In this document: positions 1 through 64,000 of the stretch, in pieces
How the letters are laid out: the number at the start of each line of letters is the position of its first letter
How positions within the stretch are numbered: the first letter of the stretch is position 1
From: an uncultured Candidatus Saccharibacteria bacterium
Lineage (GTDB): Bacteria > Patescibacteriota > WWE3 > 2-01-FULL-39-13
Length of the DNA stretch: 64,000 nucleotides
Assembly (NCBI GenBank): GCA_964370865.1
Contig: CAYJKF010000003.1
Span: 86,359-150,358 of the forward strand
Reading direction: 5' to 3'
The notes under the pieces: generated by a model
Seen by the model: the letters and a program-made list of their open reading frames with translations, nothing else
The model's database searches: none
What the model was told of the DNA's origin: nothing
Translations under genes and position numbers: made by a program

Positions 1-384
1 CAATTTCAAGGCGTCTATGTAGATAAAAATGTGGATTTAGGACACCTTAAATGGATGTTCACTAAATCACTTAAATTTGTTTTAGGTGAGGAGACTGAAA
101 TTAGATTCAGATCTAAATTTTACCCTGAAGTTGAACCAGGAATGAGCCCAGACATTAAATGTAGGTTTTGTGACGGGGTCGGATGTGAAATATGCAAATA
201 TAGAGGCTGGATAGAAATCGCTGGTGGAGGAATGATACATTCTAAAACTTTAGAAATGGCAGGAATCGATTCCAATATGTATTCAGGTTTTGCTTTTGGG
301 TGGGGCCTTGACCGAATAGTTATGTCTAAATATGGCATACGAGATATGCGATTATTATTTAATGGAAGCATAGTTTATCAATAG
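1..384 (+). CDS. pheS: Phenylalanine--tRNA ligase alpha subunit, C-terminal part; the gene begins upstream of the window and the frame is open from nt 1
   Basis: Class II aaRS motif-3 region ...YSGFAFGWGLDRIVMSKYGIRDMRLLF. Sits directly upstream of pheT in the typical pheST arrangement. Confidence 0.85.
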   Translation, partial: QFQGVYVDKNVDLGHLKWMFTKSLKFVLGEETEIRFRSKFYPEVEPGMSPDIKCRFCDGVGCEICKYRGWIEIAGGGMIHSKTLEMAGIDSNMYSGFAFGWGLDRIVMSKYGIRDMRLLFNGSIVYQ

Positions 385-387
385 AAT

Positions 388-2373
388 ATGAAAGTCCCAC
401 TAAACTGGTTATCAGACTACATAAAATTAAATCACACGCCTGAAGAATTCGGCAAAATAATGACTGACCTTGAGTTTATGCAAGATGGTCCGATTGTTGA
501 GGTAAATGGTCAAAAAGTTATAGAAATAGAAGTTAGGCAAAATAGACCTGATTTACTTTCAATAATTGGCGTCGCAAGAGAATACGCAGCATACATTGAT
601 TCCAATATTACTGAAGCTAAAAAACTCGAAAATAGCGAAATTAAAGTTGAATGGGGCAGTCCAGATCAAAATCTTAAAGTTGACGAGCCAGAAATCGTAA
701 AAAGATTTTGTTCGGTAGAACTTAGTAATGTTAAGATTAAACAGTCACCTAATTGGCTTCGAAATAATCTAGAAGCCTACGGTATTAATACTATTAACAA
801 TGTCGTCGATATAACGAATTACGTAATGCTTGAATATGGAATGCCATTGCATGCTTTTGACTTCAATAAATTGACTAAAAAGGATGGCTCACCATTATTA
901 ACCTTACGACTAGCTACTAATGGGGAAGTATTCAAAACTTGGCAAAATACATCCTTAAAGCTCTCAGAGGACGATTTAGTAATTTCGGATAACGAGAAAC
1001 CAGTAGCCCTAGCCGGAATAATAGGGGGTGCGAACTCAGATATCGACGAACAAACTACACATATAATTCTCGAATCAGCTTGCTACAACCAAGCAGTTAT
1101 TAGAAAGACCTCACAAAAACATGGAATTAGAACAGAAGCATCAAGTAGACATGAAAAATTTCTGAATCCTTCAATGGTAACAGCGGCTATTCTTCGTGCT
1201 TTATACCTATTAACCGACTTGACTGAAGCTAAAATAGTAGCAATCGAAGACCATAATATAAATGAAAATCAAGAAAAAAGAATAATTGAGTTTAATACAA
1301 ATGAAATAACTAGGTTAGGTGGTGTGGAACTCGATATAGATTTAACCATCTCCTTATTAAGAAGATTTGGGTTTCAGGTAATAGACCATATTCAAGAAAT
1401 CGGAATTAGTAAAAGTTCGCTCACGGTTCTTGTACCTAATTGGAGAACTGACATCACAAATAATGCAGATTTAGTTGAGGAAGTATTACGCCTTTGGGGA
1501 TATGAGAACATCGAGGTCAGGCCAATTAGTTCAACTCCACCGGAATTTAAAACTCCTAATTTAATATTACTTGAATCAAAACTTAAAAATATTTTAGTCG
1601 AGCTAGGTTTATATGAGCAACAAACCAGCCCACTAGTGAAAGCCAATCCAAAAAACACTAAGCAAATTAAGATTGAGAATCCGCTAAATGTTGAAAACGA
1701 GGCTCTTAGGACTACTATCTCTGAAACACTATCACCAATAATTGAATATTATAAAAAGTCAGGCAAATCAAAATTCGGATTATTCGAAGCCGGAAAGATT
1801 TTCTATCTTAAAAAAGAGAATGATTTTTACGAAGAAAAAGTAATAGAAGTCTTATACAGCGGTTATACTTTTGAATCTAAAATAAAGCCGGATTTATTAG
1901 CCCTGTTTAACAGAATAGGAGTACGGGAAGCCGATTTAAATTGGAAACTTGACGATAAAAAATTAGAATATTTTATAGAAAAAATCCCAGTGGCAACTTT
2001 AACTAAAAATGGTTTTACAATTTACACAGAAGAACTAGCAAATATAGTTAGCGCTGATGACATCCCCGCATTAAATATTAAAACAGATTATGTTCAAAGA
2101 ATTAGAGAAGACATTTCTTTGGTAATCGATAATAATCAAGCATTAGGAGAAGTTGCAGATGCTATTAAGTCAGCAAGCTCTTATGTAAAAGATGTAGTAG
2201 TGAAAGTTACTTTTAGTGATGATAAGTTAGGCAATGATAAAAAGTCAGTAACACTTGGAATAGATTTTGAAGATATGGAAAATTTACTTACTCGACAAAA
2301 AATAGAAGAAATAAAAAGCAATTTCTTATCGATACTAAAAAAGAATTATAAAATTCCTCTTAAAGATATCTAA
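388..2373 (+). CDS. pheT: Phenylalanine--tRNA ligase beta subunit
   Basis: 661 aa. B3/B4 and B5 domain-like sequence. Starts 4 nt after pheS. Confidence 0.85.
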   Translation: MKVPLNWLSDYIKLNHTPEEFGKIMTDLEFMQDGPIVEVNGQKVIEIEVRQNRPDLLSIIGVAREYAAYIDSNITEAKKLENSEIKVEWGSPDQNLKVDEPEIVKRFCSVELSNVKIKQSPNWLRNNLEAYGINTINNVVDITNYVMLEYGMPLHAFDFNKLTKKDGSPLLTLRLATNGEVFKTWQNTSLKLSEDDLVISDNEKPVALAGIIGGANSDIDEQTTHIILESACYNQAVIRKTSQKHGIRTEASSRHEKFLNPSMVTAAILRALYLLTDLTEAKIVAIEDHNINENQEKRIIEFNTNEITRLGGVELDIDLTISLLRRFGFQVIDHIQEIGISKSSLTVLVPNWRTDITNNADLVEEVLRLWGYENIEVRPISSTPPEFKTPNLILLESKLKNILVELGLYEQQTSPLVKANPKNTKQIKIENPLNVENEALRTTISETLSPIIEYYKKSGKSKFGLFEAGKIFYLKKENDFYEEKVIEVLYSGYTFESKIKPDLLALFNRIGVREADLNWKLDDKKLEYFIEKIPVATLTKNGFTIYTEELANIVSADDIPALNIKTDYVQRIREDISLVIDNNQALGEVADAIKSASSYVKDVVVKVTFSDDKLGNDKKSVTLGIDFEDMENLLTRQKIEEIKSNFLSILKKNYKIPLKDI

Positions 2374-2384
2374 ACATCTTTAAC

Positions 2385-4697
2385 TTAATCATCATCATCG
2401 TCGTCATTACAATCATTCAGGTCAAAACGATCTGGCTTCTCTTCTTTTTCAAAGTCAGGACCCATATTCTTAAATAATTGACCTTCATCATCCTCAAATC
2501 TGTCTTCAACCCATGATATTACAAATGGTTGCCAATCAGTTTTCTCTGCTTTATGTATAATGTAAACTTTATCTTCAATCTCCCCATCATCACAGATTTT
2601 TTCACGTCTAAACATTTCTGATTTTGCTTTTGGCTCAGTCCCTTTTACAAAATACTCAATGCGGCCTTCTTCTTCACCATCATAAGGAACCATTCCAGAA
2701 AGTGTACCAACTCTTACATCAACTATACTTTCCGGTTTAGTAAACTCCTTATTGGGCTTATTTTTTAAGAAGTGAACAATTGATCGATTCCAAATTGGTG
2801 CTGCACCTGTAAGACCTGAAGCAAGTCTGGCATTCATTGCAGTTCCATCGTTATTACCAACCCAGACCCCAATAGCAATATCCTGAGTGTAACCAACCGT
2901 CCAGTTATCCTTTAAATCGTTTGAGGTACCGGTTTTAACAGCAACTTTGTTTTGAGGAATATTTAACTGTGAGTTTGCTCCAAAAGCAGATGACCTTGCT
3001 GAATTATCAGAAAGGATACTAGAAATAATCCATACCAAACCTTCATCTACAACTCTTATTCCTTTTACATCAAAATATCTGTCTAAAACGTCACCCTTAT
3101 AATCCTTAACTTCTAAGATAGGTGAAAGTTCTTTATACACTCCACCAGCTCCAAGCGATGCAAAACCATTTGTGAGATCGAGTAATGTAACCTCACCACC
3201 ACCAAGACTTAGTGCTAATCCATGTTTAGATGGATCGTATTTTAAGGCTTTAATTCCTAGGTTATTTGCTAAATCGACCATAGTTTGTATTCCTACCAAG
3301 TCCAGCATTTTAACCGCCGTTACATTAACGGAGTTAGCCAAGGCGTACCTTATTTGAATAGGCCCCCTAAATCCCCAACCACCATAGTTTTTGGGATCAT
3401 ATGGTTCTAGTCCAACACCACGGTCAAACTCTGTGTAGACATCATACATCAGAGTAGAAGCGGTATATCCTTTCATTAATCCTGCCAAATAGATAAAAGG
3501 TTTTAACGTCGATCCAGGCTGTCTGTGTCCATCTACTACTATATTGAATTGACCTGTACTATTATCAGCAAAGTAATCACGAGACCCAACCATCGCAAGT
3601 ATCTGTCTGGTCTGTGGATCTATAGCAACTAAGCCGGCATTTCCTACTCCAAGAGTTGAAGCTTTTTCAACTTCTTCTCGCAAAATTTGTTCATATGTTT
3701 CCTGCAACGTAAGATCCAAGCTAGTTGTTACATTTAATCCACTATTTAAATATTCTTCTCCATATCTCTCTCGTAATAAATCAAGAACATACATTACAAA
3801 ATGTGGCGCTTTTAGAGTACCTTTAATTTCGGCATAATTGAGTTCTTCTTCAACGGCTGCATTATAATCCTCTTCTGAGAGATACTGTCTATTTCCATCT
3901 CGGTCAACCCACCCTCGATCTTTCATTAGATATAGAACATATTTCTGCCGATTCTTAGCGGCTTCCGGATCTCGAAAAGGAGAGTAATAGGTTGGCCTTT
4001 GTGGCAATCCTGCAATTAATGCCGACTCAGATAAAGTTAAATCTTTGGCTGACTTATTAAATAGAGACTTAGCAGATGCCTCTACACCCCAGGTGGTACC
4101 TCCATATGGAACTTCATTTAAATACATCTGTAATATGTCATCTTTAGAATACTTGCGCTCGATTTGTAGCGCCAACACAACATCCTTAATTTTTCTTGGT
4201 AGCGTTCTATCTTGGGTTAATAAGGCGTTTTTGGCAACCTGTTGAGTAATTGTTGAACCCCCTTGTTTACTTGATGTAAAAATTGTCACGTATATACTTC
4301 TTGCAATTCCGAATGGATCAATTCCCTCATGTAAGTAAAATTCAGCATCTTCAGCCGCTAACGTCGCAGATATAAGATGAGGAGAAACATTATCTAGAGT
4401 TATTAGAGTTCGATTTTTATCATTAAATACTGAATATAAAAGCGCTCCATTTCTATCAAAAATCTTCGTAGCCTGTTCGATTGGTCTATTGGTAAGTTTA
4501 GAAGGAGAGGGGAGAGTACTAGAAAAAGCAGTAAAGACAAAAATTATCGCTAAAGCACTAAAAAGACTTCCGATAAATCCAATGCCGGAAAATACAGCTA
4601 ACCAATATAAGACCCTAGTCTGTCGGTCCTTTTTAGCTCTGGGAACTGAAATATTATTGTGGTTACCAAGCGTAACTCTATTGATTACTTTGTGCAT
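2385..4697 (-). CDS. Class A penicillin-binding protein (PBP1A-type, transglycosylase plus transpeptidase) with C-terminal poly-Asp tail
   Basis: N-terminal TM anchor. GT51 motif AEDAEFYLHEGID. Transpeptidase STLKPF (SxxK). Ends ...NDCNDDDDDD. Confidence 0.85.
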   Translation of the reverse strand: MHKVINRVTLGNHNNISVPRAKKDRQTRVLYWLAVFSGIGFIGSLFSALAIIFVFTAFSSTLPSPSKLTNRPIEQATKIFDRNGALLYSVFNDKNRTLITLDNVSPHLISATLAAEDAEFYLHEGIDPFGIARSIYVTIFTSSKQGGSTITQQVAKNALLTQDRTLPRKIKDVVLALQIERKYSKDDILQMYLNEVPYGGTTWGVEASAKSLFNKSAKDLTLSESALIAGLPQRPTYYSPFRDPEAAKNRQKYVLYLMKDRGWVDRDGNRQYLSEEDYNAAVEEELNYAEIKGTLKAPHFVMYVLDLLRERYGEEYLNSGLNVTTSLDLTLQETYEQILREEVEKASTLGVGNAGLVAIDPQTRQILAMVGSRDYFADNSTGQFNIVVDGHRQPGSTLKPFIYLAGLMKGYTASTLMYDVYTEFDRGVGLEPYDPKNYGGWGFRGPIQIRYALANSVNVTAVKMLDLVGIQTMVDLANNLGIKALKYDPSKHGLALSLGGGEVTLLDLTNGFASLGAGGVYKELSPILEVKDYKGDVLDRYFDVKGIRVVDEGLVWIISSILSDNSARSSAFGANSQLNIPQNKVAVKTGTSNDLKDNWTVGYTQDIAIGVWVGNNDGTAMNARLASGLTGAAPIWNRSIVHFLKNKPNKEFTKPESIVDVRVGTLSGMVPYDGEEEGRIEYFVKGTEPKAKSEMFRREKICDDGEIEDKVYIIHKAEKTDWQPFVISWVEDRFEDDEGQLFKNMGPDFEKEEKPDRFDLNDCNDDDDDD

Positions 4698-4788
4698 TTC
4701 TTCACAATTTTACCATACTAATTGCCCCCTTTCTTATGCTACAATAATCGGGTAAAAGGCTTAATGGGCGCGGAAATTATCCACATAT

Positions 4789-4874
4789 CCAGGGGTGGCG
4801 GAGCGGCCAATCGCACCTGACTGTAAATCAGGCGGGTTTACCCTGCGTAAGTTCGAATCTTACCCCCTGGACCA
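4789..4874 (+). tRNA. tRNA-Tyr (anticodon GTA), long variable arm, CCA encoded
   Basis: Acceptor CCAGGGG/CCCCTGG. D-stem GCGG/TCGC. Anticodon stem CCTGA/TCAGG with loop CTGTAAA. Variable-arm hairpin CGGGTTTACCC. T-arm GTAAG-TTCGAAT-CTTAC. Confidence 0.85.
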
Positions 4875-4884
4875 AGTATTGCCA

Positions 4885-4913
4885 TATTTACGTACCTCCT
4901 TTTCTGTTATAAT
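4885..4913 (+). promoter_or_regulatory. Putative sigma70-like promoter (-10 TATAAT at 4908-4913, weak -35 around 4885-4893) giving a leaderless transcript for the LCP gene
   Basis: TATAAT ends 9 nt before the ATG at 4923. No SD. Confidence 0.4.
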
Positions 4914-4922
4914 TTTTTTGTT

Positions 4923-6020
4923 ATGCCACTGCCATCAAAAAATCTGCCTGGAATTTCCAAAGTTAAATTATTAATAATAATATTTGTAGTCGCACTACTT
5001 TCTAGTGGTGGCTATTTGGGGTATCTGTATTTAAAAGGTGATTCAGTCGTAGTTGCTAACGATAGTACTGACCAAAGCGAAAATGCAGAAAATCCCCCTA
5101 TTGAAGATATTAATACCGAGAGAGATTTAGGCATAATCAATGATGAAAACTCTTTAACTTCTGGAACTGTTGAGAAAACCGCACTTCAAAAACTAAAGGA
5201 AGCCGTTAGTCCAAGTGATAAAACCAGACCATTTAATATTTTAATATTAGGAATTGATCGACGTCATGGAAATCAAACTAGTTGGAGAACCGATGTAATT
5301 CAACTTGTAACTCTGTCTTCTGATAGAAAAAAAGCAGTGGTTACGCATATTCCAAGAGATGTTTGGGTTGAAAATTATAAAATTAACGCCGTATACAACC
5401 TCCAAGGTCCCGACGCGATTAAAGACACCATAACAATGATAACTGGACAGAGACCTGACCGAATTATAAGAATCGACTTTGACGCTTTTGTATATGCAGT
5501 CGATATGGTTGGTGGAGTAAATATAGATAATCCAAATCAATTCACAGATACTGGCTATCCGGATGATAGAAATGGTAGCGACCAAGCTATCGAAATTAGT
5601 TTTCCAAAAGGTGAACAAGAGTTAAGTGGGGAGAAAGCTTTACAATATGTTAGATCAAGAAAAGGTACCAATGGAGAAGGTAGTGATTACGCTAGAGGTA
5701 GACGACAACAAGTCGTGATGAAAGCGATTCTTGCAGACTTTTTTACACCTAATAGTATAAATCCTAAAACAGCAGAAACTTTGTATCGCATTGCTACGGA
5801 AAAGATCTATACAGATTTAAATCTTGCCGATACTCAAATTCTATTTGAACTTCTTAAGAATTATAAAGATATTCAGATTAATACCCTAAGTTTGGATACA
5901 ACCAATTACTTAGAAGTTCCTGCTGACAGCAGTCCTTACGGAGGACAATGGGTATTAAGAGGAAAAGGAGATAGCTATGTTGATATCCAAAAGAAGATTA
6001 CTGAATTAATACTTCCTTAA
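4923..6020 (+). CDS. LytR-CpsA-Psr (LCP) family cell-envelope phosphotransferase
   Basis: N-terminal TM. LCP core FNILILGIDRR...RTDVIQLVTL...AVVTHIPRD. Confidence 0.8.
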   Translation: MPLPSKNLPGISKVKLLIIIFVVALLSSGGYLGYLYLKGDSVVVANDSTDQSENAENPPIEDINTERDLGIINDENSLTSGTVEKTALQKLKEAVSPSDKTRPFNILILGIDRRHGNQTSWRTDVIQLVTLSSDRKKAVVTHIPRDVWVENYKINAVYNLQGPDAIKDTITMITGQRPDRIIRIDFDAFVYAVDMVGGVNIDNPNQFTDTGYPDDRNGSDQAIEISFPKGEQELSGEKALQYVRSRKGTNGEGSDYARGRRQQVVMKAILADFFTPNSINPKTAETLYRIATEKIYTDLNLADTQILFELLKNYKDIQINTLSLDTTNYLEVPADSSPYGGQWVLRGKGDSYVDIQKKITELILP

Positions 6021-6029
6021 TTAGCTTGA

Positions 6030-6512
6030 TTATCTAAAGTTAACTGTAATTTCCACAGCATCGCCATTCTCTAGTAGTCCGGAAGAATAAGATTTCTGTA
6101 AGATTAATGAACCGGAATCTCCATATTCTGGAACGGTAAAAGTTAATTCAGCTGTAAACGGAACAAATTCTTCAGTCATCCATTCGCCATCAGCTTGTGC
6201 AATACCTTCGGCAATAATTAAGCCATCCCAATCTGTAAGTACAACTGGAAATGAACCCTCAAAAAACCATCCGCCGCGAGCGCTACCGGTTACTAACAAA
6301 GGAGAGGTAACGATTTCTCCAGCAGTTGGATAATTTAAAACGACCATATCATTTAAGACATTTTCTTCAACAGGCATTTCGGATTCATCAAATACTACTT
6401 CATCATTCTCAGGCAATGGGGTAACGGCATTCTGAGTTTTATTCATTAAAAACCAGATTGATAATATTAAGAGTCCAATAAAAAAGAGTATTTTGATGTT
6501 GGTGTTATTCAT
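6030..6512 (-). CDS. Membrane-anchored Gmad2-like immunoglobulin-like domain protein
   Basis: N-terminal TM. GSARGGWFFEGSFPVVLTDWDG...FTAELTF resembles the Gmad2/GerM-associated Ig-like domain. Confidence 0.45.
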   Translation of the reverse strand: MNNTNIKILFFIGLLILSIWFLMNKTQNAVTPLPENDEVVFDESEMPVEENVLNDMVVLNYPTAGEIVTSPLLVTGSARGGWFFEGSFPVVLTDWDGLIIAEGIAQADGEWMTEEFVPFTAELTFTVPEYGDSGSLILQKSYSSGLLENGDAVEITVNFR

Positions 6513-6578
6513 ATAAATTTAGTGTACAGATTAAGCGAAGGATAGGCAAATGTATTCTAAAAATTCAAAAATTTTCAA

Positions 6579-6935
6579 CTAGTTACAACAACCTTTGCAC
6601 TCTCCATTATCACAATAAACTTTTTCCGACGGACACAAAATCATACTCCCACGCCTCCCACTATTTTTAGCGCAATGCTGCGTAGTATTTTCGTAATTAC
6701 AATCTAAATCAGAGGTACAAGAAATTGTCGATGGCTGCTTAAATGGCACATCGGCACCTTCGTAAAAACACATGGGATATGAATACCCACATGTATAACC
6801 TGCCATTTCTAAAACTGCCACTGGTACATTATCTAGTTGAGTCTCAGTCGGGGCAAACGGAGCAATAATTAAGAAAATAAGGAAAAGTATTCCTATAACC
6901 GCGCTTACAATTAACAAGATATATGCTTTCCTCAC
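6579..6935 (-). CDS. Small membrane-anchored cysteine-rich protein (11 Cys in about 70 aa), function unknown
   Basis: N-terminal TM helix followed by Cys-rich ectodomain ...CDNGECKGCCN. Confidence 0.5.
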   Translation of the reverse strand: MRKAYILLIVSAVIGILFLIFLIIAPFAPTETQLDNVPVAVLEMAGYTCGYSYPMCFYEGADVPFKQPSTISCTSDLDCNYENTTQHCAKNSGRRGSMILCPSEKVYCDNGECKGCCN

Positions 6936-6970
6936 AGTTTAAGTGTAACACTCAAATCAGTGCTACAATG

Positions 6971-7450
6971 TTACTCTCTTGAAAGGTATTCCGGGACAAT
7001 TTTTAAATCCAGATATTTTCTTTGAGTAGGTTTTGGTAAATACTTAAAGTCTTGAATAACTTTACGACAATTTATTGCTCCACAATTACAATTCATTACC
7101 CAATTATCTTCGTCCATTGTAGTTGAATAATCCCAAGTAATTTCTTCTCCTGCATATATTTTTCTAATAGAAATTAGGCTAACTTTATTGGCACTTATTC
7201 GTAATCCTGAATTTGGATCACATGAATGATTTATATAATCATCCAAATCGCCTGAAGGACCCATATACAGCTCTTTTCCAACCTGTACATAATGATCAAT
7301 TACGTTGTTATAAGGGGAAGGTAATTCTTTATAATTATATATTTTTCCATGAAACTCTATAATGACTTGTCCTTTGCCAATCATATTATTCGAGAAGACT
7401 CCTTTCCCATTATTAGTTTTCCCAATACTTAGCGAGAATCTGTTTTGCAC
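6971..7450 (-). CDS. SET-domain protein lysine methyltransferase (minimal, 159 aa)
   Basis: GKGVF...KGQVI N-region. NHSCDPN core. GEEITWDY (ELxF/WDY). Post-SET CNCGAINC. Confidence 0.8.
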   Translation of the reverse strand: MQNRFSLSIGKTNNGKGVFSNNMIGKGQVIIEFHGKIYNYKELPSPYNNVIDHYVQVGKELYMGPSGDLDDYINHSCDPNSGLRISANKVSLISIRKIYAGEEITWDYSTTMDEDNWVMNCNCGAINCRKVIQDFKYLPKPTQRKYLDLKIVPEYLSRE

Positions 7451-7539
7451 ACGATTATTATAGCTAAGAAAATTATTAGCAGGTCCATGTAAAAAATATG
7501 TGTTGACATTGTTCTCTTATGATGTTGAGATATATGTAA

Positions 7540-10500
7540 GTGAAGAAGAATATTGTCAGGCTATTATCATTTGTTGGGTTTTTATTTATTTGTGCCAATA
7601 GCGCTGTCGCTGCTTCGACTCCAACTGTTACAAATTTCACACCACTTTCAACTTCAGTTGGAACCTTTCAAAAATTCGAAGCAAATTTTACTATTTCGCA
7701 AACATTTCCAACTGATTCACTTCTACCATATTATTTTTATGACCCTGCCGATAATTCTGCTACAGACCCAGGAAGAAATTCACCATATGGCATAGATGGA
7801 ATTTCAGTTGATGTACATTTTACTGCTCCTTCAGGAAAAACATTAGTAGTCCCTGCATTTTATTATCAAGACTATTCAAGAACAGGTTCTTATAGTTCAG
7901 GCATAACTTTAACTCCAACAAATAATTTTAACTGGAAAGTAAGATTTGCACCAAGCGAAGTAGGATTTTACGACTATTATGTAACTATTACTGATAAAAA
8001 TGGAACCACAAGATATCCAACAGCAAACAGTATGCAATTGACCGCAACTTCATCATCCTCAAAAGGATTTATTAAAGTTTCGGCACAAGACAAACGGTTT
8101 TTAGAGTTTACTAACGGTGACGCGTTTATCCCAGTCTCTAGTGGAAAACAGTGGTGGTCATGTTGCGGAAAAAGAAGTTTCGATTTCGAGAAAACCTTTA
8201 CTGATTTCGGTTTAAACGGTGTTAACTTTACAAGAATTTGGGATCAAAATGATGGATATGGTTTGACTGTTGAAGGAAAATATGATGGATACAAATATCC
8301 GGATGATTACCCTCCAATTGATACAGGTGTAAATATTGATGCAATACAAAAGGGAACTCAATTTAACCAAAGAGGAAACTATGAAGAAGATAAAATAATT
8401 GAGTCAGCAGAAAAGAATGGCGTTTATATACAACTTACATCTCACGGAGATCCATATTGGATTTGGGACGGTTCTACATATGATGAATCATGGAATAAAA
8501 CACCACAAATTTTTGGAAGCCAAAGACATTTAAGTTATTGGAAAAGAAACTTTAGATATAGAGTCGCACGTTGGGGATATTCTACAAGTGTTTTCGGGTG
8601 GGAAGCGTGGAATGAACACGGACACATTACTCCAGGAATGGATATCTATAATTTTTATTCCAAATATAGTAGTTATCAATTGCAAACAGATCCTTATAAA
8701 CATCTGAGAACCACCTCACAAGGATCACAGGCATTCAGTCCTGCATTCTGGTCGTCAGGATTTTTCGATGTAGCAAATTATCATAACTACATGATGGGTT
8801 GGTTTTCATCCGATTTAAAAAACGATGAGGCAAATTTTGTTTATAGGCAGGCTTGGTGTTTACGAGACATCACAAAACTTACTTCGGGAAGTTCTTACTG
8901 CAATGATCTAGGTTTGGGTGATGGAACAAAATGGTCTACAACCTTTGGTAACATGCCTTGGGTTTGGGGCGAAATTGACGTCGGTACAAATACTTGGAAT
9001 GAACCTAATCCACTTACAAAAACAGGTGAAGGAAGAGTTAGAATGTTGCACAATTTAGCTTGGTCCGGACTTTTCTCTCCTCTTGGTACGACACCAATAG
9101 ATTGGTATTGGGAAGGTGAAGATGTAAGTACAATTGCCAATAAACTTACTCAGAAAAAAGCGGTGTCTTCGTTTTTTAAAGATATTAAATATGATGATAA
9201 CCAAATGGTGTATACGATGAGTACTTCAGATACACCTCCAGGGTATATAGGCGAAACGGTTGACGTTACGAATTCTGCAATTCGGGTTTACGCGATGAAG
9301 AGTGCAAATAAACAATATGTTTATGGATGGATACAAAACAAAAATAATACTTGGGCCAACTCTGCTTCTACCACTTCTCCAATAAATGGAAAAGCTACTT
9401 TTAAAGGTTTGGGAACAAGCTCCTATAAGGTCGAAATATGGAATACGTATACTGGTCAAATAACTTCAAGCACAGTTATGACTCCTGTTAATGGATTGTT
9501 GGATATTAATGTCTCAAATCTTACGAATGATTTTGCTGTGAAAATGATCTCGACAAATATTACACCAACTCCTACACCTACTCCAACGCCAATTCCATCA
9601 CCAACCCCAACTCCCGTTACAAGTCCTACGCCTACACCGACACCTGCTATAACTGCAACTCCAACACCTACTGTTACTCCAAGTGCAATTGGGGATGGCG
9701 ATGTTAATGGTGACAGCACTGTAAGTACTATTGATATTACGACTCTTTTAAATAATTGGAATTCAACGATTTCAAGTAGTACTGACCAGTATCGAGATGG
9801 TAAAGTTAATGGCTTAGATTTTGCTGTTGTCGCATCTGCTTTAACAGCAGTTACACCTACACCGAGTCCTACACCAACAATTACACCAACGCCAACTCCT
9901 GTCGTTACACCAACGCCTACACCAGTTCCAACACCGACCCCGATACCTGAAGCCACTTCGGGTAGCTGGAACCAATTTGGAGGTAATGCTCAAAGAACAA
10001 ATTTTACATCTCAAACAGTTCAAACACCATGGAGGTTTAAGTGGCAATGGAATGGTTCTGATGCAAATGGTCAACCTCAATCGAATCATTTATCAGTACA
10101 AGATTTGGTACAACCCGTATCAGGAGGATCAAGAGTTTATATCGTAGCAAATAACACAGTCTATGCACTTGATAAAAATAGTACTAATAAAGTAAATGGA
10201 ACTGTCTTGTGGTCAAAGAGTGGTCTCGGCAATTTAAATTCTACTGTCGCTTATGCAAACGAATTCGTATATGTCACTTCATCAAATGGATTACAGAAAC
10301 TAGATGCATCTAATGGCTCGGTTGCGGGCACTTATAATGCAAATAGTGATTTGAAATTTGCGCCACTAATTAATGGTAACAATGTGGTTGTAGCAGCTGA
10401 TAATGGACATTTAATTGCTATTGATAAGAATTCATTAAGTAAAGTGTGGGAGTATGCTCCTACATCTTCTAGTACATCGGCAACAACAGCATCATACTCG

Positions 10501-12030
10501 GCTAGTAAAAATGTTTATGTGTATATTACTCAAGACTTAAAAGTTCATGCAGTGAATGGTACAAACGGTAGTCTCAAGTGGATTCGTAAACCAACTGTTA
10601 GAAATTACGGAGATCCAAGTACTACTAATAAATCTTTAGCTCAAGCCGAAGAAGGATGGCCAGTTATTGCAGAAAATCATGGTATTGTTTTTGTACGATA
10701 TAGATTAGATTGGCAAACACTTTGGGATGGACCAGCCGATAAAGCGACCTTCCCAGCTGACAATGCAACAGCTCGCAAATTCTTAGCTGATAATCCTGCT
10801 CAACAAGCTCTATTTGCTTTAAAACTTGATGATGGTGCTGATGCTTTCACAACACCACCAAATGCAGGAAATGGTGGCGCGGGTGATGGTGGTTACTTGC
10901 CAATGGGTCCGCAACCAATTGTACGTGTCGTGGATGGAAAAGAAGTCGCGTATATGCTCTTTAGAAATATTCAAACCTGCTCTAGGGAAAGTTGGTGTGA
11001 TGGAAGGGAAGACACCACGATGGGTGAGATGGTACTCGACAATTCTACTGTAACGGGGCTATCTGGTGGTGATGTCAGGTTCGTACAATGGAGTGATTCA
11101 AAGAATTATAATACCCCTCCAGCCGATCCTTACTACCATGATATGCAAACTGATGAAATGATGTATATCACTGGTTCAGGGGATACATTATTCCATAATC
11201 ACTGGCTTGCATCAGAAGCTTATACAATTACTGACAGAAGTTCAGGACTTGGTTTGAGTTATATTCAACCGATAAAGACTACTCATGCTCCTAATGTAAT
11301 TTGGAGACAGGTTTACTGCCCAACAAGCAATACTCAGTGTAATCCAGCGATTTATCCTGGTGGTACTGGTACGAATTATGGTCCTGCAAATTGTCCATTT
11401 AATGCATCAAGTCGATATTGCGCCAGTGGATTATATGGATATGGTGATTCTAGAGCTTATGCACCTGGATTTTATGAATATCATAATTCATATAACTCAA
11501 ATGATAATTCGAAACCATTTGTCGTTGTATCTGACGGACTTGTCCTAATAAAAACAAATGATGGTGCAGTTATTGCATTAGAAAACGGAAGTCCAACTGC
11601 ATCGATTTTTGCAGATACTATTCCTGAAAATGTGTTGGGAGCACAGACTGTTAGTGGACTTCCAGAATTTTCATACAGTGATGCCAAAGATCATATTGGT
11701 GAAAACATAGTTATAAAAGCTACTGTAGTTAGTGTAGAAAACAATATGCCAAAAGCGTATTACATTGGGTTTTCTGACAATCCTCATGAAACTTTTTTGG
11801 TTAGGGTATTTGCGAAAGATGTTTCAAAATTCGGCTATGATTTAAGTACACTTAAAGGAAAAACAATTAGGATTTCTGGAACACCAAGTTTATATTGGCC
11901 AGAAGGGAAAATCGCAGAATTGGTTGTAGATAGCCCAGAACAAATTTCAATTGTTGATGACTCTGTTGAGAATGAAAGCGGAGTTAAGAAGTTTATAAAA
12001 AATATTTTTGGAAAAAATGGAAAAAACTAG
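7540..12030 (+). CDS. Giant secreted modular protein: DUF5060-like Ig, then GH5/GH140-like clan GH-A catalytic domain, beta-sandwich, PT linker, type-I dockerin-like duplicate, PT linker, PQQ-type beta-propeller, C-terminal OB-fold
   Basis: GTG start with signal peptide MKKNIVRLLSFVGFLFICANSAVAAS. GH-A acid/base VFGWEAWNEHG and nucleophile VWGEIDVG. Dockerin segments DVNGDSTVSTIDITTLLNNW and DQYRDGKVNGLDFAVVASAL (about 9691-9843). Repeated ...YALDKNS/LIAIDKNS/VHAVNGTNGS propeller blades. OB-like ...IVIKATVVSVENN...GKTIRISGTPSLYWPEGK. Confidence 0.7.
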   Translation: MKKNIVRLLSFVGFLFICANSAVAASTPTVTNFTPLSTSVGTFQKFEANFTISQTFPTDSLLPYYFYDPADNSATDPGRNSPYGIDGISVDVHFTAPSGKTLVVPAFYYQDYSRTGSYSSGITLTPTNNFNWKVRFAPSEVGFYDYYVTITDKNGTTRYPTANSMQLTATSSSSKGFIKVSAQDKRFLEFTNGDAFIPVSSGKQWWSCCGKRSFDFEKTFTDFGLNGVNFTRIWDQNDGYGLTVEGKYDGYKYPDDYPPIDTGVNIDAIQKGTQFNQRGNYEEDKIIESAEKNGVYIQLTSHGDPYWIWDGSTYDESWNKTPQIFGSQRHLSYWKRNFRYRVARWGYSTSVFGWEAWNEHGHITPGMDIYNFYSKYSSYQLQTDPYKHLRTTSQGSQAFSPAFWSSGFFDVANYHNYMMGWFSSDLKNDEANFVYRQAWCLRDITKLTSGSSYCNDLGLGDGTKWSTTFGNMPWVWGEIDVGTNTWNEPNPLTKTGEGRVRMLHNLAWSGLFSPLGTTPIDWYWEGEDVSTIANKLTQKKAVSSFFKDIKYDDNQMVYTMSTSDTPPGYIGETVDVTNSAIRVYAMKSANKQYVYGWIQNKNNTWANSASTTSPINGKATFKGLGTSSYKVEIWNTYTGQITSSTVMTPVNGLLDINVSNLTNDFAVKMISTNITPTPTPTPTPIPSPTPTPVTSPTPTPTPAITATPTPTVTPSAIGDGDVNGDSTVSTIDITTLLNNWNSTISSSTDQYRDGKVNGLDFAVVASALTAVTPTPSPTPTITPTPTPVVTPTPTPVPTPTPIPEATSGSWNQFGGNAQRTNFTSQTVQTPWRFKWQWNGSDANGQPQSNHLSVQDLVQPVSGGSRVYIVANNTVYALDKNSTNKVNGTVLWSKSGLGNLNSTVAYANEFVYVTSSNGLQKLDASNGSVAGTYNANSDLKFAPLINGNNVVVAADNGHLIAIDKNSLSKVWEYAPTSSSTSATTASYSASKNVYVYITQDLKVHAVNGTNGSLKWIRKPTVRNYGDPSTTNKSLAQAEEGWPVIAENHGIVFVRYRLDWQTLWDGPADKATFPADNATARKFLADNPAQQALFALKLDDGADAFTTPPNAGNGGAGDGGYLPMGPQPIVRVVDGKEVAYMLFRNIQTCSRESWCDGREDTTMGEMVLDNSTVTGLSGGDVRFVQWSDSKNYNTPPADPYYHDMQTDEMMYITGSGDTLFHNHWLASEAYTITDRSSGLGLSYIQPIKTTHAPNVIWRQVYCPTSNTQCNPAIYPGGTGTNYGPANCPFNASSRYCASGLYGYGDSRAYAPGFYEYHNSYNSNDNSKPFVVVSDGLVLIKTNDGAVIALENGSPTASIFADTIPENVLGAQTVSGLPEFSYSDAKDHIGENIVIKATVVSVENNMPKAYYIGFSDNPHETFLVRVFAKDVSKFGYDLSTLKGKTIRISGTPSLYWPEGKIAELVVDSPEQISIVDDSVENESGVKKFIKNIFGKNGKN
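9556..9700 (+). repeat. Pro-Thr linker-encoding simple repeat (ACNCCN)n; a second copy lies at about 9841-9952
   Basis: Translates to [16 protein letters not shown]... The antisense strand gives a spurious GVGV ORF. Confidence 0.8.
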
Positions 12031-13699
12031 AATTATACAAAAAGCAGATTTTTATCGAATAGTAAAATTTTCAATGTCTGGTTTACTATCAATTCTTGCT
12101 GGAATCGGTATTGCAAATAGTGCTTTACTTCCTGATGCACCTATTGGAAGTTCACTTAAATTACCTGAAATTTATAATGCGACAGTAAACACTGAGTTTA
12201 GTGTTCCAGTCACTGTAAATACAAATGGAACCCCTGTCGTTGCAATAGATTTTAATTTGAATTTTCCAAAAGAAAAACTTCAGCTTATGCGAATTTCTCC
12301 ATCAGCAACCTTACCAACAACTTTAACCTTTACGCCTTCTTGGTCTCAGATTGTAAATACTGCTAATCAAACTGGAAATCTTTCATTTACTGTTCTAACT
12401 TTTGATACAACAAAATCTACGGTTACAGAGCCAATTGATTCAACAAATGATTTGGTTATAGCGAACTTAATTTTTACACCTTTAGTAGTTAGCCAAGCTG
12501 AAGTAAGTTGGCTCTATTCATATGAATTAACTACTGATAGCAATGTAATAAGTGCAGGTGAGCCCAAAGATATATTAAATAGCGTAACAAGCATGCTAGT
12601 TGTTACAAGTGATCCAACTCCAGTACCAACACCAACACCAACACCAACTCCTGTCCCAACTATATTACCTGATGATACACAAGAAATAACAAATCCAGGG
12701 TTTGAAAATACTTTAACTGGATGGCAAGTATCTGGAACATCTGTAGTTCAGACAGCTCATTCAGGAACAAATGCTGCCAAATTGACTAATACATCAGCAT
12801 ATATTTCACAAAATATCGCTTCGAAATTAAAAGAAAATCAGGCATATGTCTTTTCAGCCTACGTTAAGGTCTCAAAAGCTGGTACAAGCTGGGGTGTTCC
12901 TACTCTACGTTTAAGTAAATATAAGGATTTGGGTAGTTCTGATTTTGGTCAGGCGTTATCTGTAAACAAGGTAGACAGCAATTGGCAACAAATTAAGGTA
13001 ACGAAGACTTTCACGTCATCTGAATTATCTTCAGGGGTCTATGTTGGTATACGTAATTTTGGATTTGATGGAGAATCAATTATAGATGATTTTTCAGTAA
13101 CACAATCAGTCACACCTAGCCCAACACCTACTCCAACAGCTACACCTACGCCAACGGCTACACCAACACCAACACCAACACCTACACCAACGGCAGTGCC
13201 AACTCCAGCTACCATAACTTTAACTGGAAGTATTGTTAATCAAGATGGAGATCAATATACTTCCACAAAGAGCTGGATAGGTACAGGGGCAAATGCATCT
13301 TCTAGCTACACAGGTATTAGATTTGCTGGTGTTAAACTCCCTGCAAATGCAAAGATTCAATCTGCTTTACTAGAAGTAAAAGCGTCTACTACGGAATGGA
13401 TTTTGGTTTCAGTTTCAATAAATGGTGAGAATAGTGGAGATTCTTCAAGATTCTCAAGTAAATCGTTACCAGCATCAAGAAGTCTTACACAGGCTAATGC
13501 TGCTTATTCAAGTGACAGTCAGTGGACTAGTGGGAGTTGGAATAAACTCGATGATATAAGTTCTATTGTGCAGTCAATTGTAAATCGTCAGGATTGGAAA
13601 TCAGGAAATGCACTTAGCATAATAACTAAGGGTACTGGTACAGCTTACGGGCGAAAATCTATAAATGGTGCAAGATTGATCATAACATATACGCAATAA
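12008..13699 (+). CDS. Membrane-anchored modular protein: cohesin-like domain, PT linker, CBM4/9-like carbohydrate-binding module, PT linker, C-terminal beta-rich domain X
   Basis: Overlaps the upstream gene by 23 nt. TM at aa about 20-40. Cohesin-like strands ...FSVPVTVNTNGTPVVAIDFNLNFPKEKLQLMRISPS... CBM signature QEITNPGFENTLTGWQVSG...NFGFDGESIIDDF. Confidence 0.55.
   Translation: MEKMEKTRIIQKADFYRIVKFSMSGLLSILAGIGIANSALLPDAPIGSSLKLPEIYNATVNTEFSVPVTVNTNGTPVVAIDFNLNFPKEKLQLMRISPSATLPTTLTFTPSWSQIVNTANQTGNLSFTVLTFDTTKSTVTEPIDSTNDLVIANLIFTPLVVSQAEVSWLYSYELTTDSNVISAGEPKDILNSVTSMLVVTSDPTPVPTPTPTPTPVPTILPDDTQEITNPGFENTLTGWQVSGTSVVQTAHSGTNAAKLTNTSAYISQNIASKLKENQAYVFSAYVKVSKAGTSWGVPTLRLSKYKDLGSSDFGQALSVNKVDSNWQQIKVTKTFTSSELSSGVYVGIRNFGFDGESIIDDFSVTQSVTPSPTPTPTATPTPTATPTPTPTPTPTAVPTPATITLTGSIVNQDGDQYTSTKSWIGTGANASSSYTGIRFAGVKLPANAKIQSALLEVKASTTEWILVSVSINGENSGDSSRFSSKSLPASRSLTQANAAYSSDSQWTSGSWNKLDDISSIVQSIVNRQDWKSGNALSIITKGTGTAYGRKSINGARLIITYTQ
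12678..13105 (+). repeat. Inverted-repeat copy A (CBM module cassette); partner at 20768-21200
   Basis: Central roughly 300 nt essentially identical to the reverse complement of 20880-21120 (1 mismatch seen in about 240 nt checked). Identity decays at both edges. Confidence 0.85.
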
Positions 13700-13724
13700 C
13701 TGAAAGTCTAACTTCAATCAGGTA

Positions 13725-14987
13725 ATGAATATCTTTAAGAAATACCTAAAAAAACTAGGACCTGGCTTTATTACCGGTGCCTCAGATGATGATCCATCTG
13801 GCATTGCAACATATTCACAAACTGGGGCGTTATTTGGTTATAATCAACTTTGGACAGCCCTTTTTTCCTTTCCTTTCATGACCGTCATCCAGGAAATGTG
13901 TGGGAGAATTGGAATAGTAACAGGCAAAGGTTTAGCTGGAGTTATTCGATTACATTACTCAAAGTCAGTTTTGTATTTTGCTGTTTTTATTCTTATTCTT
14001 GCCAATACGGTTAATATAGGCTCCGACCTTGGCGCAATGGCATCCTCCGCGCAGCTCATAATACCACTTCCTTTTCCAGTTTTACTTATCTTTATCACCA
14101 TAATCTGTTTACTCCTTCAAGTTTTTGTATCGTACCACGTCTATGCTAGTATATTAAAATATTTTACGTTTTCACTTCTTGCATATGTAATTACGGTCTT
14201 TGTTCTTAAACAAGATTGGTCGTTAGCTCTGATTTCAACCGTTTTTCCAACTTTCAGTATCACGAAGCAATATCTCCTAAACATCGTTGCAATACTTGGT
14301 ACTACAATCTCACCGTATCTATTTTTCTGGCAAGCCAGCGAAGAAGTGGAGGAGGAGGTTGAGAAAGGTAAGCTAAAAAGTATGGGAGCTGGTATACCAA
14401 AATTTACCAAAAGGGATATTAAAGATCTTAGATTTGACACGATCGTAGGAATGTTTTTTTCGAATATAGTGATGTACTTCATAATTCTTACGACGGCTTC
14501 CACACTGGGACAACATGGCATAACAGACATACAAACCGCCGATCAAGCTGCACAAGCACTGCAGCCGCTAGCTGGACCATTTGCCTCATTACTTTTTACC
14601 GTTGGTATTATTGGGACAGGACTTTTAGCTGTTCCTGTCCTTGCAGGCTCTGCTTCATACGCACTTTCTGAAACTTTTGGGTGGAAAGAAGGGTTATATC
14701 GAAAATTCAAACAAGCTCATGGGTTTTATGGGATCATCACAATTGCAACACTATTAGGCCTGCTCATTAACTTCACGTCTATTCCACCATTTAAAATGCT
14801 TTACTACACAGCAGTATTAAATGGAATTTGCGCACCACCACTAATGATACTAATTTTGCTAATCTCAAATAATGGAAAAATTATGAAAGGCTACACTAAT
14901 GGAAAGTTTTCTAATGTTATGGGGTGGATTATTACAATACTAATGTCTGTCTCTGCCACTGCTCTTATCGCAACCTTTCTTTTCTGA
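13725..14987 (+). CDS. NRAMP-family divalent metal cation transporter
   Basis: GPGFITGASDDDPSGIATYSQTGALFGY (Nramp DPGN-region variant). Multi-TM. Confidence 0.7.
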   Translation: MNIFKKYLKKLGPGFITGASDDDPSGIATYSQTGALFGYNQLWTALFSFPFMTVIQEMCGRIGIVTGKGLAGVIRLHYSKSVLYFAVFILILANTVNIGSDLGAMASSAQLIIPLPFPVLLIFITIICLLLQVFVSYHVYASILKYFTFSLLAYVITVFVLKQDWSLALISTVFPTFSITKQYLLNIVAILGTTISPYLFFWQASEEVEEEVEKGKLKSMGAGIPKFTKRDIKDLRFDTIVGMFFSNIVMYFIILTTASTLGQHGITDIQTADQAAQALQPLAGPFASLLFTVGIIGTGLLAVPVLAGSASYALSETFGWKEGLYRKFKQAHGFYGIITIATLLGLLINFTSIPPFKMLYYTAVLNGICAPPLMILILLISNNGKIMKGYTNGKFSNVMGWIITILMSVSATALIATFLF

Positions 14988-15043
14988 TGTTGGTTAGTAG
15001 TTATGTTGGGGTAAAGGATTATCTTAGGAATTTTTAAAACAAT

Positions 15044-15086
15044 GTGAGACCGTGTTATCGACTTTCGTCAAAAAACACGGTCTCAC
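15044..15086 (-). terminator. Stem-loop (13-bp perfect stem GTGAGACCGTGTT/AACACGGTCTCAC) followed on the minus strand by a T-run; terminator of the island gene at 15108-15614 and left border of GC-rich island 1
   Basis: Perfect inverted repeat read from the sequence. Lies between convergent genes. Confidence 0.5.
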
Positions 15087-15107
15087 TACCGCGAATCGTG
15101 GAAACTA

Positions 15108-15614
15108 CTAGCCCCACGGCAATACGGTAAAGTACTTCCAGTTACACTCCCAACGCCCCGCACCGGGAGGTAACAAATAGGGATACCACATGCACTCCTC
15201 GTAGACCAATGAGACCCTGATATGTTTTGGAATCTGGATGATATTTCCAACTTCAGGTTCCCCTGGAGGAGTGTCAACTGGTCGGTATGGGTATACTGTA
15301 ATCTCCCGTTCTAAGTCGCTGGCTATGACTCTATCAACACGAATCCTGTTTGGGTAGTATTCTCCCGTAATTGGATCCTGCCAAACCTCAGTTCCCGACT
15401 CGGAACCATCCCGAAGCCAAAATACAACATGCTTAGCTCGAATCTCGGTCCGTGTCCACCCCGCAACGATTGGTGCAAATATACGATACAACTGTCCTGG
15501 GGTCGGTTCCGGTGTTTGCAGAGGTTCCTGCGCCTGAGCTGTCATAGGAACAATCCCTATTACGACAACCGCCAAAATCTTTATTATAAGATACAGCAAC
15601 TTCGATCTCATCAT
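15108..15614 (-). CDS. Hypothetical secreted protein (GC-rich island 1)
   Basis: Signal peptide. Roughly 50% GC versus about 35% in flanks. Canonical SD AGGAGGG (15616-15622) immediately upstream. The true start is probably the second ATG (15611). Confidence 0.6.
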   Translation of the reverse strand: MMRSKLLYLIIKILAVVVIGIVPMTAQAQEPLQTPEPTPGQLYRIFAPIVAGWTRTEIRAKHVVFWLRDGSESGTEVWQDPITGEYYPNRIRVDRVIASDLEREITVYPYRPVDTPPGEPEVGNIIQIPKHIRVSLVYEECMWYPYLLPPGAGRWECNWKYFTVLPWG

Positions 15615-15823
15615 ACCCTCCTGTGTGAAAATAATGTGCTAAAGCCGCGTTGGCTTGAGTGAGATTATATCAATAACACCTAAATTGTCCTAATTGACGC
15701 TGACTTAAAATTTAAACATGATAGTGAAGAGGTATCAAAAGCCGTGGTGAGTCTCAGAGTTCAAATCTGGAACACCTAATTCAAAATTAATAACATAATC
15801 CGAAAAAATATATATTGATTGAT

Positions 15824-15875
15824 AAAAAAGATTGGGAACCGGTCGATTGCTTGTTAGCATATTCGACCGGTCCCC
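15824..15875 (-). terminator. Rho-independent terminator for the 15885-16232 gene
   Basis: Stem GGGAACCGGTCGA/TCGACCGGTCCCC (1 mismatch) followed on the minus strand by TCTTTTTTATC. Confidence 0.55.
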
Positions 15876-15884
15876 GGCTAGAGG

Positions 15885-16232
15885 TTAGTTCAGCCATCCA
15901 TGATTTGCTGAGCCAGCCTCAAGCGTCGCGGCCACCATCTGGCTTATTTCGTCCTTTATCAGGCCGATTTGCAATGCGTTAAGCACTGTGGAGGCGTTGA
16001 TTCGCCGATCCCCTTCGGGGAACACTACTGTTACAGCCGACATTATTCCATGCTCCTGACATGCAATAATGCCTGTAAAGGCAAATTCTGTTGCGCTTTG
16101 TGGTAACAGCCTTTGAACCAGCGATATACTCTCGTCGCAAATTACGCAATCCGCTAGGCGACATTCACCCGATGTAATCTCCTTTCCAATTACTACAACA
16201 ACCGCCATGAGCGACATTTTCCCTTTACACAT
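15885..16232 (-). CDS. Hypothetical protein (GC-rich island 1)
   Basis: About 48% GC. SD AAGGGAG 8 nt upstream of the ATG. TTGACA-N16-TATAAT promoter upstream. Confidence 0.55.
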   Translation of the reverse strand: MCKGKMSLMAVVVVIGKEITSGECRLADCVICDESISLVQRLLPQSATEFAFTGIIACQEHGIMSAVTVVFPEGDRRINASTVLNALQIGLIKDEISQMVAATLEAGSANHGWLN

Positions 16233-16291
16233 GTGAGAGTCTCCCTTGTGTGGGTTCGTGGCTAACCGCAGTTGGTTTGCTACGTTTTTTT

Positions 16292-16319
16292 ATTATATAT
16301 CCCATAGTTAGAGTGTCAA
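16292..16319 (-). promoter_or_regulatory. Putative promoter TTGACA (16319-16314) -N16- TATAAT (16297-16292) for the island gene at 15885-16232
   Basis: Consensus hexamers with 16-nt spacer read on the minus strand. Confidence 0.45.
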
Positions 16320-16479
16320 TACATCTGTATTTGGAGGACAATTCTAAAAATTAAAGCTATTGAACGAAAGTCTCATAATATTGAGACGATTGTGATTCAT
16401 GATGATATTTATTTTTCGGAACGCTCTATTAGCCTCATTTATCGCATAAAAAGATGATTTAAGATGTGTGAAAGACAAA

Positions 16480-16554
16480 TGGTGACCCTACGGGGAGTCG
16501 AACCCCGCTTTACAGGATGAAAACCTGCTGTCCTAACCGATAGACGATAGGGCC
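16480..16554 (-). tRNA. tRNA-Glu (anticodon TTC), CCA encoded
   Basis: Reverse complement GGCCCTA...GGACAGCAGG-TTTTCAT-CCTGT...CGGGG-TTCGACT-CCCCG-TAGGGTC-A-CCA folds as a cloverleaf. Confidence 0.85.
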
Positions 16555-16636
16555 ATTGTTTAAACGTAAACTTAGAAAGTATACCAAACAAAAAGCCCCT
16601 CATAAATGAGGGGCTTCGACGTTTTACTAAATATAA

Positions 16637-17323
16637 TTAGTTTCTTGTACCCATTACATCGAAATTTATTGCAACTTCATCCTCGACAGTATAAACATTA
16701 AGTAAATTTGGAGCTTTAATTCCAAAATCACTCATCTTAATTCTTGACTCACCACTAGCAATTAAAGCTTCAGGTGTAACGTTGTAGGTTACATTGAAAT
16801 CAACCTGTTTCGAAACTCCATTTATTGTAACGTTTAATGGTAAAACAGCTGTTTGATCTGTACCTTCTATCATCGTTAGATTAGTGAAATCTCCACTTAT
16901 AATAATATCCTTTTCACTAACATAATTTTGAAATAAATCAGAATCTCTTGTTGGGTTTCCAGTCGTAAAGTCTGAGAAACTAAAATTAGCTTCTACTCTC
17001 CCCATCATAGTTACTGGGTCGAAGTATCCATTACCTGCAATAGTAGTATTTACACCTTCAACATCAGAAGGACCAGTAGCAATAAATACTTTATTTGCAA
17101 TGTATTTGACAGTACCCTCCGTAATCGTGTATCGATAAGAGCCTTCAGGGGCATCAGATTGAGTTTCCTCAACCATCATTGTTTCTGTTTCAGTAACAAC
17201 CGAACTTTCATCCATCATGGTTGTTGCAGGAACTTCAGGGTTTTTATTAACCATATAAACTAATCCGCCGAATACGAGAACTCCCACGGCTGCAAGGAGG
17301 TAATACGTAGATTTTTGATCCAT
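16637..17323 (-). CDS. YceI-like (polyisoprenoid-binding) domain protein, membrane-anchored
   Basis: Start taken at internal ATG 17323 (MDQKSTYY...) to avoid overlap and fit the TM anchor. YceI motif FSFSDFTTGNPTRDSDLF. Confidence 0.6.
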   Translation of the reverse strand: MDQKSTYYLLAAVGVLVFGGLVYMVNKNPEVPATTMMDESSVVTETETMMVEETQSDAPEGSYRYTITEGTVKYIANKVFIATGPSDVEGVNTTIAGNGYFDPVTMMGRVEANFSFSDFTTGNPTRDSDLFQNYVSEKDIIISGDFTNLTMIEGTDQTAVLPLNVTINGVSKQVDFNVTYNVTPEALIASGESRIKMSDFGIKAPNLLNVYTVEDEVAINFDVMGTRN

Positions 17324-17341
17324 GAATGCTAATATAAACAA

Positions 17342-18541
17342 ATGGCTAACAAAACACAAATCATAATCGTGGGAGGAGGATTTGGGGGCGTAAGTACAGC
17401 ACAAACAATACTTAAGCAAAATTTAAATGTACAAATAACTTTAATAGATTTAAAAAACTACTTCTTATTCACACCACTTCTTCATGAAATCGCTACGGGA
17501 AGTCTCGACGAAAACCTTATCGTTACAGCTTATAAGCAAATCTTTAAAAAGAAACATGTAAATATATTAATTGGAGAAATTAAAGGGATAAACACTAGCA
17601 AGAAAACTATTTCCATTAATGACAATGATATTCCATATGACTTACTAATATTAGGTACAGGAGCTAAAGCAATCAAAGCTCCTTATAAAAGTAAAAATAT
17701 TATTGAATTAAAAACAATAGAAAACGGTATGCAAATTAAATCCATGATTCTGGACTTAATGGACTGTATTGATAGCGGTCAGCATAAAACCACCCAATTA
17801 CAATTCGCAGTTATAGGCGGGGGACCGACGGGAATTGAAATGGTTTTGGAACTAGCAGACTATATTAGAAATAGTTTGCTTACTATATATAGAAAATTGG
17901 ACCAAAACGACATACAAATTTACTTAATAACAAAAGAAGCGGACATTTTACTTAGGATGCACCCCAGTGTGCGAAAAATTGCACAAGATAGACTAAATGA
18001 ACTGGGAGTCGAACTAATTACTAATTGCGAAATTCACGATATACAGGACAACAAAATACATACAAATAATAAAATAATACAGTCGGATTTAATCGTATGG
18101 ACAGTTGGTGTTCAGGCACATTACCCATTACTTCCAGATAATATCGAACGAGATGAAAAAGGGAAGTTGATTGTGGATGATTTCTTAAAGTTAAATAATA
18201 GTAACTCAATTTATTGTGTAGGAGATCTAGTTTCTGGATACCCAATGGATGCTCAAGCTGCTACATGGCATGGAGAATATCTGGGCAACAATCTGGCACG
18301 GCTTCTAAAGAAAGAGAAAATGATATACAAGAAATATAAGCCACTAGGAGAGTTAATTTCTTTAGGAGGACAATATGCGGCAGGAAGGTCCTTTGGAATC
18401 ACAATGTCCGGCTGGATAGTCTGGTTTATATGGAGATCAACTTACTTCTTTAAAATCCCAACAATCAGAAAAAAGGTAGTCGTTGGGGTTAACTGGTTTC
18501 TTAACCTTTTCAGTACCAGGGATCTAACAAATCTTAAGTAA
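17342..18541 (+). CDS. ndh: Type II NADH dehydrogenase (NDH-2) / FAD-dependent pyridine nucleotide-disulfide oxidoreductase
   Basis: Two Rossmann motifs IIIVGGGFGGVSTAQ and FAVIGGGPTGIEMVLELA. C-terminal membrane-association segment. Confidence 0.8.
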   Translation: MANKTQIIIVGGGFGGVSTAQTILKQNLNVQITLIDLKNYFLFTPLLHEIATGSLDENLIVTAYKQIFKKKHVNILIGEIKGINTSKKTISINDNDIPYDLLILGTGAKAIKAPYKSKNIIELKTIENGMQIKSMILDLMDCIDSGQHKTTQLQFAVIGGGPTGIEMVLELADYIRNSLLTIYRKLDQNDIQIYLITKEADILLRMHPSVRKIAQDRLNELGVELITNCEIHDIQDNKIHTNNKIIQSDLIVWTVGVQAHYPLLPDNIERDEKGKLIVDDFLKLNNSNSIYCVGDLVSGYPMDAQAATWHGEYLGNNLARLLKKEKMIYKKYKPLGELISLGGQYAAGRSFGITMSGWIVWFIWRSTYFFKIPTIRKKVVVGVNWFLNLFSTRDLTNLK

Positions 18542-18559
18542 TTGAAGTTCAACAATCGC

Positions 18560-18591
18560 CCCTTATAGATATAGGTCTTTTCTGGTATAAT
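18560..18591 (+). promoter_or_regulatory. Possible extended -10 promoter (TGGTATAAT at 18583-18591) upstream of the RRM protein gene
   Basis: TGn-TATAAT element. -35 weak. Confidence 0.3.
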
Positions 18592-18712
18592 ATGGCTACT
18601 CTCTAAGCAGTAAGAAACCGTAAGTTACTCACCATGTTCCTTAACGTTTTCCCCTACTCTAGAAGTAAAAAAGTTAATTAAACATGAAGGCGGTGAATAA
18701 CAAAAAATAATA

Positions 18713-19051
18713 ATGGCTAAACTATATGTAGGCAATTTGCCTTATACTTACAATGAAAGTTCAATCCGAGATATGTTCTCAGGATTCCAAGAAATTCAAT
18801 CTGTCAGCTTGATAACCGATAAACAAACCGGTAGAAGCAAAGGATTCGGTTTCGTAGAATTAAGTGATGCAGATGCTGATAAAGCAATCGCAGAACTAAA
18901 TGGAAAAGATATCGGAGGAAGAACAGTAGTCGTATCTATCGCTAGACCTATGGAAGACCGTCCAAGAAGAGATTTCGGAGGCGGAGGAAATAGTAGAGGT
19001 GGTGGATTCGGTGGAGGAAACAGAAGTGGTGGATTTAATAGAAGAGGATAA
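18713..19051 (+). CDS. RRM-type glycine-rich RNA-binding protein
   Basis: RNP-2 LYVGNL and RNP-1 KGFGFVEL. C-terminal RGG/GGF-rich tail. Confidence 0.85.
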   Translation: MAKLYVGNLPYTYNESSIRDMFSGFQEIQSVSLITDKQTGRSKGFGFVELSDADADKAIAELNGKDIGGRTVVVSIARPMEDRPRRDFGGGGNSRGGGFGGGNRSGGFNRRG

Positions 19052-19066
19052 AGAATCGGTTGAATA

Positions 19067-19102
19067 CTGTATAAAGGAAGAGGTCGCTTATAGCGACCTC
19101 TT
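19067..19102 (+). terminator. Rho-independent terminator (11-bp perfect stem GAAGAGGTCGC/GCGACCTCTTC plus TTGTTTTTA)
   Basis: Perfect hairpin plus U-run directly after the RRM gene. Confidence 0.7.
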
Positions 19103-19140
19103 CTTGTTTTTATCAAGCAACATCGTTAGACAAGATGCTT

Positions 19141-21921
19141 TTAATTTGGGACGTGAACGGTACCACCACCATCGCTAAACCTTCTTTGTAAAGCTCGGTC
19201 ATTCAAAGTTGAGCAAACCGATAATTTACATATATCAGCTTCAACAGATGAAATCATCTGTTTAAGTCCGGAAGTAAACTTAGTTGTCACGGCATTGCCT
19301 CCGAGAGGATCAGTCCACCATACTTGAGCACCACCTGAATTTGATACACGATTTCGTCCAAAGTAAGTTGTTCTCTTTAAACCTTTAAATGGGGAGCTTG
19401 GCGAATCCCAAGCGGTATTTCCACCTCCACATTCTGCTAAACGTGGCGAATAAGTTCCTGGTATTCTTAATAATCCTTCACATTCCTCTGAGGTATATCT
19501 ATAATCTTTTTGCCAAGATCGAGTAGGATGTCGATATCCAATGTCTATTAATCTTACAGGGTCTAGTACATCCCATTGTCTACCATGCTCGGCTAGCATT
19601 TTTCCAGATGGCGTAGTAATTCTTAAATCACCCTGCCAAATTTCATACGGGTTGAAATATTTAGTAGCAGTTCCTAAACTTTCCAAACAAGCGACATCAG
19701 TCATGTTACGACCCAAAGTATCACTATATACACTATTTGGAAGTCTACTTAATAACGGGTCAGTGAGTGTACAGCTCGCTCCTGGAACTGGAACCATTTC
19801 ATAGCCATTATATGTAGCAATTAGTTTGCCATCTAAACCGCATATATCGTTAAACCGACTTTGTCCACAAAATCTTTTATAGATACCTGGATCTCCAAAA
19901 GTCATCATTCCAGTTAATAAAACGACATTTTTAGGATATAATTTGCTCGCATTTAATCCATTTACATCTACACTCATACAACTTGAGTGGAATATAACCT
20001 CGTGTAAATTATTTAAGATTGCATCACCAGAGTGAGTTCCTTGATGAAATTTATGTAAATGGGTACATACAACCCCAGTTGGACTATATACGGAGGAACC
20101 ATATGGAATATTCACTCCAACTGTTCCAGCTAATTGCGCCATCGGATGGGTTGTGTTTCCAACCAGATCGGATTCATTGTTAGCAATCTCGATTTTATGA
20201 CCCACATGGTCTTCATGTCGAACAAATACAGAATCCTGTTGATCCTGATTATAATACAAATCCATGTGTTCATTGGATATACCAAATGGTATTCCAGCTC
20301 TATCTCCGGGGGAAATTACTCCCGCTGCAGATATAACTAAAGGACTAATAACACCGTCCCCATTTTGATCTATACCAAAATGTCTTACGATATCATTCCA
20401 GTAAATATAACTTTGCGGATTTGAACCATGTTCATGACCAAAATAACATCTACCACTTCCTGTAATTGGGTTTGTAACGACTGGCGGATGCCAGGTAGGG
20501 TATTTTAGTCCATCATAAGCAACTACATAGTATTGATTATGAGCATCGACTACATTTGTACCATCGTCACATTTATCATATCGACTATTTGGTATATTTT
20601 TTCCATTTGGGCCCCAAGCCATCATTGCCATACTCTCACCTGCAACAGGCTCCATTCCTCCAATATGCGTTGGCATTGGAGTCGGTGTAGGAGTAATTAC
20701 TGGAGTTACCGTAACTACTGGAGTTGGAGTTATCATAGGTGTGGGAGTTGGAGTTGGGCTAGCAGTACCAGATTCTGTTACTAAAAAATCATCTACAACT
20801 GACTCTCCATCAAACCCAAAATTACGTATACCAAGATAAACGCCTGAAGATAATTCAGATGACGTGAAAGACTTTGTTACCTTAATTTGTTGCCAATTGC
20901 TGTCTACCTTGTTTACAGATAACGCCTGACCAAAATCAGAACTACCCAAATCCTTATATTTACTTAAACGTAGAGTAGGAACACCCCAGCTTGTACCAGC
21001 TTTTGAGACCTTAACGTAGGCTGAAAAGACATATGCCTGATTTTCTTTTAATTTCGAAGCGATATTTTGTGAAATATATGCTGATGTATTAGTCAATTTG
21101 GCAGCATTTGTTCCCGAATGAGCTGTTTGAACTACAGATGTTCCAGATACTTGCCATCCTGTTAAAGAATTTTCAAAACCTGGATTTGTTATTTCTTGTG
21201 TACCACTAGGAGTTGGTGTTGGAACGGGTGTCGGAGTAGATGTTGGAACCGGCGTTGGTGTCATAGTCGGTTCTGCCACATTGGAGGAAAACTCAACTAA
21301 TAATTTTGTTTTATCTCCTGTACCTATAAATTTTCTAGCGTAAGGGTTGCCAGTTCCTTTAAGGATAACCATGATGCTTTTTCCAGGTTCCCATGCCTCA
21401 TTATTTACAATTTGTTGGATAGCATTTTCTAATCCACCAACTTTGTACCTCTTTCCAGAAATCCATTTTTCATTTTTTGAATAGGCTAGACTTGAAGAAT
21501 ATGCACTATTATATGAACTTTCAACTCCACTATCAGAATTTTCAACGATCTTTGCTCTAGCTACAAAACTTGTTTCAATCCACTGGTTAGTAGGGGAGGT
21601 AAATTCAATTGAAGCGCCTTTAACTGAAGAACCTTTTACTACTTGAACATTATTAAACATTAAAACGGTATATGAATTATCCTTGCTTTCACCATTTCCA
21701 ATCCATGGGTTAGAGGTTGTCATATTACCAGCATCTTGATTAGATACTGCAACTGAGTTAGCTGATATTTTCTCAACACTTTGTGCAAATATTCTTGAAA
21801 AAAATGGGTTACCGGATGTTTTGAAATCGTATGCAAGAAATGCGATAGCGAGGAGCCCCCAAACAATCATTACGCCTGTCATTAATTTATCGACTTTAGG
21901 TTGTTGAGTTTTCTTTTGCAT
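19141..21921 (-). CDS. Large membrane-anchored secreted modular protein: domain X', PT linker, CBM4/9-like module (near-identical to that of 12008-13699), PT linker, roughly 500-aa His/Cys-rich C-terminal domain of unknown (possibly metal-dependent hydrolytic) function
   Basis: N-terminal TM. CBM QEITNPGFENSLTGWQVSG... C-terminal domain rich in HxH/Hxx motifs (FGHEHG, HEDHVGHK, HLHKFHQGTH). Confidence 0.6.
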   Translation of the reverse strand: MQKKTQQPKVDKLMTGVMIVWGLLAIAFLAYDFKTSGNPFFSRIFAQSVEKISANSVAVSNQDAGNMTTSNPWIGNGESKDNSYTVLMFNNVQVVKGSSVKGASIEFTSPTNQWIETSFVARAKIVENSDSGVESSYNSAYSSSLAYSKNEKWISGKRYKVGGLENAIQQIVNNEAWEPGKSIMVILKGTGNPYARKFIGTGDKTKLLVEFSSNVAEPTMTPTPVPTSTPTPVPTPTPSGTQEITNPGFENSLTGWQVSGTSVVQTAHSGTNAAKLTNTSAYISQNIASKLKENQAYVFSAYVKVSKAGTSWGVPTLRLSKYKDLGSSDFGQALSVNKVDSNWQQIKVTKSFTSSELSSGVYLGIRNFGFDGESVVDDFLVTESGTASPTPTPTPMITPTPVVTVTPVITPTPTPMPTHIGGMEPVAGESMAMMAWGPNGKNIPNSRYDKCDDGTNVVDAHNQYYVVAYDGLKYPTWHPPVVTNPITGSGRCYFGHEHGSNPQSYIYWNDIVRHFGIDQNGDGVISPLVISAAGVISPGDRAGIPFGISNEHMDLYYNQDQQDSVFVRHEDHVGHKIEIANNESDLVGNTTHPMAQLAGTVGVNIPYGSSVYSPTGVVCTHLHKFHQGTHSGDAILNNLHEVIFHSSCMSVDVNGLNASKLYPKNVVLLTGMMTFGDPGIYKRFCGQSRFNDICGLDGKLIATYNGYEMVPVPGASCTLTDPLLSRLPNSVYSDTLGRNMTDVACLESLGTATKYFNPYEIWQGDLRITTPSGKMLAEHGRQWDVLDPVRLIDIGYRHPTRSWQKDYRYTSEECEGLLRIPGTYSPRLAECGGGNTAWDSPSSPFKGLKRTTYFGRNRVSNSGGAQVWWTDPLGGNAVTTKFTSGLKQMISSVEADICKLSVCSTLNDRALQRRFSDGGGTVHVPN
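20768..21200 (-). repeat. Inverted-repeat copy B (CBM module cassette); partner at 12678-13105
   Basis: See copy A. Confidence 0.85.
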
Positions 21922-22027
21922 ATATAGATAAGACTCTATATTAGAGTGTTACAAAAAGTCAACAATAGAAATTTTCAGAGAGGGTTTGCAAAATTGCAAA
22001 TCCTCTCTGGAATCGGTGCTTTGATAC

Positions 22028-22567
22028 TTATTTATCACTAAAGGCTGAAAAGTCATTTTGTAACATCTTGACTGTATTGTCTAAATCTACAAGTGCTTCT
22101 TCAGATTTATCTTCTATATTCTCTATAAGTCTGTCGATATTTGATAATACAGAATCAGATACTTGCTTCAAATCTCCAGTAGCATCATTGTATTGAGCTC
22201 TAAAATTGTCTCTAGAATTTCTTAAATCCTCAAGTGACTCATCTGTTAAAGAATTCTCTGCAATATCTACTCTTAAAGCAATCAATCTTGCTTCAAGCTC
22301 CATTCTAGCGGCTGCTTGCGCTGAGGACTCCTTAATTTCTTGAGTTACCTTATTGAGATCTTCTCCAATATCCATAGTTGTTTCTTTTGTTTCATCAACT
22401 ACGGTTCTGCTCGTATTTGCAATATCTTCATTTAAGTTTGATCCTGTTCTGTTATATGCCATTACTGCGATAGGCAAAGCAATAACAGATAGTACCAAAG
22501 AAATCCATGAGATTAGTGCAACACCTTTCAATCTGTTTTCTAATTGAGTTAAATCCATAATTTTCAC
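22028..22567 (-). CDS. Membrane-anchored coiled-coil protein, hypothetical
   Basis: TM at aa about 15-37. Charged helical remainder. Confidence 0.5.
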   Translation of the reverse strand: MKIMDLTQLENRLKGVALISWISLVLSVIALPIAVMAYNRTGSNLNEDIANTSRTVVDETKETTMDIGEDLNKVTQEIKESSAQAAARMELEARLIALRVDIAENSLTDESLEDLRNSRDNFRAQYNDATGDLKQVSDSVLSNIDRLIENIEDKSEEALVDLDNTVKMLQNDFSAFSDK

Positions 22568-22591
22568 CTCCTATATGTAAAATTAAATAAA

Positions 22592-22622
22592 ATAGATGGC
22601 GATGCGTAGCATCGCCATCTAT
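22592..22622 (-). terminator. Rho-independent terminator (14-bp perfect stem ATAGATGGCGATGC/GCATCGCCATCTAT) for the GlsB-like gene
   Basis: Hairpin followed on the minus strand by TTTATTTAATTT. Confidence 0.65.
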
Positions 22623-22628
22623 TAGTTG

Positions 22629-22892
22629 TTAAGCTTTTACAGCCTTATATAGTACAACCAATATAACCGAACCTAATATGGCTACTAGTACACTGTATAA
22701 GTTAAAACCTGACACACCATCATATCCGAGGAATCTCATTATAAATCCTCCGACAAGTGCTCCTGCAATACCTAATAAAATATTTGTAAGCGGTCCCTGT
22801 TGAGCATCTGTGTTCATCATAATTGATGTTAACCAGCCAACAAGGGCTCCAAATAATATCCAAATTAATAAACCTACCATAGTAAAATTCAC
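22629..22892 (-). CDS. GlsB/YeaQ/YmgE-family (transglycosylase-associated) stress membrane protein
   Basis: 87 aa. GALVGWLTS...GIAGALVGGFI glycine-zipper TM pattern. Confidence 0.7.
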   Translation of the reverse strand: MNFTMVGLLIWILFGALVGWLTSIMMNTDAQQGPLTNILLGIAGALVGGFIMRFLGYDGVSGFNLYSVLVAILGSVILVVLYKAVKA

Positions 22893-23027
22893 CTCCTCAT
22901 TTAAATAATTTACTTATAGAGGAACTATAACGATGCCAAATGTGATTTTTATGAAGGAATTGTAAGAATTAATTAAGTGACAAGGGTATAATAATAAGGT
23001 ATTAAATGATTTGTTATAACAGGCACA

Positions 23028-23702
23028 ATGAAAAACACCATACTAATTATCGAAGACGATAAAGAACTAGCCAAGTACATCCAAACAATATTAATAGAAA
23101 GTGGCCGAAAATCAGCAATAAGTCATACAGGAATGGATGCACTTAAAAAACTTAAGGATGGTTTTGAACCAGACCTTATACTACTGGATTTAGTTCTTCC
23201 AGATATACAAGGTGAAGATCTTGCTCTACAAATAATAAATCTACTACCGTCTACTCAAGTAGTTATGCTTACTTCAAAAGCAGGACCTGAGAATATTGTC
23301 AAAGGGTTCCAACTAGGTGCAACGGATTACATTGTTAAACCATTTAACCGTGAAGAGCTTTTAGCCAGACTAGATGCTAGGCTAAATGACAATTCCAGCA
23401 ATATAATAGTCACTATTCCGTCGTTATCAATTGATAAAGCGAAAGTAGAGGTAAAAGTTAATAACAAAATAATTGACCTGACAAAATTAGAATACAATTT
23501 ATTATTACACCTCTCCAACAATCCAGATAAAGTTTTATCAAGGGAATCTATTCTAAATAAAGTCTGGGATTTTCCACTGGATGTAGAGTCTAGAGTTGTT
23601 GATGTTTACATAGGGTACTTACGAAAAAAATTAAAAAAGGCTGGAGCAAAAGTTACTATCAAATCGGTCAGGGGCTTTGGTTATAAGATCACGAAGATTT
23701 AA
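23028..23702 (+). CDS. OmpR-family response regulator (receiver plus winged-helix)
   Basis: ILIIEDD...DLILLDLVLPD receiver. C-terminal trans_reg_C-like ...VYIGYLRKKL. Confidence 0.85.
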   Translation: MKNTILIIEDDKELAKYIQTILIESGRKSAISHTGMDALKKLKDGFEPDLILLDLVLPDIQGEDLALQIINLLPSTQVVMLTSKAGPENIVKGFQLGATDYIVKPFNREELLARLDARLNDNSSNIIVTIPSLSIDKAKVEVKVNNKIIDLTKLEYNLLLHLSNNPDKVLSRESILNKVWDFPLDVESRVVDVYIGYLRKKLKKAGAKVTIKSVRGFGYKITKI

Positions 23703-24237
23703 ACTGAAAAGTCAGCTTTGATTTATCTTTAGTTTCCAGTAGATTTCCACCACTCTGCCTGAATGCGTTAACAATATTATTCCATCTTAATTTTTGTTCC
23801 TCTTTAGTATCCTTATCCTTTATTGAAGCGACATCCGGCAAATCAATAATCTTCATATTTATAAAATTCTTATCTCTCGTAAAATCAATATTACTTGGAA
23901 TACCCTTAAATAGTGATGCAAATACTTTTAGTTCTTGAAAACCTAAGATAAAAATAGTCAAATCAATTAAAATCGTCTGATTATCGTTAACATCAGATTT
24001 CACTTTGTCGGATTCAGCTAGAGTATTAATTTTCTCAATAACCTCTGTCACTTTAATTGGGGTTAATTCGGTTTCCTTATTAACCAGGTAGTAGAAATTA
24101 CACAGATTATAAAACCTACGTTGTAACAAACTAAGATTTGTATCTAGTTCCTCGCGTATAGCTAATCTTTTAAGTTTAAATAGAAGTAGCTTACACTTTG
24201 TTAGTACGCTATTGAAACCGTGTGTTAATTCAAGCAT
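23689..24237 (-). CDS. Hypothetical protein encoded antisense between the RR and HK genes
   Basis: 182-aa ORF with no + strand ORF in the same interval. No recognisable domain. Confidence 0.4.
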   Translation of the reverse strand: MLELTHGFNSVLTKCKLLLFKLKRLAIREELDTNLSLLQRRFYNLCNFYYLVNKETELTPIKVTEVIEKINTLAESDKVKSDVNDNQTILIDLTIFILGFQELKVFASLFKGIPSNIDFTRDKNFINMKIIDLPDVASIKDKDTKEEQKLRWNNIVNAFRQSGGNLLETKDKSKLTFQFKSS

Positions 24238-24263
24238 ATTACTTTATAATAGTAGGATTAAAC

Positions 24264-26336
24264 ATGAATGTTAAATTTATAACAATTATAGTATTTATTC
24301 TAGGACTTGGCGCATCCTATTTCCTATTTAACCAGAAATTACATATTGGCGATGAACTATTCATTGAAGAGGCCAATAATATTGACAAGGAAATACTTGA
24401 AAGTTTTGGCAACATATATGCAGTATTAGACATTGGAGCGGAATACCTATCTACAAACAATACTGTAGACCAAGCATCTTTTACGAAATTTATAAACGAT
24501 TCGAAAATTTTGGATAATAATCCTGAAATCACAGCATTCGGATATTCAAAATACATTAGTAAAGAAGACTTACCAAACAAACAGGATATTTTGAGTAAAT
24601 ACACAAATACTGATTTTGTTGTCTTTCCGCATACATCAGGTGATGAGGAAATTAGTCCAATACTATTTATTGAACCTAATAATGATATAAATTCTCAATC
24701 GGTTGGCTATAACCTATTTAGCGAGAAAACCAGAATGGAAGCGATGGAATTAGCCAATATGTACAGAGATGCTGTTGTCTCCCATAAACTTTTACTTATC
24801 CAAGATGTAGGAATTAGTGAGCCAACAGGAATAAATGTATATGAACCAGTTTACAAAGATGATCGAAAACTTGATGGTTATTTCTTCGCCCGAATTGAAA
24901 TGCGGGATTTTATAGATAAAACCGTATCAAACAAATATTCAGATATTGAGATGCAAATATTTGAAAGCCCTGACTCAAATATCGATAGTTTACTTTACTC
25001 CTCGGTACCAATCGACACATACAGCAAAGACTTGGTAATCCAATGGCCCACAGCAAAAATTCGTAGCGAAATAATACTTAGAGGAAATATAATTTGGTAT
25101 ATCGACTACAGCACTACAAAATATAATCCAATAAATTGGAATCGTGAGTCTATAATCGCCTACGCATCAACAATAATTATTTCCTTAATGATTTTCCTTA
25201 GTGGTACTGCAATCCAAAGAAAGAATAGAAGATTGCGCAAACTAGAGCAATTACTATTAATTTCAAACGATGATTTTGAAAATTTCAAAAGCAGAAAATC
25301 CGAACTACTTAATGCAGTGAAAGCCGGAATAATAGCAGTAGATGGAGACGGTAATATAATAGAGACAAACGACTCTCTTTATGAACTCCACCTATTTGAG
25401 GAAACCACAAACGAAGCTAAATTTAGCGGGACAAAATTTGTTGAGATACTTTACCAACTTGAAGTACTAAAGAATAATCCTCAATTACCTAGGTTGGTTG
25501 AAGCAATTAATGAGGTAGTTTACTCAAGAGTTTCAACCGAAACATTTGAACTGTCACTTATAACGGAGCAAAGCCAAAGTTGGTATCAAATTACAATTAC
25601 TGCTTTTCCAATTGAGAAGGGCGGGGCAGTTATAACGATTTCTGATATAAGCGAACTAAAAAATCTTCAAAAACAACGAGAAGACTTTATCGGAGTTGCT
25701 TCTCATGAACTTAAAACACCTTTAACTACGATAAAAGCGTATAGCCAAATTTTAAGTAAAAAGTTAAAACATGATGAAAATTTGAGTAAATATACCGATA
25801 GAATTAATACCCAAGTTGATCGGCTTACATTTTTAATTTCACAATTACTAGATGTTAGTCGATTAGTAAATGGAAAACTAACGCTTAATAAATCAACCTT
25901 TAATATTACAGAACTAGTCAGAAATATTTCTAGTGACTATAAATTACTCCACGAAAACGAAATTAACATTCATGCAGATCAAGATATATTTGTTGAGGGA
26001 GATAGAATAAGAATTTCGCAAGTAATCGTAAACTTGCTTAATAACGCTATGAAATACTCTGGGGAAAACAAAATCGACATGTACGTTCTACAAAATGATA
26101 AGTATGTAACAGTTAAAATAAAAGATTATGGGCCAGGGATAAGTGCTGAACATGGAGATAAAATTTTTGAGCGATTCTATCAACCAAAAGGAGCAAATAA
26201 TAATGACTCAGGATTAGGTGTAGGCTTATATATATCCAAGCAAATAATTGATTTACACGATGGAGAAATTGGATTTGAACCACGTGAGGATAGAGGCGCA
26301 ACGTTTTATTTTAGTTTGCCTTTAACTAATGAATAA
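24264..26336 (+). CDS. Sensor histidine kinase (TM anchor, large extracytoplasmic sensor, second TM, PAS-like, HisKA, HATPase)
   Basis: H-box ASHELKTPLTTIKAY. N/G boxes NLLNNAMKYS...DYGPGI...GLGVGLYISKQII. Start chosen at ATG 24264, 13 nt after TATAAT at 24245-24250. The ORF track begins at GTG 24222. Confidence 0.8.
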   Translation: MNVKFITIIVFILGLGASYFLFNQKLHIGDELFIEEANNIDKEILESFGNIYAVLDIGAEYLSTNNTVDQASFTKFINDSKILDNNPEITAFGYSKYISKEDLPNKQDILSKYTNTDFVVFPHTSGDEEISPILFIEPNNDINSQSVGYNLFSEKTRMEAMELANMYRDAVVSHKLLLIQDVGISEPTGINVYEPVYKDDRKLDGYFFARIEMRDFIDKTVSNKYSDIEMQIFESPDSNIDSLLYSSVPIDTYSKDLVIQWPTAKIRSEIILRGNIIWYIDYSTTKYNPINWNRESIIAYASTIIISLMIFLSGTAIQRKNRRLRKLEQLLLISNDDFENFKSRKSELLNAVKAGIIAVDGDGNIIETNDSLYELHLFEETTNEAKFSGTKFVEILYQLEVLKNNPQLPRLVEAINEVVYSRVSTETFELSLITEQSQSWYQITITAFPIEKGGAVITISDISELKNLQKQREDFIGVASHELKTPLTTIKAYSQILSKKLKHDENLSKYTDRINTQVDRLTFLISQLLDVSRLVNGKLTLNKSTFNITELVRNISSDYKLLHENEINIHADQDIFVEGDRIRISQVIVNLLNNAMKYSGENKIDMYVLQNDKYVTVKIKDYGPGISAEHGDKIFERFYQPKGANNNDSGLGVGLYISKQIIDLHDGEIGFEPREDRGATFYFSLPLTNE

Positions 26337-26688
26337 GAAGATTTTGATTTTAGAGGATGATAAAGATATTTCATTCCTATTGACTGATTTACTCGCAACT
26401 GAGGGTTATGAAGTTAAAGCATCGAGTTCAGATAAATTTTTAGAATGGAAGGACTTTAGTCCTGATGTGATTCTTCTAGATTATTGGCTTAATGGTGTTG
26501 ATGGAAAAATATTATATGAAAAGATACGAAAGCATCCTAACTTTAAAAATGCGACAACAATTTTATTATCTGCCGTAAACAACATACTAGAAATAGCTTC
26601 AGAGCTAGATATCGATTATATTAAAAAACCTTTTGATATCGATGAACTACTGGAGAAAATCTCATCGATCTTGACTACTCGTAGCTAA
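26329..26688 (+). CDS. Single-domain (CheY-like) response regulator
   Basis: KILILEDDKDISFLL...VILLDYWL...KPFDIDELL. Overlaps the HK stop by 8 nt. Confidence 0.8.
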   Translation: MNKKILILEDDKDISFLLTDLLATEGYEVKASSSDKFLEWKDFSPDVILLDYWLNGVDGKILYEKIRKHPNFKNATTILLSAVNNILEIASELDIDYIKKPFDIDELLEKISSILTTRS

Positions 26689-26731
26689 ACAAATTATGGT
26701 AGTAAGCGGTATTCTAAAGTTTTTTATTAAC

Positions 26732-28624
26732 TTAATCTTTAACTACAATATCAAAGCTTTGTCTTCCGATTACGAAACCTTGAAGATTTCTGGCTGTAAT
26801 CACAATATTATATTCATTATTGGTTGACCAATCCCATTCATCAAAATCGACCTTGGATTGCTTATATCTAGATGTGGCATCGTTAAGCATTTCAACTTCA
26901 CCATGATTCTCTACATTATATGTAGCGGTGTAAGTGTCTAAATCCATCCCTTTAATCATTATCTTAATTTTCTTTTCACCATTCATGATCTCGGTTTCTT
27001 CGGGGTCAACCAATATTATTTCTACTTCATCTGTAGTGGGAGTTAGCTCCACTCTTGGCGTAGGAGTTGGTGATGGACTAGGAATGATTGTTGGCTCCAA
27101 TTCCGGAACTTTAGGCAAAATAATTTCAGGCGATTCCACTACTATCTCCCCATCCACTCCATCAATATTAAGTCGATTATTCAGCGAAACTATTACAAAA
27201 TAATTACTTTTTGCACCTTTTGCGGGGCTAGTTAGATTTCCTCCCAGGACAACTTCTCCCTTTTCATATCTCCTTTGATAAATATAGAAGGTGGTATCAT
27301 CTGTTGCAATTTCATATTCCGTTTTAGTAAATTCATTTAGCCAAATTGGCAAGGAAGTTGCTCTCGAATCATAAGCTACATATACAAATGACTCCATAAT
27401 TAAATTAAAAGAAAGAAAATTATCCGCTGTCTGATATTTATCAAAATTCACTGTTTGAATTAATTCTTGTCCATTCAATTCCTCTGGAAGGCTAAGAATT
27501 TTATATGTACGATCCCTATAAAACATACTTCCAACCGAAGCTTCTATAAGGGTATAACGGTTCATTGTAGATATTAGACTATCTATAGTGATTGGAGTAA
27601 AAGCATTATTTTTAAAGTAACCTTCAATGAATTCCTGAGAAATTTTAAATTGTGGAGTGTAATTTGTATCTGTGGCTACATTTATTGAGGTGACAGGCTC
27701 CCACTCCCAAAAATTGACCCCGTGAATATATTCTTTATCTTTCCAAAATTCAAAAAAAGCATGATATAAATCTTTTTGTTCTTGCTGATCTACAGCGCCA
27801 GTGACGGTGAAATCCCAAGGTGTTTTTGCAGTTCCATCAAGACTTCTATATCCAATTTCTGTAAAAATTATTGGCTTTGTAATCGAGCTTGTAGCAGGAA
27901 GTAAATATTCATTCTCCCATTTTTGCCATTCAGCGAGCAATTCTTCAGGTGTTGGATCATTATCACTTGCCATAGGTCGATAGAAAGAAATTCCTGCATA
28001 ATCTAAGCTGTCCCAAAAAGGTAGCCTTCTTAACTCATCGAAATTCCAATACTTATCTGCATTTGCACTATAAGTTAAAGATCCAGAATAAATTCCTCGT
28101 ACATCAGTTATTAATTTCTCCCATTCATCAGTGTTATCCGGATTTATTGTAAGTCTTACTAACTCGGCTCCAACACTTAGTTGCTCAGTATTCGTTGCAT
28201 TAGCTATTCTTGCATAAGTCATTATCATTTCATTGTAGTTTTCGAAAAAAGTGGCTTTATCCTCTGGGTCTAAATTTGCCCTCCAGATTCCATTTGATAT
28301 ATCTAAATGAGGTTTTAACATTACCTTCAATCCCAAGTTGTGGGCTTTGTTAATTGTATAAATAACATGTTCATCGGTTGGCGTACCCCATTTTCTGTCA
28401 ACATTAGAACTCGTAGAGTTTGTTGTGAGCCATCCTGGTGATATTGATACGTAGGTTGCACCAATATTCTTTAGTTGTTGAAGTGATTGGTCTATATTTT
28501 CAGTTGATTGGTGATTTAGCCTTAAATTGAATCCTTTTTGCCAATCTTCGATGGCCGCATTTGAAGTGCTAGGAAATAGCAGAAATATAGCAAGTAGGAA
28601 AGTAAAAAGACTTATTTTAGGCAT
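26732..28624 (-). CDS. Secreted clan GH-A (TIM-barrel) glycoside hydrolase, then beta-sandwich domain, PT linker, C-terminal Ig-like domain
   Basis: Signal peptide. Putative nucleophile motif IIFTEIGY. Other (beta/alpha)8-like features. Linker PSPSPTPTP. Confidence 0.5.
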   Translation of the reverse strand: MPKISLFTFLLAIFLLFPSTSNAAIEDWQKGFNLRLNHQSTENIDQSLQQLKNIGATYVSISPGWLTTNSTSSNVDRKWGTPTDEHVIYTINKAHNLGLKVMLKPHLDISNGIWRANLDPEDKATFFENYNEMIMTYARIANATNTEQLSVGAELVRLTINPDNTDEWEKLITDVRGIYSGSLTYSANADKYWNFDELRRLPFWDSLDYAGISFYRPMASDNDPTPEELLAEWQKWENEYLLPATSSITKPIIFTEIGYRSLDGTAKTPWDFTVTGAVDQQEQKDLYHAFFEFWKDKEYIHGVNFWEWEPVTSINVATDTNYTPQFKISQEFIEGYFKNNAFTPITIDSLISTMNRYTLIEASVGSMFYRDRTYKILSLPEELNGQELIQTVNFDKYQTADNFLSFNLIMESFVYVAYDSRATSLPIWLNEFTKTEYEIATDDTTFYIYQRRYEKGEVVLGGNLTSPAKGAKSNYFVIVSLNNRLNIDGVDGEIVVESPEIILPKVPELEPTIIPSPSPTPTPRVELTPTTDEVEIILVDPEETEIMNGEKKIKIMIKGMDLDTYTATYNVENHGEVEMLNDATSRYKQSKVDFDEWDWSTNNEYNIVITARNLQGFVIGRQSFDIVVKD

Positions 28625-28686
28625 TACCTCTTTATAGCAAATACCCGACAGAATAACAATTTATATCTTAGATTTGTGAATAACAA

Positions 28687-28929
28687 CTACTGTCTAGAAG
28701 TTTGGACCCCAACACACATAGTCGAAGATCCTCCTGGCATCTGACTGGAAACAGAATCTAATGGATGATTAATCTCCCAACCAACACAATCACAGCGCTT
28801 TATAACACCAACAAAACCACCGTATTCAGAACACTTATTTAGGAAATTATAAGCGAGGAGTAAGATAATCAAAACACAAAAAGCAACACCAGTAGTTAGA
28901 AGGGTTTTGTTCATAAGAAAAGTATACAT
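28687..28929 (-). CDS. Small TM protein with Cys-rich C-terminus, hypothetical
   Basis: 80 aa with TM helix then CSEYGGFVGVIKRCDCVGW... Confidence 0.35.
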   Translation of the reverse strand: MYTFLMNKTLLTTGVAFCVLIILLLAYNFLNKCSEYGGFVGVIKRCDCVGWEINHPLDSVSSQMPGGSSTMCVGVQTSRQ

Positions 28930-28982
28930 CTGCCATTTTTAAATTGCAGGAAATTGGCAATGGGAGACTAAGAGTAGGTATA

Positions 28983-29058
28983 TTAAAGAATCTGGTGAGC
29001 CAGGAAGGATTTGAACCTTCGACACCCTGCTTAAAAGGCAGGTGCTCTAACCACTGAG
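28983..29058 (-). tRNA. tRNA-Lys (anticodon TTT), CCA encoded
   Basis: Reverse complement GGGCCAGTAGCTCAGTGGTTAGAGCACCTGCCTTTTAAGCAGGGTGTCGAAGGTTCAAATCCTTCCTGGCTCACCA. Confidence 0.9.
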
Positions 29059-29217
29059 CTACTGGCCCGAAAAAAGAACGCAATTGGGAAAAAGCGTTTG
29101 GTACTCGTATATTGTACAATAAGCACGTAACTAATGGGAAGAATATGAGTCAAAATGGCTCTAAAACATCCCTTCTAATTTGGAATAATATTTAACTCTT
29201 TGTAGGTTGACCCTTTT

Positions 29218-31143
29218 TTATTTCATCTTTACCGTTGAGACATAGAGCTCATGGGCATCATGTAACCCATATGGAGTTAATTTGCAAACTTCATGAGTTT
29301 TAGCTGGACCATTTCTTCCCACAATCATAAAATCAATCCAATTTACATTATGAATACAAAGTGATGGATTAATGCATGAAGTGTTAAAAACTTCATTTAC
29401 ACTTGGTGTAGCATTACATCTTCTATCAGTTCTTCCATCAGCTGAGTCTTTCCAAGCCCAGAAGTAGCCATTATCTAAATGTGCATTCATATCACCAGAT
29501 AGCATGAGAGATTCTCCAGACTTTACCATTGAGTTGATGTAGGGAAGGATTTCAGCCACATTAACACATATAGTATGATTACTACGTTGAACATGAGTAT
29601 TGAAGCCTCTAATCTTGCCGTAAGGAGTATCTATCAAAGCATAGCTTATATACCTTCCGCCAGAGATTGCTTTTGCCCCAGTTTCCAGGATTGGATATCT
29701 GGAGATGGTTATCATTGTTCCTGAAGTGCCTGAAGGACTAGTATAAAAGTATAACTTTTCCCGGGGAAATGCTTGTCGGAACATATCTGGAATGCTAGTT
29801 CGACTTGCTGGATCAGTTGGATTTAATTCTGACGTCCAAGCATAGACTTCTTGTAAAAACATAATATCTAATTGTCGTTCTTTAAATTTAGCAATTATAG
29901 TTGGAACTTTATTAAGATTTGAAATCGCTTTGTTTCTTTCTCTTAAGTTTGTATCTTCTTGATCTGTACCTTGTCCCCAATCACCGCGGTCACCCTCTCC
30001 TATATTCCAAGTACCAAAATTAAGCATATTTGCAGAAACATGTTTTTGTGTTGGAGTACAAGCCATATTAGTGCTGTAGGCAATTGGACCGGAAGTTGGC
30101 GTAACTTGTGTCCCAAGTTTAACAACACCAAGAGCATCTATATCGAACGCATCAGCAGCGTTATAGGTAGCATTTGTTGCACTCGATTTATCGGTAATCT
30201 TAACGTAACCTATCCATGGCCAACCTGTTGACGCGATATCTATCTTCTTGATTCCAGGTCCACCCTCGTGACTTGTACTTGAGGCAGTACCAACTACTTT
30301 CCAGTTTGATCTGTCTTGACTAACTTGAATTTGAGCTGTTTCAATATCTCGGGGCTCGGCTGTTCTATTCCCTAAAGTTGCTTCATATATAACTAAGTCG
30401 TGCCCGGTTACGTTTTGAACTACTTTTCCAAATGAATATACTGCACTACCTCCAAATCCAAGACTCAAAAAAGTACTAGTCTTATCATATGGTTCAAAGT
30501 TCGCGGCTCCCAATCCTAGCGATTGATTATTTCTATCTGGAGGTATCGATGTGCCACCTTTGGTTTTACCAAGAGAAGCACCTTGGTTATTTGTTGCCCA
30601 TGCAGTTATTCCAAGTGATGCGGGAGATCCCAGAGCCGAATATTCAATTAAAGCACCGCAGGCATTAGCTACATTATTAAACTTCACACAAATTTTCTTA
30701 TCCCCTGTTGCTGTGGATGGAATAGTTATTTTACTCGTGGTGGTATAACTTGAGGCTTTCCACTGACTGTACGGTTTAGTTTTGTAGTATTGATCACATA
30801 AAACACTGGCAGGTGCTTCTGTCCATGCGAAGGAGGATGCTCCAGTTTGCTTTAAATTCAGAGATACAGTCCTATTTGTCGTCACACAACTATTGGCTCT
30901 TGGCTTGGTGTTATACCCGGTCGAGGTACATCCATTTAAATTAACTGCTGTCCATGAAGCACATGTTCCAGCAGTTTGTGCATCACTCTCGCTTATTACT
31001 GGCTCAAATGCTACAAAATTCTGTCGTGTTTCTGGAGTTCCCAAAAAAGTGTTAACTGCAATTAAACCTATGAATAACGAAAACGCTATGAAGGTACCTG
31101 TCACGAAAATACTCTTCAGCTTATTGGCAGGTTTTGTTTTCAT
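29218..31143 (-). CDS. Secreted protein with C-terminal endonuclease/exonuclease/phosphatase (EEP, DNase I-like) domain and roughly 340-aa N-terminal beta-rich region
   Basis: Signal/TM anchor. EEP motifs TWNIGEG...DIMFLQEV...SGDMNAH. Confidence 0.65.
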   Translation of the reverse strand: MKTKPANKLKSIFVTGTFIAFSLFIGLIAVNTFLGTPETRQNFVAFEPVISESDAQTAGTCASWTAVNLNGCTSTGYNTKPRANSCVTTNRTVSLNLKQTGASSFAWTEAPASVLCDQYYKTKPYSQWKASSYTTTSKITIPSTATGDKKICVKFNNVANACGALIEYSALGSPASLGITAWATNNQGASLGKTKGGTSIPPDRNNQSLGLGAANFEPYDKTSTFLSLGFGGSAVYSFGKVVQNVTGHDLVIYEATLGNRTAEPRDIETAQIQVSQDRSNWKVVGTASSTSHEGGPGIKKIDIASTGWPWIGYVKITDKSSATNATYNAADAFDIDALGVVKLGTQVTPTSGPIAYSTNMACTPTQKHVSANMLNFGTWNIGEGDRGDWGQGTDQEDTNLRERNKAISNLNKVPTIIAKFKERQLDIMFLQEVYAWTSELNPTDPASRTSIPDMFRQAFPREKLYFYTSPSGTSGTMITISRYPILETGAKAISGGRYISYALIDTPYGKIRGFNTHVQRSNHTICVNVAEILPYINSMVKSGESLMLSGDMNAHLDNGYFWAWKDSADGRTDRRCNATPSVNEVFNTSCINPSLCIHNVNWIDFMIVGRNGPAKTHEVCKLTPYGLHDAHELYVSTVKMK

Positions 31144-31199
31144 ATATATATAATATGATTATTCATTTCTTACGAAAACACAAGTAGCATAAATACAAT

Positions 31200-31961
31200 T
31201 TAAATATCACCTAGCTCCACTGAGCCTATCTTTGTTCTTTTTATATTTAAGCAGGTTGCGTATGTGCCCAAATATTCACCAATCTTATCTACTATAGCTC
31301 TTATATAAGTACCTTTTGAAACGTGAGCTCTCATTTTTAAAACAACAAATCCCTGCTGTTTTGTGTCCTTAAAGAATTGATTCCATGCTTCTCGAACAAT
31401 TTCGTTACGAAAACCTGATTTAATAGTCTCTAAAATACTATTTACCTTATTTTGCAAATCCTGTTTAGATAAAATGTCATTATTAAGTAATTCGATATTA
31501 AATATCTCAATCTCATTTGTCGGAATTTCAACTTGATCAATCTGTCCTGACAAATACCACCTGTATAAAGGTTTTCCGCGAATTTTTACAGCACTGAAAG
31601 GCGGGACTTTTTGAGAAACTACACCGTCAAACTTAACCAGTATTTCTTCGATGTCCAAAGGGGATACGATCTTTGACCCGAGCGGACCCGATTTGAGGGG
31701 CAAGCCTAAAATATCATAAGTATCTGTACTTACGCCTAGAAAAAACTCGAATTCATATACCTTATCTTTTCCCATAAATTCTGATTGGCGTTTACAAGCC
31801 TCTCGACCTACAAGGCATATAAGCAACCCTTCAGCTAAAGGGTCCAGAGTACCGGCATGTCCAATCTTTTCTCCTGGATATTTTTTCTTCAAATCACGAA
31901 TTACGTCATAACTTGTGATTCCAACTGGTTTATTTATCATTAAAACTCCGCCATTTTCCAT
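31200..31961 (-). CDS. truB: tRNA pseudouridine(55) synthase
   Basis: GITSYDVIRDLKKK...GHAGTLDPLAEGLLICLVG catalytic Asp motif. The start may be the internal Met at 31940. Confidence 0.85.
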   Translation of the reverse strand: MENGGVLMINKPVGITSYDVIRDLKKKYPGEKIGHAGTLDPLAEGLLICLVGREACKRQSEFMGKDKVYEFEFFLGVSTDTYDILGLPLKSGPLGSKIVSPLDIEEILVKFDGVVSQKVPPFSAVKIRGKPLYRWYLSGQIDQVEIPTNEIEIFNIELLNNDILSKQDLQNKVNSILETIKSGFRNEIVREAWNQFFKDTKQQGFVVLKMRAHVSKGTYIRAIVDKIGEYLGTYATCLNIKRTKIGSVELGDI

Positions 31962-32009
31962 CTAACAATTATATAGTAATTAAGCAAGGCCGTCGTGATA
32001 AAATAATTT

Positions 32010-33359
32010 ATGAATCCTTCGATTTTCAAAGCCTATGATATTAGAGGCAAGTACCCAGATGAGATAGATGAAAAAACTGTATATCAAGTTGCAAGGCACT
32101 TTGTTGAAATGATGCAAGTCAAAGAAGTTGTAGTTGCATATGACGCGAGGGTTTCAGCACCTTCATTATTACCACATTTATATCAAGGGATAGCAGATGG
32201 TGGTGCAAAAATAATTGAACTAGGAATGACTGGCACAGAAGTTTTCTATTTTGCTGTCGCGCATTTTAAATACAAAGCAGGAATAATGTTAACCGCCTCA
32301 CACAACCCAAAAATTTATAATGGTTTAAAACTAGTAGGAGAAAACGCCGAAGCCTTAAGTGAAGTAGGAAGACTAACTGAATTAAGAGATAGAGTCTTAA
32401 ATTCAACATTCGAAAGAATTAATAGCGAAATTACTAAAGAAACAATTAACGCATACCCCGAATTCAGAAATAGAATATTTAGTCTAGTTAATTTCGACTC
32501 TCAAAGAAAACTTAAAATAGTCGTTGATCCAGGAAACGGCGTAGGAGGATTAGTATTCGATAAAATATTTGGCGATAATAAAAACCTAGAGATACACAGA
32601 ATGTATTACGAGCCAGATGGAAATTTTCCAAATCACGAATCAAATCCAACTAAAATCGAAAACGTACATGACCTAATTAGTAAAGTAAAAGAGTTAAACG
32701 CTGATTTAGGGATAGCTCTGGATGGTGATGCTGATCGTGTATTTTTTATTGATGAAAAGGGAGGATACTCACTCGGGTATTTTATTACTGCATTAATTGC
32801 TGAAAGAGTACTCGAAAAATATCCTAAAGCAAACATTGTTCACGAGGCAAGATACGACTGGGCTATTATAGATACTATCAAAGAAGTTGGAGGGACAGGT
32901 CTTGTTTCCAAATCAGGATATCCATTTATTAAAGCACTAATGAGAAAGACAAATGCAGTATTCGGAGGTGAAACGAGTGCACATTACTATTATCGAGATA
33001 CTTATAATAGTGATAGTCCAACGCTAACAATCGCCTTAATCTTGGAATTAATGTTACATTCAGGTAAGTCGTTTTCAGAAATACTTAAAAAGTATGAAGA
33101 TAACTATTTTATAAGTGGAGAAATAAACTTAACAGTAGAAAATGCCGACGTAGCTATGGAAAGAGTTAAAACTAAATATTCCGAAATGGAAGGGGTAACA
33201 CTAAGTGAACTAGACGGCGTGCTTTTCGAAAAAGGAAGAGAATGGCATATAAGCGTTCGAAAATCCAACACTGAACCACTTATCCGTTTAAATGTTGAGG
33301 CAAATTCTCCTAAAGAAGTACAAAGAGTATTAAGTGAAGTTCAAGGATTAATATACTAA
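32010..33359 (+). CDS. Phosphomannomutase/phosphoglucomutase (alpha-D-phosphohexomutase)
   Basis: Active-site TASHNP. Metal-binding DGDADR. Sugar-binding GGETSAH. Confidence 0.85.
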   Translation: MNPSIFKAYDIRGKYPDEIDEKTVYQVARHFVEMMQVKEVVVAYDARVSAPSLLPHLYQGIADGGAKIIELGMTGTEVFYFAVAHFKYKAGIMLTASHNPKIYNGLKLVGENAEALSEVGRLTELRDRVLNSTFERINSEITKETINAYPEFRNRIFSLVNFDSQRKLKIVVDPGNGVGGLVFDKIFGDNKNLEIHRMYYEPDGNFPNHESNPTKIENVHDLISKVKELNADLGIALDGDADRVFFIDEKGGYSLGYFITALIAERVLEKYPKANIVHEARYDWAIIDTIKEVGGTGLVSKSGYPFIKALMRKTNAVFGGETSAHYYYRDTYNSDSPTLTIALILELMLHSGKSFSEILKKYEDNYFISGEINLTVENADVAMERVKTKYSEMEGVTLSELDGVLFEKGREWHISVRKSNTEPLIRLNVEANSPKEVQRVLSEVQGLIY

Positions 33360-33763
33360 TGGAAAACATCTTATATATCACTGCAATTTTAATTCTGTTA
33401 TTAGCTCTAATTTATTTAACACTTAAAGGAACCGGTAAGAAAAAGGATCCTGTATTAAAACAGCATTATGCGAAGGTAATTAGTGAAACGGTTCTTACTG
33501 ATTTTAATAGTGTAAAAAACGGCCTTTTCGAACTCGACAAACTCGTAGATCGATATTTAAAAAACTCGAAAATTAAAGGCGAAACGATGGGTGAAAGACT
33601 TAAATCCGCCTCCAAACTCTTTCAAAAAGATGAATACAATAAAATATGGGAAGCTCATAAAATCAGAAATACTCTAGCTCATGAAGTACAACACAATATC
33701 GATCTAAAAACCCTACAAAATGCATACAATAATATGCGCAAAATTATTTCTAATTATATTTAG
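33359..33763 (+). CDS. Hypothetical membrane-anchored protein
   Basis: N-terminal TM. No recognisable domain. Confidence 0.4.
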   Translation: MENILYITAILILLLALIYLTLKGTGKKKDPVLKQHYAKVISETVLTDFNSVKNGLFELDKLVDRYLKNSKIKGETMGERLKSASKLFQKDEYNKIWEAHKIRNTLAHEVQHNIDLKTLQNAYNNMRKIISNYI

Positions 33764-34482
33764 AGTTTATACATTAGGGTCTCTTCACTGTATTCAGCCT
33801 GACCATTTATGGACGGTAACCATTGATCCGGCTCTGAAACGTAATAGTGTTTTACCGTAACCGTATTTATCCCTACATTTTCTATACTATAGGTATTTAA
33901 ACTATCAGATTTAAATATTGTTTTCGATAGCGAGTTTTTTAAATCCATAACAACAATATCCACATATTCATATGGGTAATCCGACGTTATAATTCCATTT
34001 AAATCCTCGAATACAAAATACTCATCTGTCAGAAAAACTCTTCCGCCTGTAAAATTAGGCGTCATTAATTCACCATTATTTAATGAAATCAAAAAAGTGC
34101 TTCGAAATATATAGCTACCTGAGGATAAAACAATATACTCACGATTGGGACTAATATAAGTAATTACTGATGCCCAAAGTTGAAGTGGTTCCTTAACCAA
34201 GACTTTCTTGTTAGAAGTAGTATCAATTATTGAAATCATAACACTCTGATCTTCTAGTACTTCTTCGACTACTATCTCAATTCCATTCATTTCTTCAAAA
34301 GTTATCTGATTTGGCAAATCATACTTAACACTAGGCGAGCTTGTAGGAATTCCAGCAGGCTTATTATTGTAAGGTTCCAATGAATTACGACTATTCCACC
34401 ATATTAATAAATAGATGTTTGTTAAAATCAGTATGACTATTAGTAAGAGGAAAAATGAATTAGTATGATTAGATACTCGCAT
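33760..34482 (-). CDS. Hypothetical membrane-anchored protein
   Basis: N-terminal TM, beta-rich. Confidence 0.4.
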   Translation of the reverse strand: MRVSNHTNSFFLLLIVILILTNIYLLIWWNSRNSLEPYNNKPAGIPTSSPSVKYDLPNQITFEEMNGIEIVVEEVLEDQSVMISIIDTTSNKKVLVKEPLQLWASVITYISPNREYIVLSSGSYIFRSTFLISLNNGELMTPNFTGGRVFLTDEYFVFEDLNGIITSDYPYEYVDIVVMDLKNSLSKTIFKSDSLNTYSIENVGINTVTVKHYYVSEPDQWLPSINGQAEYSEETLMYKL

Positions 34483-34565
34483 TAATATAATTGTAGCAAA
34501 ACGGTCATTCTACAAGTTTCAAATCCTTCCCAAACTCATTTAAAGAGTGGTAGTATTAACTTACT

Positions 34566-36854
34566 ATGCCCAATTCCAATAAATCTGAAAGTTTAATTCT
34601 TCCATTCTCACAATTAGGAAAAGCCGACATTCCAATCGCCGGTGGAAAAGGCGCAAATCTAGGAGAAATGTTTAATAGTGGAATCCCTGTCCCTGATGGG
34701 TTTGTAGTCACCTCGAACGCATATTATCGCTTTATAAAAGAAAACGGCCTGATGGAAATGATTAAGAAAAAGCTGACAGGCATAGATATTGAAAATTCCA
34801 AGCTATTACAGTCCACAGCATCAGAAATACAAAAAATCATAAAAGAGACACCAATGTCTGAATCTACAATTCATGAGATAAAATCAGCATATCATTTCTT
34901 GTGTGGCAATTCTGACAAACAAGTTGCGGTTAGATCATCAGCAACAGCCGAGGATTTACCAGATGCAAGTTTTGCAGGGCAGCAAGAGACTTACCTAAAT
35001 ATTATTGGATGGCAAAATGTCGCTCATGCAACTCAAAACTGCTGGGCTTCATTATTTGGTGCAAGAGCAATCTACTACAGAAGTAGACAAGGATTTGATC
35101 ATTTTAAAGTAGGCATCGCTGTACCAATTCAACTTATGATTCAAAGTGAAGTCTCTGGAATTATGTTCACTGTAAACCCACTTACAAATAATAAGGATGA
35201 AATATCAGTAGAAGCAGCATATGGACTTGGAGAAACCGTAGTTTCAGGAACAATTACGCCGGATCAATACATTTTGGATAAAAAAGGCCTAAATATTAAG
35301 AAAAAACACATCATTAAGCAAACCTGGCAATTAACGAAACAAGGAAGAGTTGCAATTTCACGCGATTATCAAGACGTCCAAAAACTAGAAGATAAATTAG
35401 TTACCGAGCTTGCAACAATCGGCTTGAAACTCGAACAACATTATAAACATCCACAGGATATTGAATGGGGAATGTATAAAAACAAAATTTATATCGTTCA
35501 AACCAGGCCAATTACGACGTTATCAAAAAATGCAGACGCAGCAGAAGAACAAAACTTAAAAGTAAATATTCCACAAAAAGATATTCTATTAGATGGAAAC
35601 CCCGCTTCACCAGGATACGCAACTGGTAAAGTTAGAATTATCCACTCTGCAAGCGAAATTAATTTAGTAAAACAAGGAGAAATCTTAGTTACGGAAATGA
35701 CTAATCCTGATTTTGTACCTGCAATGAGAAAAGCAGGAGCTATTGTAACAGATGAAGGCGGAGCAACCTCCCACGCAGCAATTGTATCTAGGGAACTTGG
35801 TATACCAGCAATTGTTGGAACTGAAGTAGCCACTAAAATGCTAAAAACTGGCGAGCAGGTAACAGTCAATGGATACCAAGGAAAGGTATACGCAGGAGAT
35901 TATCTTGCAGAATTAAAAGCCTTAGAACCAGAAAAAGATTACTCAGAATATAAAAACGCAAAAACAGCCACTAAAGTTTATGTAAATCTTGGAGAACCCG
36001 AACTTGCACCAAAAGTTGCCGCTATGGGTGTCGATGGAGTTGGACTGCTAAGAGCAGAATTTATGATGGCAGAAATCGGAAAACATCCAAGACAATTTAT
36101 AGAAGAAGGAAAACAAGAAGAATTTATAAATAAACTAGTTGAAGGTTTAACCGTATTTGCTAAAGCGTTCACTCCAAGGCCAATAATCTATAGAGCAAAC
36201 GATTTCAAAACAAATGAATACAGAGCGCTAAAAGGTGGAGATAAATTTGAGCAAGAAGAACAAAATCCATTAATTGGATATAGAGGAGTTTCAAGATATC
36301 TCGATAATGAAGAAGTATTTGCAATGGAAATTGAAGCAATCAAACGCGTTAGAAATAAATTAGGATATAAAAACTTACAGCTAATGCTACCTTTTGTAAG
36401 AACTGTCGAGCAATTCATAAAGTGTAAGAAAATCTTGTCAGCCCACGGATTAACACGAAAGGGTAGTTTCGAACTTTATATGATGGTAGAAATTCCTTCA
36501 AATGTGATTATGTTAGATGAATTTATCGATGCAGGTTTAGACGGACTCTCAATAGGCTCAAATGATTTAACTATGTTAATTCTAGGATTAGATAGAGACA
36601 ACCCAAAAATTGCTGATGTATATGACGAAAGAAATCCTGCCGTACTTTGGGCACTAGAAAAGATTATTACTACAGCTAAAAAAAGAGGCGTAAAAGTCTC
36701 CATTTGCGGACAAGCTCCAACTAGATATCCTGAGTTAACAAGAAAATTAGTTGAATGGGGGACTACATCCGTTTCCGTTTCACCAGATGTGGCATATCTT
36801 ACACGTAAAATAGTTGCGGAATCCGAGTTAGAACTCGTTCGCAAAAAGAAATAA
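34566..36854 (+). CDS. ppsA: Phosphoenolpyruvate synthase (pyruvate, water dikinase)
   Basis: N-terminal ATP-grasp. Phosphohistidine domain GGATSHAAIVSRELGIPAIVG. C-terminal PEP-utilising TIM barrel. Extended -10 TGGTAGTAT 9 nt upstream. Confidence 0.85.
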   Translation: MPNSNKSESLILPFSQLGKADIPIAGGKGANLGEMFNSGIPVPDGFVVTSNAYYRFIKENGLMEMIKKKLTGIDIENSKLLQSTASEIQKIIKETPMSESTIHEIKSAYHFLCGNSDKQVAVRSSATAEDLPDASFAGQQETYLNIIGWQNVAHATQNCWASLFGARAIYYRSRQGFDHFKVGIAVPIQLMIQSEVSGIMFTVNPLTNNKDEISVEAAYGLGETVVSGTITPDQYILDKKGLNIKKKHIIKQTWQLTKQGRVAISRDYQDVQKLEDKLVTELATIGLKLEQHYKHPQDIEWGMYKNKIYIVQTRPITTLSKNADAAEEQNLKVNIPQKDILLDGNPASPGYATGKVRIIHSASEINLVKQGEILVTEMTNPDFVPAMRKAGAIVTDEGGATSHAAIVSRELGIPAIVGTEVATKMLKTGEQVTVNGYQGKVYAGDYLAELKALEPEKDYSEYKNAKTATKVYVNLGEPELAPKVAAMGVDGVGLLRAEFMMAEIGKHPRQFIEEGKQEEFINKLVEGLTVFAKAFTPRPIIYRANDFKTNEYRALKGGDKFEQEEQNPLIGYRGVSRYLDNEEVFAMEIEAIKRVRNKLGYKNLQLMLPFVRTVEQFIKCKKILSAHGLTRKGSFELYMMVEIPSNVIMLDEFIDAGLDGLSIGSNDLTMLILGLDRDNPKIADVYDERNPAVLWALEKIITTAKKRGVKVSICGQAPTRYPELTRKLVEWGTTSVSVSPDVAYLTRKIVAESELELVRKKK

Positions 36855-36860
36855 TCCAAA

Positions 36861-37991
36861 ATGCAAATCAGAAACATTTACGGTCGTAAGATCTTAAACT
36901 CAGTTGGCGAATGGACTATTGAGGTTGAGATAGAACTTGATGAAGGAACGGTAGCAAGGGCATCTGTACCAGGTGGATTTTCAAGAGGCACAAGTGAAGT
37001 AGATACAATTGAAGCCGAAGCGGCATTATTCATAATCGAAGAAATTAAGGATGAATTAATTGGCAGAGAGTTTAAATCTACCTTCGAATTCGATATTAAA
37101 TTGCTTCAAATGGATAATTCAGAAAATAAATCTAAACTTGGTGGTAATACATTAATTGGACTTTCGGTAGCATTTACCAAAGCCATAGCAATGACTCAAA
37201 AACATGAAACCTATGAGTATATTCATAAACTGTTAAATCCTGAAATTCCGCTTGAAGTAATTAATTTTAAAATGCCAAAATACATGATGCTTATGCTCGA
37301 AGGTGGATCCCATGGCTCAAGCGACGCAACAATACAAGAATTTATGGCTATAGTTGATGAAATCCCAAGAGGAGTGGAAATATACAACGCTATAAAAAAG
37401 GAACTACATGATTTGGGCAAATCTACCAATGTTGGAGCAGAGGGAGCATTTTCACCTGAGGGTTTTGATAACAGAATGTCATTAGAAGTAATGACTAAAT
37501 TTCTAAGAGATGAAGAGATAGCGCTAGATGCAGCTGCCAGTTCAATATCTAAAGGGGACCTACCTAATTACGAAGAATTGCTCACAGATTTTCCGATTAG
37601 TTCAATCGAAGATCCACTTGGTGAAAACGACTGGGCTAATTGGGAATTTTTCGCATCAAAACACCTAAATAAAATTCAAATAGTAACAGACGATCTTACG
37701 ACAACAAATCCAAAACTATTATCACAAGCTATTAAGCGTAATGTCGGGAATGCAATAATAATTAAACCAAATCAAATCGGTACAATATATGAAACACTAA
37801 AAGTTGTAAAAATGGCCAAAGACGCAGGTTGGAAAGTCATTGTTTCTCATAGAGGAACTGACACAAATGATGATTTTATTTCTGATTTAGCAGTTGGTAT
37901 TCAAAGTGATTATGTAAAATTTGGCTCTCCAGCAAGGGGTGAACGCGTTGCCAAATATAATAGACTATTAGAAATTGCTGAATTAATATAA
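36861..37991 (+). CDS. eno: Enolase (short form)
   Basis: N-terminus IRNIYGRKILNSVGEWTIEVEI...ASVPGG. C-terminal SHRGTDTNDDFISDLAVG (compare SHRSGETED.FIADLAV). Confidence 0.75.
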   Translation: MQIRNIYGRKILNSVGEWTIEVEIELDEGTVARASVPGGFSRGTSEVDTIEAEAALFIIEEIKDELIGREFKSTFEFDIKLLQMDNSENKSKLGGNTLIGLSVAFTKAIAMTQKHETYEYIHKLLNPEIPLEVINFKMPKYMMLMLEGGSHGSSDATIQEFMAIVDEIPRGVEIYNAIKKELHDLGKSTNVGAEGAFSPEGFDNRMSLEVMTKFLRDEEIALDAAASSISKGDLPNYEELLTDFPISSIEDPLGENDWANWEFFASKHLNKIQIVTDDLTTTNPKLLSQAIKRNVGNAIIIKPNQIGTIYETLKVVKMAKDAGWKVIVSHRGTDTNDDFISDLAVGIQSDYVKFGSPARGERVAKYNRLLEIAELI

Positions 37992-38005
37992 ATATTCCTA
38001 TTTAA

Positions 38006-39598
38006 TTACTGAATTCCTAAAAGATTTAAGTCTTCTGTAGACATGGCTGTATCTGGTAATGCATGTCGTATTGATGCTTGTTCAAATCCAAATGATCCTT
38101 CGTCTATACCATTCTCATCTTCTAGGATTACAGGAGGCGGTGCCATCAAATTAGTCACATGATTTATCACAGATGTATAATATTCCTCAAATGTTACAGT
38201 CTCTTTCGGAACAATAACTGACACAGAATCGTCAAGTGGATCTATTCGTACTTCATATACTAAATTTATATCATTCATACTTTGTCCCTGAGCCTGTATA
38301 AGCTGTTCTCGGGTTTGAGCTAACGCTGGCGTAGCGGTTCCCAAAACATTTGTGTAGTTTGCGGGCGACATACTTGATGAGAAAGTAGAGGTACTTGAAT
38401 ACTTCCTTATTTTATAAGTACTCATTTCAACCCATAAGTCTATCTTTACATTTTTCATTATAACTGGTGAGGTATTTTGCATCGCAGGATTAACTTCTTG
38501 ACCATCTGCTGAAGAAGCGGAATATGACACATTTGACAGCTTAGTAATTAATTCCGCCACCTGACCATCAGTTGGGTAGTAGGATAATTTATACACCTTA
38601 ACACCATCAAGTTCTTCCTTTGTTGAAGTCACAAATGGGATAACATCATCTCGAAAAATATCTAATACCTTTTCGTTATCACCCATTAATGCTGACTGTG
38701 ATTCACTATTTTCTCCAAATACCTGATTGATTGCATTATCTACTTCGGTACTATCAACTTTAACCCACCTATTAAAAATTGGGTTATTTGAACCCCAGGT
38801 GTTAGGTAAATTAGGCATTATTTTATCGAGAGTTATAGCATTTAAAATATTAAAATATAAAGTTTTATCAAAATGATGAACTTGAACTTCAAGAAGTTCT
38901 CCCACTGCGATTTTAAACGCGAAGTTATTCATACCATTCTCTCTGATTAGTGGTCCCTCTACGGTTAAACTCATTTTGTCAGAACCAAATAGTTCCTTAA
39001 GTGTTGGGTCATCTGTCTGTGAACTAAAAGAACCACTTATATATGACCTATCAAATATCTTTGTTGACGCCATATTATATAAAACCATTCTTGATGATTT
39101 AGGCATAAAAGAAATTTTATTTACTGCACTAACTGCCATATCTCGGTATTTGGCTGGTAAAGGCAGTACTTCATATGCGGCGGCAGCAAAGCCTCCAGCA
39201 GCAAGAAATACTAAAAGTAGTGGAACTAATATTAGTGAGTAAATTAACATTTTCGATACACCAGCTTTTTTATCGGAATTATTTTTTACGTTAGCCACTG
39301 AATGTTTATCGTTGCTATTATTTGGGGCAATTCCTGTGATTGTACTAGAATTTCCTTCTTCTGAGGGAAGGTTAGAAGCTGATTCTGCCGTAGGAATGGA
39401 CGGAGTTGGAGCGTCTGGAGTTTTGTTACCCAAATCCAAATCATCCCGCTTTGTTGATGAAGTAGGAACAGTAGGTTCAGAATAAGGATCAACTGGCTGC
39501 GTTGGATAATTTGAAGCTGTAGGCGTATCATTTGCGCCTCCCATTACAGGTTGAAAATTATCTGGAGGATTTTGATTCTGTGGCAGGTTCTGATCCAT
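38006..39598 (-). CDS. Hypothetical membrane-anchored protein with Pro/Thr/Asn-rich low-complexity N-terminus
   Basis: TM at about aa 120-145. No recognisable domain. Confidence 0.45.
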   Translation of the reverse strand: MDQNLPQNQNPPDNFQPVMGGANDTPTASNYPTQPVDPYSEPTVPTSSTKRDDLDLGNKTPDAPTPSIPTAESASNLPSEEGNSSTITGIAPNNSNDKHSVANVKNNSDKKAGVSKMLIYSLILVPLLLVFLAAGGFAAAAYEVLPLPAKYRDMAVSAVNKISFMPKSSRMVLYNMASTKIFDRSYISGSFSSQTDDPTLKELFGSDKMSLTVEGPLIRENGMNNFAFKIAVGELLEVQVHHFDKTLYFNILNAITLDKIMPNLPNTWGSNNPIFNRWVKVDSTEVDNAINQVFGENSESQSALMGDNEKVLDIFRDDVIPFVTSTKEELDGVKVYKLSYYPTDGQVAELITKLSNVSYSASSADGQEVNPAMQNTSPVIMKNVKIDLWVEMSTYKIRKYSSTSTFSSSMSPANYTNVLGTATPALAQTREQLIQAQGQSMNDINLVYEVRIDPLDDSVSVIVPKETVTFEEYYTSVINHVTNLMAPPPVILEDENGIDEGSFGFEQASIRHALPDTAMSTEDLNLLGIQ

Positions 39599-39647
39599 AT
39601 GAAAAATTCTACCATAGCAAAAGTCGTGCTACTAGCTTTAGTAAATC

Positions 39648-40415
39648 TTAGTAACTATCTGCAGGTGCGATTATGCTTCTTGGAGCTTTAGGATTATATA
39701 AATCTTTTAAATACTCACTAGAATATTTATAAGTGAGATCTTTTTTTGGCACTATCACATATTGTGCATAGTCGGAACCTAATGGATTCTCTAAAGTACA
39801 CATTTCTAATAACGTAAGCTTTTCGAAATGTCTTCTGATTATTCGCATGGAATTGCCATGACAAGAAATCGCCACATTAATATTCTCCTTCAACATCCTT
39901 TTTTCAAGTTCTAGTATAAAAGGCGTTACTCTCGTCTCGACCATTTCTAAGGATTCGCCATTGGGAGGTGGAAAATCATAGGCCCTTCTGTATTTGGCGG
40001 CCAATTCTGGATTCTTAATTTGTAATTCCTCTTTGCTCGTTCCCATTAAGTCACCATAATTACGTTCGATAATTCTTTGATCTGTTTCGATTTTCGTATT
40101 GGGATGATACTTTAAGGCATACTTGGCAGTATCTATAGTTCTACGAAGTGGGGAAGTAATACACAAGTCAATCTTTTTGTCTTTTAACATTTCAGCTAAA
40201 TCCATTGCCTGTTGAACGCCCCTAGGTGTTAATCCAGAATCTCGCCACCCAGAAAAAATTTTAAGCAAATTATCCTCAGATTCTCCATGTCTAAATACTA
40301 TTAATGTAGGTTGCGTTGCAGAGTCATTTTTAGGCAATGGCCTAGTGTTGCCACCTGGGTTGGCAATAGATTCTTGGGCAGCTTTTACAATTTGCTGCAA
40401 TTCTTGCTCAGTCAT
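39648..40415 (-). CDS. Histidine phosphatase superfamily protein (phosphoglycerate mutase family)
   Basis: LIVFRHGESEDN (RHG catalytic motif) ...SPLRRTIDTA. Confidence 0.7.
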   Translation of the reverse strand: MTEQELQQIVKAAQESIANPGGNTRPLPKNDSATQPTLIVFRHGESEDNLLKIFSGWRDSGLTPRGVQQAMDLAEMLKDKKIDLCITSPLRRTIDTAKYALKYHPNTKIETDQRIIERNYGDLMGTSKEELQIKNPELAAKYRRAYDFPPPNGESLEMVETRVTPFILELEKRMLKENINVAISCHGNSMRIIRRHFEKLTLLEMCTLENPLGSDYAQYVIVPKKDLTYKYSSEYLKDLYNPKAPRSIIAPADSY

Positions 40416-40427
40416 TTATTAATTGTA

Positions 40428-41162
40428 TTACGAATCTAGTGAAGTGCGAAATAGCAATATTAATTCACCGGCTATATTTAACTTTTTATTTTGAAGCTCC
40501 TCTTTAATTTCAGTAATATTTCCCTCGTAAAAATTCTCATGTAGTTTAGTCAATTCCTTCGCAATTACGATATAAACGTTTTTACCGAGCTGTTCTTGCA
40601 TTACTTCTATGGTGGAAAGTAGTCTAAAATGTGACTCAAAGGCAATATAAGTTACAGTTAAGTGATTGGACGATTTTTGAACTGATTTAAATAACTTTCT
40701 TCTATCCCCAGGCTTTCTTGGAACAAATCCTAAAAATGTGAATTTATCTGTAGGAAGTCCACTGCCAACAAGTGATACTATTACAGAAGATGGGCCAGGC
40801 AGTACCTCAACTTTTATTTCCTTATAGTCGACTGGGTTTTCCTTTAATATTTTCCTTACTTCCCGAACAACAGGAAATCCTGGGTCAGATATTAGTGGGG
40901 TTCCAGCATCTGTTACTATTCCCACATCCGTACCTTTTTTAAGTAACTCGATAATTTGAGTAACATTTGATCTTTCGTTATGTTCAAAGTTGCTATAGAA
41001 ATTTTTCTTATCTATCGAAAGTTTTAGTAATGAAAATAGTTTTCTGGTAACTCTGGTATCTTCGCAAAAAATGACATCTAATTTTTCAAGGACATTTTTT
41101 GCGCGAACAGTTATATCCTCTAGATTCCCAATAGGGGTTGGGATAATATACAAAGTTGCCAT
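40428..41162 (-). CDS. rsmI: 16S rRNA (cytidine1402-2'-O)-methyltransferase
   Basis: LYIIPTPIGNLEDIT...VIFCEDTRVTRKL tetrapyrrole-methylase fold signature. Confidence 0.8.
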   Translation of the reverse strand: MATLYIIPTPIGNLEDITVRAKNVLEKLDVIFCEDTRVTRKLFSLLKLSIDKKNFYSNFEHNERSNVTQIIELLKKGTDVGIVTDAGTPLISDPGFPVVREVRKILKENPVDYKEIKVEVLPGPSSVIVSLVGSGLPTDKFTFLGFVPRKPGDRRKLFKSVQKSSNHLTVTYIAFESHFRLLSTIEVMQEQLGKNVYIVIAKELTKLHENFYEGNITEIKEELQNKKLNIAGELILLFRTSLDS

Positions 41163-41178
41163 TTATCAAATACAATGA

Positions 41179-42126
41179 TTAATTTACTTGATCAGGTTCA
41201 GAGGTCGGCAATGACTCAGTACCTTGATTATTCATTTCTTCATTATATTGTCGAAGTATCTCTTCAAAATCTATTTCCTCATCTTCAGTTTCGGGGGAGC
41301 TAGTATTATCATCAATACCTTTATATTCCGTATATCCATCTTCATCGGTTTCAGAATCATACTGAGATCCATATTCTCCTTGAGAATTTTGCATTTTCTC
41401 TTTTTGAATTTCCTCCATGGCTTCTTTTCCAAAGAAAGCTACCGCAGAAACTACCATTACAATCAATATTATCCAGAGTAAACAACATCCACCGTAAATT
41501 GCGCCAAAAGCTAGTTTATTTTTTGCATATGGAGGATTACCGGTCATTAATACCTCTCCTTTGTCATCAGTTTTTACAACTAATGATTTTGAAAATTTAT
41601 CATGCCAAGTTTGTTTATTTGGATCGATTAGATACCACATATAACCAAGAGATAACGTAATATTACTTAGGAGTTTTCCTAATTCTCTAATTATTACCTC
41701 AGTAACTGTTAATTTAGATAAGTTATCTTGATCCAAGACTTTTAACTTCATTACCATTTTTCCAAGAGTTTGACCTTTTGTTGTTAAGAAAAATACCTGA
41801 TATCCCATTGCCACAGCAAATGAAAATAGCTGTAACATTGCTTGAGCACCACTATATGCAGGCATACCCTGACCTTGTGTATTTACGCTAGCAGCGATAT
41901 CGCCTCCAATTGTTCCAGCATAAAAAGGAGCAGTTACTAAACCTACTAAAATAGCGTCGAGTAGTGATGCTACAAATCTTTCCCAAAAACTACCCATTTT
42001 AGGAGATCGACCAGATGTTTGTGAAACAGTAGAAGAAATTGGGGTAGATGACATTATTGATGGATTCGCTTCTACCACTACCTCTGAACTAGATACTGGT
42101 TCTTGAACGGTTTGTTGAATTGCCAT
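41179..42126 (-). CDS. RDD-family membrane protein with Ser-rich N-terminus and acidic C-terminal tail
   Basis: FWERFVASLLDAILVGLV... RDD-like TM core. Confidence 0.55.
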   Translation of the reverse strand: MAIQQTVQEPVSSSEVVVEANPSIMSSTPISSTVSQTSGRSPKMGSFWERFVASLLDAILVGLVTAPFYAGTIGGDIAASVNTQGQGMPAYSGAQAMLQLFSFAVAMGYQVFFLTTKGQTLGKMVMKLKVLDQDNLSKLTVTEVIIRELGKLLSNITLSLGYMWYLIDPNKQTWHDKFSKSLVVKTDDKGEVLMTGNPPYAKNKLAFGAIYGGCCLLWIILIVMVVSAVAFFGKEAMEEIQKEKMQNSQGEYGSQYDSETDEDGYTEYKGIDDNTSSPETEDEEIDFEEILRQYNEEMNNQGTESLPTSEPDQVN

Positions 42127-42182
42127 TTATTTCAAATAAATATATATAGGTAAATGTTATCACTTAATGCTAAAATTTCGTA

Positions 42183-42827
42183 ATGATTTCAGAATATTTA
42201 CAACCGATTGCCGAACTTATAACCAGTTTAATTCTACAATTTGGATATTGGGGGATAATTTTCGCTACTGTGGTCGAAAATATTATAGCTCCAATACCTT
42301 CAGAATTTATTTTTCCATGGGCTGGATACTTAGCATACCAAGGTGAAATGAATCTATTCTTAATATCATTATCTGGTGCCATAGGATCTACAATAGCTGC
42401 ATTAGTCCTTTACTACTTCGGAACAAAGTTTAATGGACCCAAGACCAGAGCCTTTGTCGACAAATACGGAAAGTTCCTCTTTATTTCCCTTGAAGATCTT
42501 GAAAAAACCGAAGCGTGGTTTACGAAATATGGAGTTTGGACAGTATTCTTCTTAAGAATGACACCAATTGGCCGTACTATAATCTCCGTTCCAGCAGGAT
42601 TTATAAAGATGAACCTAGCTCAATTCACAATCCTAACCTTCGCAGGAACCTTTTTATGGTGCTTTGTCTTATCTTATGCAGGATATATCTTTGGAAGCCA
42701 ATGGGAAACAGTCTCACAAGTCTTAGCTGGCTATGAGCATTTAGTCATATATGGATTTGTAGTAGCTTTTATGGTCTTCTTATTCTTCAAACGAAGACAC
42801 ATACCATTTGTGGGGAAGTATTTGTAG
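42183..42827 (+). CDS. DedA/VTT-family membrane protein
   Basis: GYWGIIFATVVENIIAPIPSEFIFPWAGYLAYQG. Confidence 0.8.
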   Translation: MISEYLQPIAELITSLILQFGYWGIIFATVVENIIAPIPSEFIFPWAGYLAYQGEMNLFLISLSGAIGSTIAALVLYYFGTKFNGPKTRAFVDKYGKFLFISLEDLEKTEAWFTKYGVWTVFFLRMTPIGRTIISVPAGFIKMNLAQFTILTFAGTFLWCFVLSYAGYIFGSQWETVSQVLAGYEHLVIYGFVVAFMVFLFFKRRHIPFVGKYL

Positions 42828-42853
42828 ATAAAGCTTCACTTCCTTACTTTATT

Positions 42854-43285
42854 CTAAGTTTCCCATGGATAAGTTACGAAATGCTTATTAGGCATTTTAT
42901 GAGAAAAATACTTCGGGACTAAAATTGAGGTTCTTGGAAAATAATGCAAACACAAAATGTCTAACTGTTTAATATTGTAATTATCTTCGATTCTCTGCTT
43001 AGCGGGCCCAATGGTTTTGCCAGTACGCAATAAATCAGAAACTAATAATACATTACCGGATACCTGACGAATTGGCAGGAAGGCATTTTGATAAGTCTGA
43101 CCTGTAATTTCTCCTCGCGTTGTGGTTATTGTAGACATATCTAACAACTGACTTAAATAGCCAGCTGGCACAATTCCACCACGACTCATTGCAACAATCC
43201 AATCATATTTAAAATTCTCCCTTTTAATGCGCTTAGCTAATTTATTAATATCTTCTAAAAATTCGTTATAAGTGTAGTAGAACAT
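42854..43285 (-). CDS. Purine phosphoribosyltransferase (Gpt/Xpt-like)
   Basis: PRPP-binding loop VLLVSDLLRTGKT. YDWIVAMSRGGIVPAGYL. Confidence 0.7.
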   Translation of the reverse strand: MFYYTYNEFLEDINKLAKRIKRENFKYDWIVAMSRGGIVPAGYLSQLLDMSTITTTRGEITGQTYQNAFLPIRQVSGNVLLVSDLLRTGKTIGPAKQRIEDNYNIKQLDILCLHYFPRTSILVPKYFSHKMPNKHFVTYPWET

Positions 43286-43304
43286 TTAAAGATTAACGAT
43301 AACA

Positions 43305-43706
43305 CTACCACCTAAACATCCCCAATGCCTCATTTAGATAATCCATAGCCGTCAATACCTGACCGTTTTTGGCATCTTCATTATGATATTGGGAATCTGT
43401 TAATAAGGCAACTGCAAGCTGAACTTTACTCTTTGCAAAGATTTCCTGATCTAAATTTCTAGCAACCTCGTGTGCGCTTGCTGCAAGTTCTAAAGCTTCT
43501 GCTGATAAATCTTTTTTCTCATTCTCATCATCAGATTGACTGATTAAAGTGGAATAACAAATATAAAGCTGTTGTGAAACTTTTAAATAGGAAACAAAAT
43601 CTGAGGATTCTAAACTTTCATCCGCTAAAGTTTCAAAACCGATTAACGCTTCCTGAATCTGTCCTTTTTCACGAAGTGTAACCAGCTCTGAAAAACTAGT
43701 GGTCAT
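43305..43706 (-). CDS. Hypothetical protein
   Basis: 133-aa helical. No recognisable domain. Confidence 0.4.
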   Translation of the reverse strand: MTTSFSELVTLREKGQIQEALIGFETLADESLESSDFVSYLKVSQQLYICYSTLISQSDDENEKKDLSAEALELAASAHEVARNLDQEIFAKSKVQLAVALLTDSQYHNEDAKNGQVLTAMDYLNEALGMFRW

Positions 43707-44101
43707 TAAAACAGTATATCAGAAATAAAATAGGAATTAAAAACTACAAACAAACCCATAAGTAAAAAATTATCTTATCCCTTTCGGGCACCCGTTTATT
43801 AGAACGGATGGGGTTTGTTTTATTATGGTCAAGAAGGTTTACTTAATATTCGCAACCTCTTGCCTTGTTACAGCAATGCGCACCTCTGTCACACTGAGCG
43901 CAACTACAACTGCACGGGCCACCCACACGGATGGAATGGAAAAAATGCAAAAATCTTTCCCACATATAACAACTCCCTCTTCTTAAAGGTCTCCGCGTTG
44001 GAAACACTATTACTATAGGATAGTCCAATTGGGCAGAAAAGTCAAGATAAGAAGGTTGAAAATAGGCTAGGGATACGACCTTAAAGCAGAGAGGGCTCTA
44101 T

Positions 44102-44719
44102 TTAATACTTACGAATAACGCCGATAACACGGCCTTTTACTTCTACATTAGTAGCGTAGATAGGATCCATGGTTGGATTTTCTGGTTGTAATCTAACTCG
44201 ATCGGCTTCTTTAAAAAATCTTTTTAGAGTTGCGAATTCCCCGTCGACAATAGCAACAACAATTTCACCATTATTAACACTGTTAACTTGTTCGCAAACA
44301 ACGTAGTCGCCATTTTCGATATGTGCATCAATCATTGAGTCTCCAACAACCTGTAAAACAAATGTCCTTTTACTTCTGCTAACCATATCAGCAGGAATAC
44401 TCATTGTAGTAGTTGTGTCTTCAATTGCTTCGATAGGTTTACCAGCAGCAATTAAACCAACAACAGGCACTTCTATGGATTCCATAGGAGTAAAAATAGA
44501 ATCGGAATCAACAACTCTGATTCCACGTGCTTCGCCAAATAGGCGTTCGATAAGACCTTTTTTTTCTAGAGAATCTAAATGTTCTGCAACCGTTGAAAGG
44601 GATTTTAAATTCATTGCTTCAGAAATTTGTTTTAGAGTAGGGGATGAACCTACTTTTTGAATATATTGTTTAATAAATTCGTAAATCTCTTTTTGTCTTG
44701 GATATAAATAGACTGGCAT
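44102..44719 (-). CDS. lexA: LexA repressor (S24 peptidase)
   Basis: Start taken at ATG 44719 (MPVYLYPRQKEIYEFI...). wHTH N-terminus. Cleavage-site region VGLIAAGKP. Catalytic GDSM...K S24 signature. Confidence 0.85.
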   Translation of the reverse strand: MPVYLYPRQKEIYEFIKQYIQKVGSSPTLKQISEAMNLKSLSTVAEHLDSLEKKGLIERLFGEARGIRVVDSDSIFTPMESIEVPVVGLIAAGKPIEAIEDTTTTMSIPADMVSRSKRTFVLQVVGDSMIDAHIENGDYVVCEQVNSVNNGEIVVAIVDGEFATLKRFFKEADRVRLQPENPTMDPIYATNVEVKGRVIGVIRKY

Positions 44720-44728
44720 AATGAGTTG

Positions 44729-44758
44729 ACTATACCGAACATTACCCGAAAATGTCAA
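44729..44758 (-). promoter_or_regulatory. lexA promoter TTGACA (44758-44753) -N18- TATAGT (44734-44729); essentially leaderless. The inverted repeat ACATT-N7-AATGT (44739-44755) overlaps the -35/spacer as a candidate operator
   Basis: Consensus hexamers read on the minus strand. -10 ends 9 nt before the ATG. Confidence 0.55.
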
Positions 44759-44824
44759 GTATTTAAAAAACGAGAAATACCAAAACCATTGATAATGAAC
44801 TAGAAAACTGCTAATTTTTACGAA

Positions 44825-46408
44825 GTGTACAAAAACATTTCTTACACAACCATCGCATTAATCCTCGTGTTCGGGTCTGCATTTGTTTTCTTTAGTAAAG
44901 TTTCAGCACAATCAACACCACCAGGATATGGAATTATTGGTGACAGTAACTCAGATGAATATCGTGCAGACGATAATAGAGGAGGAACATATGCAGCAAC
45001 CACATTAAATTTTGTTGAACTTTTAGTTAGAAATGGCAACCTAAACTTTGGATCATGGGGAACATGGGGAGAACCAAGAAGAACAGGCTATAAATATAAT
45101 TGGAGTCGAAGCGCAGCAAGACTAAGGGACATGATAACCACTGGTCAACACACAGGCTTAGCCCAACAAATACAAAATGGAGAAGTTAAACATGTGTTTA
45201 TATCAATCGGTACTAATGACTTTCACATTTGGAACAACACATACAATGAGATATATAACGGTACACTATCAGATGCTCAAGTACAAACAAAAGTAAATCA
45301 AATGATTGCTGATATAACACTAGCAGTAGATACCGTTAAAAATGCTGGTGCAGAGTCAATTGTTGTATCAAATATAAGTGACCCAGGATTACATCCTATG
45401 TTTATAAGCGCATTTCCAGTAGCTTCAGGAAGGGAGAGAGTTAGCGCTGCAATTAATCAATACAACGCAGCTGTACTGAATTTAGCGACAACAAAAAACA
45501 TTGGATTCTTTGACCAACACGCGTGGGGAGTTTCATTATTGAACAGAGTTGATTCTAATGGATTTTTAAACGTAGGGGGAGAACTAATTAACACAACGGT
45601 TATGAATAATGAGCCTCACCATTTTCAACTAGGAGATTCAGTAGGGCACATGGGAACGGTTGCTAATGGTCTAGTTGCAAACGAATGGTTTATTGCTCCC
45701 CTTAATCAGAAATATGGATTAAACTTAGTTCCCTTTACCGAGCAAGAAATCATAACCAATGCAGGTATTATTACAAATAATCCAACACCTACACCAACTG
45801 CTACTCCAACAGCAACGCCATCGGTTACTCCAAGCCCAACTCCTACCCCAACAGTAACACCAAGTCCGACACCTACCGCAACTCCAACACCATCTGTCAC
45901 ACCAAGTCCTATGCCAACTGCGACACCAACGCCAACTCCTACTCCAACATCACAAGTGGGGTGGAATTTTCCTCCTAGATCATATTCAATAGTTACAGGC
46001 AAGAGATTATCCGGAAATCTATCAAGCGTAACTTCAAATAACAACAGCTATCTAGTAGTTAAAAGTCAAACCTCTGGAACAACTAGATTCGCCAGAACAG
46101 AATATACATTTAGTAATTTCACAGGCGTAACTTCTGCGTCAAAATTAACATTTACAATCAACGCATTTTCAAATGTTAGTGCGACAAATGGAAAAATAAT
46201 GATATTAAAAGCTAGTACAGGTCAGTGGGAAACACTATCTACTTTTACCCTAGGTACAACTGAAGGTGTATATACAGGAGTGGTAAATGCAGACTTAGCA
46301 ACCTATGCAAATACCAGTGGAGTAATAAAACTAAGATTAGAAACAAGCAAAGGAAAGACAACAACAACCACGTCGACAGACTTCGTTCAACTTACCGTAA
46401 CTCCATAA
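44825..46408 (+). CDS. Secreted SGNH/GDSL-type hydrolase, PT linker, C-terminal beta-sandwich domain
   Basis: Signal peptide. [11 protein letters not shown] block I. Linker [13 protein letters not shown]... Confidence 0.6.
45781..45955 (+). repeat. Pro-Thr linker-encoding simple repeat
   Basis: Translates to [23 protein letters not shown]... Confidence 0.8.
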
Positions 46409-46422
46409 TCTAAGGGGTTTCC

Positions 46423-48369
46423 TTACTTAATTATCCAATATAATTCTTCACCATTATCTGAAAGCTGAACGGAGGCCAGAGTTTTAATCATTTCACCTGC
46501 ATTGGCGCCAAACAGCTCTCTTTCATTTCTACCTACCACTACGTATTCGATCTCATACCTATTAAGTAGATCTTGTACCTCTAAGTGAGATGCTGATGTA
46601 TACATTTTTTCAATATCACCCATACGGCTTGCAATATAAGGCCAGTCATTTCTCCAACCAAGCTCATGCTCATACCAACCAGCTACTGTAGGTAAACCAG
46701 TATAAGCAGAAACAGTGGAGAAGTTGGAATAAGATTTGCCATGAGCTTCTAGAATTACAGGCTGGCCTTCAATTTCTTGATTTAGCCAATCAATTGTTTT
46801 TTTCTTACCAGGATTAGTATCATCCAAGTACTTATATCCATCTAAACCAACAAATTTCCTATTATTTAAAATATATTTATACGAAATCACAGGATAAGTG
46901 AATATAAAAATTGATAGCGAAATTACTATAATTAATAAGGACAAATTCATTTTGTAACGAAATTTTGTTCGAATAGAATCAACAAGAGTAGAAAGGGAAA
47001 CTCCCGAGATAATTACAAATAATATCCAGGATTGGTACCAGAATTTAAAAAATGTATTTGCTCGATAGAATGGGGGATTAAGAGAATCATAAATATCCTT
47101 AACATAAAATACCATTGGTACAATCATTAAAGTTAACGCAGATAGTAATAGAATATTAAAAGCCATTTTATTATTCTGCTTTTTGTAATTAATAATTCCT
47201 ACGATAGATAGAAGAAGAAAATAACCAAACATTATTATAATCGCGGTTATTGGAGTAGGGTCTCGAACTAAACCAATTCCAGAAGTCGGATTAGTGAAAT
47301 CATGAAGATACCTAAAGATAAATAAAATCGACGTTGCAGGAATAACGAAAAGCAGAAGTAAGGACCTAGGATTGTTGTATCCTTTAATAAAATGTATAAG
47401 AGCGAATAAACCGCAATAAATAACAAAATCCCAAGAATTAATAATAAACAAAGTGCCTAAGACTAAAGATAGATTTATATAAAAAGGAATCGAAATTTTA
47501 TTCTCCTTAAACTCTATACATACAATACATAATCCAATTGCCAGCAAAACGAATGGGACACTAATAATATGTGCGTGCAAATTCCCAATTATAAAACTGT
47601 ATGCTGGAAATTCATTAATAGTACGTTCGATTAAACTTCTAGCATCAGCATAAAAGTATGCAACCTCATTTTTGAATAATATGTGATTGAGGAATGATAG
47701 ATTTCCACCAACTACTAATAATAAACTAGAAAAAATACCAACCCACGCCTTTTTCGTAAGATGATGAACAATAGAAAACATTCCTGTTGCGGCTGTTGCA
47801 AACGTATATGCTACGAAAATATTATAAAGAATGGCATTTGAGATTGATGATAGCTTCGCAACTACTGCAACAATAAAGTGTCCAAAATAATAGTAATTAA
47901 TTGTATGACCAGAAAACCAAACATCTTGTGGAGGCATAACTTCAGTACGGGTTAGTCCATTTATTAATGCGATGTCCATAATATCCTCGACATTATTAAT
48001 ACTAGGAATAAAGGATCGAACTGCCAGCATTGCAAAGAAAGCCACAAAAAATAGGACTTCGGATTTAAGGATATTTAGTAAGAGGGCGGGCTCGCTTAGG
48101 CGAGCCCGCCAAAGATGTGGTTTTCTGTAATACAGAAAACCGCAAACAGCCATTAGCACCAAAACTATTATCCAGAGTGAACTCTGTGTAATATGAAACC
48201 CAAGGATATAACTTAGAATCCAAGCTATATAAGAAACAAAAATTAGACCTAAAGTCCCAGCAAAGGCATATCCTTTATCCAAAAACTTCGGCATCAATAC
48301 CTGAGTTGCAGAAAACCCTATAACTCTAACTGCATATATGACGACTAAGAATAAAAATATTTCGTACAT
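46423..48369 (-). CDS. Large polytopic membrane protein, glycosyltransferase family 39/83-like (ArnT/PMT/DUF2298-type), with C-terminal extracytoplasmic domain
   Basis: About 13 predicted TM segments in the N-terminal roughly 480 aa, then a soluble roughly 160-aa domain. Confidence 0.45.
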   Translation of the reverse strand: MYEIFLFLVVIYAVRVIGFSATQVLMPKFLDKGYAFAGTLGLIFVSYIAWILSYILGFHITQSSLWIIVLVLMAVCGFLYYRKPHLWRARLSEPALLLNILKSEVLFFVAFFAMLAVRSFIPSINNVEDIMDIALINGLTRTEVMPPQDVWFSGHTINYYYFGHFIVAVVAKLSSISNAILYNIFVAYTFATAATGMFSIVHHLTKKAWVGIFSSLLLVVGGNLSFLNHILFKNEVAYFYADARSLIERTINEFPAYSFIIGNLHAHIISVPFVLLAIGLCIVCIEFKENKISIPFYINLSLVLGTLFIINSWDFVIYCGLFALIHFIKGYNNPRSLLLLFVIPATSILFIFRYLHDFTNPTSGIGLVRDPTPITAIIIMFGYFLLLSIVGIINYKKQNNKMAFNILLLSALTLMIVPMVFYVKDIYDSLNPPFYRANTFFKFWYQSWILFVIISGVSLSTLVDSIRTKFRYKMNLSLLIIVISLSIFIFTYPVISYKYILNNRKFVGLDGYKYLDDTNPGKKKTIDWLNQEIEGQPVILEAHGKSYSNFSTVSAYTGLPTVAGWYEHELGWRNDWPYIASRMGDIEKMYTSASHLEVQDLLNRYEIEYVVVGRNERELFGANAGEMIKTLASVQLSDNGEELYWIIK

Positions 48370-48412
48370 TATGTATAGTAAATATGATAACAGCTAACTA
48401 TAATACCTATCT

Positions 48413-48889
48413 ATGATAATTGCACTAGAAAATCTACGCAGTTTGTACAATGTCGGAGCAATAATGAGGACAGCTGAATTTTTAGGATTCAAACACATAG
48501 CTCTAGTCGGCTATTCTGGAATTGATCCTCGCGATACCGAATTACTCCACCATAGAATTCGAAAAACCTCTCTTACTGCAATTGAAAACCTATTAATAGA
48601 ACATGTTGGAAATATTGACGACTTACTAGAAAAGTATCCTGACTATGAATTAATCTGCATAGAAAACAATGTGGAAGGTTCTAAAAGCCTTTCTGATATA
48701 AAGGTATCAGATAAATCAATCATTCTCTTTGGTAACGAAAAGGATGGAGTGGAAAAATCCACTCTGACAAAAGCCAATTCAATTTACGAAATACCACGGA
48801 TTGGCAAGCATTCTTCACTGAATGTGGAAGCATGCGCTGCTGTCGTTTTATATCAAGTGCGACCTCTAAAGAGGTCGCACCCTATCTGA
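48413..48889 (+). CDS. SpoU/TrmH-family RNA 2'-O-methyltransferase
   Basis: LYNVGAIMRTAEFLGF...ILFGNEKDGVE... Confidence 0.7.
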   Translation: MIIALENLRSLYNVGAIMRTAEFLGFKHIALVGYSGIDPRDTELLHHRIRKTSLTAIENLLIEHVGNIDDLLEKYPDYELICIENNVEGSKSLSDIKVSDKSIILFGNEKDGVEKSTLTKANSIYEIPRIGKHSSLNVEACAAVVLYQVRPLKRSHPI

Positions 48890-48901
48890 TAGAATATACT
48901 C

Positions 48902-50950
48902 GTGTTTCAATTACAGTCGACTTATAAACCAGCCGGAGGACAGCCAGACGCCATACAAAAGTTAATTGATGGTGTAAAAAAAGGTGACGATGAGCAGACG
49001 TTACTTGGAGTCACTGGTTCGGGTAAAACCTTCGTTGTTGCAAACTTAATTCAAGAGGTTCAGAAGCCAACTCTAATTATTTCTCATAATAAAACCTTAG
49101 CAGCTCAGTTATATCAAGAATTCAGAGACTTTTTTCCAAATAACGCTGTGGAATATTTTGTAAGTTACTACGACTACTATCAACCAGAAAGTTACCTACC
49201 GGCTACCGATACTTATATAGAAAAGGATTCAGACATAAACGAAGAAATTGATAGACTAAGACTTTCGACAACCGCATCGTTAATTACTCGAAAAGATGTA
49301 ATCGTAGTCGCGTCTGTGTCTTGTATTTATAACCTAGGTTCACCAATCGAATATATGAAACAGATTGTCGAACTAGCAAAAGGTATGAAAATACGTCTAC
49401 AAGATATCTTGCTTAGGCTAAATCAACTTTATTACGAAAGAAATGACATTGACTTTCAGAGAGGAAAATACCGTTTAAAAGGCGATACTTTAGACGTATA
49501 TCCTTCATATCAAAGTTATGCTATTCGCCTTGAACTTTTAGAAGATAGAATCACAAATATAAGTTATTTTGATCCGATATCTGGAGAAATACTTGAAAAG
49601 AATAATATTCCAAAAGATAAAAAATTATCAAAAGCACAAGAAGATTTTGTTAAGAATCAATTTGGATACGGCGACAAAGCAATAATCTATCCAGCTAAGC
49701 ACTACGTTGCACCGGAGGATATGCATGAACAAGCAATGTCCGAAATTCGCAGAGATTTAGAAATACGCCATAAGGATTTAAATGACGCAGATAAAAAAAT
49801 GGAAGCATACCGTTTATCTCAAAGAACTAACTATGATCTCGAAATGATAAAAGAGGTTGGATCATGTAAAGGAATAGAAAACTACTCCCGCTACTTTGAT
49901 GGAAGAAAAGAAGGGGAACCTCCACATTCATTAATGGAATTTTTCCCGAAAGACTATTTGCTTGTTGTTGATGAATCACACATAACAGTTCCACAAATAA
50001 GAGCAATGTATAACGGAGATAGAGCACGTAAACAAACTTTAGTTGATTATGGTTTTAGACTTCCATCCGCGCTTGATAATAGACCACTTAAATTTGATGA
50101 ATTCGAACGAAGAATGGGTCAAACAGTATACGCTTCCGCTACACCTACAGAATGGGAATTAGCTCGAAGTAAGCAGGTTGTCGAGCTTGTTGTAAGACCA
50201 ACTGGATTAATCGATCCTGAAATCGAAATACTTCCATCAAAAGGACAAATTCAAGACCTAGAAGCAAAGTGCAGAGAAGTTATAAGCAAAAAAGAGAGAG
50301 TATTAGTAACGACATTAACTAAACGAATGGCAGAGGACTTATCCGGTTACTTCGCAGATAAGGGATTTAAAGTCGCTTATCTCCACAGCGATATTGAGAC
50401 ACTCGAGAGATCAGATATCCTCGATAATTTAAGAAAAGGCGAATACGATATTTTAGTTGGAATTAACCTTCTCAGAGAAGGGTTAGACTTGCCAGAAGTA
50501 TCACTCGTCGCGATTTTGGATGCAGATAAAGAAGGATTCCTAAGGAGCCAAACCTCTTTAATTCAAACAATGGGTAGAGCAGCAAGGCACTTACAAGGAA
50601 AAGTTGTAATGTATGCGGATACAATTACCGGCTCCATGCAAAGGGCAATTGAGGAAGTAGGCAGAAGAAGAGAAATCCAAATTCAATACAACAAAGATAA
50701 CAATATAACACCAATTTCTATTCAAAAGCCTATTCGAGATAGGATTCTTGAAAAAATTATTGATATCGATGAATCCGAAAACATCGAAGAAATGGAAATT
50801 GAAAAATTCGAATTTCAAACTATGTCGCCTAAAAAACAGAAGGATATTATCAAAAAACTCGAGCTAAAAATGAAGACAGCAGCCGAACTTCTTGAATTCG
50901 AAACCGCCGCAAGACTTAGAGACAGGGTAAAAGAACTCAAAGCTAAGTAA
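48902..50950 (+). CDS. uvrB: Excinuclease ABC subunit B
   Basis: GTG start. GVTGSGKTF Walker A. Helicase motifs. C-terminal UvrB/UvrC-interaction helix ELLEFETAARLRDRVKELK. Confidence 0.9.
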   Translation: MFQLQSTYKPAGGQPDAIQKLIDGVKKGDDEQTLLGVTGSGKTFVVANLIQEVQKPTLIISHNKTLAAQLYQEFRDFFPNNAVEYFVSYYDYYQPESYLPATDTYIEKDSDINEEIDRLRLSTTASLITRKDVIVVASVSCIYNLGSPIEYMKQIVELAKGMKIRLQDILLRLNQLYYERNDIDFQRGKYRLKGDTLDVYPSYQSYAIRLELLEDRITNISYFDPISGEILEKNNIPKDKKLSKAQEDFVKNQFGYGDKAIIYPAKHYVAPEDMHEQAMSEIRRDLEIRHKDLNDADKKMEAYRLSQRTNYDLEMIKEVGSCKGIENYSRYFDGRKEGEPPHSLMEFFPKDYLLVVDESHITVPQIRAMYNGDRARKQTLVDYGFRLPSALDNRPLKFDEFERRMGQTVYASATPTEWELARSKQVVELVVRPTGLIDPEIEILPSKGQIQDLEAKCREVISKKERVLVTTLTKRMAEDLSGYFADKGFKVAYLHSDIETLERSDILDNLRKGEYDILVGINLLREGLDLPEVSLVAILDADKEGFLRSQTSLIQTMGRAARHLQGKVVMYADTITGSMQRAIEEVGRRREIQIQYNKDNNITPISIQKPIRDRILEKIIDIDESENIEEMEIEKFEFQTMSPKKQKDIIKKLELKMKTAAELLEFETAARLRDRVKELKAK

Positions 50951-50989
50951 GCTTTATGAAAAATTCCTCCGTATGTTAGACTTATTTTA

Positions 50990-51646
50990 ATGTCCAGACG
51001 TAAATCATCGAATTCCAATGCTTATTTAATTCTTGCCTTAGCACTGATATTTGGTACTGGTTTTCTGTATTTTAATCAAATTTCCCCAAAAGTCTTATCG
51101 GATCATGACGAAATAATAGGATTTGATGAAGATACAATCAAAGGAACGCCAACACCAACCACTAGTGCAAGTCCCACTCCAACCGGAATAACAACACCAA
51201 TTCCAGAACCTACTTTCACTATTCCCGATGAACCAATTAGCGATGCAGATAAGGAACCAATAGATTTTTTTAATAGACCTTTTGAAGAATTATCCTCCTT
51301 ATATAAATCCGCATCTTCTACAGTAGCTTCACAATTTGGAATCAACTCAAGCGAAGAAATAAAATTAAAGAAAACGATGATCTTAACAGAAGTCAGATAT
51401 CAAAAAATGCTAGAACAAATAGGCACTACCATTAATCAAAATCGAGATAAATACACACCTGAAAAATTACAAACCCTATTAACTCAATATAATGATTTGA
51501 AAGTGAATCTTGATGGATTTGAAAAAGCTCTAGAAACGATTGAAAGTGGACAAGATTTAAATGCAACGGTAAATGGTATCAAAGGAAATTCCGAAGCAAT
51601 GAGAAAGCAAATCCAAGCTTTAATAAATAATTTAGGAGTAGAATAG
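50990..51646 (+). CDS. Hypothetical membrane-anchored protein with PT linker
   Basis: N-terminal TM. TPTPTTSASPTPTGITTP. Confidence 0.45.
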   Translation: MSRRKSSNSNAYLILALALIFGTGFLYFNQISPKVLSDHDEIIGFDEDTIKGTPTPTTSASPTPTGITTPIPEPTFTIPDEPISDADKEPIDFFNRPFEELSSLYKSASSTVASQFGINSSEEIKLKKTMILTEVRYQKMLEQIGTTINQNRDKYTPEKLQTLLTQYNDLKVNLDGFEKALETIESGQDLNATVNGIKGNSEAMRKQIQALINNLGVE

Positions 51647-51647
51647 A

Positions 51648-52268
51648 ATGCCTGACGACTTACCAAACTTAAATATCGGTTCAGCAAGCCCAGATATTGT
51701 GCCTACTGACATTCCTTTAGCTGAAATTCCCGCTGATGTGAAGGTAGAGTCAAGTAACCCAATGCCACCAACCGACGAAAATCCTAATGCACAAAATGTA
51801 GGCGAGCTATTTGAAGATCGTCCATCATTTTTAGGAGACCAAGCAATCTTTGGTGGTCAAAATACAGAGCCCAAAAATCATAAAACCGCAAATTTCAATA
51901 AAACCTACGAGGCAAATGTACAAACCAATAAAAAAAGTCACATAAAGGAAATTATTATAATTGGATTAGGTATATTCATGCTTCTTATATCGGGTGGCAC
52001 CTACTTATTTCTAAATAAAGACAGGTACTTTGGGCCAAAGACTGTCCCCTCTGACCAACAAGTTGTTCCCAGTACAGACAACAATGAACCAAGTGGAAAA
52101 ATTGACTTTGGTGATGCTCAATTACCTGAAGATATAAACTCTGACACCTTTATTAGAAGCTTAGATCAAGTATCTCAGGAAAATAATGTGAGTCAGAAAA
52201 TCATTTTATTACAACAACTAGACATTCCATCAGTTAATGTTGAATTGATGAAAATTACTCTGCAGTAG
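51648..52268 (+). CDS. Hypothetical single-TM protein
   Basis: TM at aa about 105-127. Confidence 0.4.
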   Translation: MPDDLPNLNIGSASPDIVPTDIPLAEIPADVKVESSNPMPPTDENPNAQNVGELFEDRPSFLGDQAIFGGQNTEPKNHKTANFNKTYEANVQTNKKSHIKEIIIIGLGIFMLLISGGTYLFLNKDRYFGPKTVPSDQQVVPSTDNNEPSGKIDFGDAQLPEDINSDTFIRSLDQVSQENNVSQKIILLQQLDIPSVNVELMKITLQ

Positions 52269-52331
52269 GTCTTTTCTGTTAGTTATAGCTATCCACATAA
52301 AACCCGAAGATGTGTTAAAATTACCGTTTGT

Positions 52332-55253
52332 ATGAACGAATTCATAAAAGTTCACGGAGCTAACGAACACAACCTCAAAAACGTCAGTTTAGAAATTCCA
52401 AAGAATAAATTAGTGGTCTTTACAGGAGTATCTGGCTCAGGAAAATCATCTCTAGCAATGGATACAATCTTCGCTGAGGGCCAAAGAAGATATGTGGAAT
52501 CATTATCATCATATGCAAGACAGTTTTTAGGTGTTATGAAAAAACCTGCAGTTGAATCTATCGAAGGTTTATCTCCAGCTATCGCAATTGATCAAAAAAC
52601 TGTTTCTCACAATCCAAGATCAACTGTTGGAACCGTTACCGAAATATATGATTATATGAGATTATTATTCGCACGTATTGGACACCCACATTGTCCAAAT
52701 TGTGGCAGAGAAATTGAACATTTATCCGTTGATCAAATTGTAGGATTAATATGCAAATCTCATGAAAAATCAACCAAACAAACAAGAATAATGATTTTGT
52801 CACCTCTCGTTAAAGATAGAAAAGGTGAGTACAATCAGCTTTTTGGCAACCTAATCAAACAAGGTTACGCCAGAGTCAGGATAGATGGAAAAGTATATCA
52901 ACTAAAGGAAGACATTAATTTAATTAAGACCAATAAACATACAGTTGAAGTAATCGTAGATAGGCTTGTATTGACTACAGAAAAGATTGCAGATAAAGAA
53001 TTTATTTCTAGGTTATCTCAATCAGTAGAAACCGCACTTACGCTAGGCAATGGTTTTGTAATTTCAACTAAGGTAATGGATTCTGGTTTTGAATTTCCAG
53101 AGGCTCCTACAAAAATGCAAGACCACTTATATAGTGAAAGATTTGCTTGCCCAGTATGTAATATCTCTCTCCCAGAAATTGAACCCAGAAGTTTTTCTTT
53201 TAATTCTCCTCATGGTGCATGCGAAGTATGTACTGGCCTTGGAACAGAATTAAAAATAAATACAGAAACGATTATCGCAGATGAATTAAGTGTTCTTGAA
53301 GGTGGAATAATTCCTTGGGCATCTTTGGTTGAAAAAGATGGTTGGAATAGAGCTGTACTCGAAGCGCTATCTCGTACTCATGGAATTGATTTACGAGCCC
53401 CACTCAATAAATTAACCAAAGAAAAAATACAATTATTATTAAAAGGTACTGGCAGTCAAATTTACGATGTCTTTTATAAAGGTCGAACAGTTAATGGCAA
53501 ATTTGAAGGAGTTGTAACTAACCTAGAGAGAAGGTACAAAGATACTGATTCTGAATATATAAGACATGAAATAGAAAAATATATGATTAAGGAGCCATGT
53601 CCAAAATGTAAGGGAGACAGGTTAAGCGATAAGGCGTTAAGCGTAACCATACACGAGAGTAATATTGCTTATGTCTCGGCGCTTTCGGTTAAAGAATGTA
53701 AGGACTGGATTACTAATTTAGAGAAAATAAATGTATCTAAAAGGGAAATAGAAATTAGTACAGCCATCATAAGAGAAATAGAATCGAGATTAGAATTCTT
53801 AATTGACGTTGGACTATCGTATTTAACTATCTCAAGAGCTTCTGCCACACTTGCAGGAGGAGAAGCTCAGCGTATCCGACTTGCCTCACAAATCGGATCT
53901 AAATTATCCGGAGTCTTATATGTTTTAGATGAACCGTCTGTTGGATTACATACAAGAGATCATTCCAAATTAATTAAGACTCTAAAAGATTTGAGAGATT
54001 TGGGAAATACTGTGCTTGTAGTTGAACACGACGAGCAAACAATGCTCGAATCAGATTATATTTTTGATTTTGGACCTGGCGCAGGACATAAAGGTGGAAC
54101 TTTGGTTGCAAGTGGTACTCCCGAGGAATTAAAGAATAATGAAAAATCAATTACTGGTCCATATCTTTCTGGAAAAAAGAAAATTACCGCTGACAATTAT
54201 TTTTCTAAAGAAGATTTAAAGAAAATAAAAGAAATCGGCACCGTTGATGATAATACAAAATGGATTAAGCTAGTAGGAGCTTCAGGACATAATTTAAAAA
54301 ATATTGATGTCGATTTTCCTCTCAACAAATTAATTTCAGTTACCGGAGTTTCTGGATCAGGAAAATCTACACTTATAAACGAAACTTTATTAGCATTACT
54401 ACGAGAAGAAAAGGGTCTTAAAAATGACCATAAACCAGCAGATTGCAAGGGAATAATAGGAGCAGAATTAGTCGATAAAATTATTAGCATTGATCAAAAC
54501 CCAATTGGACGAACTCCAAGAAGTAATCCTGCAACTTATACTAAAGTTTTTGATGAAATAAGAGAGCTTTTCGCACAAAGTAAAACAGCTAAAATTAGAG
54601 GTTACAAAGCAGGTCGATTCTCATTTAATGTAAAAGGTGGACGTTGCGAAGCATGCCAAGGAGACGGCCAAAATAAAATTGAAATGCAATTTATGCCAGA
54701 TGTATATGTTGACTGCGAAGTCTGTGGAGGCAAACGTTATAATCGAGAAACCTTAGAAGTAGAATATAAAGATAAAACCGTCGCAGATGTTTTGGATTTA
54801 ACAGTAGACGACGCTCTAGCATTTTTTGAACATCACACAAAAATTCACGATAAGCTAATGACTCTTCATGACGTTGGACTAGGATATATAACTCTTGGAC
54901 AATCAGCCACTACTTTATCAGGAGGAGAAGCACAACGAGTCAAATTAGCCGCAGAACTATCTAAAAAAGGAACAGGAAAGACTTTCTACGTTTTAGACGA
55001 GCCAACCACAGGTTTACATTTTGCCGATTTAGAAAGATTAATTTCAATCATGAGAAGGCTTGTTCTAAAAGGCAATACAGTACTAGTAATAGAACATAAC
55101 CTCGATATCATTAAAAACTCAGACTGGATTATCGACCTTGGCCCAGATGGCGGTAAAGACGGCGGAGAAGTCATTTTTACAGGTTCCATAGCCGATTTAT
55201 TAAAAGATAAGAAATCATATACCGCAGATGCTGTTAGAAAATGGGTGGTGTAA
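52332..55253 (+). CDS. uvrA: Excinuclease ABC subunit A
   Basis: Two ABC modules ([11 protein letters not shown] and [11 protein letters not shown]). Zn-finger Cys pairs. Signature LSGGEAQR. Confidence 0.9.
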
Positions 55254-55385
55254 CGCAAACCTCATAACTATAATTAAATAGCCTTGTATACCATTGACCT
55301 AATAGTATAATTATAGGACGTTCGCAACGCGCGAATCGGTTTTTCGCACATTAATAACATATCAACCAGAACAAGGAGATAGATC

Positions 55386-57500
55386 ATGAATACTCGACTA
55401 ACAGTGTTCGTTTTTGTGGCTGCAATCATCATGAGTAGCTTGCCATCTAATGCAAACGCTCAAGATGTGACCTCTGAAGAAGTTTGGACACCAATCTACG
55501 CAGAAGTTCCTCAGGTTGTTGAGTCAGCATCCTTGAACAGAAACGATTATGTTTGTTTCTGGGAAAAGGTTGTGGATGAGACAGTCCAAGAGGCCGATAC
55601 ATCGCAGTTTTTGGCAACAGTAGAAACGCCAACTGCGTACTCAGGAAATCGTGCTTTCAGACGTTTCGGTGACGAAACACCTTCTGGAACCACGACGAGA
55701 ATTAAACTGTCAGCTCAACTAGCAATCCCAGAAGCCGAGCTCGTTTTTATAAGAGCTTACTACCGTGGCATAGACGTTGGTCAGTACGACAACATCGTAG
55801 CTTCGGTGAAGGTGAATGGACAAGATTTACCAGGAAGCGCACCAGTACAGCTCACGCGTGGACCAGTCAGCAATGATTGGCAAAGATGGGAAGTTGTTTT
55901 ACCACAAGGATCTACAAGTGTGGATTTCGAACTTTTCGGGAACTATGTCGATGGAAACTCATACGACATAGACCAAGTCGGCATCGGCTGGTGTAAGACC
56001 GCCACCAATGCTGAACCAGAGATATTGCCACCAGGCGATATCCTTAGTATGTATGCACCAGTACTGCTATTTGGTGGGCAACTCCGAAACCACGGAACAA
56101 GTGCCATTGTGGCATTTGACCCAAGAGGGCTCAGAAGTTTTGAGTTACTCTGGGAAGCAGGAGAAGCTAGTAAGGTTTTGAACCGCCAATGGGGCTTGGG
56201 AGACAATCCCGCCGGTTGGCATTATGGAGGACTGAGACTCGGGGACAAGCTATGGATGGCGAAGGATAGTCTAGAATCATGGAGTTACGCAGGGAAGATC
56301 ACCAGCACTCGCTGTTTTTCCGAAGTAGGTTGTGCCAACCACATGAATGCGCTTCTTCAGAAGATTGCACAAATGGAGCGATCCGGTAACTCAAATCCAG
56401 ATAAACTGCAACATCTCAAGGACGTTGCGCTATGGATGGAGGGAAAGATCGGGTATTACACGGAAGTAGTTAAGCAGGGAAGACTTGCTTACTTGCAACA
56501 GCAGGTGAATTTGGTCTTTGAGGTTAGGGGAGCACAGTTGTCCGAATCCTACAGCAAAATGGGTAGGTATCAGTATATACTGGATGGTCGGATGCCTTGG
56601 AGTCAGCTAAGAGCTATAGAGATGCCAGCTGGCACAAGTCGCCAAATGTCCCTCAATATATGGAAGCAATTCGTCGCTTCGGGAGCCCCACGCATCACGA
56701 AGTTAGTAGTCGGTGATGTCGAGGAACAGATTTCCTTATGGACACGCTACACTGGTCAGTTGAGGAGCTATAATGTTCCAAGTCTAATTGCCGTAGGTGG
56801 AACAGCACTTACCGCGACGATGACATACGTTAGATCAGCAACTGCACTAGCAAATGAATATGCACTACCAGCAGTAGGTGCTGTCGTTGGTGGTGATGCG
56901 CTACTTGATACTCTGATGTACGTGGATTTAGATCCCAACGAAACCTCAATGAGTTGGGATGAATATCTAGTCTCCGAGAATCTTCTCGTGGCTGCACTCT
57001 CTGGCAGAGAATCCAGTTTGCCGATTGTGCAATCAATTATCGGCTACGAGAATTCGTCGCTACAAATCTGTATTCCACAAGAGAAGGAATTTCTTGTGAA
57101 CTACGATCTTCATGCCACTTCGTTCACACATCCTCAGGTGTGTTCATTCCAGTGGTGGAAGATTTCGGCAAAAGACGACAATGGTGTAACTATCTCCAAA
57201 GTTGGGACTGACATCCAACTTCCACTCTCACAAGAGCTAGGTGGCAGTACATACTCCATGGCATCGTTCGATCGAGATCACGGCATGATATTGGCTGACT
57301 TCTGGTTTGAACTAGTGAGGTTCGATTCCGCGCAAAACACTGCGACTATTGCAGTATCATTTGTCGGTTTTCGGACTTCGGAGGAGCTAGGGCTCTGTTA
57401 TGCCTGGCTACCGCCGGAAAAGTCTCAAGCCCTTGGGCGCGAACAATGTGCCAAAGGGGCGCAACAGGCGTACTTACCAGCAGTAAGTTCTGGCCGGTAA
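55386..57500 (+). CDS. Hypothetical secreted protein (704 aa) encoded in GC-rich island 2
   Basis: Signal peptide. Noticeably higher GC than flanks. Canonical SD AAGGAG (55373-55378) 7 nt upstream. Confidence 0.6.
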   Translation: MNTRLTVFVFVAAIIMSSLPSNANAQDVTSEEVWTPIYAEVPQVVESASLNRNDYVCFWEKVVDETVQEADTSQFLATVETPTAYSGNRAFRRFGDETPSGTTTRIKLSAQLAIPEAELVFIRAYYRGIDVGQYDNIVASVKVNGQDLPGSAPVQLTRGPVSNDWQRWEVVLPQGSTSVDFELFGNYVDGNSYDIDQVGIGWCKTATNAEPEILPPGDILSMYAPVLLFGGQLRNHGTSAIVAFDPRGLRSFELLWEAGEASKVLNRQWGLGDNPAGWHYGGLRLGDKLWMAKDSLESWSYAGKITSTRCFSEVGCANHMNALLQKIAQMERSGNSNPDKLQHLKDVALWMEGKIGYYTEVVKQGRLAYLQQQVNLVFEVRGAQLSESYSKMGRYQYILDGRMPWSQLRAIEMPAGTSRQMSLNIWKQFVASGAPRITKLVVGDVEEQISLWTRYTGQLRSYNVPSLIAVGGTALTATMTYVRSATALANEYALPAVGAVVGGDALLDTLMYVDLDPNETSMSWDEYLVSENLLVAALSGRESSLPIVQSIIGYENSSLQICIPQEKEFLVNYDLHATSFTHPQVCSFQWWKISAKDDNGVTISKVGTDIQLPLSQELGGSTYSMASFDRDHGMILADFWFELVRFDSAQNTATIAVSFVGFRTSEELGLCYAWLPPEKSQALGREQCAKGAQQAYLPAVSSGR

Positions 57501-57508
57501 GGCAACAA

Positions 57509-57570
57509 AAGGCGTTATGCGAATTTTTGGATCTAATCCATTAAATCTCGTATAGCGCCTTGTTTTTTTT
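57509..57570. terminator. Bidirectional terminator-like hairpin (AAGGCGTTATGCG ... CGTATAGCGCCTT, 11/13 bp) with T8 run
   Basis: Lies between convergent genes. U-run on the + strand. Confidence 0.5.
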
Positions 57571-57997
57571 ATAGGGTAATTGATTCGTTATTAAAAAATA
57601 CCGATGCTTTATATTGAATATCTTCACCATCTTTTGGATCTGAATTTGCCTGAATAATCGCACTCACATTATCTTCAGTTAAATTAACATCAAATCTTTT
57701 TCTACTTGAATCAAAATACCAATATCCACCTTGGGTTTGCTTATCATCTAAACTCAATTGACCAGATACTTCATTTACAAATGAGCCACTAGGATTAAAT
57801 GTTAAATAATGCATAAGGTTACCGACAGTAAAACCATCCACAATAGAAGAAAGTTGTTCTAAAACTTCTATGTGAGCTTGAGAATTTTTGCCCTTTAGGG
57901 GACCCAATTTGGAATCTTTAAATCTCTTTAAAAAAGAAGTCGTTTCTTGTTCTAACTCGGCGATTCTTGAATCTTCTAAGACTGTAGGATTATTCAC
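57569..57997 (-). CDS. Hypothetical protein
   Basis: 142 aa. No recognisable domain. Confidence 0.4.
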   Translation of the reverse strand: MNNPTVLEDSRIAELEQETTSFLKRFKDSKLGPLKGKNSQAHIEVLEQLSSIVDGFTVGNLMHYLTFNPSGSFVNEVSGQLSLDDKQTQGGYWYFDSSRKRFDVNLTEDNVSAIIQANSDPKDGEDIQYKASVFFNNESITL

Positions 57998-58023
57998 GAT
58001 ATAATTATATCATTCACATAGCT

Positions 58024-59364
58024 ATGTTTGATATTTCGAATCTCCCCGAAAGCCCAGGGGTCTACATCTACAAAGATCACACTAAAAAAGTCCTATATGT
58101 AGGCAAAGCAGTTAATCTCAAAAACCGTGTTAAAAGCTATTTCCAAAATATCGAAGCTTTAAGCCCTAAAACACAGGCAATGATTAGCAAAATCGCTGAT
58201 ATAGAACATATAAACGTTGAAAATGAAATCGAAGCCTTGTTACTCGAAGCCGATTTAATCAAGAGATATAGACCGCCTTACAACATCACACTAAAGGACG
58301 ATAAATTTTATAAATACATCAAAATAGGAAAAAACAAATTACCAACTCCAGATGGAGAATCTAAAACAATTTCCAAAATAGTCACCTCACGTAAAAAAAC
58401 AAAAGAAGGCGAATATTTTGGTCCATATCCTGAATCAAACTCAATTCTAGTAATCACAAAAACCTTGAGAAAAATATTCCCATACAGAGATTGTTCAACT
58501 CAAAAATTCACCAGATATCAAAAAACAAAAAGACCTTGTTTATATGGACATCTTGGATTATGTCCTGCGCCATGCCAAGGAGGCGAAGCAATAACCGAAA
58601 ACAATATTAATATTAAAAAAATTCAAGAGTACCTTAGCGGAAAACGATCCCTAATGTTTAAGCAATTAGAACGAGAAATGAAAGAGCTATCCAAAAATCA
58701 TGAATATGAAAAGGCCGCAGTAATCCGGGATCAAATTAATAGTTATAACTACTTAACCCAAACTAAAAATAACGTAAATGAATATCTTAAAAACCCAGAC
58801 CTAATCCACAATAAAGGTTCAGATGCTGTTACTAAACTATTAACGGAACTGGAAAAATCATTCAAACTACAATTTACAAATACCGATACTGAAACATTTA
58901 GAATAGAAACTTATGATATATCGAACATGTCTGGTAAATCGGCAATTGGTGCTATGGCAGTTACAACTGGAGGCGTTCCAGATAAAAGCGAATACCGAAA
59001 ATTCCGAATAAAAACAAAAGACACACCAGATGACTTTTTTATGCTCCAAGAAATTCTAAAAAGAAGATTTAATAGAATAGGGGAGTCAGAGTGGGAATCG
59101 CCAGATTTAATAGTAATCGATGGAGGAAAAGGACAACTTTCATCAGCTATTGAAGCAATCGAATCAAAAGACATCAAAATTCCTATAATCTCACTCGCCA
59201 AAAAAGAAGAACTAATTTTTTACTATGACGGAAAGGAATTTCAATACATAAACCTAGATATAAATAATCCAGCTCTAAAACTAGTAATTATTGGTAGAGA
59301 CGAAGTCCATAGATTTGGAATTGCATACCATAGACAACTTCGAATGAAAAATCTGTATCAATAG
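58024..59364 (+). CDS. uvrC: Excinuclease ABC subunit C (short form lacking C-terminal (HhH)2)
   Basis: GIY-YIG GVYIYKDHTKKVLYVGKAVNLKNR. RNase H-like C-terminal LIVIDGGKGQL. Confidence 0.85.
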   Translation: MFDISNLPESPGVYIYKDHTKKVLYVGKAVNLKNRVKSYFQNIEALSPKTQAMISKIADIEHINVENEIEALLLEADLIKRYRPPYNITLKDDKFYKYIKIGKNKLPTPDGESKTISKIVTSRKKTKEGEYFGPYPESNSILVITKTLRKIFPYRDCSTQKFTRYQKTKRPCLYGHLGLCPAPCQGGEAITENNINIKKIQEYLSGKRSLMFKQLEREMKELSKNHEYEKAAVIRDQINSYNYLTQTKNNVNEYLKNPDLIHNKGSDAVTKLLTELEKSFKLQFTNTDTETFRIETYDISNMSGKSAIGAMAVTTGGVPDKSEYRKFRIKTKDTPDDFFMLQEILKRRFNRIGESEWESPDLIVIDGGKGQLSSAIEAIESKDIKIPIISLAKKEELIFYYDGKEFQYINLDINNPALKLVIIGRDEVHRFGIAYHRQLRMKNLYQ

Positions 59365-59380
59365 GATAAAATAAAAGAAC

Positions 59381-59782
59381 ATGATTAAAAAGATATTTCG
59401 ATCAGTCGTAAGCTACGCTATAGCAATGATATTTACATCATTCATTATTGATGGATTCGACCTCACTCTTGATACCGTAACAATATTATCCGCATCGGTT
59501 GTACTAATGCTGGTGCAATTCATACTAAAGCCGGTAATTAAACTAATCTCATTTCCGATTAACGCTGTTACGCTAGGTTTCTTCGAATTTCTAATAAATT
59601 CAATATTGCTCTATCTAACAGCCTTCCTAATTAATGGGTTAGAAATCGAAGCCGGAACACTAGATTTCGGTTATTTAGGTATAGTGATGCAACAAATCGA
59701 ATTATCCAAACTTGGCGTTCTTATTGCATCTGCGACTTCTATAAGTATAATTAATTGGCTATTAAGAGTAGTTCTTTTTTAA
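59381..59782 (+). CDS. DUF360/YvlD-type (phage holin family IV-like) small membrane protein
   Basis: Four-TM pattern. ...AIAMIFTSFIIDGF...LISFPINAVTLGFF... Confidence 0.55.
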   Translation: MIKKIFRSVVSYAIAMIFTSFIIDGFDLTLDTVTILSASVVLMLVQFILKPVIKLISFPINAVTLGFFEFLINSILLYLTAFLINGLEIEAGTLDFGYLGIVMQQIELSKLGVLIASATSISIINWLLRVVLF

Positions 59783-59787
59783 AAAAT

Positions 59788-60000
59788 ATGGACGTGTCAA
59801 TGGTAATGAACATTATACAAGCGATACTAGGAGTTATGATTATTGCCCTGGTATTGATACAACAACAAGATGCTGGCTTTTATTCATCTTCTAGCAACAT
59901 AAACAGATCTCGTAGAGGAATTGAGAAATTTACCTACAATTCAACCGTAGTTATAGCGATACTCTTTGTATCAATCTCTATAGCTAATTTTGTATTTTAA
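59788..60000 (+). CDS. secG: Preprotein translocase subunit SecG
   Basis: Start at ATG 59788 (MDVSMVMNIIQAILGVMIIALVLIQQQDAGF...). Two TM helices flanking the conserved loop. Confidence 0.6.
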   Translation: MDVSMVMNIIQAILGVMIIALVLIQQQDAGFYSSSSNINRSRRGIEKFTYNSTVVIAILFVSISIANFVF

Positions 60001-61409
60001 TGCTCGACTTTGCGATTATACTTTTATTACGAATTGCATTAGCGGTTTATTCCGTCTATCCGTTAGAAACTATTGAAATTGGTAATATCGGACATCCAAG
60101 ATCATTTATTCCTTCTGAAACAAGCAATGACAGCGAAAAAATCGTTTCTGATTTAGTATTTCGCAAAATGTTTAAATATGAAAACGGGGAGTTAATTAAC
60201 GACCTTGTTGAATCTTGGCACACAAACGATGAGAAAACCGAATATAAAATTAAGTTAAAAGAAAATCAAAGATGGCAGGATGGAAATATCATAAATGCGA
60301 ACGATATTATTTATACAATAACCAGATATGAAACTCTTCGAAACGACCTGGACATTGAAAGGTTAAGTGAAAGGGAAGTCCTTATAAAAGTAGGAACACC
60401 AAACGCAATTCTTCCTACTATATTAACTTTTGGCATAGAACCTTCACATCTTAAGAACCAGTCAAAAGTCTACGCAATAGGCTCAACAAGTTTTCGCGTG
60501 GCAAGAGTGACCAAAGAACAAAGTAAGATTGAGTCAGTTGTCTTAATTTCGCTAAAATCTGATAAACAATATAACAAAGTAATTGTAAGATTCTATGATG
60601 ATGAAAATACATTAACTACAGCATATAAACTCGGGGAATTAGATATCTTTCTATCAAGCCAAGATGTTATATGGGATGGATTAGAAAGGGTTGGAACCAC
60701 TTTCGCAGGTCGACAATATGCAATTTTAATTAACACAAATAATACAAAACTAGAAAATGCCGAAGTTAGAAAAACATTATTAAATGCTCTTGATATCGAG
60801 GATTTATTAAAAGGTAATTACTATATAAATGCAAAACCAGCACAGGGTCCAATTAGTTATTCTAAATACACTAGGGAAGAATATAAAAAATCATTTCACT
60901 TACCTGATGCAAAGCTTACTCCAGCACAACAAGCAGGAATTCAACAAATAAAAGTTCTACTACCTAATAATCAAGATGGTAGGCGAATTGAATCATTTCT
61001 AAATAAATATTGGCAGGAAAATCTAGGTATTGAAGTAGCGTTTGAGTACATGTCTATGGAAGAAATCTTTGATAAAACCGATGGAGGAAATTTCGATGTA
61101 ATTTTTATAGGATATGAAACCTCACCAGATCCTGATCGATATATCTACTGGCATTCCACTCAAGCAAACATCCTCAATTTAAGCAATTTTGTTGACTTAA
61201 GAGCAGATCGATCACTCGAAGAAGGTCGTAAATTCTACAACTTTGAGGAAAGAAAAGAGCATTACGATATATTTCAAGATGTATTTATAAGTAAAACTCC
61301 AGCAATTTACTTGTATCACCCTGGTACGTATATCTATAAACAAAAGAAAAAAGAATTTCCAATACCAAAAATAATGTACTATCCTTCTGATATCGTAAAG
61401 AATTTATAA
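60000..61409 (+). CDS. ABC transporter substrate-binding protein, family 5 (peptide/nickel-type), membrane-anchored
   Basis: SBP_bac_5-like ...GYETSPDPDRYIYWHS... Confidence 0.6.
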   Translation: MLDFAIILLLRIALAVYSVYPLETIEIGNIGHPRSFIPSETSNDSEKIVSDLVFRKMFKYENGELINDLVESWHTNDEKTEYKIKLKENQRWQDGNIINANDIIYTITRYETLRNDLDIERLSEREVLIKVGTPNAILPTILTFGIEPSHLKNQSKVYAIGSTSFRVARVTKEQSKIESVVLISLKSDKQYNKVIVRFYDDENTLTTAYKLGELDIFLSSQDVIWDGLERVGTTFAGRQYAILINTNNTKLENAEVRKTLLNALDIEDLLKGNYYINAKPAQGPISYSKYTREEYKKSFHLPDAKLTPAQQAGIQQIKVLLPNNQDGRRIESFLNKYWQENLGIEVAFEYMSMEEIFDKTDGGNFDVIFIGYETSPDPDRYIYWHSTQANILNLSNFVDLRADRSLEEGRKFYNFEERKEHYDIFQDVFISKTPAIYLYHPGTYIYKQKKKEFPIPKIMYYPSDIVKNL

Positions 61410-61415
61410 AAATAT

Positions 61416-63884
61416 ATGACTCCAATGATGCAACAATATACTGAGGTAAAGAAAGAATATCCAGATTATCTCTTGTTTTATCGTATGGGTGATTTTTATG
61501 AACTTTTTTTGGAAGATGCAATTACAGGGTCAAAAGTACTAGATATTACCTTAACTTCTAGAAACAAGGGTGGATCTGATGATATACCCATGTGTGGCGT
61601 ACCATTTCACGCACTAGATAATTATCTTGCACGAGTAGTAAATGCAGGTCTCAAAGCGGCAATTTGCGAACAAATAACCAAGCCCTCAAAAGGAGTTACG
61701 CTTGTTGAGCGTAAAGTAATTCGATTGGTAACACCTGGAACAGTTATTGATGAAAGTTTATTAGATAAACAACTAAACAACTATCTCGCCACTTTCCAAA
61801 TGAATGAAAAAGATGAATACACTTTATCGTATGGAGACTTAAGCACTTTAAATTTTTCAATAATCCAAAATAATGGCAAACAAAACTTGATAAATGATCT
61901 TCGAAAAATTAGCCCAAAAGAAATTGTCCTGTCGGATTCACAATATAATTCGAATGAACTAGGGTATTTATCTGATATTGATGGAATCAACATATCACGA
62001 TTCTCAGACACAATATCAAAGACCCAATATCAACTAGCATCACTAATCCAATCACTTAATGTAAAAACATTAGACTCATTTGGGATAAACGAATCGGATT
62101 CGTTAACCATCGAATCTTTGCACAGATTAATCGAATACATCAAATTCACACAAAAAACCACAAAAATATCATATGGAAATATTCGAAAAATAAATACAAC
62201 CTCCTACATGCGACTAGACATAGAGACACTGACTAATCTAGAAATATTTCGCTCAAATAAGTTACAACCAAATAATAAAGAATTGAACCTAATGACTGTT
62301 TTAGACAAAACAAAGACCGCGATGGGAGCGCGAAAACTAAGATATTGGGTGATGAACCCACTTATAGATATTTCACAAATAAAGATAAGACAAAATGGCG
62401 TATCCGAATTCATAAATAATCACCTGTTAAGAGAAGATTCTCAACAATTACTTAATTCCATACAAGATATAGAAAGAATATTTTCAAGAATCACATCGGG
62501 TCTTGGAAACGCTAGAGATTTAAAATCACTTGAGTCATCCTTAGAAAATACCGCTAACTTATTAGAAAAATTGAGCTCGAGTACAGATGAGATTAAAGAA
62601 CTCCTAAAAAATAAATTAAACGACACTCTAGATTTAAGTAAATTAATAAACACAACACGAGAAATCGTTACAAATATCAATAGCAAAATAGTTGAGAATC
62701 CACCATTTTCAACACGTGAAGGTGGAATGATTAAACCGAATATTATTGATGAACTAGATGAAATTATGAATTCCATATCAGAAAGTAAAATTTGGATTGA
62801 ACAACTCGAAGTAACTGAAAGAAGTACGACCAAAATCCCAAATCTAAAGGTCGGTTTTAATAGCGTTTTTGGATATTACATTGAAATAACAAAATCATAT
62901 ATTCATTTAGCTCCTGCACACTACCATCGAAAACAAACTTTAGTAAATGCTGAAAGATATATTACCGATGAACTAAAAGTAAAAGAGTCGATAGTTCTTA
63001 CTGCTCAAGAAAAAATAAATGAAATAGAATTTGAAGCCTTTACAAAACTTTGCCAAGAGTTAAAACTTGAAGCAGAAAGTATTCATAAATTATCAGAAAT
63101 AATTTCAGAAACTGACTGCATAATTTCTTTTGCAGATTTAGCAATTAAAAATAACTATTCAAGGCCAACGTTATTTGAGAAAAAACACTTCACAAATAAA
63201 ATCGATGACGGAAGACATCCCGTAGTTGAGCTTTCTTTGCCAAATGGAGAATTCATTCCAAATGATACCAATTTAGATACAAAAGATTTCTTCCACTTAA
63301 TTACCGGCCCTAATATGGCGGGAAAATCCACTTATATAAGGCAAATCGCGCTAATACAAATTTTGACTCAAATTGGGTCTTACGTTCCTGCAAAAAAAGC
63401 AGATATAAGTATTGTAGATGGAATATACACAAGAATCGGCGCAGGTGATGCACTAGCGCAAGGCTTAAGTACATTTATGGTGGAAATGATTGAGACGGCG
63501 AAAATACTTAATAATGCTACTAGTGAATCACTGATTATATTAGATGAAGTCGGAAGGGGAACTAGTACAGTTGACGGATTATCCATTGCACAGGCAATTA
63601 TTGAACATATTACAGATAAAATAAAATCAAAAACATTATTTGCAACTCATTTCCACGAGCTGGTGGATCTTGAACAAAGAATCAAACCCTTAAAGAATTA
63701 TCATTTTGGAATTAGCGATAATAAAGAAAGCATTAAATTTATACATAAAATTATGCCTGGTGGAACAGATAAAAGTTATGGAATTGAAGTCGCCAAACTC
63801 GCAGGAATACCAACGGAGGTCGTAGAGCGAGCAAAATCACTACTAAACAAAAACACTTCCAACCAAATGAAGTTTAGTATTTAA
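61416..63884 (+). CDS. mutS: DNA mismatch repair protein MutS (MutS1-type)
   Basis: N-terminal mismatch-binding MTPMMQQY...YRMGDFYELF. Walker A GPNMAGKSTYIRQ. DE box ILDEVGRGTS. Confidence 0.9.
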   Translation: MTPMMQQYTEVKKEYPDYLLFYRMGDFYELFLEDAITGSKVLDITLTSRNKGGSDDIPMCGVPFHALDNYLARVVNAGLKAAICEQITKPSKGVTLVERKVIRLVTPGTVIDESLLDKQLNNYLATFQMNEKDEYTLSYGDLSTLNFSIIQNNGKQNLINDLRKISPKEIVLSDSQYNSNELGYLSDIDGINISRFSDTISKTQYQLASLIQSLNVKTLDSFGINESDSLTIESLHRLIEYIKFTQKTTKISYGNIRKINTTSYMRLDIETLTNLEIFRSNKLQPNNKELNLMTVLDKTKTAMGARKLRYWVMNPLIDISQIKIRQNGVSEFINNHLLREDSQQLLNSIQDIERIFSRITSGLGNARDLKSLESSLENTANLLEKLSSSTDEIKELLKNKLNDTLDLSKLINTTREIVTNINSKIVENPPFSTREGGMIKPNIIDELDEIMNSISESKIWIEQLEVTERSTTKIPNLKVGFNSVFGYYIEITKSYIHLAPAHYHRKQTLVNAERYITDELKVKESIVLTAQEKINEIEFEAFTKLCQELKLEAESIHKLSEIISETDCIISFADLAIKNNYSRPTLFEKKHFTNKIDDGRHPVVELSLPNGEFIPNDTNLDTKDFFHLITGPNMAGKSTYIRQIALIQILTQIGSYVPAKKADISIVDGIYTRIGAGDALAQGLSTFMVEMIETAKILNNATSESLIILDEVGRGTSTVDGLSIAQAIIEHITDKIKSKTLFATHFHELVDLEQRIKPLKNYHFGISDNKESIKFIHKIMPGGTDKSYGIEVAKLAGIPTEVVERAKSLLNKNTSNQMKFSI

Positions 63885-63885
63885 A

Positions 63886-64000
63886 TTTAGTTAAGTTCAA
63901 AGGCAACTGTAACAGTCTTAACAACATTGGTGGTTCCTGGTAACATCTCACCACCTCCGCCACCCATTCCTCTGTCCATCATTAGTGGACTATTTGCATA
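63886..64000 (-). CDS. C-terminal end of an unidentified protein (gene continues beyond the window)
   Basis: Open frame ...MGGGGGEMLPGTTNVVKTVTVAFELN-stop on the minus strand. Confidence 0.3.

Follow-up and report, generated by a model that had tools for sequence, protein, structure and literature searches.

A divergent cohesin and an internal dockerin encoded by overlapping genes suggest a one-enzyme cell-surface tether in a Patescibacterium

Two overlapping genes of a Patescibacterium encode a secreted, glycoside hydrolase-like enzyme with an internal dockerin (P1) and a probably membrane-anchored protein that combines a single cohesin with two CBM-type modules (P2), and together they probably specify a tether that would hold one enzyme at the cell surface through dockerin-cohesin binding, rather than a multi-enzyme cellulosome. 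Both open reading frames lie on the + strand of the window, the whole 64-kb stretch of DNA analyzed, as do all features described below, and both are located where the initial annotation had placed them, with P1 (1496 aa) at 7540..12030 and P2 (563 aa) at 12008..13699. The 23-nt overlap claimed there is found when P2 is read from the TTG at 12008, and shrinks to 14 nt if the ATG at 12017 is taken as the start. A search of 7300-14000 revealed no terminator-like site, orthologous P1/P2 genes either share 4-10 nt or abut, and the two genes appear to form an operon.

The dockerin segment of P1, GDVNGDSTVSTIDITTLLNNW...DQYRDGKVNGLDFAVVASAL, sits between two Pro/Thr linkers (aa 674-704, 9559..9651, and aa 771-802, 9850..9945). 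Pfam Dockerin_1 (PF00404) matches P1 with 32.8 bits (gathering cut-off 22.9, E 8e-8), placing the dockerin at aa 720-768 (9697..9843), and a local dockerin HMM gave an envelope of 9685-9849. The matches of the dockerin in the PDB were all weak (best E 0.009), with dockerin-containing chains or dockerin complexes making up 13 of the 15 listed, and a profile of the P1 family matched the dockerins 2y3n_B, 1daq, 2mte, and 2vn5_B. P1 orthologs of 38-59% identity, retrieved by a database homolog search, carry a dockerin at the same internal site. An F-hand dockerin has two repeats in tandem, and in each of them a helix follows a Ca2+ loop of 12 residues with Asp/Asn at positions 1, 3, 5, 9, and 12. 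The two repeats of P1 open with DVNGDSTVSTID... and DQYRDGKVNGLD..., the first loop being canonical at positions 1, 3, 5, and 12 with Ser at 6 and 9. The second has Tyr in place of the canonical Asp/Asn at Ca-ligand position 3, within a DQY motif that is conserved in the orthologs, and its ability to bind Ca2+ is therefore uncertain. By these sequence comparisons P1 carries a true dockerin, as proposed; the departures in both loops mean that the agreement with the consensus, described before as almost position for position, is not of that kind.

The putative partner domain on P2 (about aa 42-205, 12131..12622) had been annotated as cohesin-like. Pfam Cohesin (PF00963) gave no match on P2 itself at E <= 1, and a phmmer search of the domain against the PDB returned nothing relevant. 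The assignment is nevertheless borne out by the homologs of the domain, of which HMMER retrieved 105: a scan of P2 together with these homologs, 106 proteins in all, gave Pfam Cohesin matches for 61, with a best E of 4.6e-36, and the P2 ortholog in locus L004 has a weak precomputed Cohesin match. A 31-sequence family profile searched against the PDB gave 16 matches, 15 of them cohesins (best 2y3n_A at E 2e-4). The predicted fold agrees: the AlphaFold model of the domain (pLDDT 95.1, pTM 0.88) has the jelly-roll beta-sandwich of cohesins, and in a Foldseek comparison with the PDB its top 44 matches were without exception cohesins (types I, II, and III), with E down to 6e-10, target-normalised TM scores of 0.43-0.79, and sequence identities to the structural matches of 6-19%. 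Judged by three independent lines, transitive homology, profile, and modeled fold, the N-terminal domain of P2 is a true, divergent cohesin.

Ahead of the cohesin, P2 has a single N-terminal hydrophobic segment (aa 18-40, 12059..12127; Kyte-Doolittle maximum 1.81 at aa 18), which reads as a signal-anchor or transmembrane helix and has an equivalent in the P2 orthologs; the Kyte-Doolittle scan revealed no second such segment in P2. As the initial annotation had it, P2 is probably anchored in the membrane by this segment, which could instead be a cleaved signal peptide, with cleavage after ANS. The CBM4/9-like module also annotated earlier is recognized by Pfam as CBM_4_9 at aa 227-338 (12686..13021, E 2.3e-8). 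The corresponding DNA (window 12676-13142, 467 bp) is 94.6% identical to a copy in the gene at 19141-21921. The C-terminal jelly-roll domain (aa 401-563, 13208..13696) is structurally DNRLRE/CBM96-like.

P1 is composed, in order, of a signal peptide, a DUF5060 domain, a GH-A-like catalytic region, a linker, the dockerin, a second linker, a beta-propeller region, and a small C-terminal domain, and a protein identical to it is held in ENA (P0001). The Sec-type signal peptide (aa 1-25, 7540..7614) has a predicted cleavage site at MKKNIVRLLSFVGFLFICANSAVA/AS (...SAVA/AS), and no further hydrophobic segment was found in P1 by hydropathy scan. Pfam confirmed two of the domains that had been annotated, the Ig-like DUF5060 domain (PF16586, aa 86-149, 7795..7986; 30.4 bits, cut-off 27.2) and the PQQ propeller, whose BamB/PQQ-like core at aa 871-1046 (10150..10677) matches PQQ_2 at E 4.7e-17 as well as BamB and designed propellers in the PDB; the conserved propeller region extends to ~aa 1380. 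A region overlapping DUF5060 and including the GH-A-like catalytic region (aa 82-405 and 502-555, 7783..9204) is homologous to PDB 9gmj, with E 1.7e-27 for P1 alone and 1e-58 for the P1 family profile. The residues previously named as acid/base and nucleophile, N358-E359 (8611-8616) and E478 (8971-8973), are invariant in 20 orthologs and are retained here as candidates. The family profile also weakly matched the GH5 mannanase 3ziz (E 5e-5) and PF00150 is present in the homolog P0064. No Pfam family covers the catalytic region of P1, which is described here as clan GH-A-like and glycoside hydrolase-like. The GH140-type label given to it is unsupported, because DUF4038 and Collagen_bind_2 were absent both from P1 at E <= 1 and, with the threshold relaxed to E <= 10, from a search with just the catalytic region, and neither family is listed for any P1 homolog. 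The initial annotation did not know of its domain combination having been described; its novelty is unsupported, as DUF5060, GH, and PQQ propeller occur together in at least 38 other listed database proteins from Patescibacteria and Chloroflexi. At about aa 1385-1475 (11692..11964) lies a small conserved C-terminal domain, possibly the OB-fold claimed earlier; its tRNA_anti_2 match is sub-threshold (E 0.069, 13.8 bits versus a cut-off of 27), and it gave no convincing match in the PDB.

Cohesin-gene adjacency is conserved and tracks the subtype of the dockerin. The subtype of P1 was defined as an internal dockerin with DQY, DQN, DQH, or DQF, and once DIF, in the second loop. All 18 related loci whose enzyme has a dockerin of this type (18/18) show a cohesin gene next to it, compared with 0 of 17 with other dockerin types, and in the 18 non-redundant loci where P2 orthologs adjoin P1 orthologs they mostly lie immediately downstream. 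In the first set, all 14 non-redundant loci of the DQ[YNH] type had an adjacent cohesin gene and none of the 17 others did (Fisher p = 4e-9, a value that ignores kinship among the loci), and in a prospective test on four further loci of the P1 subtype the cohesin gene was adjacent in 4/4. Co-occurrence of adjacent genes in related genomes partly reflects shared ancestry. Rosetta-stone links connect the same parts: P0015 and P0017 join the P2 C-terminal domain to P1-like enzymes, and P0046 is a fusion of cohesin, P2-type C-domain, and DUF5060-GH. The subtype specificity of the adjacency would be difficult to account for if no functional link existed, and it yields a rule that predicts which cohesin pairs with which dockerin.

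It is conceivable that both modules are real and are not mutual partners, the P1 dockerin binding a cohesin encoded elsewhere, the P2 cohesin recruiting other dockerin proteins, and the adjacency reflecting no more than co-regulation of surface glycan-processing genes. Other pairings do occur in the family: Dockerin_1 is found on the same protein in 32 of the 106 scanned cohesin-family proteins, and since about a third thus carry their own dockerin, other partners exist in the P2 cohesin subfamily; the neighboring gene product in locus L053, for example, combines a cohesin with a different, Cys-containing dockerin. The view is also limited to 64 kb of the genome, and further cohesins or dockerins may lie elsewhere. 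Against this stand the subtype-specific adjacency, the presence of one module of each kind in the window, the overlap of the two genes, and the fusions joining P2 domains to P1-type enzymes, all of which make this explanation unlikely. An improbable alternative is that the two do not interact, the dockerin-like segment serving as a glycan-binding module or as a spacer, either structural or Ca2+-binding, and the cohesin-like domain being a generic beta-sandwich surface domain. For many dockerin and cohesin modules outside cellulosomes no partner is known to have been demonstrated, and the second dockerin loop departs from the Ca-ligand consensus; however, the fold and profile matches are specific to cohesins rather than to generic sandwiches, and the co-occurrence with an adjacent cohesin follows the dockerin subtype.

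The initial annotation had seen in P1 and P2 the minimal architecture of a cellulosome, with other Pro/Thr-linker enzymes as possible partners. Exactly one dockerin (P1) and one cohesin (P2) are present in the 64-kb window, in which no second copy of either turned up when the large proteins were scanned with Pfam, when two local HMMs were applied with their filters disabled, or when motifs were scanned for; the GH113 enzyme (26732-28624), the GDSL hydrolase (44825-46408), and the 926-aa protein (19141-21921) that had been put forward as possible partners have no dockerin. A true multi-enzyme cellulosome core, with P2 as one of several scaffoldins and many dockerin enzymes including these, is improbable: the component types are present, with a dockerin on an enzyme and a CBM4_9, a DNRLRE/CBM96-like domain, and a presumed membrane helix on the cohesin protein, and several secreted glycan-active proteins, including GH113 and the GDSL hydrolase, are encoded nearby, but a multi-cohesin scaffoldin is lacking in the window, P2 and each orthologous neighbor having one cohesin, and a single cohesin with a single dockerin in 64 kb gives no multi-enzyme integration.

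In the one-enzyme tether that we favor, a conserved module of two genes in Patescibacteria, P1 would be exported by Sec and its internal dockerin, between two flexible Pro/Thr linkers, would insert into the single cohesin of P2, which would act as a monovalent anchoring scaffoldin kept in the cytoplasmic membrane by its N-terminal hydrophobic helix. Docking would presumably need Ca2+. Since P2 has a DNRLRE/CBM96-like jelly-roll as well as CBM4_9, one large glycoside hydrolase, with its presumed clan GH-A barrel and BamB-like propeller, would be held by the complex both at the cell surface and on polysaccharide. A glycan of the beta-mannan type or another kind, which may belong to a host cell, is a low-confidence guess at the substrate, prompted by the match to the GH5 mannanase 3ziz, the neighboring GH113, and the naming of the distant homolog P0082 as a mannanase.

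Few Patescibacteria (CPR) have been cultured, their genomes are tiny, and the way they construct their cell surface is poorly understood. The P1-P2 pair suggests how a CPR cell could secrete a large glycan-degrading enzyme and still retain it both at the cell surface and on the substrate. The mechanism of cohesin-dockerin pairing is well known, so the pair extends a known system and introduces no new principle. Divergent cohesins of this kind escape routine annotation, P2 and its orthologs with retrievable names being labeled "hypothetical protein", and cohesin-dockerin counts outside Firmicutes are therefore probably too low. The P2 cohesin subfamily comprises 105 clusters at 50% identity, and its few named members are Patescibacteria (Roizmanbacteria, WWE3, "Patescibacteria group"), all "hypothetical protein". 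We suggest, tentatively, that this subfamily could be a large, unannotated, lineage-wide, and subtype-coded cohesin-dockerin system of surface assembly, with the P1-P2 operon as its simplest cognate pair. If so, these ultra-small, probably episymbiotic bacteria would use it to fasten hydrolases and lectin-like modules to their membrane, possibly for attachment to host-cell glycans or for feeding on them.

Canonical cellulosomes carry tens of dockerin enzymes on scaffoldins of the CipA/ScaA type, which have a CBM3 and multiple cohesins. The F-hand dockerin, the jelly-roll cohesin, the CBM on the cohesin protein, and the Pro/Thr linkers are common to these and to P1-P2, whereas the CBMs of P2 are CBM4_9 and a DNRLRE-like domain rather than CBM3, and there is one cohesin and one dockerin in the 64-kb window. 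The known DNRLRE/CBM96 modules include the chondroitin-sulfate-binding 8wab and the alginate-binding 7vbo, and the likeness of the P2 C-terminal domain to them is structural, with no detectable sequence similarity. The closest solved relative of the DUF5060 and catalytic region of P1 is the 568-aa "DUF5060 domain-containing protein" of PDB 9gmj/9gpc, for which a literature search found no reported activity; it shares the WNE acid/base motif with P1 and is without the dockerin, propeller, and C-terminal parts. Cohesin-dockerin pairing that links glycoside hydrolases outside plant cell-wall cellulosomes is also found in the toxin complexes of Clostridium perfringens, such as the GH84C cohesin with the mu-toxin dockerin (PDB 2ozn, 2jnk, 2jh2, 2vo8, 2w1n), and C. 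perfringens entries occur among both the P1 dockerin matches and the P2 cohesin fold matches. There, both modules reside on secreted enzymes and the link is enzyme-to-enzyme, in contrast to P2, an apparently non-catalytic membrane anchor with CBMs. In Clostridium (Acetivibrio) thermocellum, individual enzymes with type-I dockerins are bound directly at the cell surface by single-cohesin anchors of the OlpA/OlpC type, and the tether proposed here resembles these anchors in having a monovalent cohesin on a cell-anchored protein for one dockerin enzyme; the cohesin of the OlpC cohesin-Doc435 complex (PDB 4dh2) ranks 10 among the structural matches of P2 (E 4e-8). Compared with OlpA/OlpC, P2 is probably anchored by an N-terminal membrane helix instead of SLH repeats and itself bears two CBM-type modules, the dockerin of P1 is internal, between catalytic region and propeller, rather than terminal, the genes for enzyme and anchor overlap in an apparent operon, and the host is a Patescibacterium.

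The gene for P1, the secreted 1496-aa enzyme (7540-12030, + strand), runs directly into the gene for P2, the 563-aa anchored protein (12008-13699, + strand). The P1 stop codon lies at 12028-12030, and the two genes overlap by 23 nt if P2 starts with the TTG at 12008 or by 14 nt if it starts with the ATG at 12017, with no terminator-like site found within 7300-14000. The N terminus of P1 is a Sec-type signal and the protein has no second hydrophobic segment; the one such segment of P2 spans aa 18-40. The dockerin of P1 was matched directly by Pfam Dockerin_1 at aa 720-768 (32.8 bits against a cut-off of 22.9, E 8e-8), with a Pro/Thr linker on either side (aa 674-704 and 771-802). The PDB matches of this segment are all weak (best 2yik, E 0.009), and 13 of the 15 listed are dockerin-containing chains or dockerin complexes; several PDB dockerins were also reached by the P1 family profile. 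The internal position of the module is kept in nearly all P1 orthologs of 38–59% identity. Judged by these matches, the P1 dockerin is genuine. The family shares the signature GD(V/I)NxDGxV...D...L..W ... DQYxDxx(V/I)NSxD(F/Y)AV, with a conserved Tyr at position 3 of the second Ca2+ loop, where canonical dockerins have Asp or Asn. The initial annotation was right to recognize dockerin repeats, but its description of an almost position for position match to the consensus is overstated because of this Tyr and the clear asymmetry of the two repeats.

The cohesin of P2 is far less apparent. There was no Pfam match to aa 40-205 of P2, phmmer against the PDB gave nothing relevant for the N-terminal domain, and a word-index protein homolog search returned nothing. 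When 1.84 billion representative proteins were searched exhaustively with HMMER, 105 homologs emerged, in almost all of which the domain lies at residues ~40-220, right behind an N-terminal hydrophobic segment. The Pfam Cohesin model, which does not match P2 directly, was found in 61 of the 106 proteins scanned (P2 and its homologs; best E 4.6e-36), and a 31-sequence domain profile gave 16 matches in the PDB, 15 of them cohesins (2y3n_A, E 2e-4). An AlphaFold2 model of the domain built from 28 sequences (mean pLDDT 95.1, pTM 0.88) retrieved only cohesins, of types I, II, and III, among its top 44 Foldseek matches in the PDB, with E-values down to 6e-10 and target-normalised TM-scores of 0.43–0.79. 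The predicted fold is that of a cohesin, as had been proposed, and homology and model together indicate that the domain is a real cohesin, though routine annotation misses it; the 83%-identical ortholog of P2 and its Roizmanbacteria ortholog are both annotated as "hypothetical protein." The conditions set at the outset for refuting the proposal were a lack of dockerin or cohesin HMM matches and a fold other than that of a cohesin; although P2 has no direct Cohesin match, the dockerin match, the homologs and profile, and the fold all speak against refutation. Dockerin_1 is also present in 32 of the 106 scanned proteins. Anchor, cohesin, and dockerin thus occur on the same polypeptide in about one-third of the N-terminally anchored cohesin subfamily (P0083-P0187), for example in P0110 (candidate division WWE3), P0139, and the product of 9718-10632 in locus L053, and such proteins could in principle assemble at the cell surface in chains or in an adaptor-type manner.

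Behind its cohesin, P2 carries the proposed CBM4/9-like module, identified by Pfam as CBM_4_9 (aa 227-338, E 2e-8). The C-terminal domain (aa 401-563) gave no match or only spurious ones (such as the "Pizza" designed proteins) when compared by sequence with Pfam, NCBIfam, and the PDB, and its predicted model has a pLDDT of 97.4. The modeled order of P2 is anchor, cohesin, CBM4_9, and a CBM-like jelly-roll. The 467 bp that encode the CBM4_9 module (12676-13142, + strand) recur inverted at 20736-21202, within the gene at 19141-21921 (- strand), with 94.6% DNA identity. In a window of ~36% G+C, such identity points to a recent intragenomic duplication of the module or to gene conversion. The 926-aa product of that gene has an N-terminal hydrophobic segment, the near-identical CBM4_9 module, and a DNRLRE-like domain (aa ~51-212) that is a homolog of the C-terminal domain of P2. 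Its C-terminal ~500 aa are His/Cys-rich (e.g. HEHGSNP, HKFHQGTHSGD) with no Pfam match. Neither a dockerin nor a cohesin is present in this protein, which may be an uncharacterized surface enzyme.

In P1, DUF5060 occupies aa 86-149, and the region after it is homologous to PDB entries 9gmj and 9gpc, which bear the name "DUF5060 domain-containing protein" (E 1.7e-27 for P1 by itself and 1e-58 for the family profile), with a weak match to the GH5 mannanase 3ziz (E 5e-5). No function of 9gmj was found in the literature searched. The NEH and GEID motifs that had been assigned to catalysis correspond to N358-E359 and E478, which are invariant across 20 orthologs, and the PQQ propeller was confirmed as BamB/PQQ-like. 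The proposed C-terminal OB-fold gave only a sub-threshold match. A GH140-type architecture is unsupported because both DUF4038 and Collagen_bind_2 are absent from P1. Nor is the domain combination, of which the initial annotation knew no description, unique: Patescibacteria and Chloroflexi both have full-length relatives.

Exactly one dockerin and one cohesin were counted in the window by running Pfam on its ten other large proteins and two local HMMs unfiltered, together with a motif scan. The pairing was examined in loci around individual P1 homologs and in a scan of one genome per GTDB species (44 loci). In orthologous pairs the two genes overlap by 4–10 nt or abut. A cohesin gene is adjacent in all 14 non-redundant loci in which a P1-like enzyme has an internal dockerin of the DQ[YNH] type, compared with none within the flanks of 17 loci with other dockerin types (Cys-flanked, "DY..W," and the C-terminal dockerins of Chloroflexi), a difference with a Fisher p of 4e-9 uncorrected for phylogeny. 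In a prospective test on further distant orthologs with the P1 dockerin type, an adjacent cohesin gene was present in four of four loci, downstream of the enzyme gene in two and upstream in two. The domains also occur fused: the C-terminal domain of P2 lies within a P1-like enzyme in the homologs P0015 and P0017, and cohesin, C-terminal domain, and DUF5060-GH are joined in the single protein P0046. Because of the one-each count, the kept gene pairs, the subtype-linked adjacency, the prospective loci, and the domain fusions, the best explanation is that the P1 dockerin and the P2 cohesin are probably a cognate pair.

Other arrangements were seen among the loci. The upstream cohesin gene of L054 (3215-4753) and L056 (3226-4752) is separated from the enzyme gene by an ORF of 78–86 aa, and in its product a Laminin_G_3 (concanavalin-like lectin) domain replaces CBM4_9 and the DNRLRE-like domain. 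In two Patescibacteria loci, L016 (10217-15403, encoding P0046) and L043 (10099-16410), a much larger protein has the cohesin at its N-terminal end and also contains a DNRLRE-like domain and a DUF5060-GH enzyme. Immediately upstream sit dockerin-bearing P1-like genes, two of them in L016 and one in L043. By its predicted domains, the anchor of this variant is itself an enzyme.

Housekeeping genes also present in the window include PheT, a class-A PBP, and three tRNAs. PBP1 and LytR-like genes upstream of P1 and a DUF2298 membrane protein gene (2385-6020 and 46423-48369) are likewise found near the P1-P2 pair of GCA_964523665 (L006), so the neighborhood is partly syntenic. Just upstream of P1, a 159-aa ORF (6971-7450, - strand) encodes a putative SET-domain protein (...NHSCDPN...), notable for a bacterium with a small genome; a Pfam SET-domain gene also lies close to the P1 ortholog of L003 (940-1479). 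The closest genome is the "Patescibacteria group bacterium" MAG JAUPVU01 (87% identity), and other relatives are labeled Woesebacteria or Roizmanbacteria (CP065004.1, 1.45 Mb). In CP065004.1 (Candidatus Roizmanbacteria, L007), gene calling divides the P1 ortholog into two overlapping genes, one with DUF5060 and one with the remainder (3967-5028 and 5001-8714), and the cohesin gene is still downstream; the split may reflect a frameshift, a pseudogene, or faulty assembly.

Some Patescibacteria proteins, such as P0046 and P0058, already carry dockerin and cohesin annotations. In the literature searched, no description of a cohesin-dockerin pair turned up for Patescibacteria, CPR, Roizmanbacteria, or Microgenomates; the one pertinent entry notes an essential dockerin-domain protein in a Saccharibacterium (PMC10633639). 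Within the incomplete coverage of that search, no description was found of the conserved cognate pair, the P2 cohesin subfamily, or the subtype rule. The P1-P2 pair extends a well-understood mechanism, the key step of which, binding, is still inferred here, and it presents a real, tidy, and testable system.

Three further proteins had been suggested as partners: the 926-aa protein, a GH113 protein (26732-28624, - strand; E 5e-56), and a GDSL hydrolase with a long Pro/Thr linker (44825-46408, + strand). None carries a dockerin, and neither does an Exo_endo_phos protein (29218-31143, - strand). The GH113, GDSL, and Exo_endo_phos proteins each have an N-terminal hydrophobic segment, are probably secreted or membrane-anchored, and end in a C-terminal domain without an assignment. 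In a cellulosome, a scaffoldin with several cohesins integrates several enzymes. The cellulosome initially proposed for P1-P2 is not supported, as P2 and all of its orthologs have one cohesin each and the proposed extra partners in the window lack dockerins. The closest functional analog is a monovalent OlpA/OlpC-type anchoring protein or, alternatively, the non-cellulosomal cohesin-dockerin pair of Clostridium perfringens, and the structural matches of the P2 cohesin include cohesins from each of these systems. In contrast to both, P2 has a predicted membrane-helix anchor and bears CBMs, the dockerin of P1 is internal with a variant second loop, the two genes overlap, and the host belongs to a different lineage.

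Follow-up and report, generated by a model that had tools for sequence, protein, structure and literature searches.

The two surface-protein genes described here (genes A and B) lie on opposite strands of the window, as we call the whole 64-kb stretch of DNA that was analyzed, and share a single carbohydrate-binding module (CBM) as an inverted repeat with the arms A and B. We consider it highly probable that the whole pattern is explained by a recent copy of the module from gene A to gene B, combined with a later event in the opposite direction within the core of arm A, which was either a gene conversion or a chimera made during assembly. The first of these steps would have given both surface proteins the same predicted glycan-binding module.

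An inverted repeat corresponding to a single protein module

The first-pass annotation had reported an inverted repeat of a CBM between two surface-protein genes, and this was confirmed by a repeat finder (arms 12632-13155 and 20723-21246, 524 nt, 91% complementarity) as well as by self-BLASTN (12614-13142 versus 21258-20736, 90.9% over 529 nt, E=0), the latter showing it to be the only long repeat within the 64 kb. At either end of the repeat-finder arms, the outermost ~45 nt code for Pro/Thr (PT) linkers, in which the identity between the arms (64-75%) does not exceed the 67-82% reached by PT linkers of the window that are unrelated to each other. Thus, the true repeat comprises exactly one protein module of 433 nt, and within the low-complexity linkers the copied unit can be delimited only approximately. 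The corresponding features are as follows:

12017..13699, + strand: gene A, ORF of 560 aa from ATG, or 563 aa from TTG at 12008
19141..21921, - strand: gene B, ORF of 926 aa
12677..13109, + strand: arm A, the CBM_4_9 module of gene A, 433 nt, aa 224-367 (563-aa numbering)
20769..21201, - strand: arm B, the CBM_4_9 module of gene B, 433 nt, aa 241-384
12764..13002, + strand: perfect core of arm A, 239 nt with 0 mismatches to its mirror in arm B (20876-21114)
12611..12676, + strand: Pro/Thr linker 5' of arm A, low complexity, containing the left edge of the copied unit
13110..13210, + strand: Pro/Thr linker 3' of arm A, within whose first ~25-45 nt the copied unit has its right edge
21202..21276, - strand: Pro/Thr linker between X' and the CBM of gene B
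20656..20768, - strand: Pro/Thr-rich linker between the CBM and the C-terminal domain of gene B

Compared codon by codon (429 nt, 143 codons), the two arms in the window share 96.3% of their nucleotides and 95% of their amino acids (136/143). As had been noted before, divergence is found at the edges of the repeat: mismatches at 12763 and 13003 delimit the perfect core, and every difference falls in its flanks (5 to the left, about 12-13 to the right), among them A-specific SNPs at 12700, 12710, 12718, 12751, 12763, 13003, and 13007. The near-identity previously described for the core therefore stands, with the count corrected from about 1 mismatch in about 240 nt to 0 in 239 nt. Based on the mismatch rate of the flanks, the probability of such a mismatch-free core is ~5e-11.

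The product of gene A, which consists of an N-terminal membrane helix, a putative cohesin-fold domain, a PT linker, the CBM, a second PT linker, and a beta-sandwich domain (X), resembles a mini-scaffoldin. Its CBM matches Pfam PF02018 (CBM_4_9) with 34.9 bits (cutoff 25.9), as do 7 of 9 members of the A-family, and its AF2 model (domain pLDDT about 80-89) is a beta-sandwich for which Foldseek returned CBM16 and CBM22 folds at TM 0.70-0.75 (CBM16 2zey, TM 0.75; CBM22 4xup and 4xuo). For the N-terminal domain, AF2 and Foldseek pointed to type I cohesins (6kgc, 1g1k, and 4uyp; TM 0.70-0.74, E about 1e-8). The A-family relative P0106 has a Pfam Cohesin match (1.8e-5); the window's own gene A sequence has no significant match to Pfam Cohesin. 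Furthermore, gene A directly adjoins a dockerin gene:

7540..12030, + strand: 1496-aa secreted protein with dockerin, PQQ-type beta-propeller, and DUF5060

The 3' end of this gene overlaps the start of gene A, its product is supported by Dockerin_1 (32.8 bits, cutoff 22.9) and PQQ_2 (62.9 bits) matches in Pfam, and the order of the 2 genes is conserved in L005-L008. The 1496-aa protein is a likely binding partner of the putative gene A cohesin, the pairing being a prediction.

The domain order of gene B was read from BLASTP comparisons with its relatives: an N-terminal membrane helix, domain X', a PT linker, the CBM, another PT linker, and a His/Cys-rich C-terminal domain of ~500 aa, which has no match in Pfam, NCBIfam, or PDB. 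In many relatives, a dockerin precedes this same C-terminal domain. The exact gene B protein is present on 22 contigs. Its CBM also matches PF02018 (33.8 bits, cutoff 25.9), and carbohydrate binding is predicted for the CBM_4_9 modules of both A and B. In the AF2 model of gene B, the flanking domains reach a pLDDT of about 90-95 and the CBM a low one, because the underlying 58-sequence alignment gives the CBM no support. The earlier description of the flanking domains as divergent or unrelated also agrees with our results, since X and X' are only 30% identical, the N-terminal domain of A has a predicted cohesin fold, and the C-terminal domain of B is His/Cys-rich.

Direction and age of the module copy

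All 8 relatives in the A-family contain the module in the same position of a cohesin-like–CBM–X architecture, with CBM identities of 78% (P0052), 55% (P0060), 53% (P0106), 51% (P0107 and P0059), 50% (P0061), 49% (L006), and 46% (L007), and the divergence of the CBM follows that of the flanking domains. In the gene B family, the module was found in 0 of about 58 relatives (57 full-length and 1 partial), which otherwise display the architectures X–linker–His-rich domain or dockerin–His-rich domain. Some of them hold other inserts, namely 2 fn3 domains or a small domain of ~70 aa, the latter giving an hhalign probability of 0.8% against the CBM. Moreover, in a CBM tree the CBM of gene B is placed inside the A clade, as sister to the A CBM of this genome. 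Relatives and tree thus support the suggestion of module shuffling or gene conversion between the opposite-strand genes and add a direction to it, with gene A as the ancestral owner and donor and gene B as the recipient.

A comparison of synonymous and non-synonymous divergence, as proposed in the first-pass annotation, revealed a dS of 0.17 between the arms (dN/dS 0.16), compared to a dS of 0.98-1.23 to the sister-species orthologue at the same dN/dS. Since dS between the arms is 0.17 versus 0.98 to the orthologue, their high identity probably reflects a recent copy of the module from A to B and not purifying selection; as such, this copy represents module shuffling of an ordinary kind. The alternative that an old module common to both genes was kept alike by strong purifying selection was rejected, as the synonymous sites are conserved too (0.17 versus 0.98-1.23), and so was a collapsed or chimeric assembly of the whole repeat, as independent assemblies recover both arms in the same unique contexts (at 52× for arm A). 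Both explanations, which had been named in advance as possible refutations, are ruled out by these data, and the probability left to them is negligible.

Two variations on the recent copy should be mentioned. First, the N-terminal half of gene B is absent in the sister species, where the contig ends, so that the module may represent an older insertion in gene B that has been kept similar by repeated conversion. Second, the donor could have been a third copy of the CBM in a part of the genome outside the 64 kb; no such copy was found in the protein database, which is a weak objection as this database does not contain the organism's gene A.

For the recent copy from A to B, we propose the following history. 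Gene A, encoding a membrane-anchored cohesin–CBM–X protein, would have held its CBM_4_9 module before the related species diverged. A copy of its coding sequence, bounded by repeats coding for Pro/Thr linkers, would then have entered gene B, which is 7.7 kb distant and on the opposite strand, at the only linker between its domains, thus coming to lie between X' and the C-terminal domain. We infer an ectopic, non-reciprocal homologous recombination in which the linker-coding repeats served as short homology. Both copies have since been kept functional (dN/dS about 0.16) and have drifted to 94.4% nucleotide identity in the usual allele. The 239-nt perfect core of arm A would stem from a later B→A event or from an assembler chimera.

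The core of arm A is private to the window

The locus was compared with 6 independent assemblies from the same population (ERZ13692957, -950, -955, -949, ERZ13693050, and ERZ13693045, the last with a coverage of 52×). Over the 16-22.8 kb compared, they equal the window save for 8 SNPs, all of which are located in the core of arm A:

12834..12973, + strand: minimum replaced tract, with 8 sites at 12834, 12856, 12862, 12868, 12889, 12895, 12925, and 12973

At each of these sites, the window has the state of arm B and the 6 assemblies have an A-specific state. The replaced tract is therefore between 140 nt (12834-12973) and 239 nt (12764-13002) long. All 8 consecutive variable sites of the tract are B-type and the flanking sites (5 left, about 13 right) are A-type; for 8 out of 26 variable sites to be contiguous, the probability is 1.2e-5. 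The L005 orthologue of gene A, used as outgroup, shares the state of the other assemblies at 6 of 7 informative sites, which supports the interpretation that the core of arm A in the window carries derived bases of arm B and that the allele of the other assemblies is ancestral. In this usual allele of the population, the arms are 94.4% identical, with divergence spread roughly evenly along the module. The near-perfect core of ~240 nt had initially been taken as the sign of a recent event; given the 8 SNPs that the 6 assemblies carry there, this argument is not supported in its original form. Instead, the perfect core appears as a second, later event with the opposite direction (B→A), either a real conversion or an assembler chimera.

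We see a slightly better than even chance that the module copy is real and the 239-nt core is a chimera from assembly or polishing, the true arms being 94.4% identical. With the same degree of confidence, just above the halfway point, the chimera would have formed in a short-read multi-k assembler that, at low coverage, collapsed the bubbles between the A and B cores and filled arm A with the sequence of arm B. In favour of this, the allele of the window is missing from all 6 assemblies, the 52× one included, and the gene A product of the window has no record in the gene index; elsewhere, the window is base-for-base equal to those assemblies. Furthermore, the same spot breaks other assemblies: contig ends fall inside arm A, at 12818 and at 12835, and 5 bp are deleted in one assembly at the mirror site of arm B (21040-21044). 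The tract is also bounded by identity blocks of 70 nt and 29 nt, which would be shared nodes in an assembly graph. However, the 8 sites switch together in a clean, contiguous, in-frame tract, and the tract length and its boundaries in identity blocks are what RecA-type conversion yields as well.

The alternative of a genuine B→A conversion in the core, very recent and present in the source strain or sample, has, in our estimate, somewhat less than an even chance. Polarity and contiguity fit this explanation, with a tract of 140-239 nt between identity blocks; the window encodes a LexA homologue (about 44102-44719), which suggests a RecA/SOS system; and other small SNP clusters between the assemblies point to real micro-diversity in the population. 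On the other hand, the allele was seen in 1 assembly of at least 7 and never in indexed contigs, and assemblies of the locus are demonstrably prone to error. Since this very spot is where other assemblies break, we lean slightly towards the artefact, to which we assign somewhat more than half of the probability, with real conversion receiving somewhat less than half. If the conversion is real, the inverted arms still exchange sequence, i.e., undergo concerted evolution.

No sign of inversion at the locus

The inverted geometry had also led to the suggestion that recombination between the arms could invert the intervening segment:

13110..20768, no strand: segment between the arms, 7.66 kb, with Nramp, 2 small GC-rich ORFs, tRNA-Glu, YceI, NDH-2, and an RRM protein

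We consider it highly unlikely that the arms act as a recombination switch, in which a crossover in the CBM inverts this segment and swaps the C-terminal domains. The geometry does permit inversion, a simulated crossover resulted in 2 intact in-frame chimeras, cohesin–CBM–His-rich (909 aa) and X'–CBM–X (580 aa), and the arms do pair if the core conversion is real. Nevertheless, a single orientation was present in every arrangement listed for the roughly 22 contigs and in the sister species L005, and among the matches that A and B gave in a database of 5.8 billion proteins no chimeric protein was found, with the 90% cluster of gene B consisting of B and 2 fragments only. Among the called genes in about 37 kb around the locus, there was no recombinase, integrase, or invertase Pfam family. 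Moreover, genes A and B are each complete and have a start of their own, whereas known switches contain silent cassettes. The proposed inversion of the 7.7-kb segment is thus unsupported, and there is no sign of inversion at the locus.

A switch in this CPR bacterium that operates through homologous recombination without a recombinase, with occasional crossovers generating the 909-aa and 580-aa chimeras, is equally improbable. If a switch existed, the private core tract would be a non-crossover footprint of arm pairing, and a reduced genome would shuffle its surface proteins at the level of domains, here between a cohesin scaffold and a His-rich enzyme.

Comparison with known systems

The locus resembles shufflons and phase-variable hsdS in that in-frame inverted repeats are located in 2 opposed coding regions, so that inversion would exchange the C-terminal domains. 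It differs from them in lacking a dedicated recombinase, in the one orientation seen, and in both genes being full independent units; furthermore, the repeat comprises a whole 433-nt domain instead of a short recombination site.

A parallel for the module copy is provided by the CAZyme gene cluster of Caldicellulosiruptor bescii, in which all but one CBM3 are >99% identical (PMC3082886). There too, a CBM between Pro/Thr-rich linkers is found as a nearly unchanged duplicate in neighboring modular secreted proteins, which has been explained by intragenomic duplication or recombination. In contrast to C. bescii, the small Patescibacteria genome examined here has only 2 copies, which are inverted relative to each other and belong to CBM_4_9 rather than CBM3; the partners are a cohesin and a His-rich domain instead of GH domains, and donor and recipient are resolved.

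With respect to the core, the inverted paralogues tufA and tufB of Salmonella, located on one chromosome, exchange short tracts non-reciprocally through homologous recombination and thereby stay more alike than their age predicts. While this concerns whole genes, the candidate tract described here, which may be an artefact, affects a single domain in 2 otherwise unrelated genes.

Finally, gene A resembles cellulosomal scaffoldins in having a CBM, an extra beta-sandwich, an adjoining dockerin gene, and a predicted type-I-like cohesin fold. Unlike these scaffoldins, it encodes a single putative cohesin, belongs to a Patescibacteria bacterium, and its binding is a prediction; in Patescibacteria, such proteins are suspected to bind glycans of host cells and not to degrade cellulose (PMC10633639).

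A carbohydrate-binding module shared by two surface-protein genes

The near-identical inverted repeat that the first-pass annotation had described in two surface-protein genes was confirmed by a repeat finder, by self-BLASTN of the window and by alignment of the two arms. The repeat finder reported inverted arms at 12632-13155 and 20723-21246 (524 nt, 91% complementarity). Self-BLASTN, a check that the annotation had proposed, aligned 12614-13142 with 21258-20736 at 90.9% identity over 529 nt, and returned no second repeat of such length in the 64 kb (36% GC). Arm alignment and codon-by-codon comparison defined the repeat proper, the edges of which are sharp and coincide with the protein-domain boundary. 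The features concerned are as follows:

7540-12030, + strand: gene upstream of gene A, 1496 aa, its 3' end overlapping the gene A start
12017-13699, + strand: gene A, 560 aa (563 aa if TTG at 12008 is the start)
12677-13109, + strand: repeat proper, arm A
13211-13696, + strand: domain X of gene A
19141-21921, - strand: gene B, 926 aa
19141-20655, - strand: His/Cys-rich C-terminal domain of gene B (aa 423-926), ~58 database relatives
20769-21201, - strand: repeat proper, arm B
21277-21786, - strand: domain X' of gene B, related to X

Approximately 45 nt beyond each repeat edge encode Pro/Thr linker. An extension of the homology into these linkers was considered and rejected, since identity there (64-75%) is no higher than among unrelated Pro/Thr linkers of the window (67-82%). 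In a codon-wise comparison of 143 codons (429 nt), the two copies in the window share 96.3% nucleotide identity; at the protein level, 136 of 143 residues are the same. All differences lie in the flanks, with A-specific SNPs at 12700, 12710, 12718, 12751 and 12763 to the left and at 13003, 13007 and 13036-13043 to the right, and none in the 239-nt core (12764-13002); given the flank mismatch rate, the probability of a mismatch-free core is ~5e-11.

Gene A encodes an N-terminal membrane helix, a ~160-aa domain, a Pro/Thr linker, a CBM_4_9 module (Pfam PF02018; 34.9 bits, cutoff 25.9), a second Pro/Thr linker and the ~165-aa domain X. In an AlphaFold model based on seven members of the family (domain pLDDT ~75-90), the N-terminal domain matches the type I cohesins 6kgc, 1g1k and 4uyp (TM 0.70-0.74, E ~1e-8), and the middle domain matches CBM16 and CBM22 modules (2zey, TM 0.75); furthermore, one database relative of gene A (P0106) matches Pfam Cohesin directly (1.8e-5). 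The 1496-aa protein contains a dockerin (32.8 bits, cutoff 22.9), a PQQ-type propeller and DUF5060. The gene pair is kept in four more Patescibacteria genomes (L005, the sister species, to L008), with an overlap of 10-14 nt between the paired genes at the positions listed below.

Positions of the gene pair (~1500-aa dockerin/PQQ-propeller/DUF5060 gene followed by cohesin-fold–CBM–X gene)
Window: 7540-13699
L006: 5265-11524
L007: 4761-11002
L005 (sister species): 1-5383

Judged from these sequences, the conserved overlapping pair suggests a putative minimal cohesin-dockerin surface complex. Because of its cohesin-fold/CBM/X architecture and the conserved pairing with a dockerin-bearing gene, gene A looks like a single-cohesin mini-scaffoldin.

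Gene B encodes a membrane helix, X', a Pro/Thr linker, the CBM (33.8 bits in Pfam), a second Pro/Thr linker and a ~500-aa C-terminal domain. As the annotation had stated, the flanking domains of the two proteins differ, X' being only 30% identical to X. Domain X (~160 aa, beta-sandwich), for which no Pfam family was found, occurs N- or C-terminally, and often twice, in many large surface proteins of Patescibacteria and Chloroflexi (e.g., database proteins P0064-P0089), and is structurally similar to CBM22-like and Vip3 C-terminal domains. The C-terminal domain of gene B contains many invariant His and Cys residues, with the motifs FGHEHG, RHEDHVGHK and HKFHQGTHSGD, and has no sequence match in Pfam, NCBIfam or PDB; its AF2 model is confident (pLDDT ~90), and Foldseek matches of gene B are restricted to beta-sandwich parts. 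Among relatives, fusions of this domain with a dockerin or an X domain are very frequent. It may represent an uncharacterised family of secreted metal-binding proteins in Patescibacteria (Woesebacteria, Levybacteria and similar groups).

Donor, recipient and age of the copy

Searching the database with gene B gave 57 full-length relatives and 1 partial relative, all with the C-terminal domain (28-74% identity) and with the architectures X–linker–Cterm or dockerin/short N-terminus–Cterm. The CBM is absent from all of these relatives, a few of which carry other inserts, namely two fn3 domains, a GH5-like region or a small ~70-aa domain. Inserts of ~120 aa in some relatives were evaluated as degenerate CBMs and dismissed (no Pfam match, hhalign probability 0.8%). 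The order cohesin-like–CBM–X, in turn, is present in 8/8 gene A relatives (P0052, P0060, P0106, P0107, P0059, P0061, L006 and L007), and CBM identity among gene A relatives declines in parallel with that of the flanking domains: the CBM of the sister species has 78% identity and its flanking domains 84% and 71%, and the CBMs of the remaining relatives are ~46-55% identical. In a neighbour-joining tree of the CBMs, arm B is placed beside arm A of the same genome, inside the A clade, with the sister-species A copy as the next branch. Based on the architectures of the relatives and this tree, the module is native to gene A and was copied into the inter-domain linker of gene B. The module shuffling between the two genes that the annotation had suggested is thus borne out, as a module-sized copy from A to B.

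The annotation had also proposed comparing synonymous with non-synonymous divergence, and had named purifying selection as a possible cause of the identity. Using the Nei-Gojobori method and the population's common allele of gene A, we obtained a dS of 0.17 (dN/dS 0.16) between arm A and arm B, compared to 0.98 (dN/dS 0.15) between arm A and its sister-species orthologue. Both module copies are under purifying selection; however, identity is high at silent sites too, and therefore recency, not selection, explains the likeness of the arms. The ratio would place the copy at approximately one sixth of the age of the species split, and the dS of 0.17 may mark either the time of insertion or, for an older insertion, the last time that it was fully homogenised. 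Gene B of the sister species is syntenic and in the same orientation, with a C-terminal domain that is 94% identical over the 272 aa of this domain covered by its contig, which stops short of the N-terminal half of the gene (Logan contigs are shorter); a JGI metagenome scan with gene B residues 40-400 gave no match.

Mechanistically, the A-to-B copy could have arisen via non-reciprocal homologous recombination, for which the ACN-CCN linker-coding repeats flanking the module would have provided short homology with the single linker of gene B. The common module would then direct two membrane-anchored proteins to the same glycan: the His-rich protein, and the cohesin scaffold to which the 1496-aa partner would be docked. 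Host-cell glycans are the proposed target of Patescibacteria envelope proteins that contain such domains (PMC10633639).

The mismatch-free core in other assemblies

The exact gene B protein was found on 22 contigs, which come from many samples within a single ENA study; for the adjacent Nramp gene, the gene index gives 32 blocks. Neighbouring sequences were reached via a short flank and distant genes.

Assemblies compared with the window (coverage; window positions compared)
ERZ13692957: ~6×; 9141-31921
ERZ13692950: ~6×; 9141-31921
ERZ13692955: ~7×; 11975-16737
ERZ13692949: ~5×; 11975-16737
ERZ13693050: ~7×; 12835-30954
ERZ13693045: 52×; 1-16020

Across 22.8 kb (9141-31921), ERZ13692957 is identical to the window save for eight positions (12834, 12856, 12862, 12868, 12889, 12895, 12925 and 12973), all of which lie within the arm A core. 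The same eight differences (seven where the contig begins at 12835) were found in every other assembly compared, and ERZ13693045 matches the window over 1-16020 outside these sites. At 8/8 sites, the window base is the arm B base. The sister-species gene A orthologue sides with the other assemblies at 6/7 informative sites, so that their allele is the ancestral A sequence and the window core is derived arm B sequence set into arm A. The eight switched sites are consecutive among the 26 that separate ancestral arm A from arm B (P = 1.2e-5), and the replaced tract measures 140-239 nt. Identity blocks delimit it at both ends, the longest one (70 nt) at one end and one of 29 nt at the other. However the core arose, the arms usual in the population share 94.4% identity and diverge to a fairly similar degree throughout the module. 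Exact look-up of the window gene A product (both start choices) and of the other-assembly allele yielded no record in the gene index or protein collection.

The contiguous B-type replacement in the arm A core, an event later than the A-to-B copy, is found only in this assembly. A contiguous tract bounded by identity blocks is expected under both conversion and an assembly chimera. We consider it slightly more probable than not that the core was joined by the assembler: its allele is in none of the other assemblies compared, the deep one included, the window is otherwise identical to them, and this spot troubles short-read assemblies, with one contig stopping at 12818 and another at 12835. The latter (ERZ13693050 NODE_113) also lacks 5 bp at 21040-21044, exactly at the corresponding point of arm B, so that gene B is broken into ORFs of 301 and 602 aa (database entries P0105 and P0001); the most likely cause is an assembly error brought about by the repeat, not a pseudogene. 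A real B-to-A conversion, to which we give slightly less than an even chance, would agree with a switch that is clean and in frame and with a plausible tract length; moreover, a LexA gene in the window hints at a RecA/SOS system, and small SNP clusters elsewhere would reflect real micro-diversity between samples.

At 23022-23118, 25566-25602, 43569-43595, 8644-8868, 312-342 and 2194-2232, assemblies from this one population that otherwise agree differ by groups of 3-11 closely spaced SNPs, some of them near contig ends. Strain micro-diversity, imported recombination tracts and noise from assembly at low coverage are possible sources.

Orientation of the segment between the arms

In a simulation, a crossover within the arms would invert 13110-20768 and create two chimeras, both intact and in frame, one with the order cohesin–CBM–His-rich domain (909 aa) and one with the order X'–CBM–X (580 aa). 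The inversion raised by the annotation received no support: all arrangements listed from the ~22 contigs read are oriented as in the window, as is the sister species, and neither chimeric protein was among the database matches to gene A or gene B, with the 90% cluster of gene B comprising only gene B and two fragments from the frameshifted assembly. Furthermore, no recombinase gene was found within ~37 kb around the locus. Nothing indicates that the inversion occurs; a rare inversion would be beyond the reach of consensus assemblies.

Additional features of the window

Two further regions vary between assemblies or genomes:

15040-16280, - strand: GC-rich island (~48% GC vs 36% background) between the Nramp gene and tRNA-Glu
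15108-15614, - strand: island ORF, 168 aa, no Pfam match
15885-16232, - strand: island ORF, 115 aa, no Pfam match
46423-48369, - strand: DUF2298 membrane-protein gene
48091-48152: variable stretch inside the DUF2298 gene

The island consists of two similar units, each with a related 5' leader motif, a Shine-Dalgarno-like site and ATG, a small ORF, and then a strong hairpin with a U-run terminator behind it. RNA folding gave z-scores of -4.1 and -4.6, and no Rfam match was obtained. Gene calls in the island are not the same in all assemblies, and other genes occupy this place in the sister species. The stretch at 48091-48152 differs in sequence and length in every independent assembly compared (~62 extra nt in one), which splits the DUF2298 gene call in other assemblies; a variable tandem repeat or a site of unstable assembly would behave in this way.

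Comparison with known systems

The cell-surface biology of Patescibacteria/CPR is largely unknown, and the locus provides a polarised example of a modular surface protein gaining a binding module, with donor, recipient, insertion site (a Pro/Thr linker) and relative age all readable from sequences. The cohesin-dockerin gene pair and the large dockerin-associated His-rich family may serve host or glycan attachment. The 100%-identical core, the most conspicuous feature, is private to one assembly and calls for caution: it is not yet to be cited as an instance of ongoing conversion or as an inversion substrate.

Gene conversion between inverted copies is known from tufA/tufB, which the exchange between arm A and arm B resembles. 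The geometry is also like that of hsdS- and shufflon-type switches, but the features that define those, both orientations and a recombinase, were looked for here and not found. For gene conversion of CBMs, we found nothing specific in the literature. The closest precedent for a CBM shared by two genes is a Caldicellulosiruptor bescii cluster, in which CBM3 modules that are >99% identical are common to different multidomain enzymes (PMC3082886). The event described here is thus of a known kind, and is a well-resolved module transfer in a CPR genome.

Follow-up and report, generated by a model that had tools for sequence, protein, structure and literature searches.

Genomic islands and islets associated with tRNA genes are, by the Islander-type definition, made by tyrosine integrases, and their standard end marks are a regenerated tRNA and a displaced tRNA fragment (PMC4383910). 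The locus that we analysed, part of a 64,000-nt stretch of DNA (the window) from a bacterium of the candidate phyla radiation (CPR) with a tiny, Microgenomates-like genome, resembles such islands in that two small gene modules of atypical composition lie directly 3' of a tRNA-Glu gene, in that a displaced 3' tRNA fragment is present inside the locus and in that two units stacked at one tRNA recall tandem accretion. By contrast, no integrase is found here, the tRNA remnant is no recognisable repeat of the adjacent tRNA, no fragment marks the outer end, the units measure only ~0.6 kb with one gene each, and sister modules occur at sites other than tRNA genes. With phage morons (PMC3594210) the modules have in common that each is transcribed independently from its own promoter to its own factor-independent terminator, the deviant composition and the accessory, often secreted products, but they sit in a core chromosomal region rather than in a prophage, their surroundings contain no phage genes, and they share a leader hairpin that is not a described moron feature. 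As in integron cassettes, the ORFs are small and mostly orphan, the composition is odd and an imperfect palindrome follows each gene, whereas the modules are dispersed, carry their own promoters, lack an integron integrase or attI, and end in 3' hairpins that have no sequence in common and resemble ordinary terminators followed by T runs. Nor did we find traits of IS200/IS605 elements or MITEs: there is no transposase homology (Pfam), the 3' element is single-copy in the window and convincing flanking direct repeats are missing.

5'-terminal stabiliser stem-loops and boxB-type hairpins are known in bacterial and phage leaders. The hairpins in the module leaders resemble these elements in dimensions (stems of 4-6 bp, loops of 5-6 nt), in lying a few nt from the predicted transcript start and in having a conserved loop on a covarying stem, but match no Rfam family, and their A(A/T)C(T)GC loop differs from that of boxB.

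Anatomy and composition of the two modules

An earlier note on this DNA had described a GC-rich segment of ~1.25 kb with two minus-strand ORFs, one for a signal-peptide protein (15108-15614) and one for a 115-aa protein (15885-16232), each with a canonical Shine-Dalgarno sequence (SD), a rho-independent terminator and a TTGACA-N16-TATAAT promoter, and had interpreted it as a horizontally acquired mini-island. Both ORFs are present as claimed, that of ORF1 with 168 codons from its first ATG, and each belongs to a separate unit (Table 1). Both SDs were located, and both terminator hairpins are very stable and followed by a T run, that of ORF1 consisting of a 13-bp outer stem and a 5-bp inner stem with a GAAA loop, and that of ORF2 of a 13-bp stem and an inner 4-bp stem with a tetraloop. 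The promoter claim held in full for ORF2, whose promoter is perfect, but not for ORF1, where AGGACA takes the place of TTGACA. Promoters, terminators, transcription start sites and expression of the modules are predictions from consensus scans and folding energies.

Table 1. Features of the tRNA-Glu locus and of the sister modules (positions in the window)
Feature	Position	Strand	Details
ORF1 module		-	
ORF1 terminator hairpin	15039-15092	-	-31.7 kcal/mol, z -5.9; T run to ~15025
ORF1 CDS	15108-15611	-	167 aa from second ATG; 168 aa if start at 15614
ORF1 Shine-Dalgarno	15616-15622	-	AGGAGGG
ORF1 leader hairpin	15642-15656	-	AAGCC-AACGC-GGCTT; ~7 nt past -10 box; then GCACATT
ORF1 promoter (predicted, consensus scan)	15664-15691	-	AGGACA-16-TATAAT; TG extended -10
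tRNA trailer	15707-15744	-	CGGCTTTTGATACCTCTTCACTATCATG...; homologous to sequence right after tRNA-Glu(CUC) in L002
Decayed 3' half of second tRNA-Glu	15745-15776	-	variable loop to ACCA-proximal end
ORF2 module		-	
ORF2 terminator hairpin	15834-15875	-	-30.3 kcal/mol, z -7.1; T run to ~15824
ORF2 CDS	15885-16232	-	115 aa; other gene calls: 110 aa from 16217
ORF2 Shine-Dalgarno	16241-16247	-	AAGGGAG
ORF2 leader hairpin	16264-16277	-	AACC-AACTGC-GGTT; inside longer helix starting ~6 nt past -10 box
ORF2 promoter (predicted)	16292-16319	-	TTGACA-16-TATAAT; 12/12 consensus matches
Small hairpin, then TTTCGTTC	16370-16387	-	downstream of tRNA-Glu
Intact tRNA-Glu(UUC)	16480-16554	-	
Sister module ORF4	43747-44045	-	next to lexA; promoter TTGACT-17-TATCCT
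ORF4 product	43965-43843	-	40-aa Cys-rich peptide; SD and long hairpin terminator
ORF4 leader hairpin	44005-43989	-	GTTTCC-AACGC-GGAGAC
Sister module ORF3	55284-57569	+	between uvrA and uvrC region; promoter TTGTAT-16-TATAAT
ORF3 leader hairpin	55320-55336	+	GTTCGC-AACGC-GCGAAT; then GCACATT, SD
ORF3 CDS	55386-57500	+	704-aa secreted orphan; GC3 0.445; 14-bp hairpin terminator

The second ATG of ORF1 (15611) has the better SD spacing and agrees with the gene start in a relative. The encoded protein has a predicted N-terminal signal peptide ending AQA|QE and two conserved Cys, and it is probably a small, beta-rich secreted protein; an AlphaFold2 model built from three sequences reached a pLDDT of 41. 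Comparison with a 66%-identical relative gave a dN/dS of 0.14, and all gaps in the alignment with the homologue in the relative L002 are multiples of 3, so that by these sequence comparisons ORF1 is a real secreted-protein gene under purifying selection. Synonymous sites are saturated between ORF1 and its relative (pS 0.68) while GC3 is near 0.5 in both, and a simple recent import that has not yet ameliorated does not predict this pattern. The non-coding flanks, on the other hand, are near-invariant compared to L002 while the coding part is saturated: the 3' block (15025-15107) is nearly identical and includes a 47-nt exact run. Because synonymous divergence is uniform, we ruled out that recombination tracts border the coding sequence at its two ends.

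ORF2 has no signal peptide but a Cys-X4-Cys-X2-Cys motif and is predicted to encode a small cytoplasmic Cys-containing protein. By its architecture it is a putative coding sequence, the ORF exactly occupying the space from SD to terminator, and its single-sequence AlphaFold2 model is poor (pLDDT 41). We rejected a non-coding RNA at this position, given that no Rfam family matches and that the RNA of the region folds no better than shuffles (z -0.69); across 14900-16650, Rfam 15 returned only tRNAs at the gathering score and nothing plausible at E-values up to 10.

Protein searches revealed that both ORFs encode near-orphans. Neither matched a Pfam, NCBIfam or PADLOC defence-system model, matches to PHROG phage families were weak (E 0.037-0.26) and confined to families of unknown function, and a sequence search of solved structures returned nothing useful. 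Exhaustive HMMER searches with ORF2 against 1.84 billion representatives retrieved, besides ORF2 itself, a single 2541-aa adhesin, which we rejected as a homologue: its repeated MBG domains each align weakly, with 24-29% identity over 42-49 aa, and we take the score to be summed repeat noise. ORF2 and the product of the sister module ORF3 have no credible relative, other CPR genomes included. At the protein level the module proteins matched nothing in viral contigs, GenBank phages or PLSDB plasmids, and exact DNA patterns of the conserved ORF1 arms matched nothing in JGI metagenomes and viral contigs; no donor lineage was thus found in the phage, plasmid, viral-contig or JGI metagenome collections.

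The raised GC content reported in the earlier note was evident in 300-nt windows (0.49-0.51 at 15100-15550 and 0.50 at 15850-16150, compared to 0.35-0.39 in the flanks and a window mean of 0.362), but it does not form one continuous stretch, as a spacer of ~35% GC (15620-15830) parts two GC-rich blocks. GC content, codon usage and amino acids all deviate strongly from those of native genes. Native genes have a mean GC3 of 0.264 (sd 0.044), and the values for ORF1 (0.491) and ORF2 (0.483) exceed it by more than 5 sd; the correlation of relative synonymous codon usage with native genes is 0.08 and -0.03, respectively, versus 0.76-0.96 for the native genes themselves. The increase in GC3 lies mainly in G3, unlike the C-ending bias expected from translational selection. 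L20, L35 and IF3 have GC3 values of 0.25-0.29, so high-expression codon bias was ruled out as the source of the high GC3 of the modules. Lys and Asn are scarce in both proteins, Arg, Pro and Trp are enriched in ORF1 and Ala, Cys and Val in ORF2, and the overall amino-acid make-up is shifted toward that of a GC-richer proteome. A horizontal origin of the modules is likely.

The expression signals of the modules also set them apart from their surroundings, as had been proposed. A -10-like hexamer ends 4-12 nt 5' of the start codon at 21/40 native starts compared to 6.5% of control internal ATGs, and an SD core is found at 4/40; by these signals native promoter-proximal genes appear to be mostly leaderless. 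Native genes inside operons, such as clpP with AAGGAGG, do have an SD, and the SD alone is therefore no mark of foreignness.

The tRNA remnant and the state of the locus in relatives

Both modules lie 3' of, and on the same strand as, the intact tRNA-Glu(UUC), and the small hairpin downstream of this gene is likely a weak terminator of the predicted tRNA transcript. The stretch that separates the two modules contains the 3' half of a second tRNA-Glu, in decayed form and with its trailer. Its T stem is disrupted by G>A and C>T changes, and neither ARAGORN nor Rfam calls it. Remnant and trailer together (15707-15776) align to the tRNA-Glu end of the relative with a score of 60, compared to 24 +/- 3.9 for shuffles. 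The tRNA-Glu 3' fragment that the earlier note had suggested looking for is therefore present, but sits between the two genes and not at the far border, which argues against one island; at the outer ends, both of the ORF1 module and of a GC-rich operon at tRNA-Val, no significant tRNA fragment was found. Similarity of the remnant to the adjacent intact tRNA-Glu(UUC) was not significant either, so there is no clean att direct repeat. A full-length pseudo-tRNA was discarded, as the 5' half is undetectable even when the scoring allows for G>A and C>T decay (p 0.12-0.37).

In L002, whose contig begins inside the tRNA, tRNA-Glu(CUC) is directly followed by the ORF1 homologue with no ORF2 between them. 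On the basis that the remnant matches the tRNA-Glu preceding this homologue, ORF1 would already have been linked to a tRNA-Glu gene. A tandem tRNA-Glu pair with a deletion explains the remnant equally well as classical integration. Families of integrases, recombinases and transposases were missing from the called genes in the window and 10 kb either side, which bears out the claim that no integrase is present, and we found no convincing flanking direct repeats or target-site duplications around any of the four modules. The proposed mini-island at tRNA-Glu is partly supported, by the atypical composition, the near-orphan proteins and the tRNA remnant, but not as a single island.

The locus is fixed and clonal in the population, without presence/absence polymorphism: the 1.8-kb interval is the same in 10/10 spanning contigs (100%; one with a single SNP), which are independent assemblies from different samples, while an 11th contig ends inside it, and the 23 contigs read at the locus collapsed into four arrangements with the same gene spacing. 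The neighbours of the modules are Nramp, YceI, NDH-2, uvr, mut and lexA genes. None of 80 loci with an Nramp gene that we recovered from a genome collection has ORF1, ORF2, YceI or NDH-2 nearby, so none of them offers an orthologous interval, and gene order is not shared with these loci, the nearest CPR relatives among them.

A dispersed module family with a common leader hairpin

Two sister modules, ORF4 and ORF3, were detected elsewhere in the window, and a fifth GC-rich, SD-led operon directly follows tRNA-Val. From their sequences the modules appear to form a scattered family, which comprises at least five GC-rich loci across 84 kb and has related leaders that contain an A(A/T)C(T)GC-loop hairpin. 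A hairpin with an AACGC loop precedes three of the four GC-rich genes in the window and one with AACTGC the fourth. In the alignment of the leader hairpins 90% of the cells are paired and 5/6 pairs change on both sides, which 0/500 shuffles reach, a covariation count that is not independent of the choice of cases as the motif was found partly by a search that requires pairing. Pairwise, the leaders of ORF1 and ORF2 are related with a z of 4.4 and those of ORF3 and the L096 operon with a z of 5.2. G-U pairs occur on the sense strand only, which favours action at the RNA level. The hairpin is not a general CPR feature, as 869 kb of other genomes showed no enrichment of it. The 3' hairpins of the modules are unrelated to each other and each is unique in the window. 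Like modules with the shared leader motif also lie away from tRNA genes, at lexA and between uvrA and uvrC, a distribution for which a single tRNA-targeted island does not account.

Origin and significance of the modules

The reading that we consider the most plausible, though with restrained confidence, is that 15,025-16,320 comprises two separate foreign-like monocistronic modules at tRNA-Glu that belong to the leader-sharing family. Each would be a full expression unit in which a strong sigma-70-type promoter is followed by a 50-70-nt leader that starts with a small hairpin close to the predicted 5' end and runs through CA-rich sequence to a strong SD; the ORF behind it is GC-rich and ends at a very stable terminator. 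The ORF1 module would already have been joined to a tRNA-Glu gene, as in L002, when the ORF2 module, with or beside the present tRNA-Glu(UUC), was inserted and cost the older tRNA-Glu copy its 5' half, while the 3' half that remained may then have decayed; the responsible recombinase would no longer be nearby. We infer that the leader hairpin may act on the RNA, either by keeping RNase J from the 5' end or by binding a regulator common to the modules, and that it could thereby confer leader-and-SD-dependent expression on accessory, largely secreted or membrane orphans in a mostly leaderless genome. RNase J is retained in CPR bacteria (PMC12641178). A candidate for a protein that binds the hairpin is the RRM-domain protein encoded at 18713-19051.

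The modules could instead form a native, lineage-specific regulon of old resident genes, whose composition, leader and hairpin are kept by selection (e.g. for mRNA stability or for a dedicated circuit that regulates secreted proteins) and were never imported. Such residence would fit the fact that the ORF1 pair still has a GC3 of ~0.5 after turnover of its synonymous sites while the non-coding flanks were held nearly constant, and also the relatedness of the leaders inside one genome, the fixed and clonal locus, the use of SDs by the ribosome at native internal cistrons and the failure to find a donor. Several features are at odds with it, however: the amino-acid composition is also shifted toward that of a GC-richer proteome, codon usage is uncorrelated with that of native genes and the rise in GC3 comes mainly from G3 rather than from a C-ending bias, ribosomal protein genes and IF3 have no such shift, ORF2 and ORF3 lack relatives even among other CPR genomes, and the junction between the modules holds a truncated tRNA. 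We regard a native regulon as rather unlikely.

Still less probable is a degraded prophage or integrative element that lost its integrase and structural genes and left moron-like cargo behind. The modules do have the promoter, terminator and atypical composition of their own by which morons are defined (PMC3594210), they adjoin tRNA-Glu as a sister operon adjoins tRNA-Val, and a displaced tRNA fragment is present, but no phage family was matched at E <0.03, no module protein matched a defence system, phage record or viral contig, and no phage gene lies close by. Moreover, sister modules occur singly between core repair genes and each locus spans only 0.3-2.3 kb. An artefact, be it an assembly chimera, a contaminant or GC-rich DNA that is non-coding and has ORFs by chance, would be in keeping with the missing homologues and poor structural model of ORF2 and with the tendency of long chance ORFs to arise in GC-rich DNA; it is largely refuted and highly improbable, as the interval reads alike in every spanning contig and none of the 23 contigs departs in gene spacing, ORF1 is under purifying selection, and ORF2 exactly fits between its SD and terminator in RNA that is not unusually structured and matches no Rfam family.

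Returning to the two separate modules, a further and more speculative possibility, which we put forward tentatively, is that the A(A/T)C(T)GC-loop hairpin with its GCACA/CA-rich leader is an undescribed cis-acting RNA element that marks a lineage-specific pool of exchangeable expression modules (promoter, leader, orphan ORF, terminator) and places imported secretome genes under common control. Non-coding arms would then stay nearly invariant while the coding part diverges to saturation, and the element would make expression depend on leader and SD in a bacterium whose mRNAs are otherwise leaderless.

As an island alone the locus is ordinary. CPR bacteria have tiny genomes that are thought to be poor in mobile elements, gene gain and expression are poorly known in them, and surface and secreted proteins are relevant to their episymbiotic life. 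The near-invariant untranslated flanks versus the saturated coding region are an unusual contrast that needs explanation. The locus suggests that genes may be gained one at a time, in minimal units that carry a complete expression kit with them or are supplied with one, a kit that differs from the mostly leaderless gene architecture of the host. If the hairpin binds a regulator or stabilises the transcript, the accessory genes that carry it would make up a small regulon, and it could provide a handle for spotting imported genes in other CPR genomes.

Two GC-rich genes beside tRNA-Glu

Two minus-strand genes, ORF1 and ORF2, each with a Shine-Dalgarno (SD) sequence and a terminator, had been placed between the Nramp gene and tRNA-Glu by the earlier note, and all of these elements were confirmed; the TTGACA-N16-TATAAT promoter ascribed to both is perfect for ORF2, but ORF1 carries AGGACA as its -35 box. 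Relative to a window mean of 36.2% GC, 300-nt windows peak at 0.49-0.51 (15100-15550) and at 0.50 (15850-16150), so the ~1.25-kb segment described is indeed GC-rich but split by a spacer of ~35% GC. Calculation also upheld the atypical composition and codon usage: ORF1 has a GC3 of 0.491 and ORF2 one of 0.483, versus a mean of 0.264 (sd 0.044) for 44 other ORFs, and their RSCU values correlate with those of pooled native genes at 0.08 and -0.03, respectively, versus 0.76-0.96 for single native genes. G-ending codons are the main source of the GC3 excess; Lys and Asn are scarce in both proteins, with high Arg, Pro and Trp in ORF1 and high Ala, Cys and Val in ORF2. High GC3 as the organism's signature of high expression was ruled out because GC3 is only 0.25-0.29 in the L20, L35, IF3 and several tRNA synthetase genes, which lie ten kb upstream of the window.

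Features of the tRNA-Glu locus and of the sister modules
Feature	Position	Strand	Details
ORF1 terminator hairpin, then T run	15039-15092	-	-31.7 kcal/mol, z -5.9
ORF1	15108-15614	-	168 aa
ORF1 SD	15616-15622	-	AGGAGGG
ORF1 promoter		-	AGGACA-16-TATAAT, TG-extended -10
tRNA-Glu 3' remnant	15776-15745	-	reads GGTGTTCCAGATTTGAACTCTGAGACTCACCA, then CGGCTTTTGATACCTCTTCACTATCAT
ORF2 terminator hairpin, then T run	15834-15875	-	-30.3 kcal/mol, z -7.1
ORF2	15885-16232	-	115 aa
ORF2 SD	16241-16247	-	AAGGGAG
ORF2 promoter		-	TTGACA-16-TATAAT, perfect
tRNA-Glu(UUC)	16480-16554	-	strand shared with ORF1 and ORF2
ORF4 module	43747-44045	-	40-aa Cys-rich peptide (43843-43965), just downstream of lexA, not in gene calls
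ORF3 module	55284-57569	+	704-aa secreted protein (55386-57500), GC3 0.445, between uvrA and uvrC region
Fifth GC-rich unit	L096:2478-4085		~10 kb upstream of window start, directly after tRNA-Val; SD-led three-gene operon

The reported contrast with SD-less, leaderless native genes is real: a -10-like hexamer ends 4-12 nt before the start codon at 21 of 40 native starts (6.5% for control internal ATGs), and an SD core is present at only 4/40. Strong SDs occur at operon-internal native genes such as clpP, so the ribosome can use SD sites; what sets the GC-rich genes apart is that a monocistronic unit has both a long leader and an SD. Throughout the window, promoter-proximal native genes mostly lack an SD and carry a TATAAT-like box 4-12 nt ahead of the start (leaderless-type starts include 4923, 6971, 31200, 33760, 38006, 42183, 48902 and 57569). 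This pattern suggests that leaderless mRNAs are widespread in this genome.

Among 5.8 billion protein clusters ORF1 has two relatives, a 24-nt deletion variant and P0002 (66% identity by BLASTP, 63% by tblastn), the latter carried on two 1.4-kb contigs, L002 and L003. Since dN/dS against P0002 is 0.14 (dS ~1.8) and all gap lengths are multiples of three, ORF1 is a genuine gene under purifying selection. Two Cys are invariant, and its predicted signal peptide ends, by the -3/-1 rule, between AQA and QE. ORF2 matched only itself in a word-indexed protein search, and exhaustive HMMER against 1.84 billion representatives added one 2541-aa adhesin, whose repeated MBG domains align weakly one by one and which we read as noise. 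The status of ORF2 as a putative coding gene rests on architecture, the ORF spanning exactly the space from SD to terminator; as RNA it shows no unusual folding (z -0.69). Neither gene product matched Pfam, NCBIfam, PADLOC or solved structures, and PHROG phage families gave weak matches only (E-values 0.037-0.26, families of unknown function). AlphaFold2 pLDDT was 41 for both models, too low for a meaningful fold search.

The 23 contigs read in a look-up with Nramp collapse into four arrangements that do not differ in gene spacing. The 1.8-kb interval is the same DNA in all 10 contigs spanning it, save one SNP in one contig, which rules out an assembly artefact; the locus is fixed within the source population. 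An eleventh contig, L001, stops inside the interval. The only population variants of the island, the SNP at 15569 (contig L008) and a 24-nt in-frame deletion at ~15552-15575 (L001), both fall within the signal-peptide-coding part of ORF1. For the Nramp neighbour protein, the closest MAGs (70-77% identity) are labelled Curtissbacteria or Levybacteria, and the top match is a Pseudomonadales-labelled bin. The host is thus probably a member of the Microgenomates group within the candidate phyla radiation (CPR). ORF1, ORF2, YceI and NDH-2 were absent nearby in all 80 genome-collection loci recovered with Nramp, leaving no orthologous interval for comparison.

A tRNA-Glu remnant and the conserved arms of ORF1

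On L002 the 3' end of a tRNA-Glu(CUC), clipped by the contig end (Rfam 36.5 bits), is followed directly by the ORF1 homologue. The window remnant and its trailer align with this tRNA from the variable loop to the end (score 60 versus 24 ± 3.9 for shuffles), and the two trailers share an exact 13-nt run. G>A and C>T substitutions disrupt the T stem of the remnant; ARAGORN and Rfam do not call the remnant as a tRNA, and its 5' half went undetected even with decay-tolerant scoring. A tRNA-Glu 3' fragment, for which the earlier note had proposed a search, is thus present, but it lies between ORF2 and ORF1 and has no significant similarity to the adjacent intact tRNA-Glu(UUC). The ORF1-tRNA-Glu link would be the older one: the ORF1 module (promoter, hairpin-bearing leader, SD, GC-rich ORF and terminator) would have been joined to a tRNA-Glu beforehand, and the stretch between the intact tRNA-Glu and 15777, which carries ORF2, would be a later addition.

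The two ends of tRNA-integrated islands are marked by a regenerated tRNA and a displaced fragment (PMC4383910), and by analogy the pattern of tRNA plus remnant appears compatible with such ends. Insertion and deletion inside a tandem tRNA-Glu pair would explain the remnant equally well. The window and the 10 kb on each side of it contain no recorded integrase, transposase or other recombinase, bearing out the reported lack of an integrase. The motif TTAGGTGTT occurs twice on the minus strand, at the 5' edge of the remnant (15757-15779) and in the ORF1 promoter spacer (15661-15683); it is also retained in the relative's promoter and may be chance.

Between the window and L002, synonymous sites of ORF1 are saturated, with the same codon at 49/98 conserved residues, uniformly along the gene, whereas the segment from -35 to SD is ~93% identical and that from stop codon through terminator contains an exact match of 47 nt. 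DNA between the conserved blocks is unalignable, homology stopping at AAAAATTCCTA, and similarity between the two tRNA-Glu genes is only 83%. GC3 is near 0.5 in both ORF1 copies. Neither simple recent import nor long vertical residence explains the saturated coding region together with the conserved arms and this GC3. Either strong sequence-specific constraint on the untranslated arms or arm exchange between lineages may account for the pattern.

Sister modules and a shared leader hairpin

Two further GC-rich, SD-led outlier loci lie within the window. The ORF3 module has the same leader and terminator architecture as those of ORF1 and ORF2, and its product is an orphan: a search of 5.8 billion clusters found no relative, nor did Pfam, NCBIfam or solved structures give a match. 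The ORF4 module has its own promoter, an AACGC-loop leader hairpin, an SD and a long terminator; its peptide, MWERFLHFFHSIRVGG followed by PCSCSCAQCDRGAHCCNKARGCEY, contains a Gly-Gly motif that could be a candidate double-glycine leader cleavage site, by analogy with bacteriocin- or RiPP-like peptides. The operon on the upstream contig L096, the second tRNA-adjacent module, codes for proteins of 243 aa, 78 aa (weak Ig-like match) and 110 aa (a membrane protein); its leader hairpin has the loop ATCGC, a GCACAAT box is present, and the terminator stem measures 17 bp. Downstream of the ORF1 homologue on L002 (1040-1275) is a second GC-rich unit. It comprises a 16-codon ORF, a GC-rich terminator, a -10 box and several tight hairpins, of which one has the loop ATAGC and immediately precedes an AAAGGAG SD. 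The unit matches nothing in Rfam and may represent either a structured RNA or a gene for a small peptide.

All four window leaders carry a small hairpin a few nt past the -10 box, with loop AACGC in three modules and AACTGC in ORF2, on differing stems (AAGCC/GGCTT, AACC/GGTT, GTTCGC/GCGAAT, GTTTCC/GGAGAC). When five leaders were aligned, 90% of cells were paired and both sides had changed in 5/6 pairs, a level approached by no shuffle or slid register, although this count is illustrative only because part of the set was picked by a search that required pairing. Placement is the stronger argument: three of the four AACGC-loop hairpins in the window precede GC-rich, SD-led genes, versus 0-1 for each composition-matched control loop. 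G-U pairs on the sense strand only point to an RNA element rather than a DNA palindrome. Similarity between the leaders extends beyond the hairpin, to a GCACA(T/A)T box and a CA-rich run ahead of the SD (pairwise z 4.4 for ORF1-ORF2 and 5.2 for ORF3-L096 operon). In 869 kb of other genomes the hairpin motif showed no enrichment, and it matched no Rfam family.

Proposed working and origin of the modules

Transcription of each module probably starts at its own predicted promoter and yields an mRNA that probably includes the 5' hairpin, which most likely guards the 5' end or binds a common factor via its conserved loop; SD-dependent translation would probably follow, and the long hairpin would end transcription. 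Protection of the 5' end is plausible since CPR bacteria retain the 5'-exonuclease RNase J (PMC12641178). Two kb from the locus, a gene (18713-19051, plus strand) encodes a 112-aa RRM_1-domain RNA-binding protein, speculatively a candidate binder of the hairpin. The set of products suggests accessory roles at the surface or in the secretome: it comprises ORF2, two secreted proteins, an Ig-like small protein, a membrane protein and a Cys-rich peptide. Separately, very large secreted proteins with Pro/Thr-rich linkers are encoded at 7540-13699 (plus) and 19141-21921 (minus), with CBM_4_9, dockerin and PQQ beta-propeller domains and a 23-nt overlap between the 1496-aa and 563-aa ORFs.

The locus shares two defining features with tRNA-associated genomic islets, but the integrase is missing. 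Phage morons (PMC3594210) have the same architecture as the modules, but the phage context is absent here, and integron cassettes differ in that attC, array and integrase are all absent at the modules. By analogy, we file the modules as minimal, moron-like gene units accreted at a tRNA locus, the new twist being a leader element common to them in a largely leaderless CPR genome. Of the horizontally acquired mini-island that had been proposed, horizontal origin appears likely, if only somewhat so, but the tRNA remnant is inside it and not at its far border. The main interest of the finding lies in the module family and its conserved untranslated arms, rather than in the island as such.

What the first reader, a model, noticed from the sequence alone, without database searches (positions are those of the whole stretch)
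55300..57570. GC-rich island 2: 704-aa secreted protein inserted between uvrA and uvrC
The single gene at 55386-57500 is markedly GC-richer than its neighbours. It has a canonical SD (AAGGAG, 7-nt spacing), a signal peptide and its own terminator (57509-57570). It interrupts an otherwise contiguous DNA-repair block (uvrB ... uvrA | island | uvrC). The protein has no recognisable motif. Its compositional and translational-signal contrast with host genes mirrors island 1 and suggests the same foreign source.
Basis: seen in the sequence. Interest (0 to 1): 0.55.

Follow-up and report, generated by a model that had tools for sequence, protein, structure and literature searches.

The report
GC-rich secreted-protein cassette between uvrA and uvrC
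A tiny uncultured (Patescibacteria) bacterium carries, wedged between two DNA-repair genes, a self-contained gene for a secreted protein of a rare undescribed family. The gene is far richer in G+C than the rest of the genome, and so is every known relative in its own genome, so the G+C excess looks like a trait of the gene family rather than proof of recent foreign origin.

Summary
ORF 55386-57500 (704 aa) has GC 0.478 and GC3 0.445, against 0.354±0.025 and 0.262±0.036 for 46 host ORFs (z≈5). It has an AAGGAG Shine-Dalgarno (SD) site 7 nt from the ATG, a Sec signal peptide and a strong hairpin+T8 terminator.

It is an insertion. At least 8 more distant relatives have uvrA abutting uvrC.

The "recent foreign import" reading is only partly supported:
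- A sister species (uvrC 94% aa identical) has a homolog at the same spot with the same GC. It is only 35% identical and its synonymous sites are saturated, so the alleles predate the flanks.
- All 7 family loci with context are 0.09-0.15 GC above their own flanks (r=0.83 with host GC).
- No donor lineage, phage or plasmid relative was found among about 15 billion proteins.
- The coding sequences carry unusually strong local RNA structure.

The protein has no Pfam, NCBIfam or PDB sequence match. A modest AlphaFold model shows two lectin/CBM-like β-sandwiches flanking a conserved α/β core.

Host genes are mostly leaderless. This gene and "island 1" share a leadered module: a hairpin with an AACGC loop, then GCACATTA, then the SD site.

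Most likely it is a variable, exchangeable, secreted host- or envelope-binding factor. Its biochemical function is unproven.

The parts
55259..58041 (.). Variable (replaced) segment between uvrA and uvrC
   Evidence: Nucleotide homology with the sister-lineage contig L037 ends at the uvrA stop (window 55258) and resumes inside uvrC at about codon 7 (window 58042). L037 holds 3.9 kb of different content in between. At least 8 more distant relatives have uvrA directly followed by uvrC.
55284..55311 (+). Putative promoter (TTGTAT-N16-TATAAT)
   Evidence: Read from the sequence. The -10 hexamer is a perfect TATAAT at 55306-55311. The -35 is weak, so the consensus scan did not list it. A TATAAT is present at the equivalent place in L008 and upstream of the island-1 gene. 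This is inference, not a mapped start site.
55320..55336 (+). Leader hairpin GTTCGC-AACGC-GCGAAT
   Evidence: The fold is. The island-1 leader has a hairpin with the identical AACGC loop but a different stem (AAGCC/GGCTT). The terminator scan also flags it as terminator-like, followed by a T-run.
55346..55353 (+). Leader motif GCACATTA
   Evidence: It is conserved in the sister allele's leader (TTTTGCACATTAAC) even though synonymous sites in the CDS are saturated. It is also present in the island-1 leader and in that gene's relative L034. The composite pattern AACGC-N5-22-GCACATT occurs only twice in the window, against 0.07 expected.
55373..55378 (+). Shine-Dalgarno AAGGAG, 7 nt before the ATG
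   Evidence: SD-like sites precede only 5 of 46 window genes.
55386..57500 (+). CDS for a 704-aa secreted protein. Signal peptide: residues 1-25. N-terminal β-sandwich: about 55-205. α/β core: about 216-450. Gly/Ala-rich hydrophobic helices: about 465-515. C-terminal β-sandwich: about 548-664. Conserved Cys pair: C671/C688. Terminal motif: LPAV.
57510..57571 (+). Intrinsic terminator between two convergent genes (long hairpin + T8)
   Evidence: z = -4.75. An analogous hairpin + T7 follows the sister allele.
57569..57997 (-). 142-aa ORF of unknown function with host-like composition; part of the variable segment
   Evidence: GC 0.322 and GC3 0.196. A TATAAT ends 6 nt before its GTG start. No family hits. 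In the sister lineage an unrelated 267-aa SAM methyltransferase occupies this position.
52332..55253 (+). uvrA (left conserved flank)
   Evidence: NF001503/TIGR00630. It is 87% nt identical to L037.
58024..59364 (+). uvrC (right conserved flank). It is short, 446 aa, with no C-terminal HhH region.
   Evidence: Against L008 it is 94% aa identical, with dS 0.71 and dN 0.03.
15108..15668 (-). 'Island 1' gene: a 168-aa secreted protein (GC 0.487) with the same leader module
   Evidence: A 66%-identical, equally GC-rich homolog lies directly after tRNA-Glu in a related organism.

Best explanation
This is a real, self-contained accessory gene cassette: promoter, roughly 65-nt leader with a strong SD site, Sec signal peptide, and its own terminator. 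Together with an unrelated small ORF it sits in a replacement hot spot between uvrA and uvrC of a WWE3-like Patescibacteria (CPR) genome.

It encodes a member of a rare, undescribed family of secreted multidomain proteins. The layout is two lectin/CBM-like β-sandwiches around a conserved α/β core, then a disulfide-stapled C-terminal knob, and a terminal (Y)LPxV(x)R tag.

Inferred mechanism: the protein is exported by Sec and its signal peptide is cut after ANA. It then acts outside the cell as a binding and perhaps envelope-modifying factor on the surface of the partner or host cell or on polymers. Because such factors are under pressure to diversify, whole alleles are swapped between related genomes by recombination in the conserved uvrA and uvrC flanks.

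Its high G+C is a property of the gene family, carried wherever the family occurs. It is linked to a leadered, SD-dependent, highly structured mRNA in an otherwise AT-rich, largely leaderless genome. It is not the fading signature of one recent import from a GC-rich donor.

Shown: the cassette anatomy, the insertion, the allele depth, the family-wide GC offset, the structure excess and the shared leader module. Inferred: extracellular binding function, exchange by flank recombination, and the reason for the GC excess.
For: - Anatomy and composition.
- Insertion versus the ancestral uvrA|uvrC adjacency.
- Stability: the same arrangement and an identical protein occur in 22 contigs from many samples, with only 1 SNP in the gene in the most divergent strain. 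It is therefore neither an assembly artefact nor hypermutating.
- Allele depth: in the sister lineage the flanks are 85-90% nt identical with dS 0.5-0.95. The gene is 35% aa identical, and at identical 4-fold codons the third base matches 30% of the time, against 27% by chance and 51-66% in the flanks. The neighbouring ORFs also differ.
- Family-wide GC excess: an offset of 0.087-0.151 in 7 loci, r = 0.83 with host GC. The excess persists beside a co-diverged NADAR neighbour with host-like GC.
- RNA structure: the excess is -4 to -6 kcal/mol per 120 nt against synonymous-codon shuffles (z -6 to -10), while host genes are near 0. It is larger than in 8 of 9 E. coli control genes. The mean dinucleotide-shuffle z is -0.3 to -2.1 against -0.49 for E. 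coli.
- Extracellular nature: signal peptides in the family members whose N-terminus is confidently called, conserved Cys pairs, Asp-rich Ca-binding-type repeats inserted before the terminal tag in the longer homologs, and weak β-sandwich matches to CBM4/16/35 and phage receptor-binding domains.
- No relatives in phage, plasmid or IMG/VR collections.
Against: - Function is not demonstrated. The AlphaFold model is modest (pLDDT 57.5, built from 8 sequences). Fold matches are weak (E about 1e-3 to 1e-5, TM normalised to target ≤0.46) and cover only the β-sandwiches.
- The family has only 8 known members. The taxonomy of five of the loci could not be checked. Some loci are not independent (window/L008, L020/L022).
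- GC1, GC2 and GC3 together look like a gene equilibrated in a genome of about 47% GC, which is what a foreign gene would look like.
- E. coli genes also show some structure excess, so that signal could simply travel with a moderate-GC origin.
- The window allele's closest known relative is the syntenic sister allele. This also fits a single ancient insertion.
- No mechanism that maintains GC at one gene has been shown.
Confidence: 0.5

Rival explanations
1. Classical horizontal acquisition. The gene, and separately the sister allele and every other family member, was imported fairly recently from unsampled organisms of about 45-57% GC, such as the bacterial hosts of these episymbionts or their phages. 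It has not yet ameliorated.
For: - GC1, GC2, GC3, amino-acid usage and G- and C-ending codon use all look like a genome of about 47% GC.
- The SD-led translation signal is unlike the leaderless host genes.
- It is inserted relative to ancestral synteny.
- The allele is older than its flanks.
- The structure excess is of the kind seen in E. coli genes.
- Island 1 lies next to a tRNA gene.
Against: - An exhaustive HMMER pass over 1.84 billion cluster representatives found only 7 relatives. Every one with context sits in an AT-richer contig and shows the same contrast.
- The gene's GC tracks host GC with a near-constant offset. Independent donors would not give that.
- In L020/L022 the GC-rich gene and its host-like NADAR neighbour have diverged to the same extent.
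- There is no integrase, att repeat or mobile-element gene at the site.
- There are no phage or plasmid relatives.
Confidence: 0.22
2. One ancient insertion in the common ancestor of the two sister species, followed by very fast in-place divergence under diversifying selection, with GC held up by selection on the mRNA.
For: - The two syntenic alleles are each other's closest known relatives.
- They share the leader motif and the cassette architecture.
- dN of the gene (0.77) is in the range of the flanks' dS (0.5-0.95).
Against: - Synonymous 4-fold sites at conserved residues are at chance identity (30% versus 27%), whereas the flanks are at 51-66%.
- There is no sign of an elevated mutation rate within the population: 1 SNP in 2.1 kb, and an identical protein in 23 contigs.
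- The adjacent ORFs were also replaced.
Confidence: 0.13
3. Functional alternative: the protein is a secreted toxin or effector. It could be a membrane-inserting protein with receptor-binding β-sandwiches and a hydrophobic helical hairpin, or an enzyme whose damage is countered by neighbouring NADAR-type proteins. The adjacent variable small ORFs would then act as immunity or accessory genes.
For: - A NADAR-superfamily gene lies next to family members in three loci from two lineages: PF08719 downstream in L020/L021 and L022, and PF08010/PF08719 upstream in L037. [quoted passage not shown]
- There is a conserved Gly/Ala-rich hydrophobic segment ending in an invariant Asp (Kyte-Doolittle (KD) hydropathy up to 1.9).
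- Conserved H236, E257, R309, E379, R409 and D504 could form an active site.
- There are weak Foldseek hits to Cry-toxin β-sandwich domains.
- Non-homologous neighbours accompany divergent alleles.
Against: - No ART, toxin or pore-former domain was found by Pfam, NCBIfam, PADLOC-independent profile searches or PDB profile search.
- The predicted core is mainly helical, not ART-like.
- The window itself has no NADAR gene.
- In L037 the NADAR-like gene may belong with the uvr DNA-repair genes rather than with this gene.
- The 142-aa ORF is convergent, not co-transcribed.
Confidence: 0.12

Closest known systems
Replacement ('flexible') genomic islets between conserved housekeeping genes that carry variable surface or secreted-protein alleles, as in capsule/O-antigen loci and the variable surface-protein loci of streptococci and Neisseria. 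This comparison rests on general knowledge.
   Same: - The flanks are conserved (uvrA, uvrC; 85-90% nt) and bracket non-alignable content.
- The alleles are much older than the flanks.
- The cargo is secreted.
- The composition is atypical.
   Different: - The cargo is a single gene of an unknown family.
- No mobility genes or repeats are present.
- The GC excess is shared by every family member in every genome and scales with host GC. That is not the usual picture of an islet borrowed from one donor.
Carbohydrate-binding-module / lectin-like β-sandwich domains (CBM4, CBM16, CBM35) and the receptor-binding domains of phage tail fibres
   Same: The best structural matches of the model's β-sandwich regions have Foldseek probability 0.96-1.0 and TM normalised to target 0.36-0.46. 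The protein is also extracellular and has conserved Cys residues at the start and end of the N-terminal sandwich (C57, C203).
   Different: There is no sequence-profile match to any CBM family. E-values are only 1e-3 to 1e-5. The model confidence is moderate. The central 235-residue α/β core, the hydrophobic segment and the C-terminal tag have no counterpart.
Three-domain Cry toxins (PDB 8w7n, 4moa, 1w99)
   Same: Both are secreted multidomain proteins that combine helical and β-sandwich domains. There are weak local matches (E 1.6e-3 to 3.6e-3).
   Different: The matches have TM about 0.1 and rmsd 10-15 Å, so they are local β-sandwich similarity only. The domain order differs. There is no sequence similarity.
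DarT-NADAR and other NADAR-linked conflict systems (PMC11543638, PMC11125620)
   Same: A NADAR-superfamily gene is the immediate neighbour of three family members from two lineages.
   Different: No ADP-ribosyltransferase domain was detected in the 704-aa family. The window locus has no NADAR gene. The association may be incidental or may relate to DNA repair.

Membership tests
Horizontally acquired genomic island (classical) | Base composition and codon usage deviate from the host genome | tested here: met
   GC z = 5.0 and GC3 z = 5.2 against 46 host ORFs. Codon shift.
Horizontally acquired genomic island (classical) | Absent from the syntenic site of related genomes | tested here: inconclusive
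   It is absent in at least 8 distant relatives, where uvrA abuts uvrC. A very divergent allele is present at the same site in the only close relative found.
Horizontally acquired genomic island (classical) | Mobility signatures: integrase or transposase, flanking direct repeats or att sites, tRNA target | tested here: not met
   There are no flanking repeats beyond promoter-like TATAATTATA palindromes. No mobility gene lies in the segment. No tRNA is adjacent. Island 1 does lie next to tRNA-Glu, but no att-like copy was found.
Horizontally acquired genomic island (classical) | An identifiable donor lineage with matching composition | tested here: not met
   There are only 7 relatives among 1.84 billion representatives, and all of them are GC-rich relative to AT-richer flanks. 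None were found in IMG/VR, INPHARED or PLSDB.
Sec (SPase I) secreted protein | N-terminal basic n-region, hydrophobic h-region, AXA cleavage motif, no lipobox Cys | tested here: met
   The sequence is MNTR-LTVFVFVAAIIMSSL-PSNANA|QD. Its h-region is the top hydropathy peak, KD 1.78. Homologs have equivalent N-termini ending in AQ(E/D/T). No dedicated signal-peptide predictor was available.
CBM / lectin-like β-sandwich | Jelly-roll β-sandwich fold similar to solved CBMs | tested here: inconclusive
   Foldseek E is 2e-3 to 7e-3 and TM normalised to target is 0.36-0.43, against CBM4-2, CBM35 and CBM16. The model's mean pLDDT is 57.5.
CBM / lectin-like β-sandwich | Sequence-profile membership in a curated CBM family | tested here: not met
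   No Pfam or NCBIfam hit for any of the 8 members.
Sortase (LPXTG) substrate | LPXTG motif followed by a hydrophobic helix and a basic tail | tested here: not met
   The family ends with (Y)LPxV(x)R at the very C-terminus. No transmembrane segment follows, and the stop codon is TAA.
Diversity-generating retroelement target | Template/variable repeat pair and a reverse transcriptase nearby; within-population hypervariation | tested here: not met
   No repeat pair involves the gene. The protein is identical in 23 contigs, with 1 SNP in the most divergent strain.
ADP-ribosyltransferase toxin with NADAR antitoxin | ART catalytic domain (R-S-E or H-Y-E) in the toxin | tested here: not met
   No ART family hit. 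The predicted core is mostly helical.
ADP-ribosyltransferase toxin with NADAR antitoxin | Adjacent NADAR gene | tested here: inconclusive
   It is absent in the window. It is present next to the homologs in L020/L021, L022 and L037.
Intrinsic (Rho-independent) terminator | GC-rich hairpin followed by a U-tract | tested here: met
   MFE -28 kcal/mol, z = -4.75, followed by GU8. An analogous element follows the sister allele.
Known cis-regulatory or structured RNA (Rfam) | Covariance-model match | tested here: not met
   No Rfam match in 55200-57650 at E ≤ 1. The whole window yields only 3 tRNAs.

The most novel reading that the evidence does not exclude
The GC-rich 'islands' of this Patescibacteria genome are not foreign DNA. 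They would be a distinct native expression class: secreted host-interaction genes carried on leadered, SD-dependent mRNAs with a shared leader module (AACGC-loop hairpin + GCACATTA). Their coding regions would be under selection for dense secondary structure, for example for mRNA longevity or controlled translation and export in an AT-rich organism that otherwise uses leaderless mRNAs. That selection would drive G+C up at all codon positions, family-wide. If so, compositional HGT detectors systematically mislabel such genes.
Probability: 0.25. Interest if true: 0.7.

Novelty: new variant of a known kind. Interest (0 to 1): 0.5.

Why it matters
Patescibacteria (CPR) make up a large share of bacterial diversity. 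They live attached to other microbes, yet almost nothing is known about the proteins that mediate that contact. This locus gives a concrete candidate: a secreted, lectin-domain, rapidly replaced protein family with no annotation.

It is also a cautionary case for composition-based calls of horizontal transfer. The GC excess travels with the gene family across genomes and scales with host GC. It is coupled to a different mode of translation initiation and to strong mRNA structure.

If the shared leader module is regulatory, it marks a small regulon of secreted factors that could be traced genome-wide.

Tried and rejected
- Word-indexed homology searches with the protein and with the 8-sequence profile returned only the protein itself. 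The exhaustive HMMER pass was needed to find relatives.
- The single-sequence AlphaFold model was unusable, with pLDDT 38.
- A PDB profile search gave only a chance XPD hit at E about 1.
- A DGR or hypermutation origin is rejected: there are no TR/VR repeats and the population is invariant.
- A phage or plasmid origin is not supported.
- An rRNA or ncRNA explanation for the GC peak is rejected.
- Flanking att-type repeats were not found.
- The metagenome scan with UvrC found no further close relatives, all ≤62% identical. Denser sampling of the locus was therefore impossible.
- The alignment-based locus scan failed because the family is too divergent.
- Scanning viral contigs with the loose leader pattern gave more than 120 hits that are most simply chance matches. 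They were not examined and the scan was uninformative.
- The 142-aa ORF is not NADAR-like. It is also unrelated to the ORFs that neighbour the homologs.
- The methyltransferases near L020 and L037 are unrelated.
- Literature searches found no description of GC-rich secreted-gene islands or of this motif in CPR.
Full report
**1. What is there**

The window is an AT-rich genome piece (GC 0.362). Its UvrC is 94% identical to that of a Patescibacteria MAG and 50-60% identical to MAGs labelled WWE3 or Saccharibacteria.

The ORF at 55386-57500 (+) is real: 704 codons, ATG start, TAA stop. Its GC is 0.478 and its GC3 is 0.445. The 46 other ORFs average 0.354±0.025 and 0.262±0.036, so z = 5.0 and 5.2, and no host ORF exceeds GC3 0.335. 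The GC step coincides with the gene's ends.

The shift affects both G- and C-ending synonymous codons. AAG is 73% of Lys codons versus 22% in host genes, and TAC is 61% of Tyr codons versus 29%. Amino-acid usage shifts too, with less K, I and N and more A, Q, V, W, G and R.

The other stated features all check out:
- AAGGAG lies 7 nt before the ATG.
- There is a Sec-type signal peptide ending ANA|QD.
- A strong hairpin followed by T8 sits at 57510-57571 (z = -4.75).

The flanks are uvrA (52332-55253) and a short uvrC (58024-59364); uvrB is at 48902-50950. It also lies between the gene and uvrC.

**2. It is an insertion, but not a simple recent one**

In more distant relatives uvrA is followed directly by uvrC, with gaps of 0-120 bp. 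This holds in L009, L011-L015, L025/L026 and L028. A few lineages carry other cargo at that junction: transglutaminase-core secreted proteins in L030 and L033, and an unknown ORF in L032. The junction is therefore a recurrent insertion point.

The only close relative found is MAG JAUPVU01 (L008/L038), with a longer contig of the same lineage, L037. It has, in order: uvrA, a 204-aa Phage_30_3/NADAR-like gene, a 722-aa GC-rich gene (GC 0.478, flanks 0.33), a methyltransferase on the minus strand, and uvrC.

The 722-aa protein is a full-length homolog of the window protein but only 35% identical. The flanking genes are 91-97% identical in protein, with dS 0.5-0.95 and dN 0.01-0.04.

At residues that are identical and four-fold degenerate, the third codon base agrees in 30% of cases in the GC-rich gene, against 27% by chance. 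In the three flanking genes it agrees in 51-66% of cases. Nucleotide homology stops exactly at the uvrA stop codon and resumes about 6 codons into uvrC. The two alleles are therefore far older than the genomes around them.

Ongoing hypermutation is excluded. The identical protein occurs on 23 contigs from many samples. The most divergent strain has one SNP in the gene, and there are no DGR-type repeats.

The simplest reading is whole-cassette replacement by recombination in the conserved flanks, or long-lived allelic lineages. A single ancient insertion with very fast divergence is less likely.

**3. The family and its composition**

Pfam, NCBIfam, PHROGs and PDB sequence or profile searches find nothing. 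An exhaustive HMMER pass over 1.84 billion cluster representatives found only seven relatives at 25-36% identity.

All members with genomic context lie in AT-richer contigs of uncultured organisms, in at least four unrelated neighbourhoods. The neighbours include YchF/MFS, DnaB...NADAR, and GT2/DegT. I could not verify the taxonomy of these contigs.

Every family gene is richer in GC than its own flanks, by 0.087-0.151 (mean 0.123±0.024). Gene GC correlates with flank GC (r = 0.83, n = 7, not all independent).

In the L020 and L022 lineages the family proteins are 34% identical and their immediately downstream NADAR proteins are 36% identical. The pair therefore appears co-inherited. Yet the family gene has GC3 0.62-0.64 and the NADAR gene 0.36-0.38.

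No relative was found in IMG/VR, INPHARED phages or PLSDB plasmids. Together these results argue that the GC excess is a persistent trait of the family rather than the unameliorated trace of one import. They do not exclude an unsampled GC-richer reservoir.

**4. An unexpected correlate: structured coding sequence**

I compared 120-nt windows with dinucleotide-preserving shuffles. The mean z-scores were:
- window gene: -1.47, with 35-41% of windows below -2 in two runs;
- homologs: -1.26, -1.74, -0.90, -0.81, -2.08 and -0.31;
- host or flanking genes: -0.4 to +0.3.

The antisense strand gave a weaker signal in both genes tested.

I then shuffled synonymous codons, which keeps the protein and the codon usage. 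The native genes are 4.0-6.1 kcal/mol per 120 nt more stable than the shuffles (gene-level z -5.9 to -9.9). Host genes are near 0.

Nine E. coli genes at about 53% GC served as calibration. They gave differences of -0.35 to -4.4 kcal/mol, and a mean dinucleotide z of -0.49 with a maximum of -1.03. The family is therefore at or beyond the upper end of a normal moderate-GC genome, not in a different universe.

This signal is compatible with selection on mRNA structure, which would demand G/C at synonymous sites. It is also compatible with origin in a moderate-GC lineage. It does not decide between them. The island-1 gene did not show it, but only 4 windows were available.

**5. Translation and regulatory contrast**

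Only 5 of 46 window genes have an SD-like site at proper spacing, and three of those are the GC-rich ORFs. In contrast, 24 of 46 have a -10-like hexamer ending within 25 nt of the start, mostly 5-10 nt before it. This suggests leaderless mRNAs.

The GC-rich gene has a TATAAT about 75 nt upstream and hence a leader of roughly 65 nt. The leaders of this gene and of the island-1 gene (15108-15614, minus strand; 168-aa secreted protein, GC 0.487) share a module:
- a hairpin with the identical loop AACGC but different stems (GTTCGC/GCGAAT versus AAGCC/GGCTT);
- then GCACATTA;
- then ACAnAGGAG;
- then the ATG.

The composite pattern occurs only at these two places in 64 kb, against 0.07 expected, and in 0 of 100 shuffles did it occur twice. 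This count is post hoc.

GCACATT(A) is also kept in the sister allele's leader and in the island-1 relative L034.

Island 1 is likewise conserved. A 66%-identical and equally GC-rich homolog lies directly after tRNA-Glu in a related organism.

**6. What the protein probably is**

With the 8-sequence alignment, AlphaFold2 gave mean pLDDT 57.5, with 70-90 over much of residues 230-450 and parts of 548-664. The predicted parts are:
- an N-terminal β-sandwich at about 55-205, bracketed by conserved C57 and C203 and the DQVG motif;
- an α/β core at about 216-450, with conserved H236, E257, R309, W350, E379, R409 and G433-A-P;
- a Gly/Ala-rich hydrophobic helical segment ending in the invariant D504 (KD hydropathy 1.4-1.9 across members);
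- a C-terminal β-sandwich at about 548-664;
- an invariant Cys pair, C671 and C688;
- an invariant LP within a terminal (Y)LPxV(x)R.

The longer homologs insert Asp-rich, Ca-binding-type repeats between the Cys pair and the terminal motif. The motif therefore behaves as a C-terminal tag. It is not an LPXTG sorting signal, because no transmembrane segment follows.

Foldseek finds only weak β-sandwich matches: CBM4/16/35, Cry-toxin β-sandwich domains, and phage tail-fibre or receptor-binding domains.

I therefore commit, with moderate-to-low confidence, to an extracellular binding role. The protein would be an adhesin-like or envelope-acting factor for contact with the partner cell or with polymers. 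The conserved core could be enzymatic.

A toxin or effector role is the main functional rival. It is prompted by the NADAR neighbours in three loci from two lineages (NADAR function from PMC11543638 and PMC11125620) and by the hydrophobic segment. No toxin domain was detected.

**7. Verdict**

The insertion is real. The interpretation of a recent foreign island from the same source as island 1 is only partly supported. The gene belongs to a rare, unannotated secreted-protein family whose members are GC-rich wherever they occur, and its alleles are exchanged or long-lived at this locus.

This is a new variant of a known kind, a variable secreted-protein islet. Its unusual twists are the family-wide GC offset, the structured leadered mRNA in a leaderless genome, and the shared leader module. 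Interest is moderate (0.5). The biology is potentially informative for CPR-host interaction and for the limits of compositional HGT calls, but function and mechanism remain inferred.

Noticed in passing
window, all genes (e.g. 48413, 48902, 4923, 57997-, 38006-39598-): Most host genes lack an SD site and have a TATAAT-like hexamer ending about 5-10 nt before the start codon. This implies largely leaderless mRNAs. Only 5 of 46 genes have SD-like sites.
   Followed up: partly
window 15617-15668 (-) and 55320-55378 (+); L034 212-270; L008 40-106: The GC-rich secreted-protein genes share a leader module: a hairpin with an identical AACGC loop but different stems, then GCACATTA, then ACAnAGGAG. The composite pattern is unique to these two leaders in the window. 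It may be a binding site or regulatory RNA element.
   Followed up: partly
window 55386-57500; L008 107-2275; L018 196-2967; L020 8001-10553; L022 942-4379: The coding sequences of the family have a strong excess of local secondary structure. It is 4-6 kcal/mol per 120 nt beyond synonymous-codon shuffles. The mean dinucleotide-shuffle z is -0.8 to -2.1 in these loci. Host genes show none, and 9 E. coli genes show less on average.
   Followed up: partly
L020 10683-11411, L021 2809-3537, L022 4482-5264, L037 5227-5841: A NADAR-superfamily gene (PF08719, or PF08010 Phage_30_3) is the immediate neighbour of the family gene in three loci from two lineages. In L037 it sits between uvrA and the GC-rich gene. 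It could therefore equally be a DNA-repair accessory that removes ADP-ribose from bases.
   Followed up: partly
window 15108-16232 (-), tRNA-Glu 16480-16554 (-): Island 1 has two GC-rich ORFs downstream of tRNA-Glu: a 168-aa secreted protein with a conserved Cys pair and a 115-aa ORF. A related organism (L034/L035) has only the 168-aa homolog (66% identical, GC 0.515), about 240 nt after the tRNA. No att-like repeat was found.
   Followed up: partly
window 12632-13155 and 20723-21246: A 524-nt inverted repeat, 91% complementary, is shared by two large PT-linker-rich secreted-protein genes on opposite strands (12008-13699 + and 19141-21921 -). It looks like a recently duplicated or converted domain.
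   Followed up: no
window 46423-48369 (-), about 48040-48150: The DUF2298 membrane-protein gene differs in length between otherwise 99.7-100% identical strains. It is one 648-aa ORF in the window, L002 and L003. In L001 and L004-L007 it is 518-535 aa plus a small ORF, with a 60-200-nt indel region.
   Followed up: no
L030 8170-9954 (-), L033 8305-9933 (+), L032 5765-6718 (-): In other lineages the uvrA|uvrC junction holds different cargo. L030 and L033 have signal-peptide proteins with a transglutaminase-core domain, and L032 has an unknown ORF, all with host-like GC. The junction is a recurrent insertion site.
   Followed up: partly
window 58024-59364 and relatives L008-L015: UvrC in this clade is short (435-463 aa). 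It ends right after the RNase H-like endonuclease domain and so lacks the C-terminal helix-hairpin-helix region of canonical UvrC, whose model is about 574-650 positions long.
   Followed up: no
window 50990-51646 and 51648-52268: Two ORFs of unknown function lie between uvrB and uvrA. The first has an N-terminal transmembrane or signal segment. ORFs of similar size occupy this position in nearly all relatives examined, so the 'DNA-repair block' is not purely repair genes.
   Followed up: no
C-termini of window 55386-57500 protein, P0006, P0008-P0013: All family members end with (Y)LPx(V/I)x(R/K) at the extreme C-terminus, with L and P invariant. The motif is kept terminal even when Ca-binding-type Asp repeats are inserted before it. 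It may be an unrecognised sorting or anchoring tag.
   Followed up: partly
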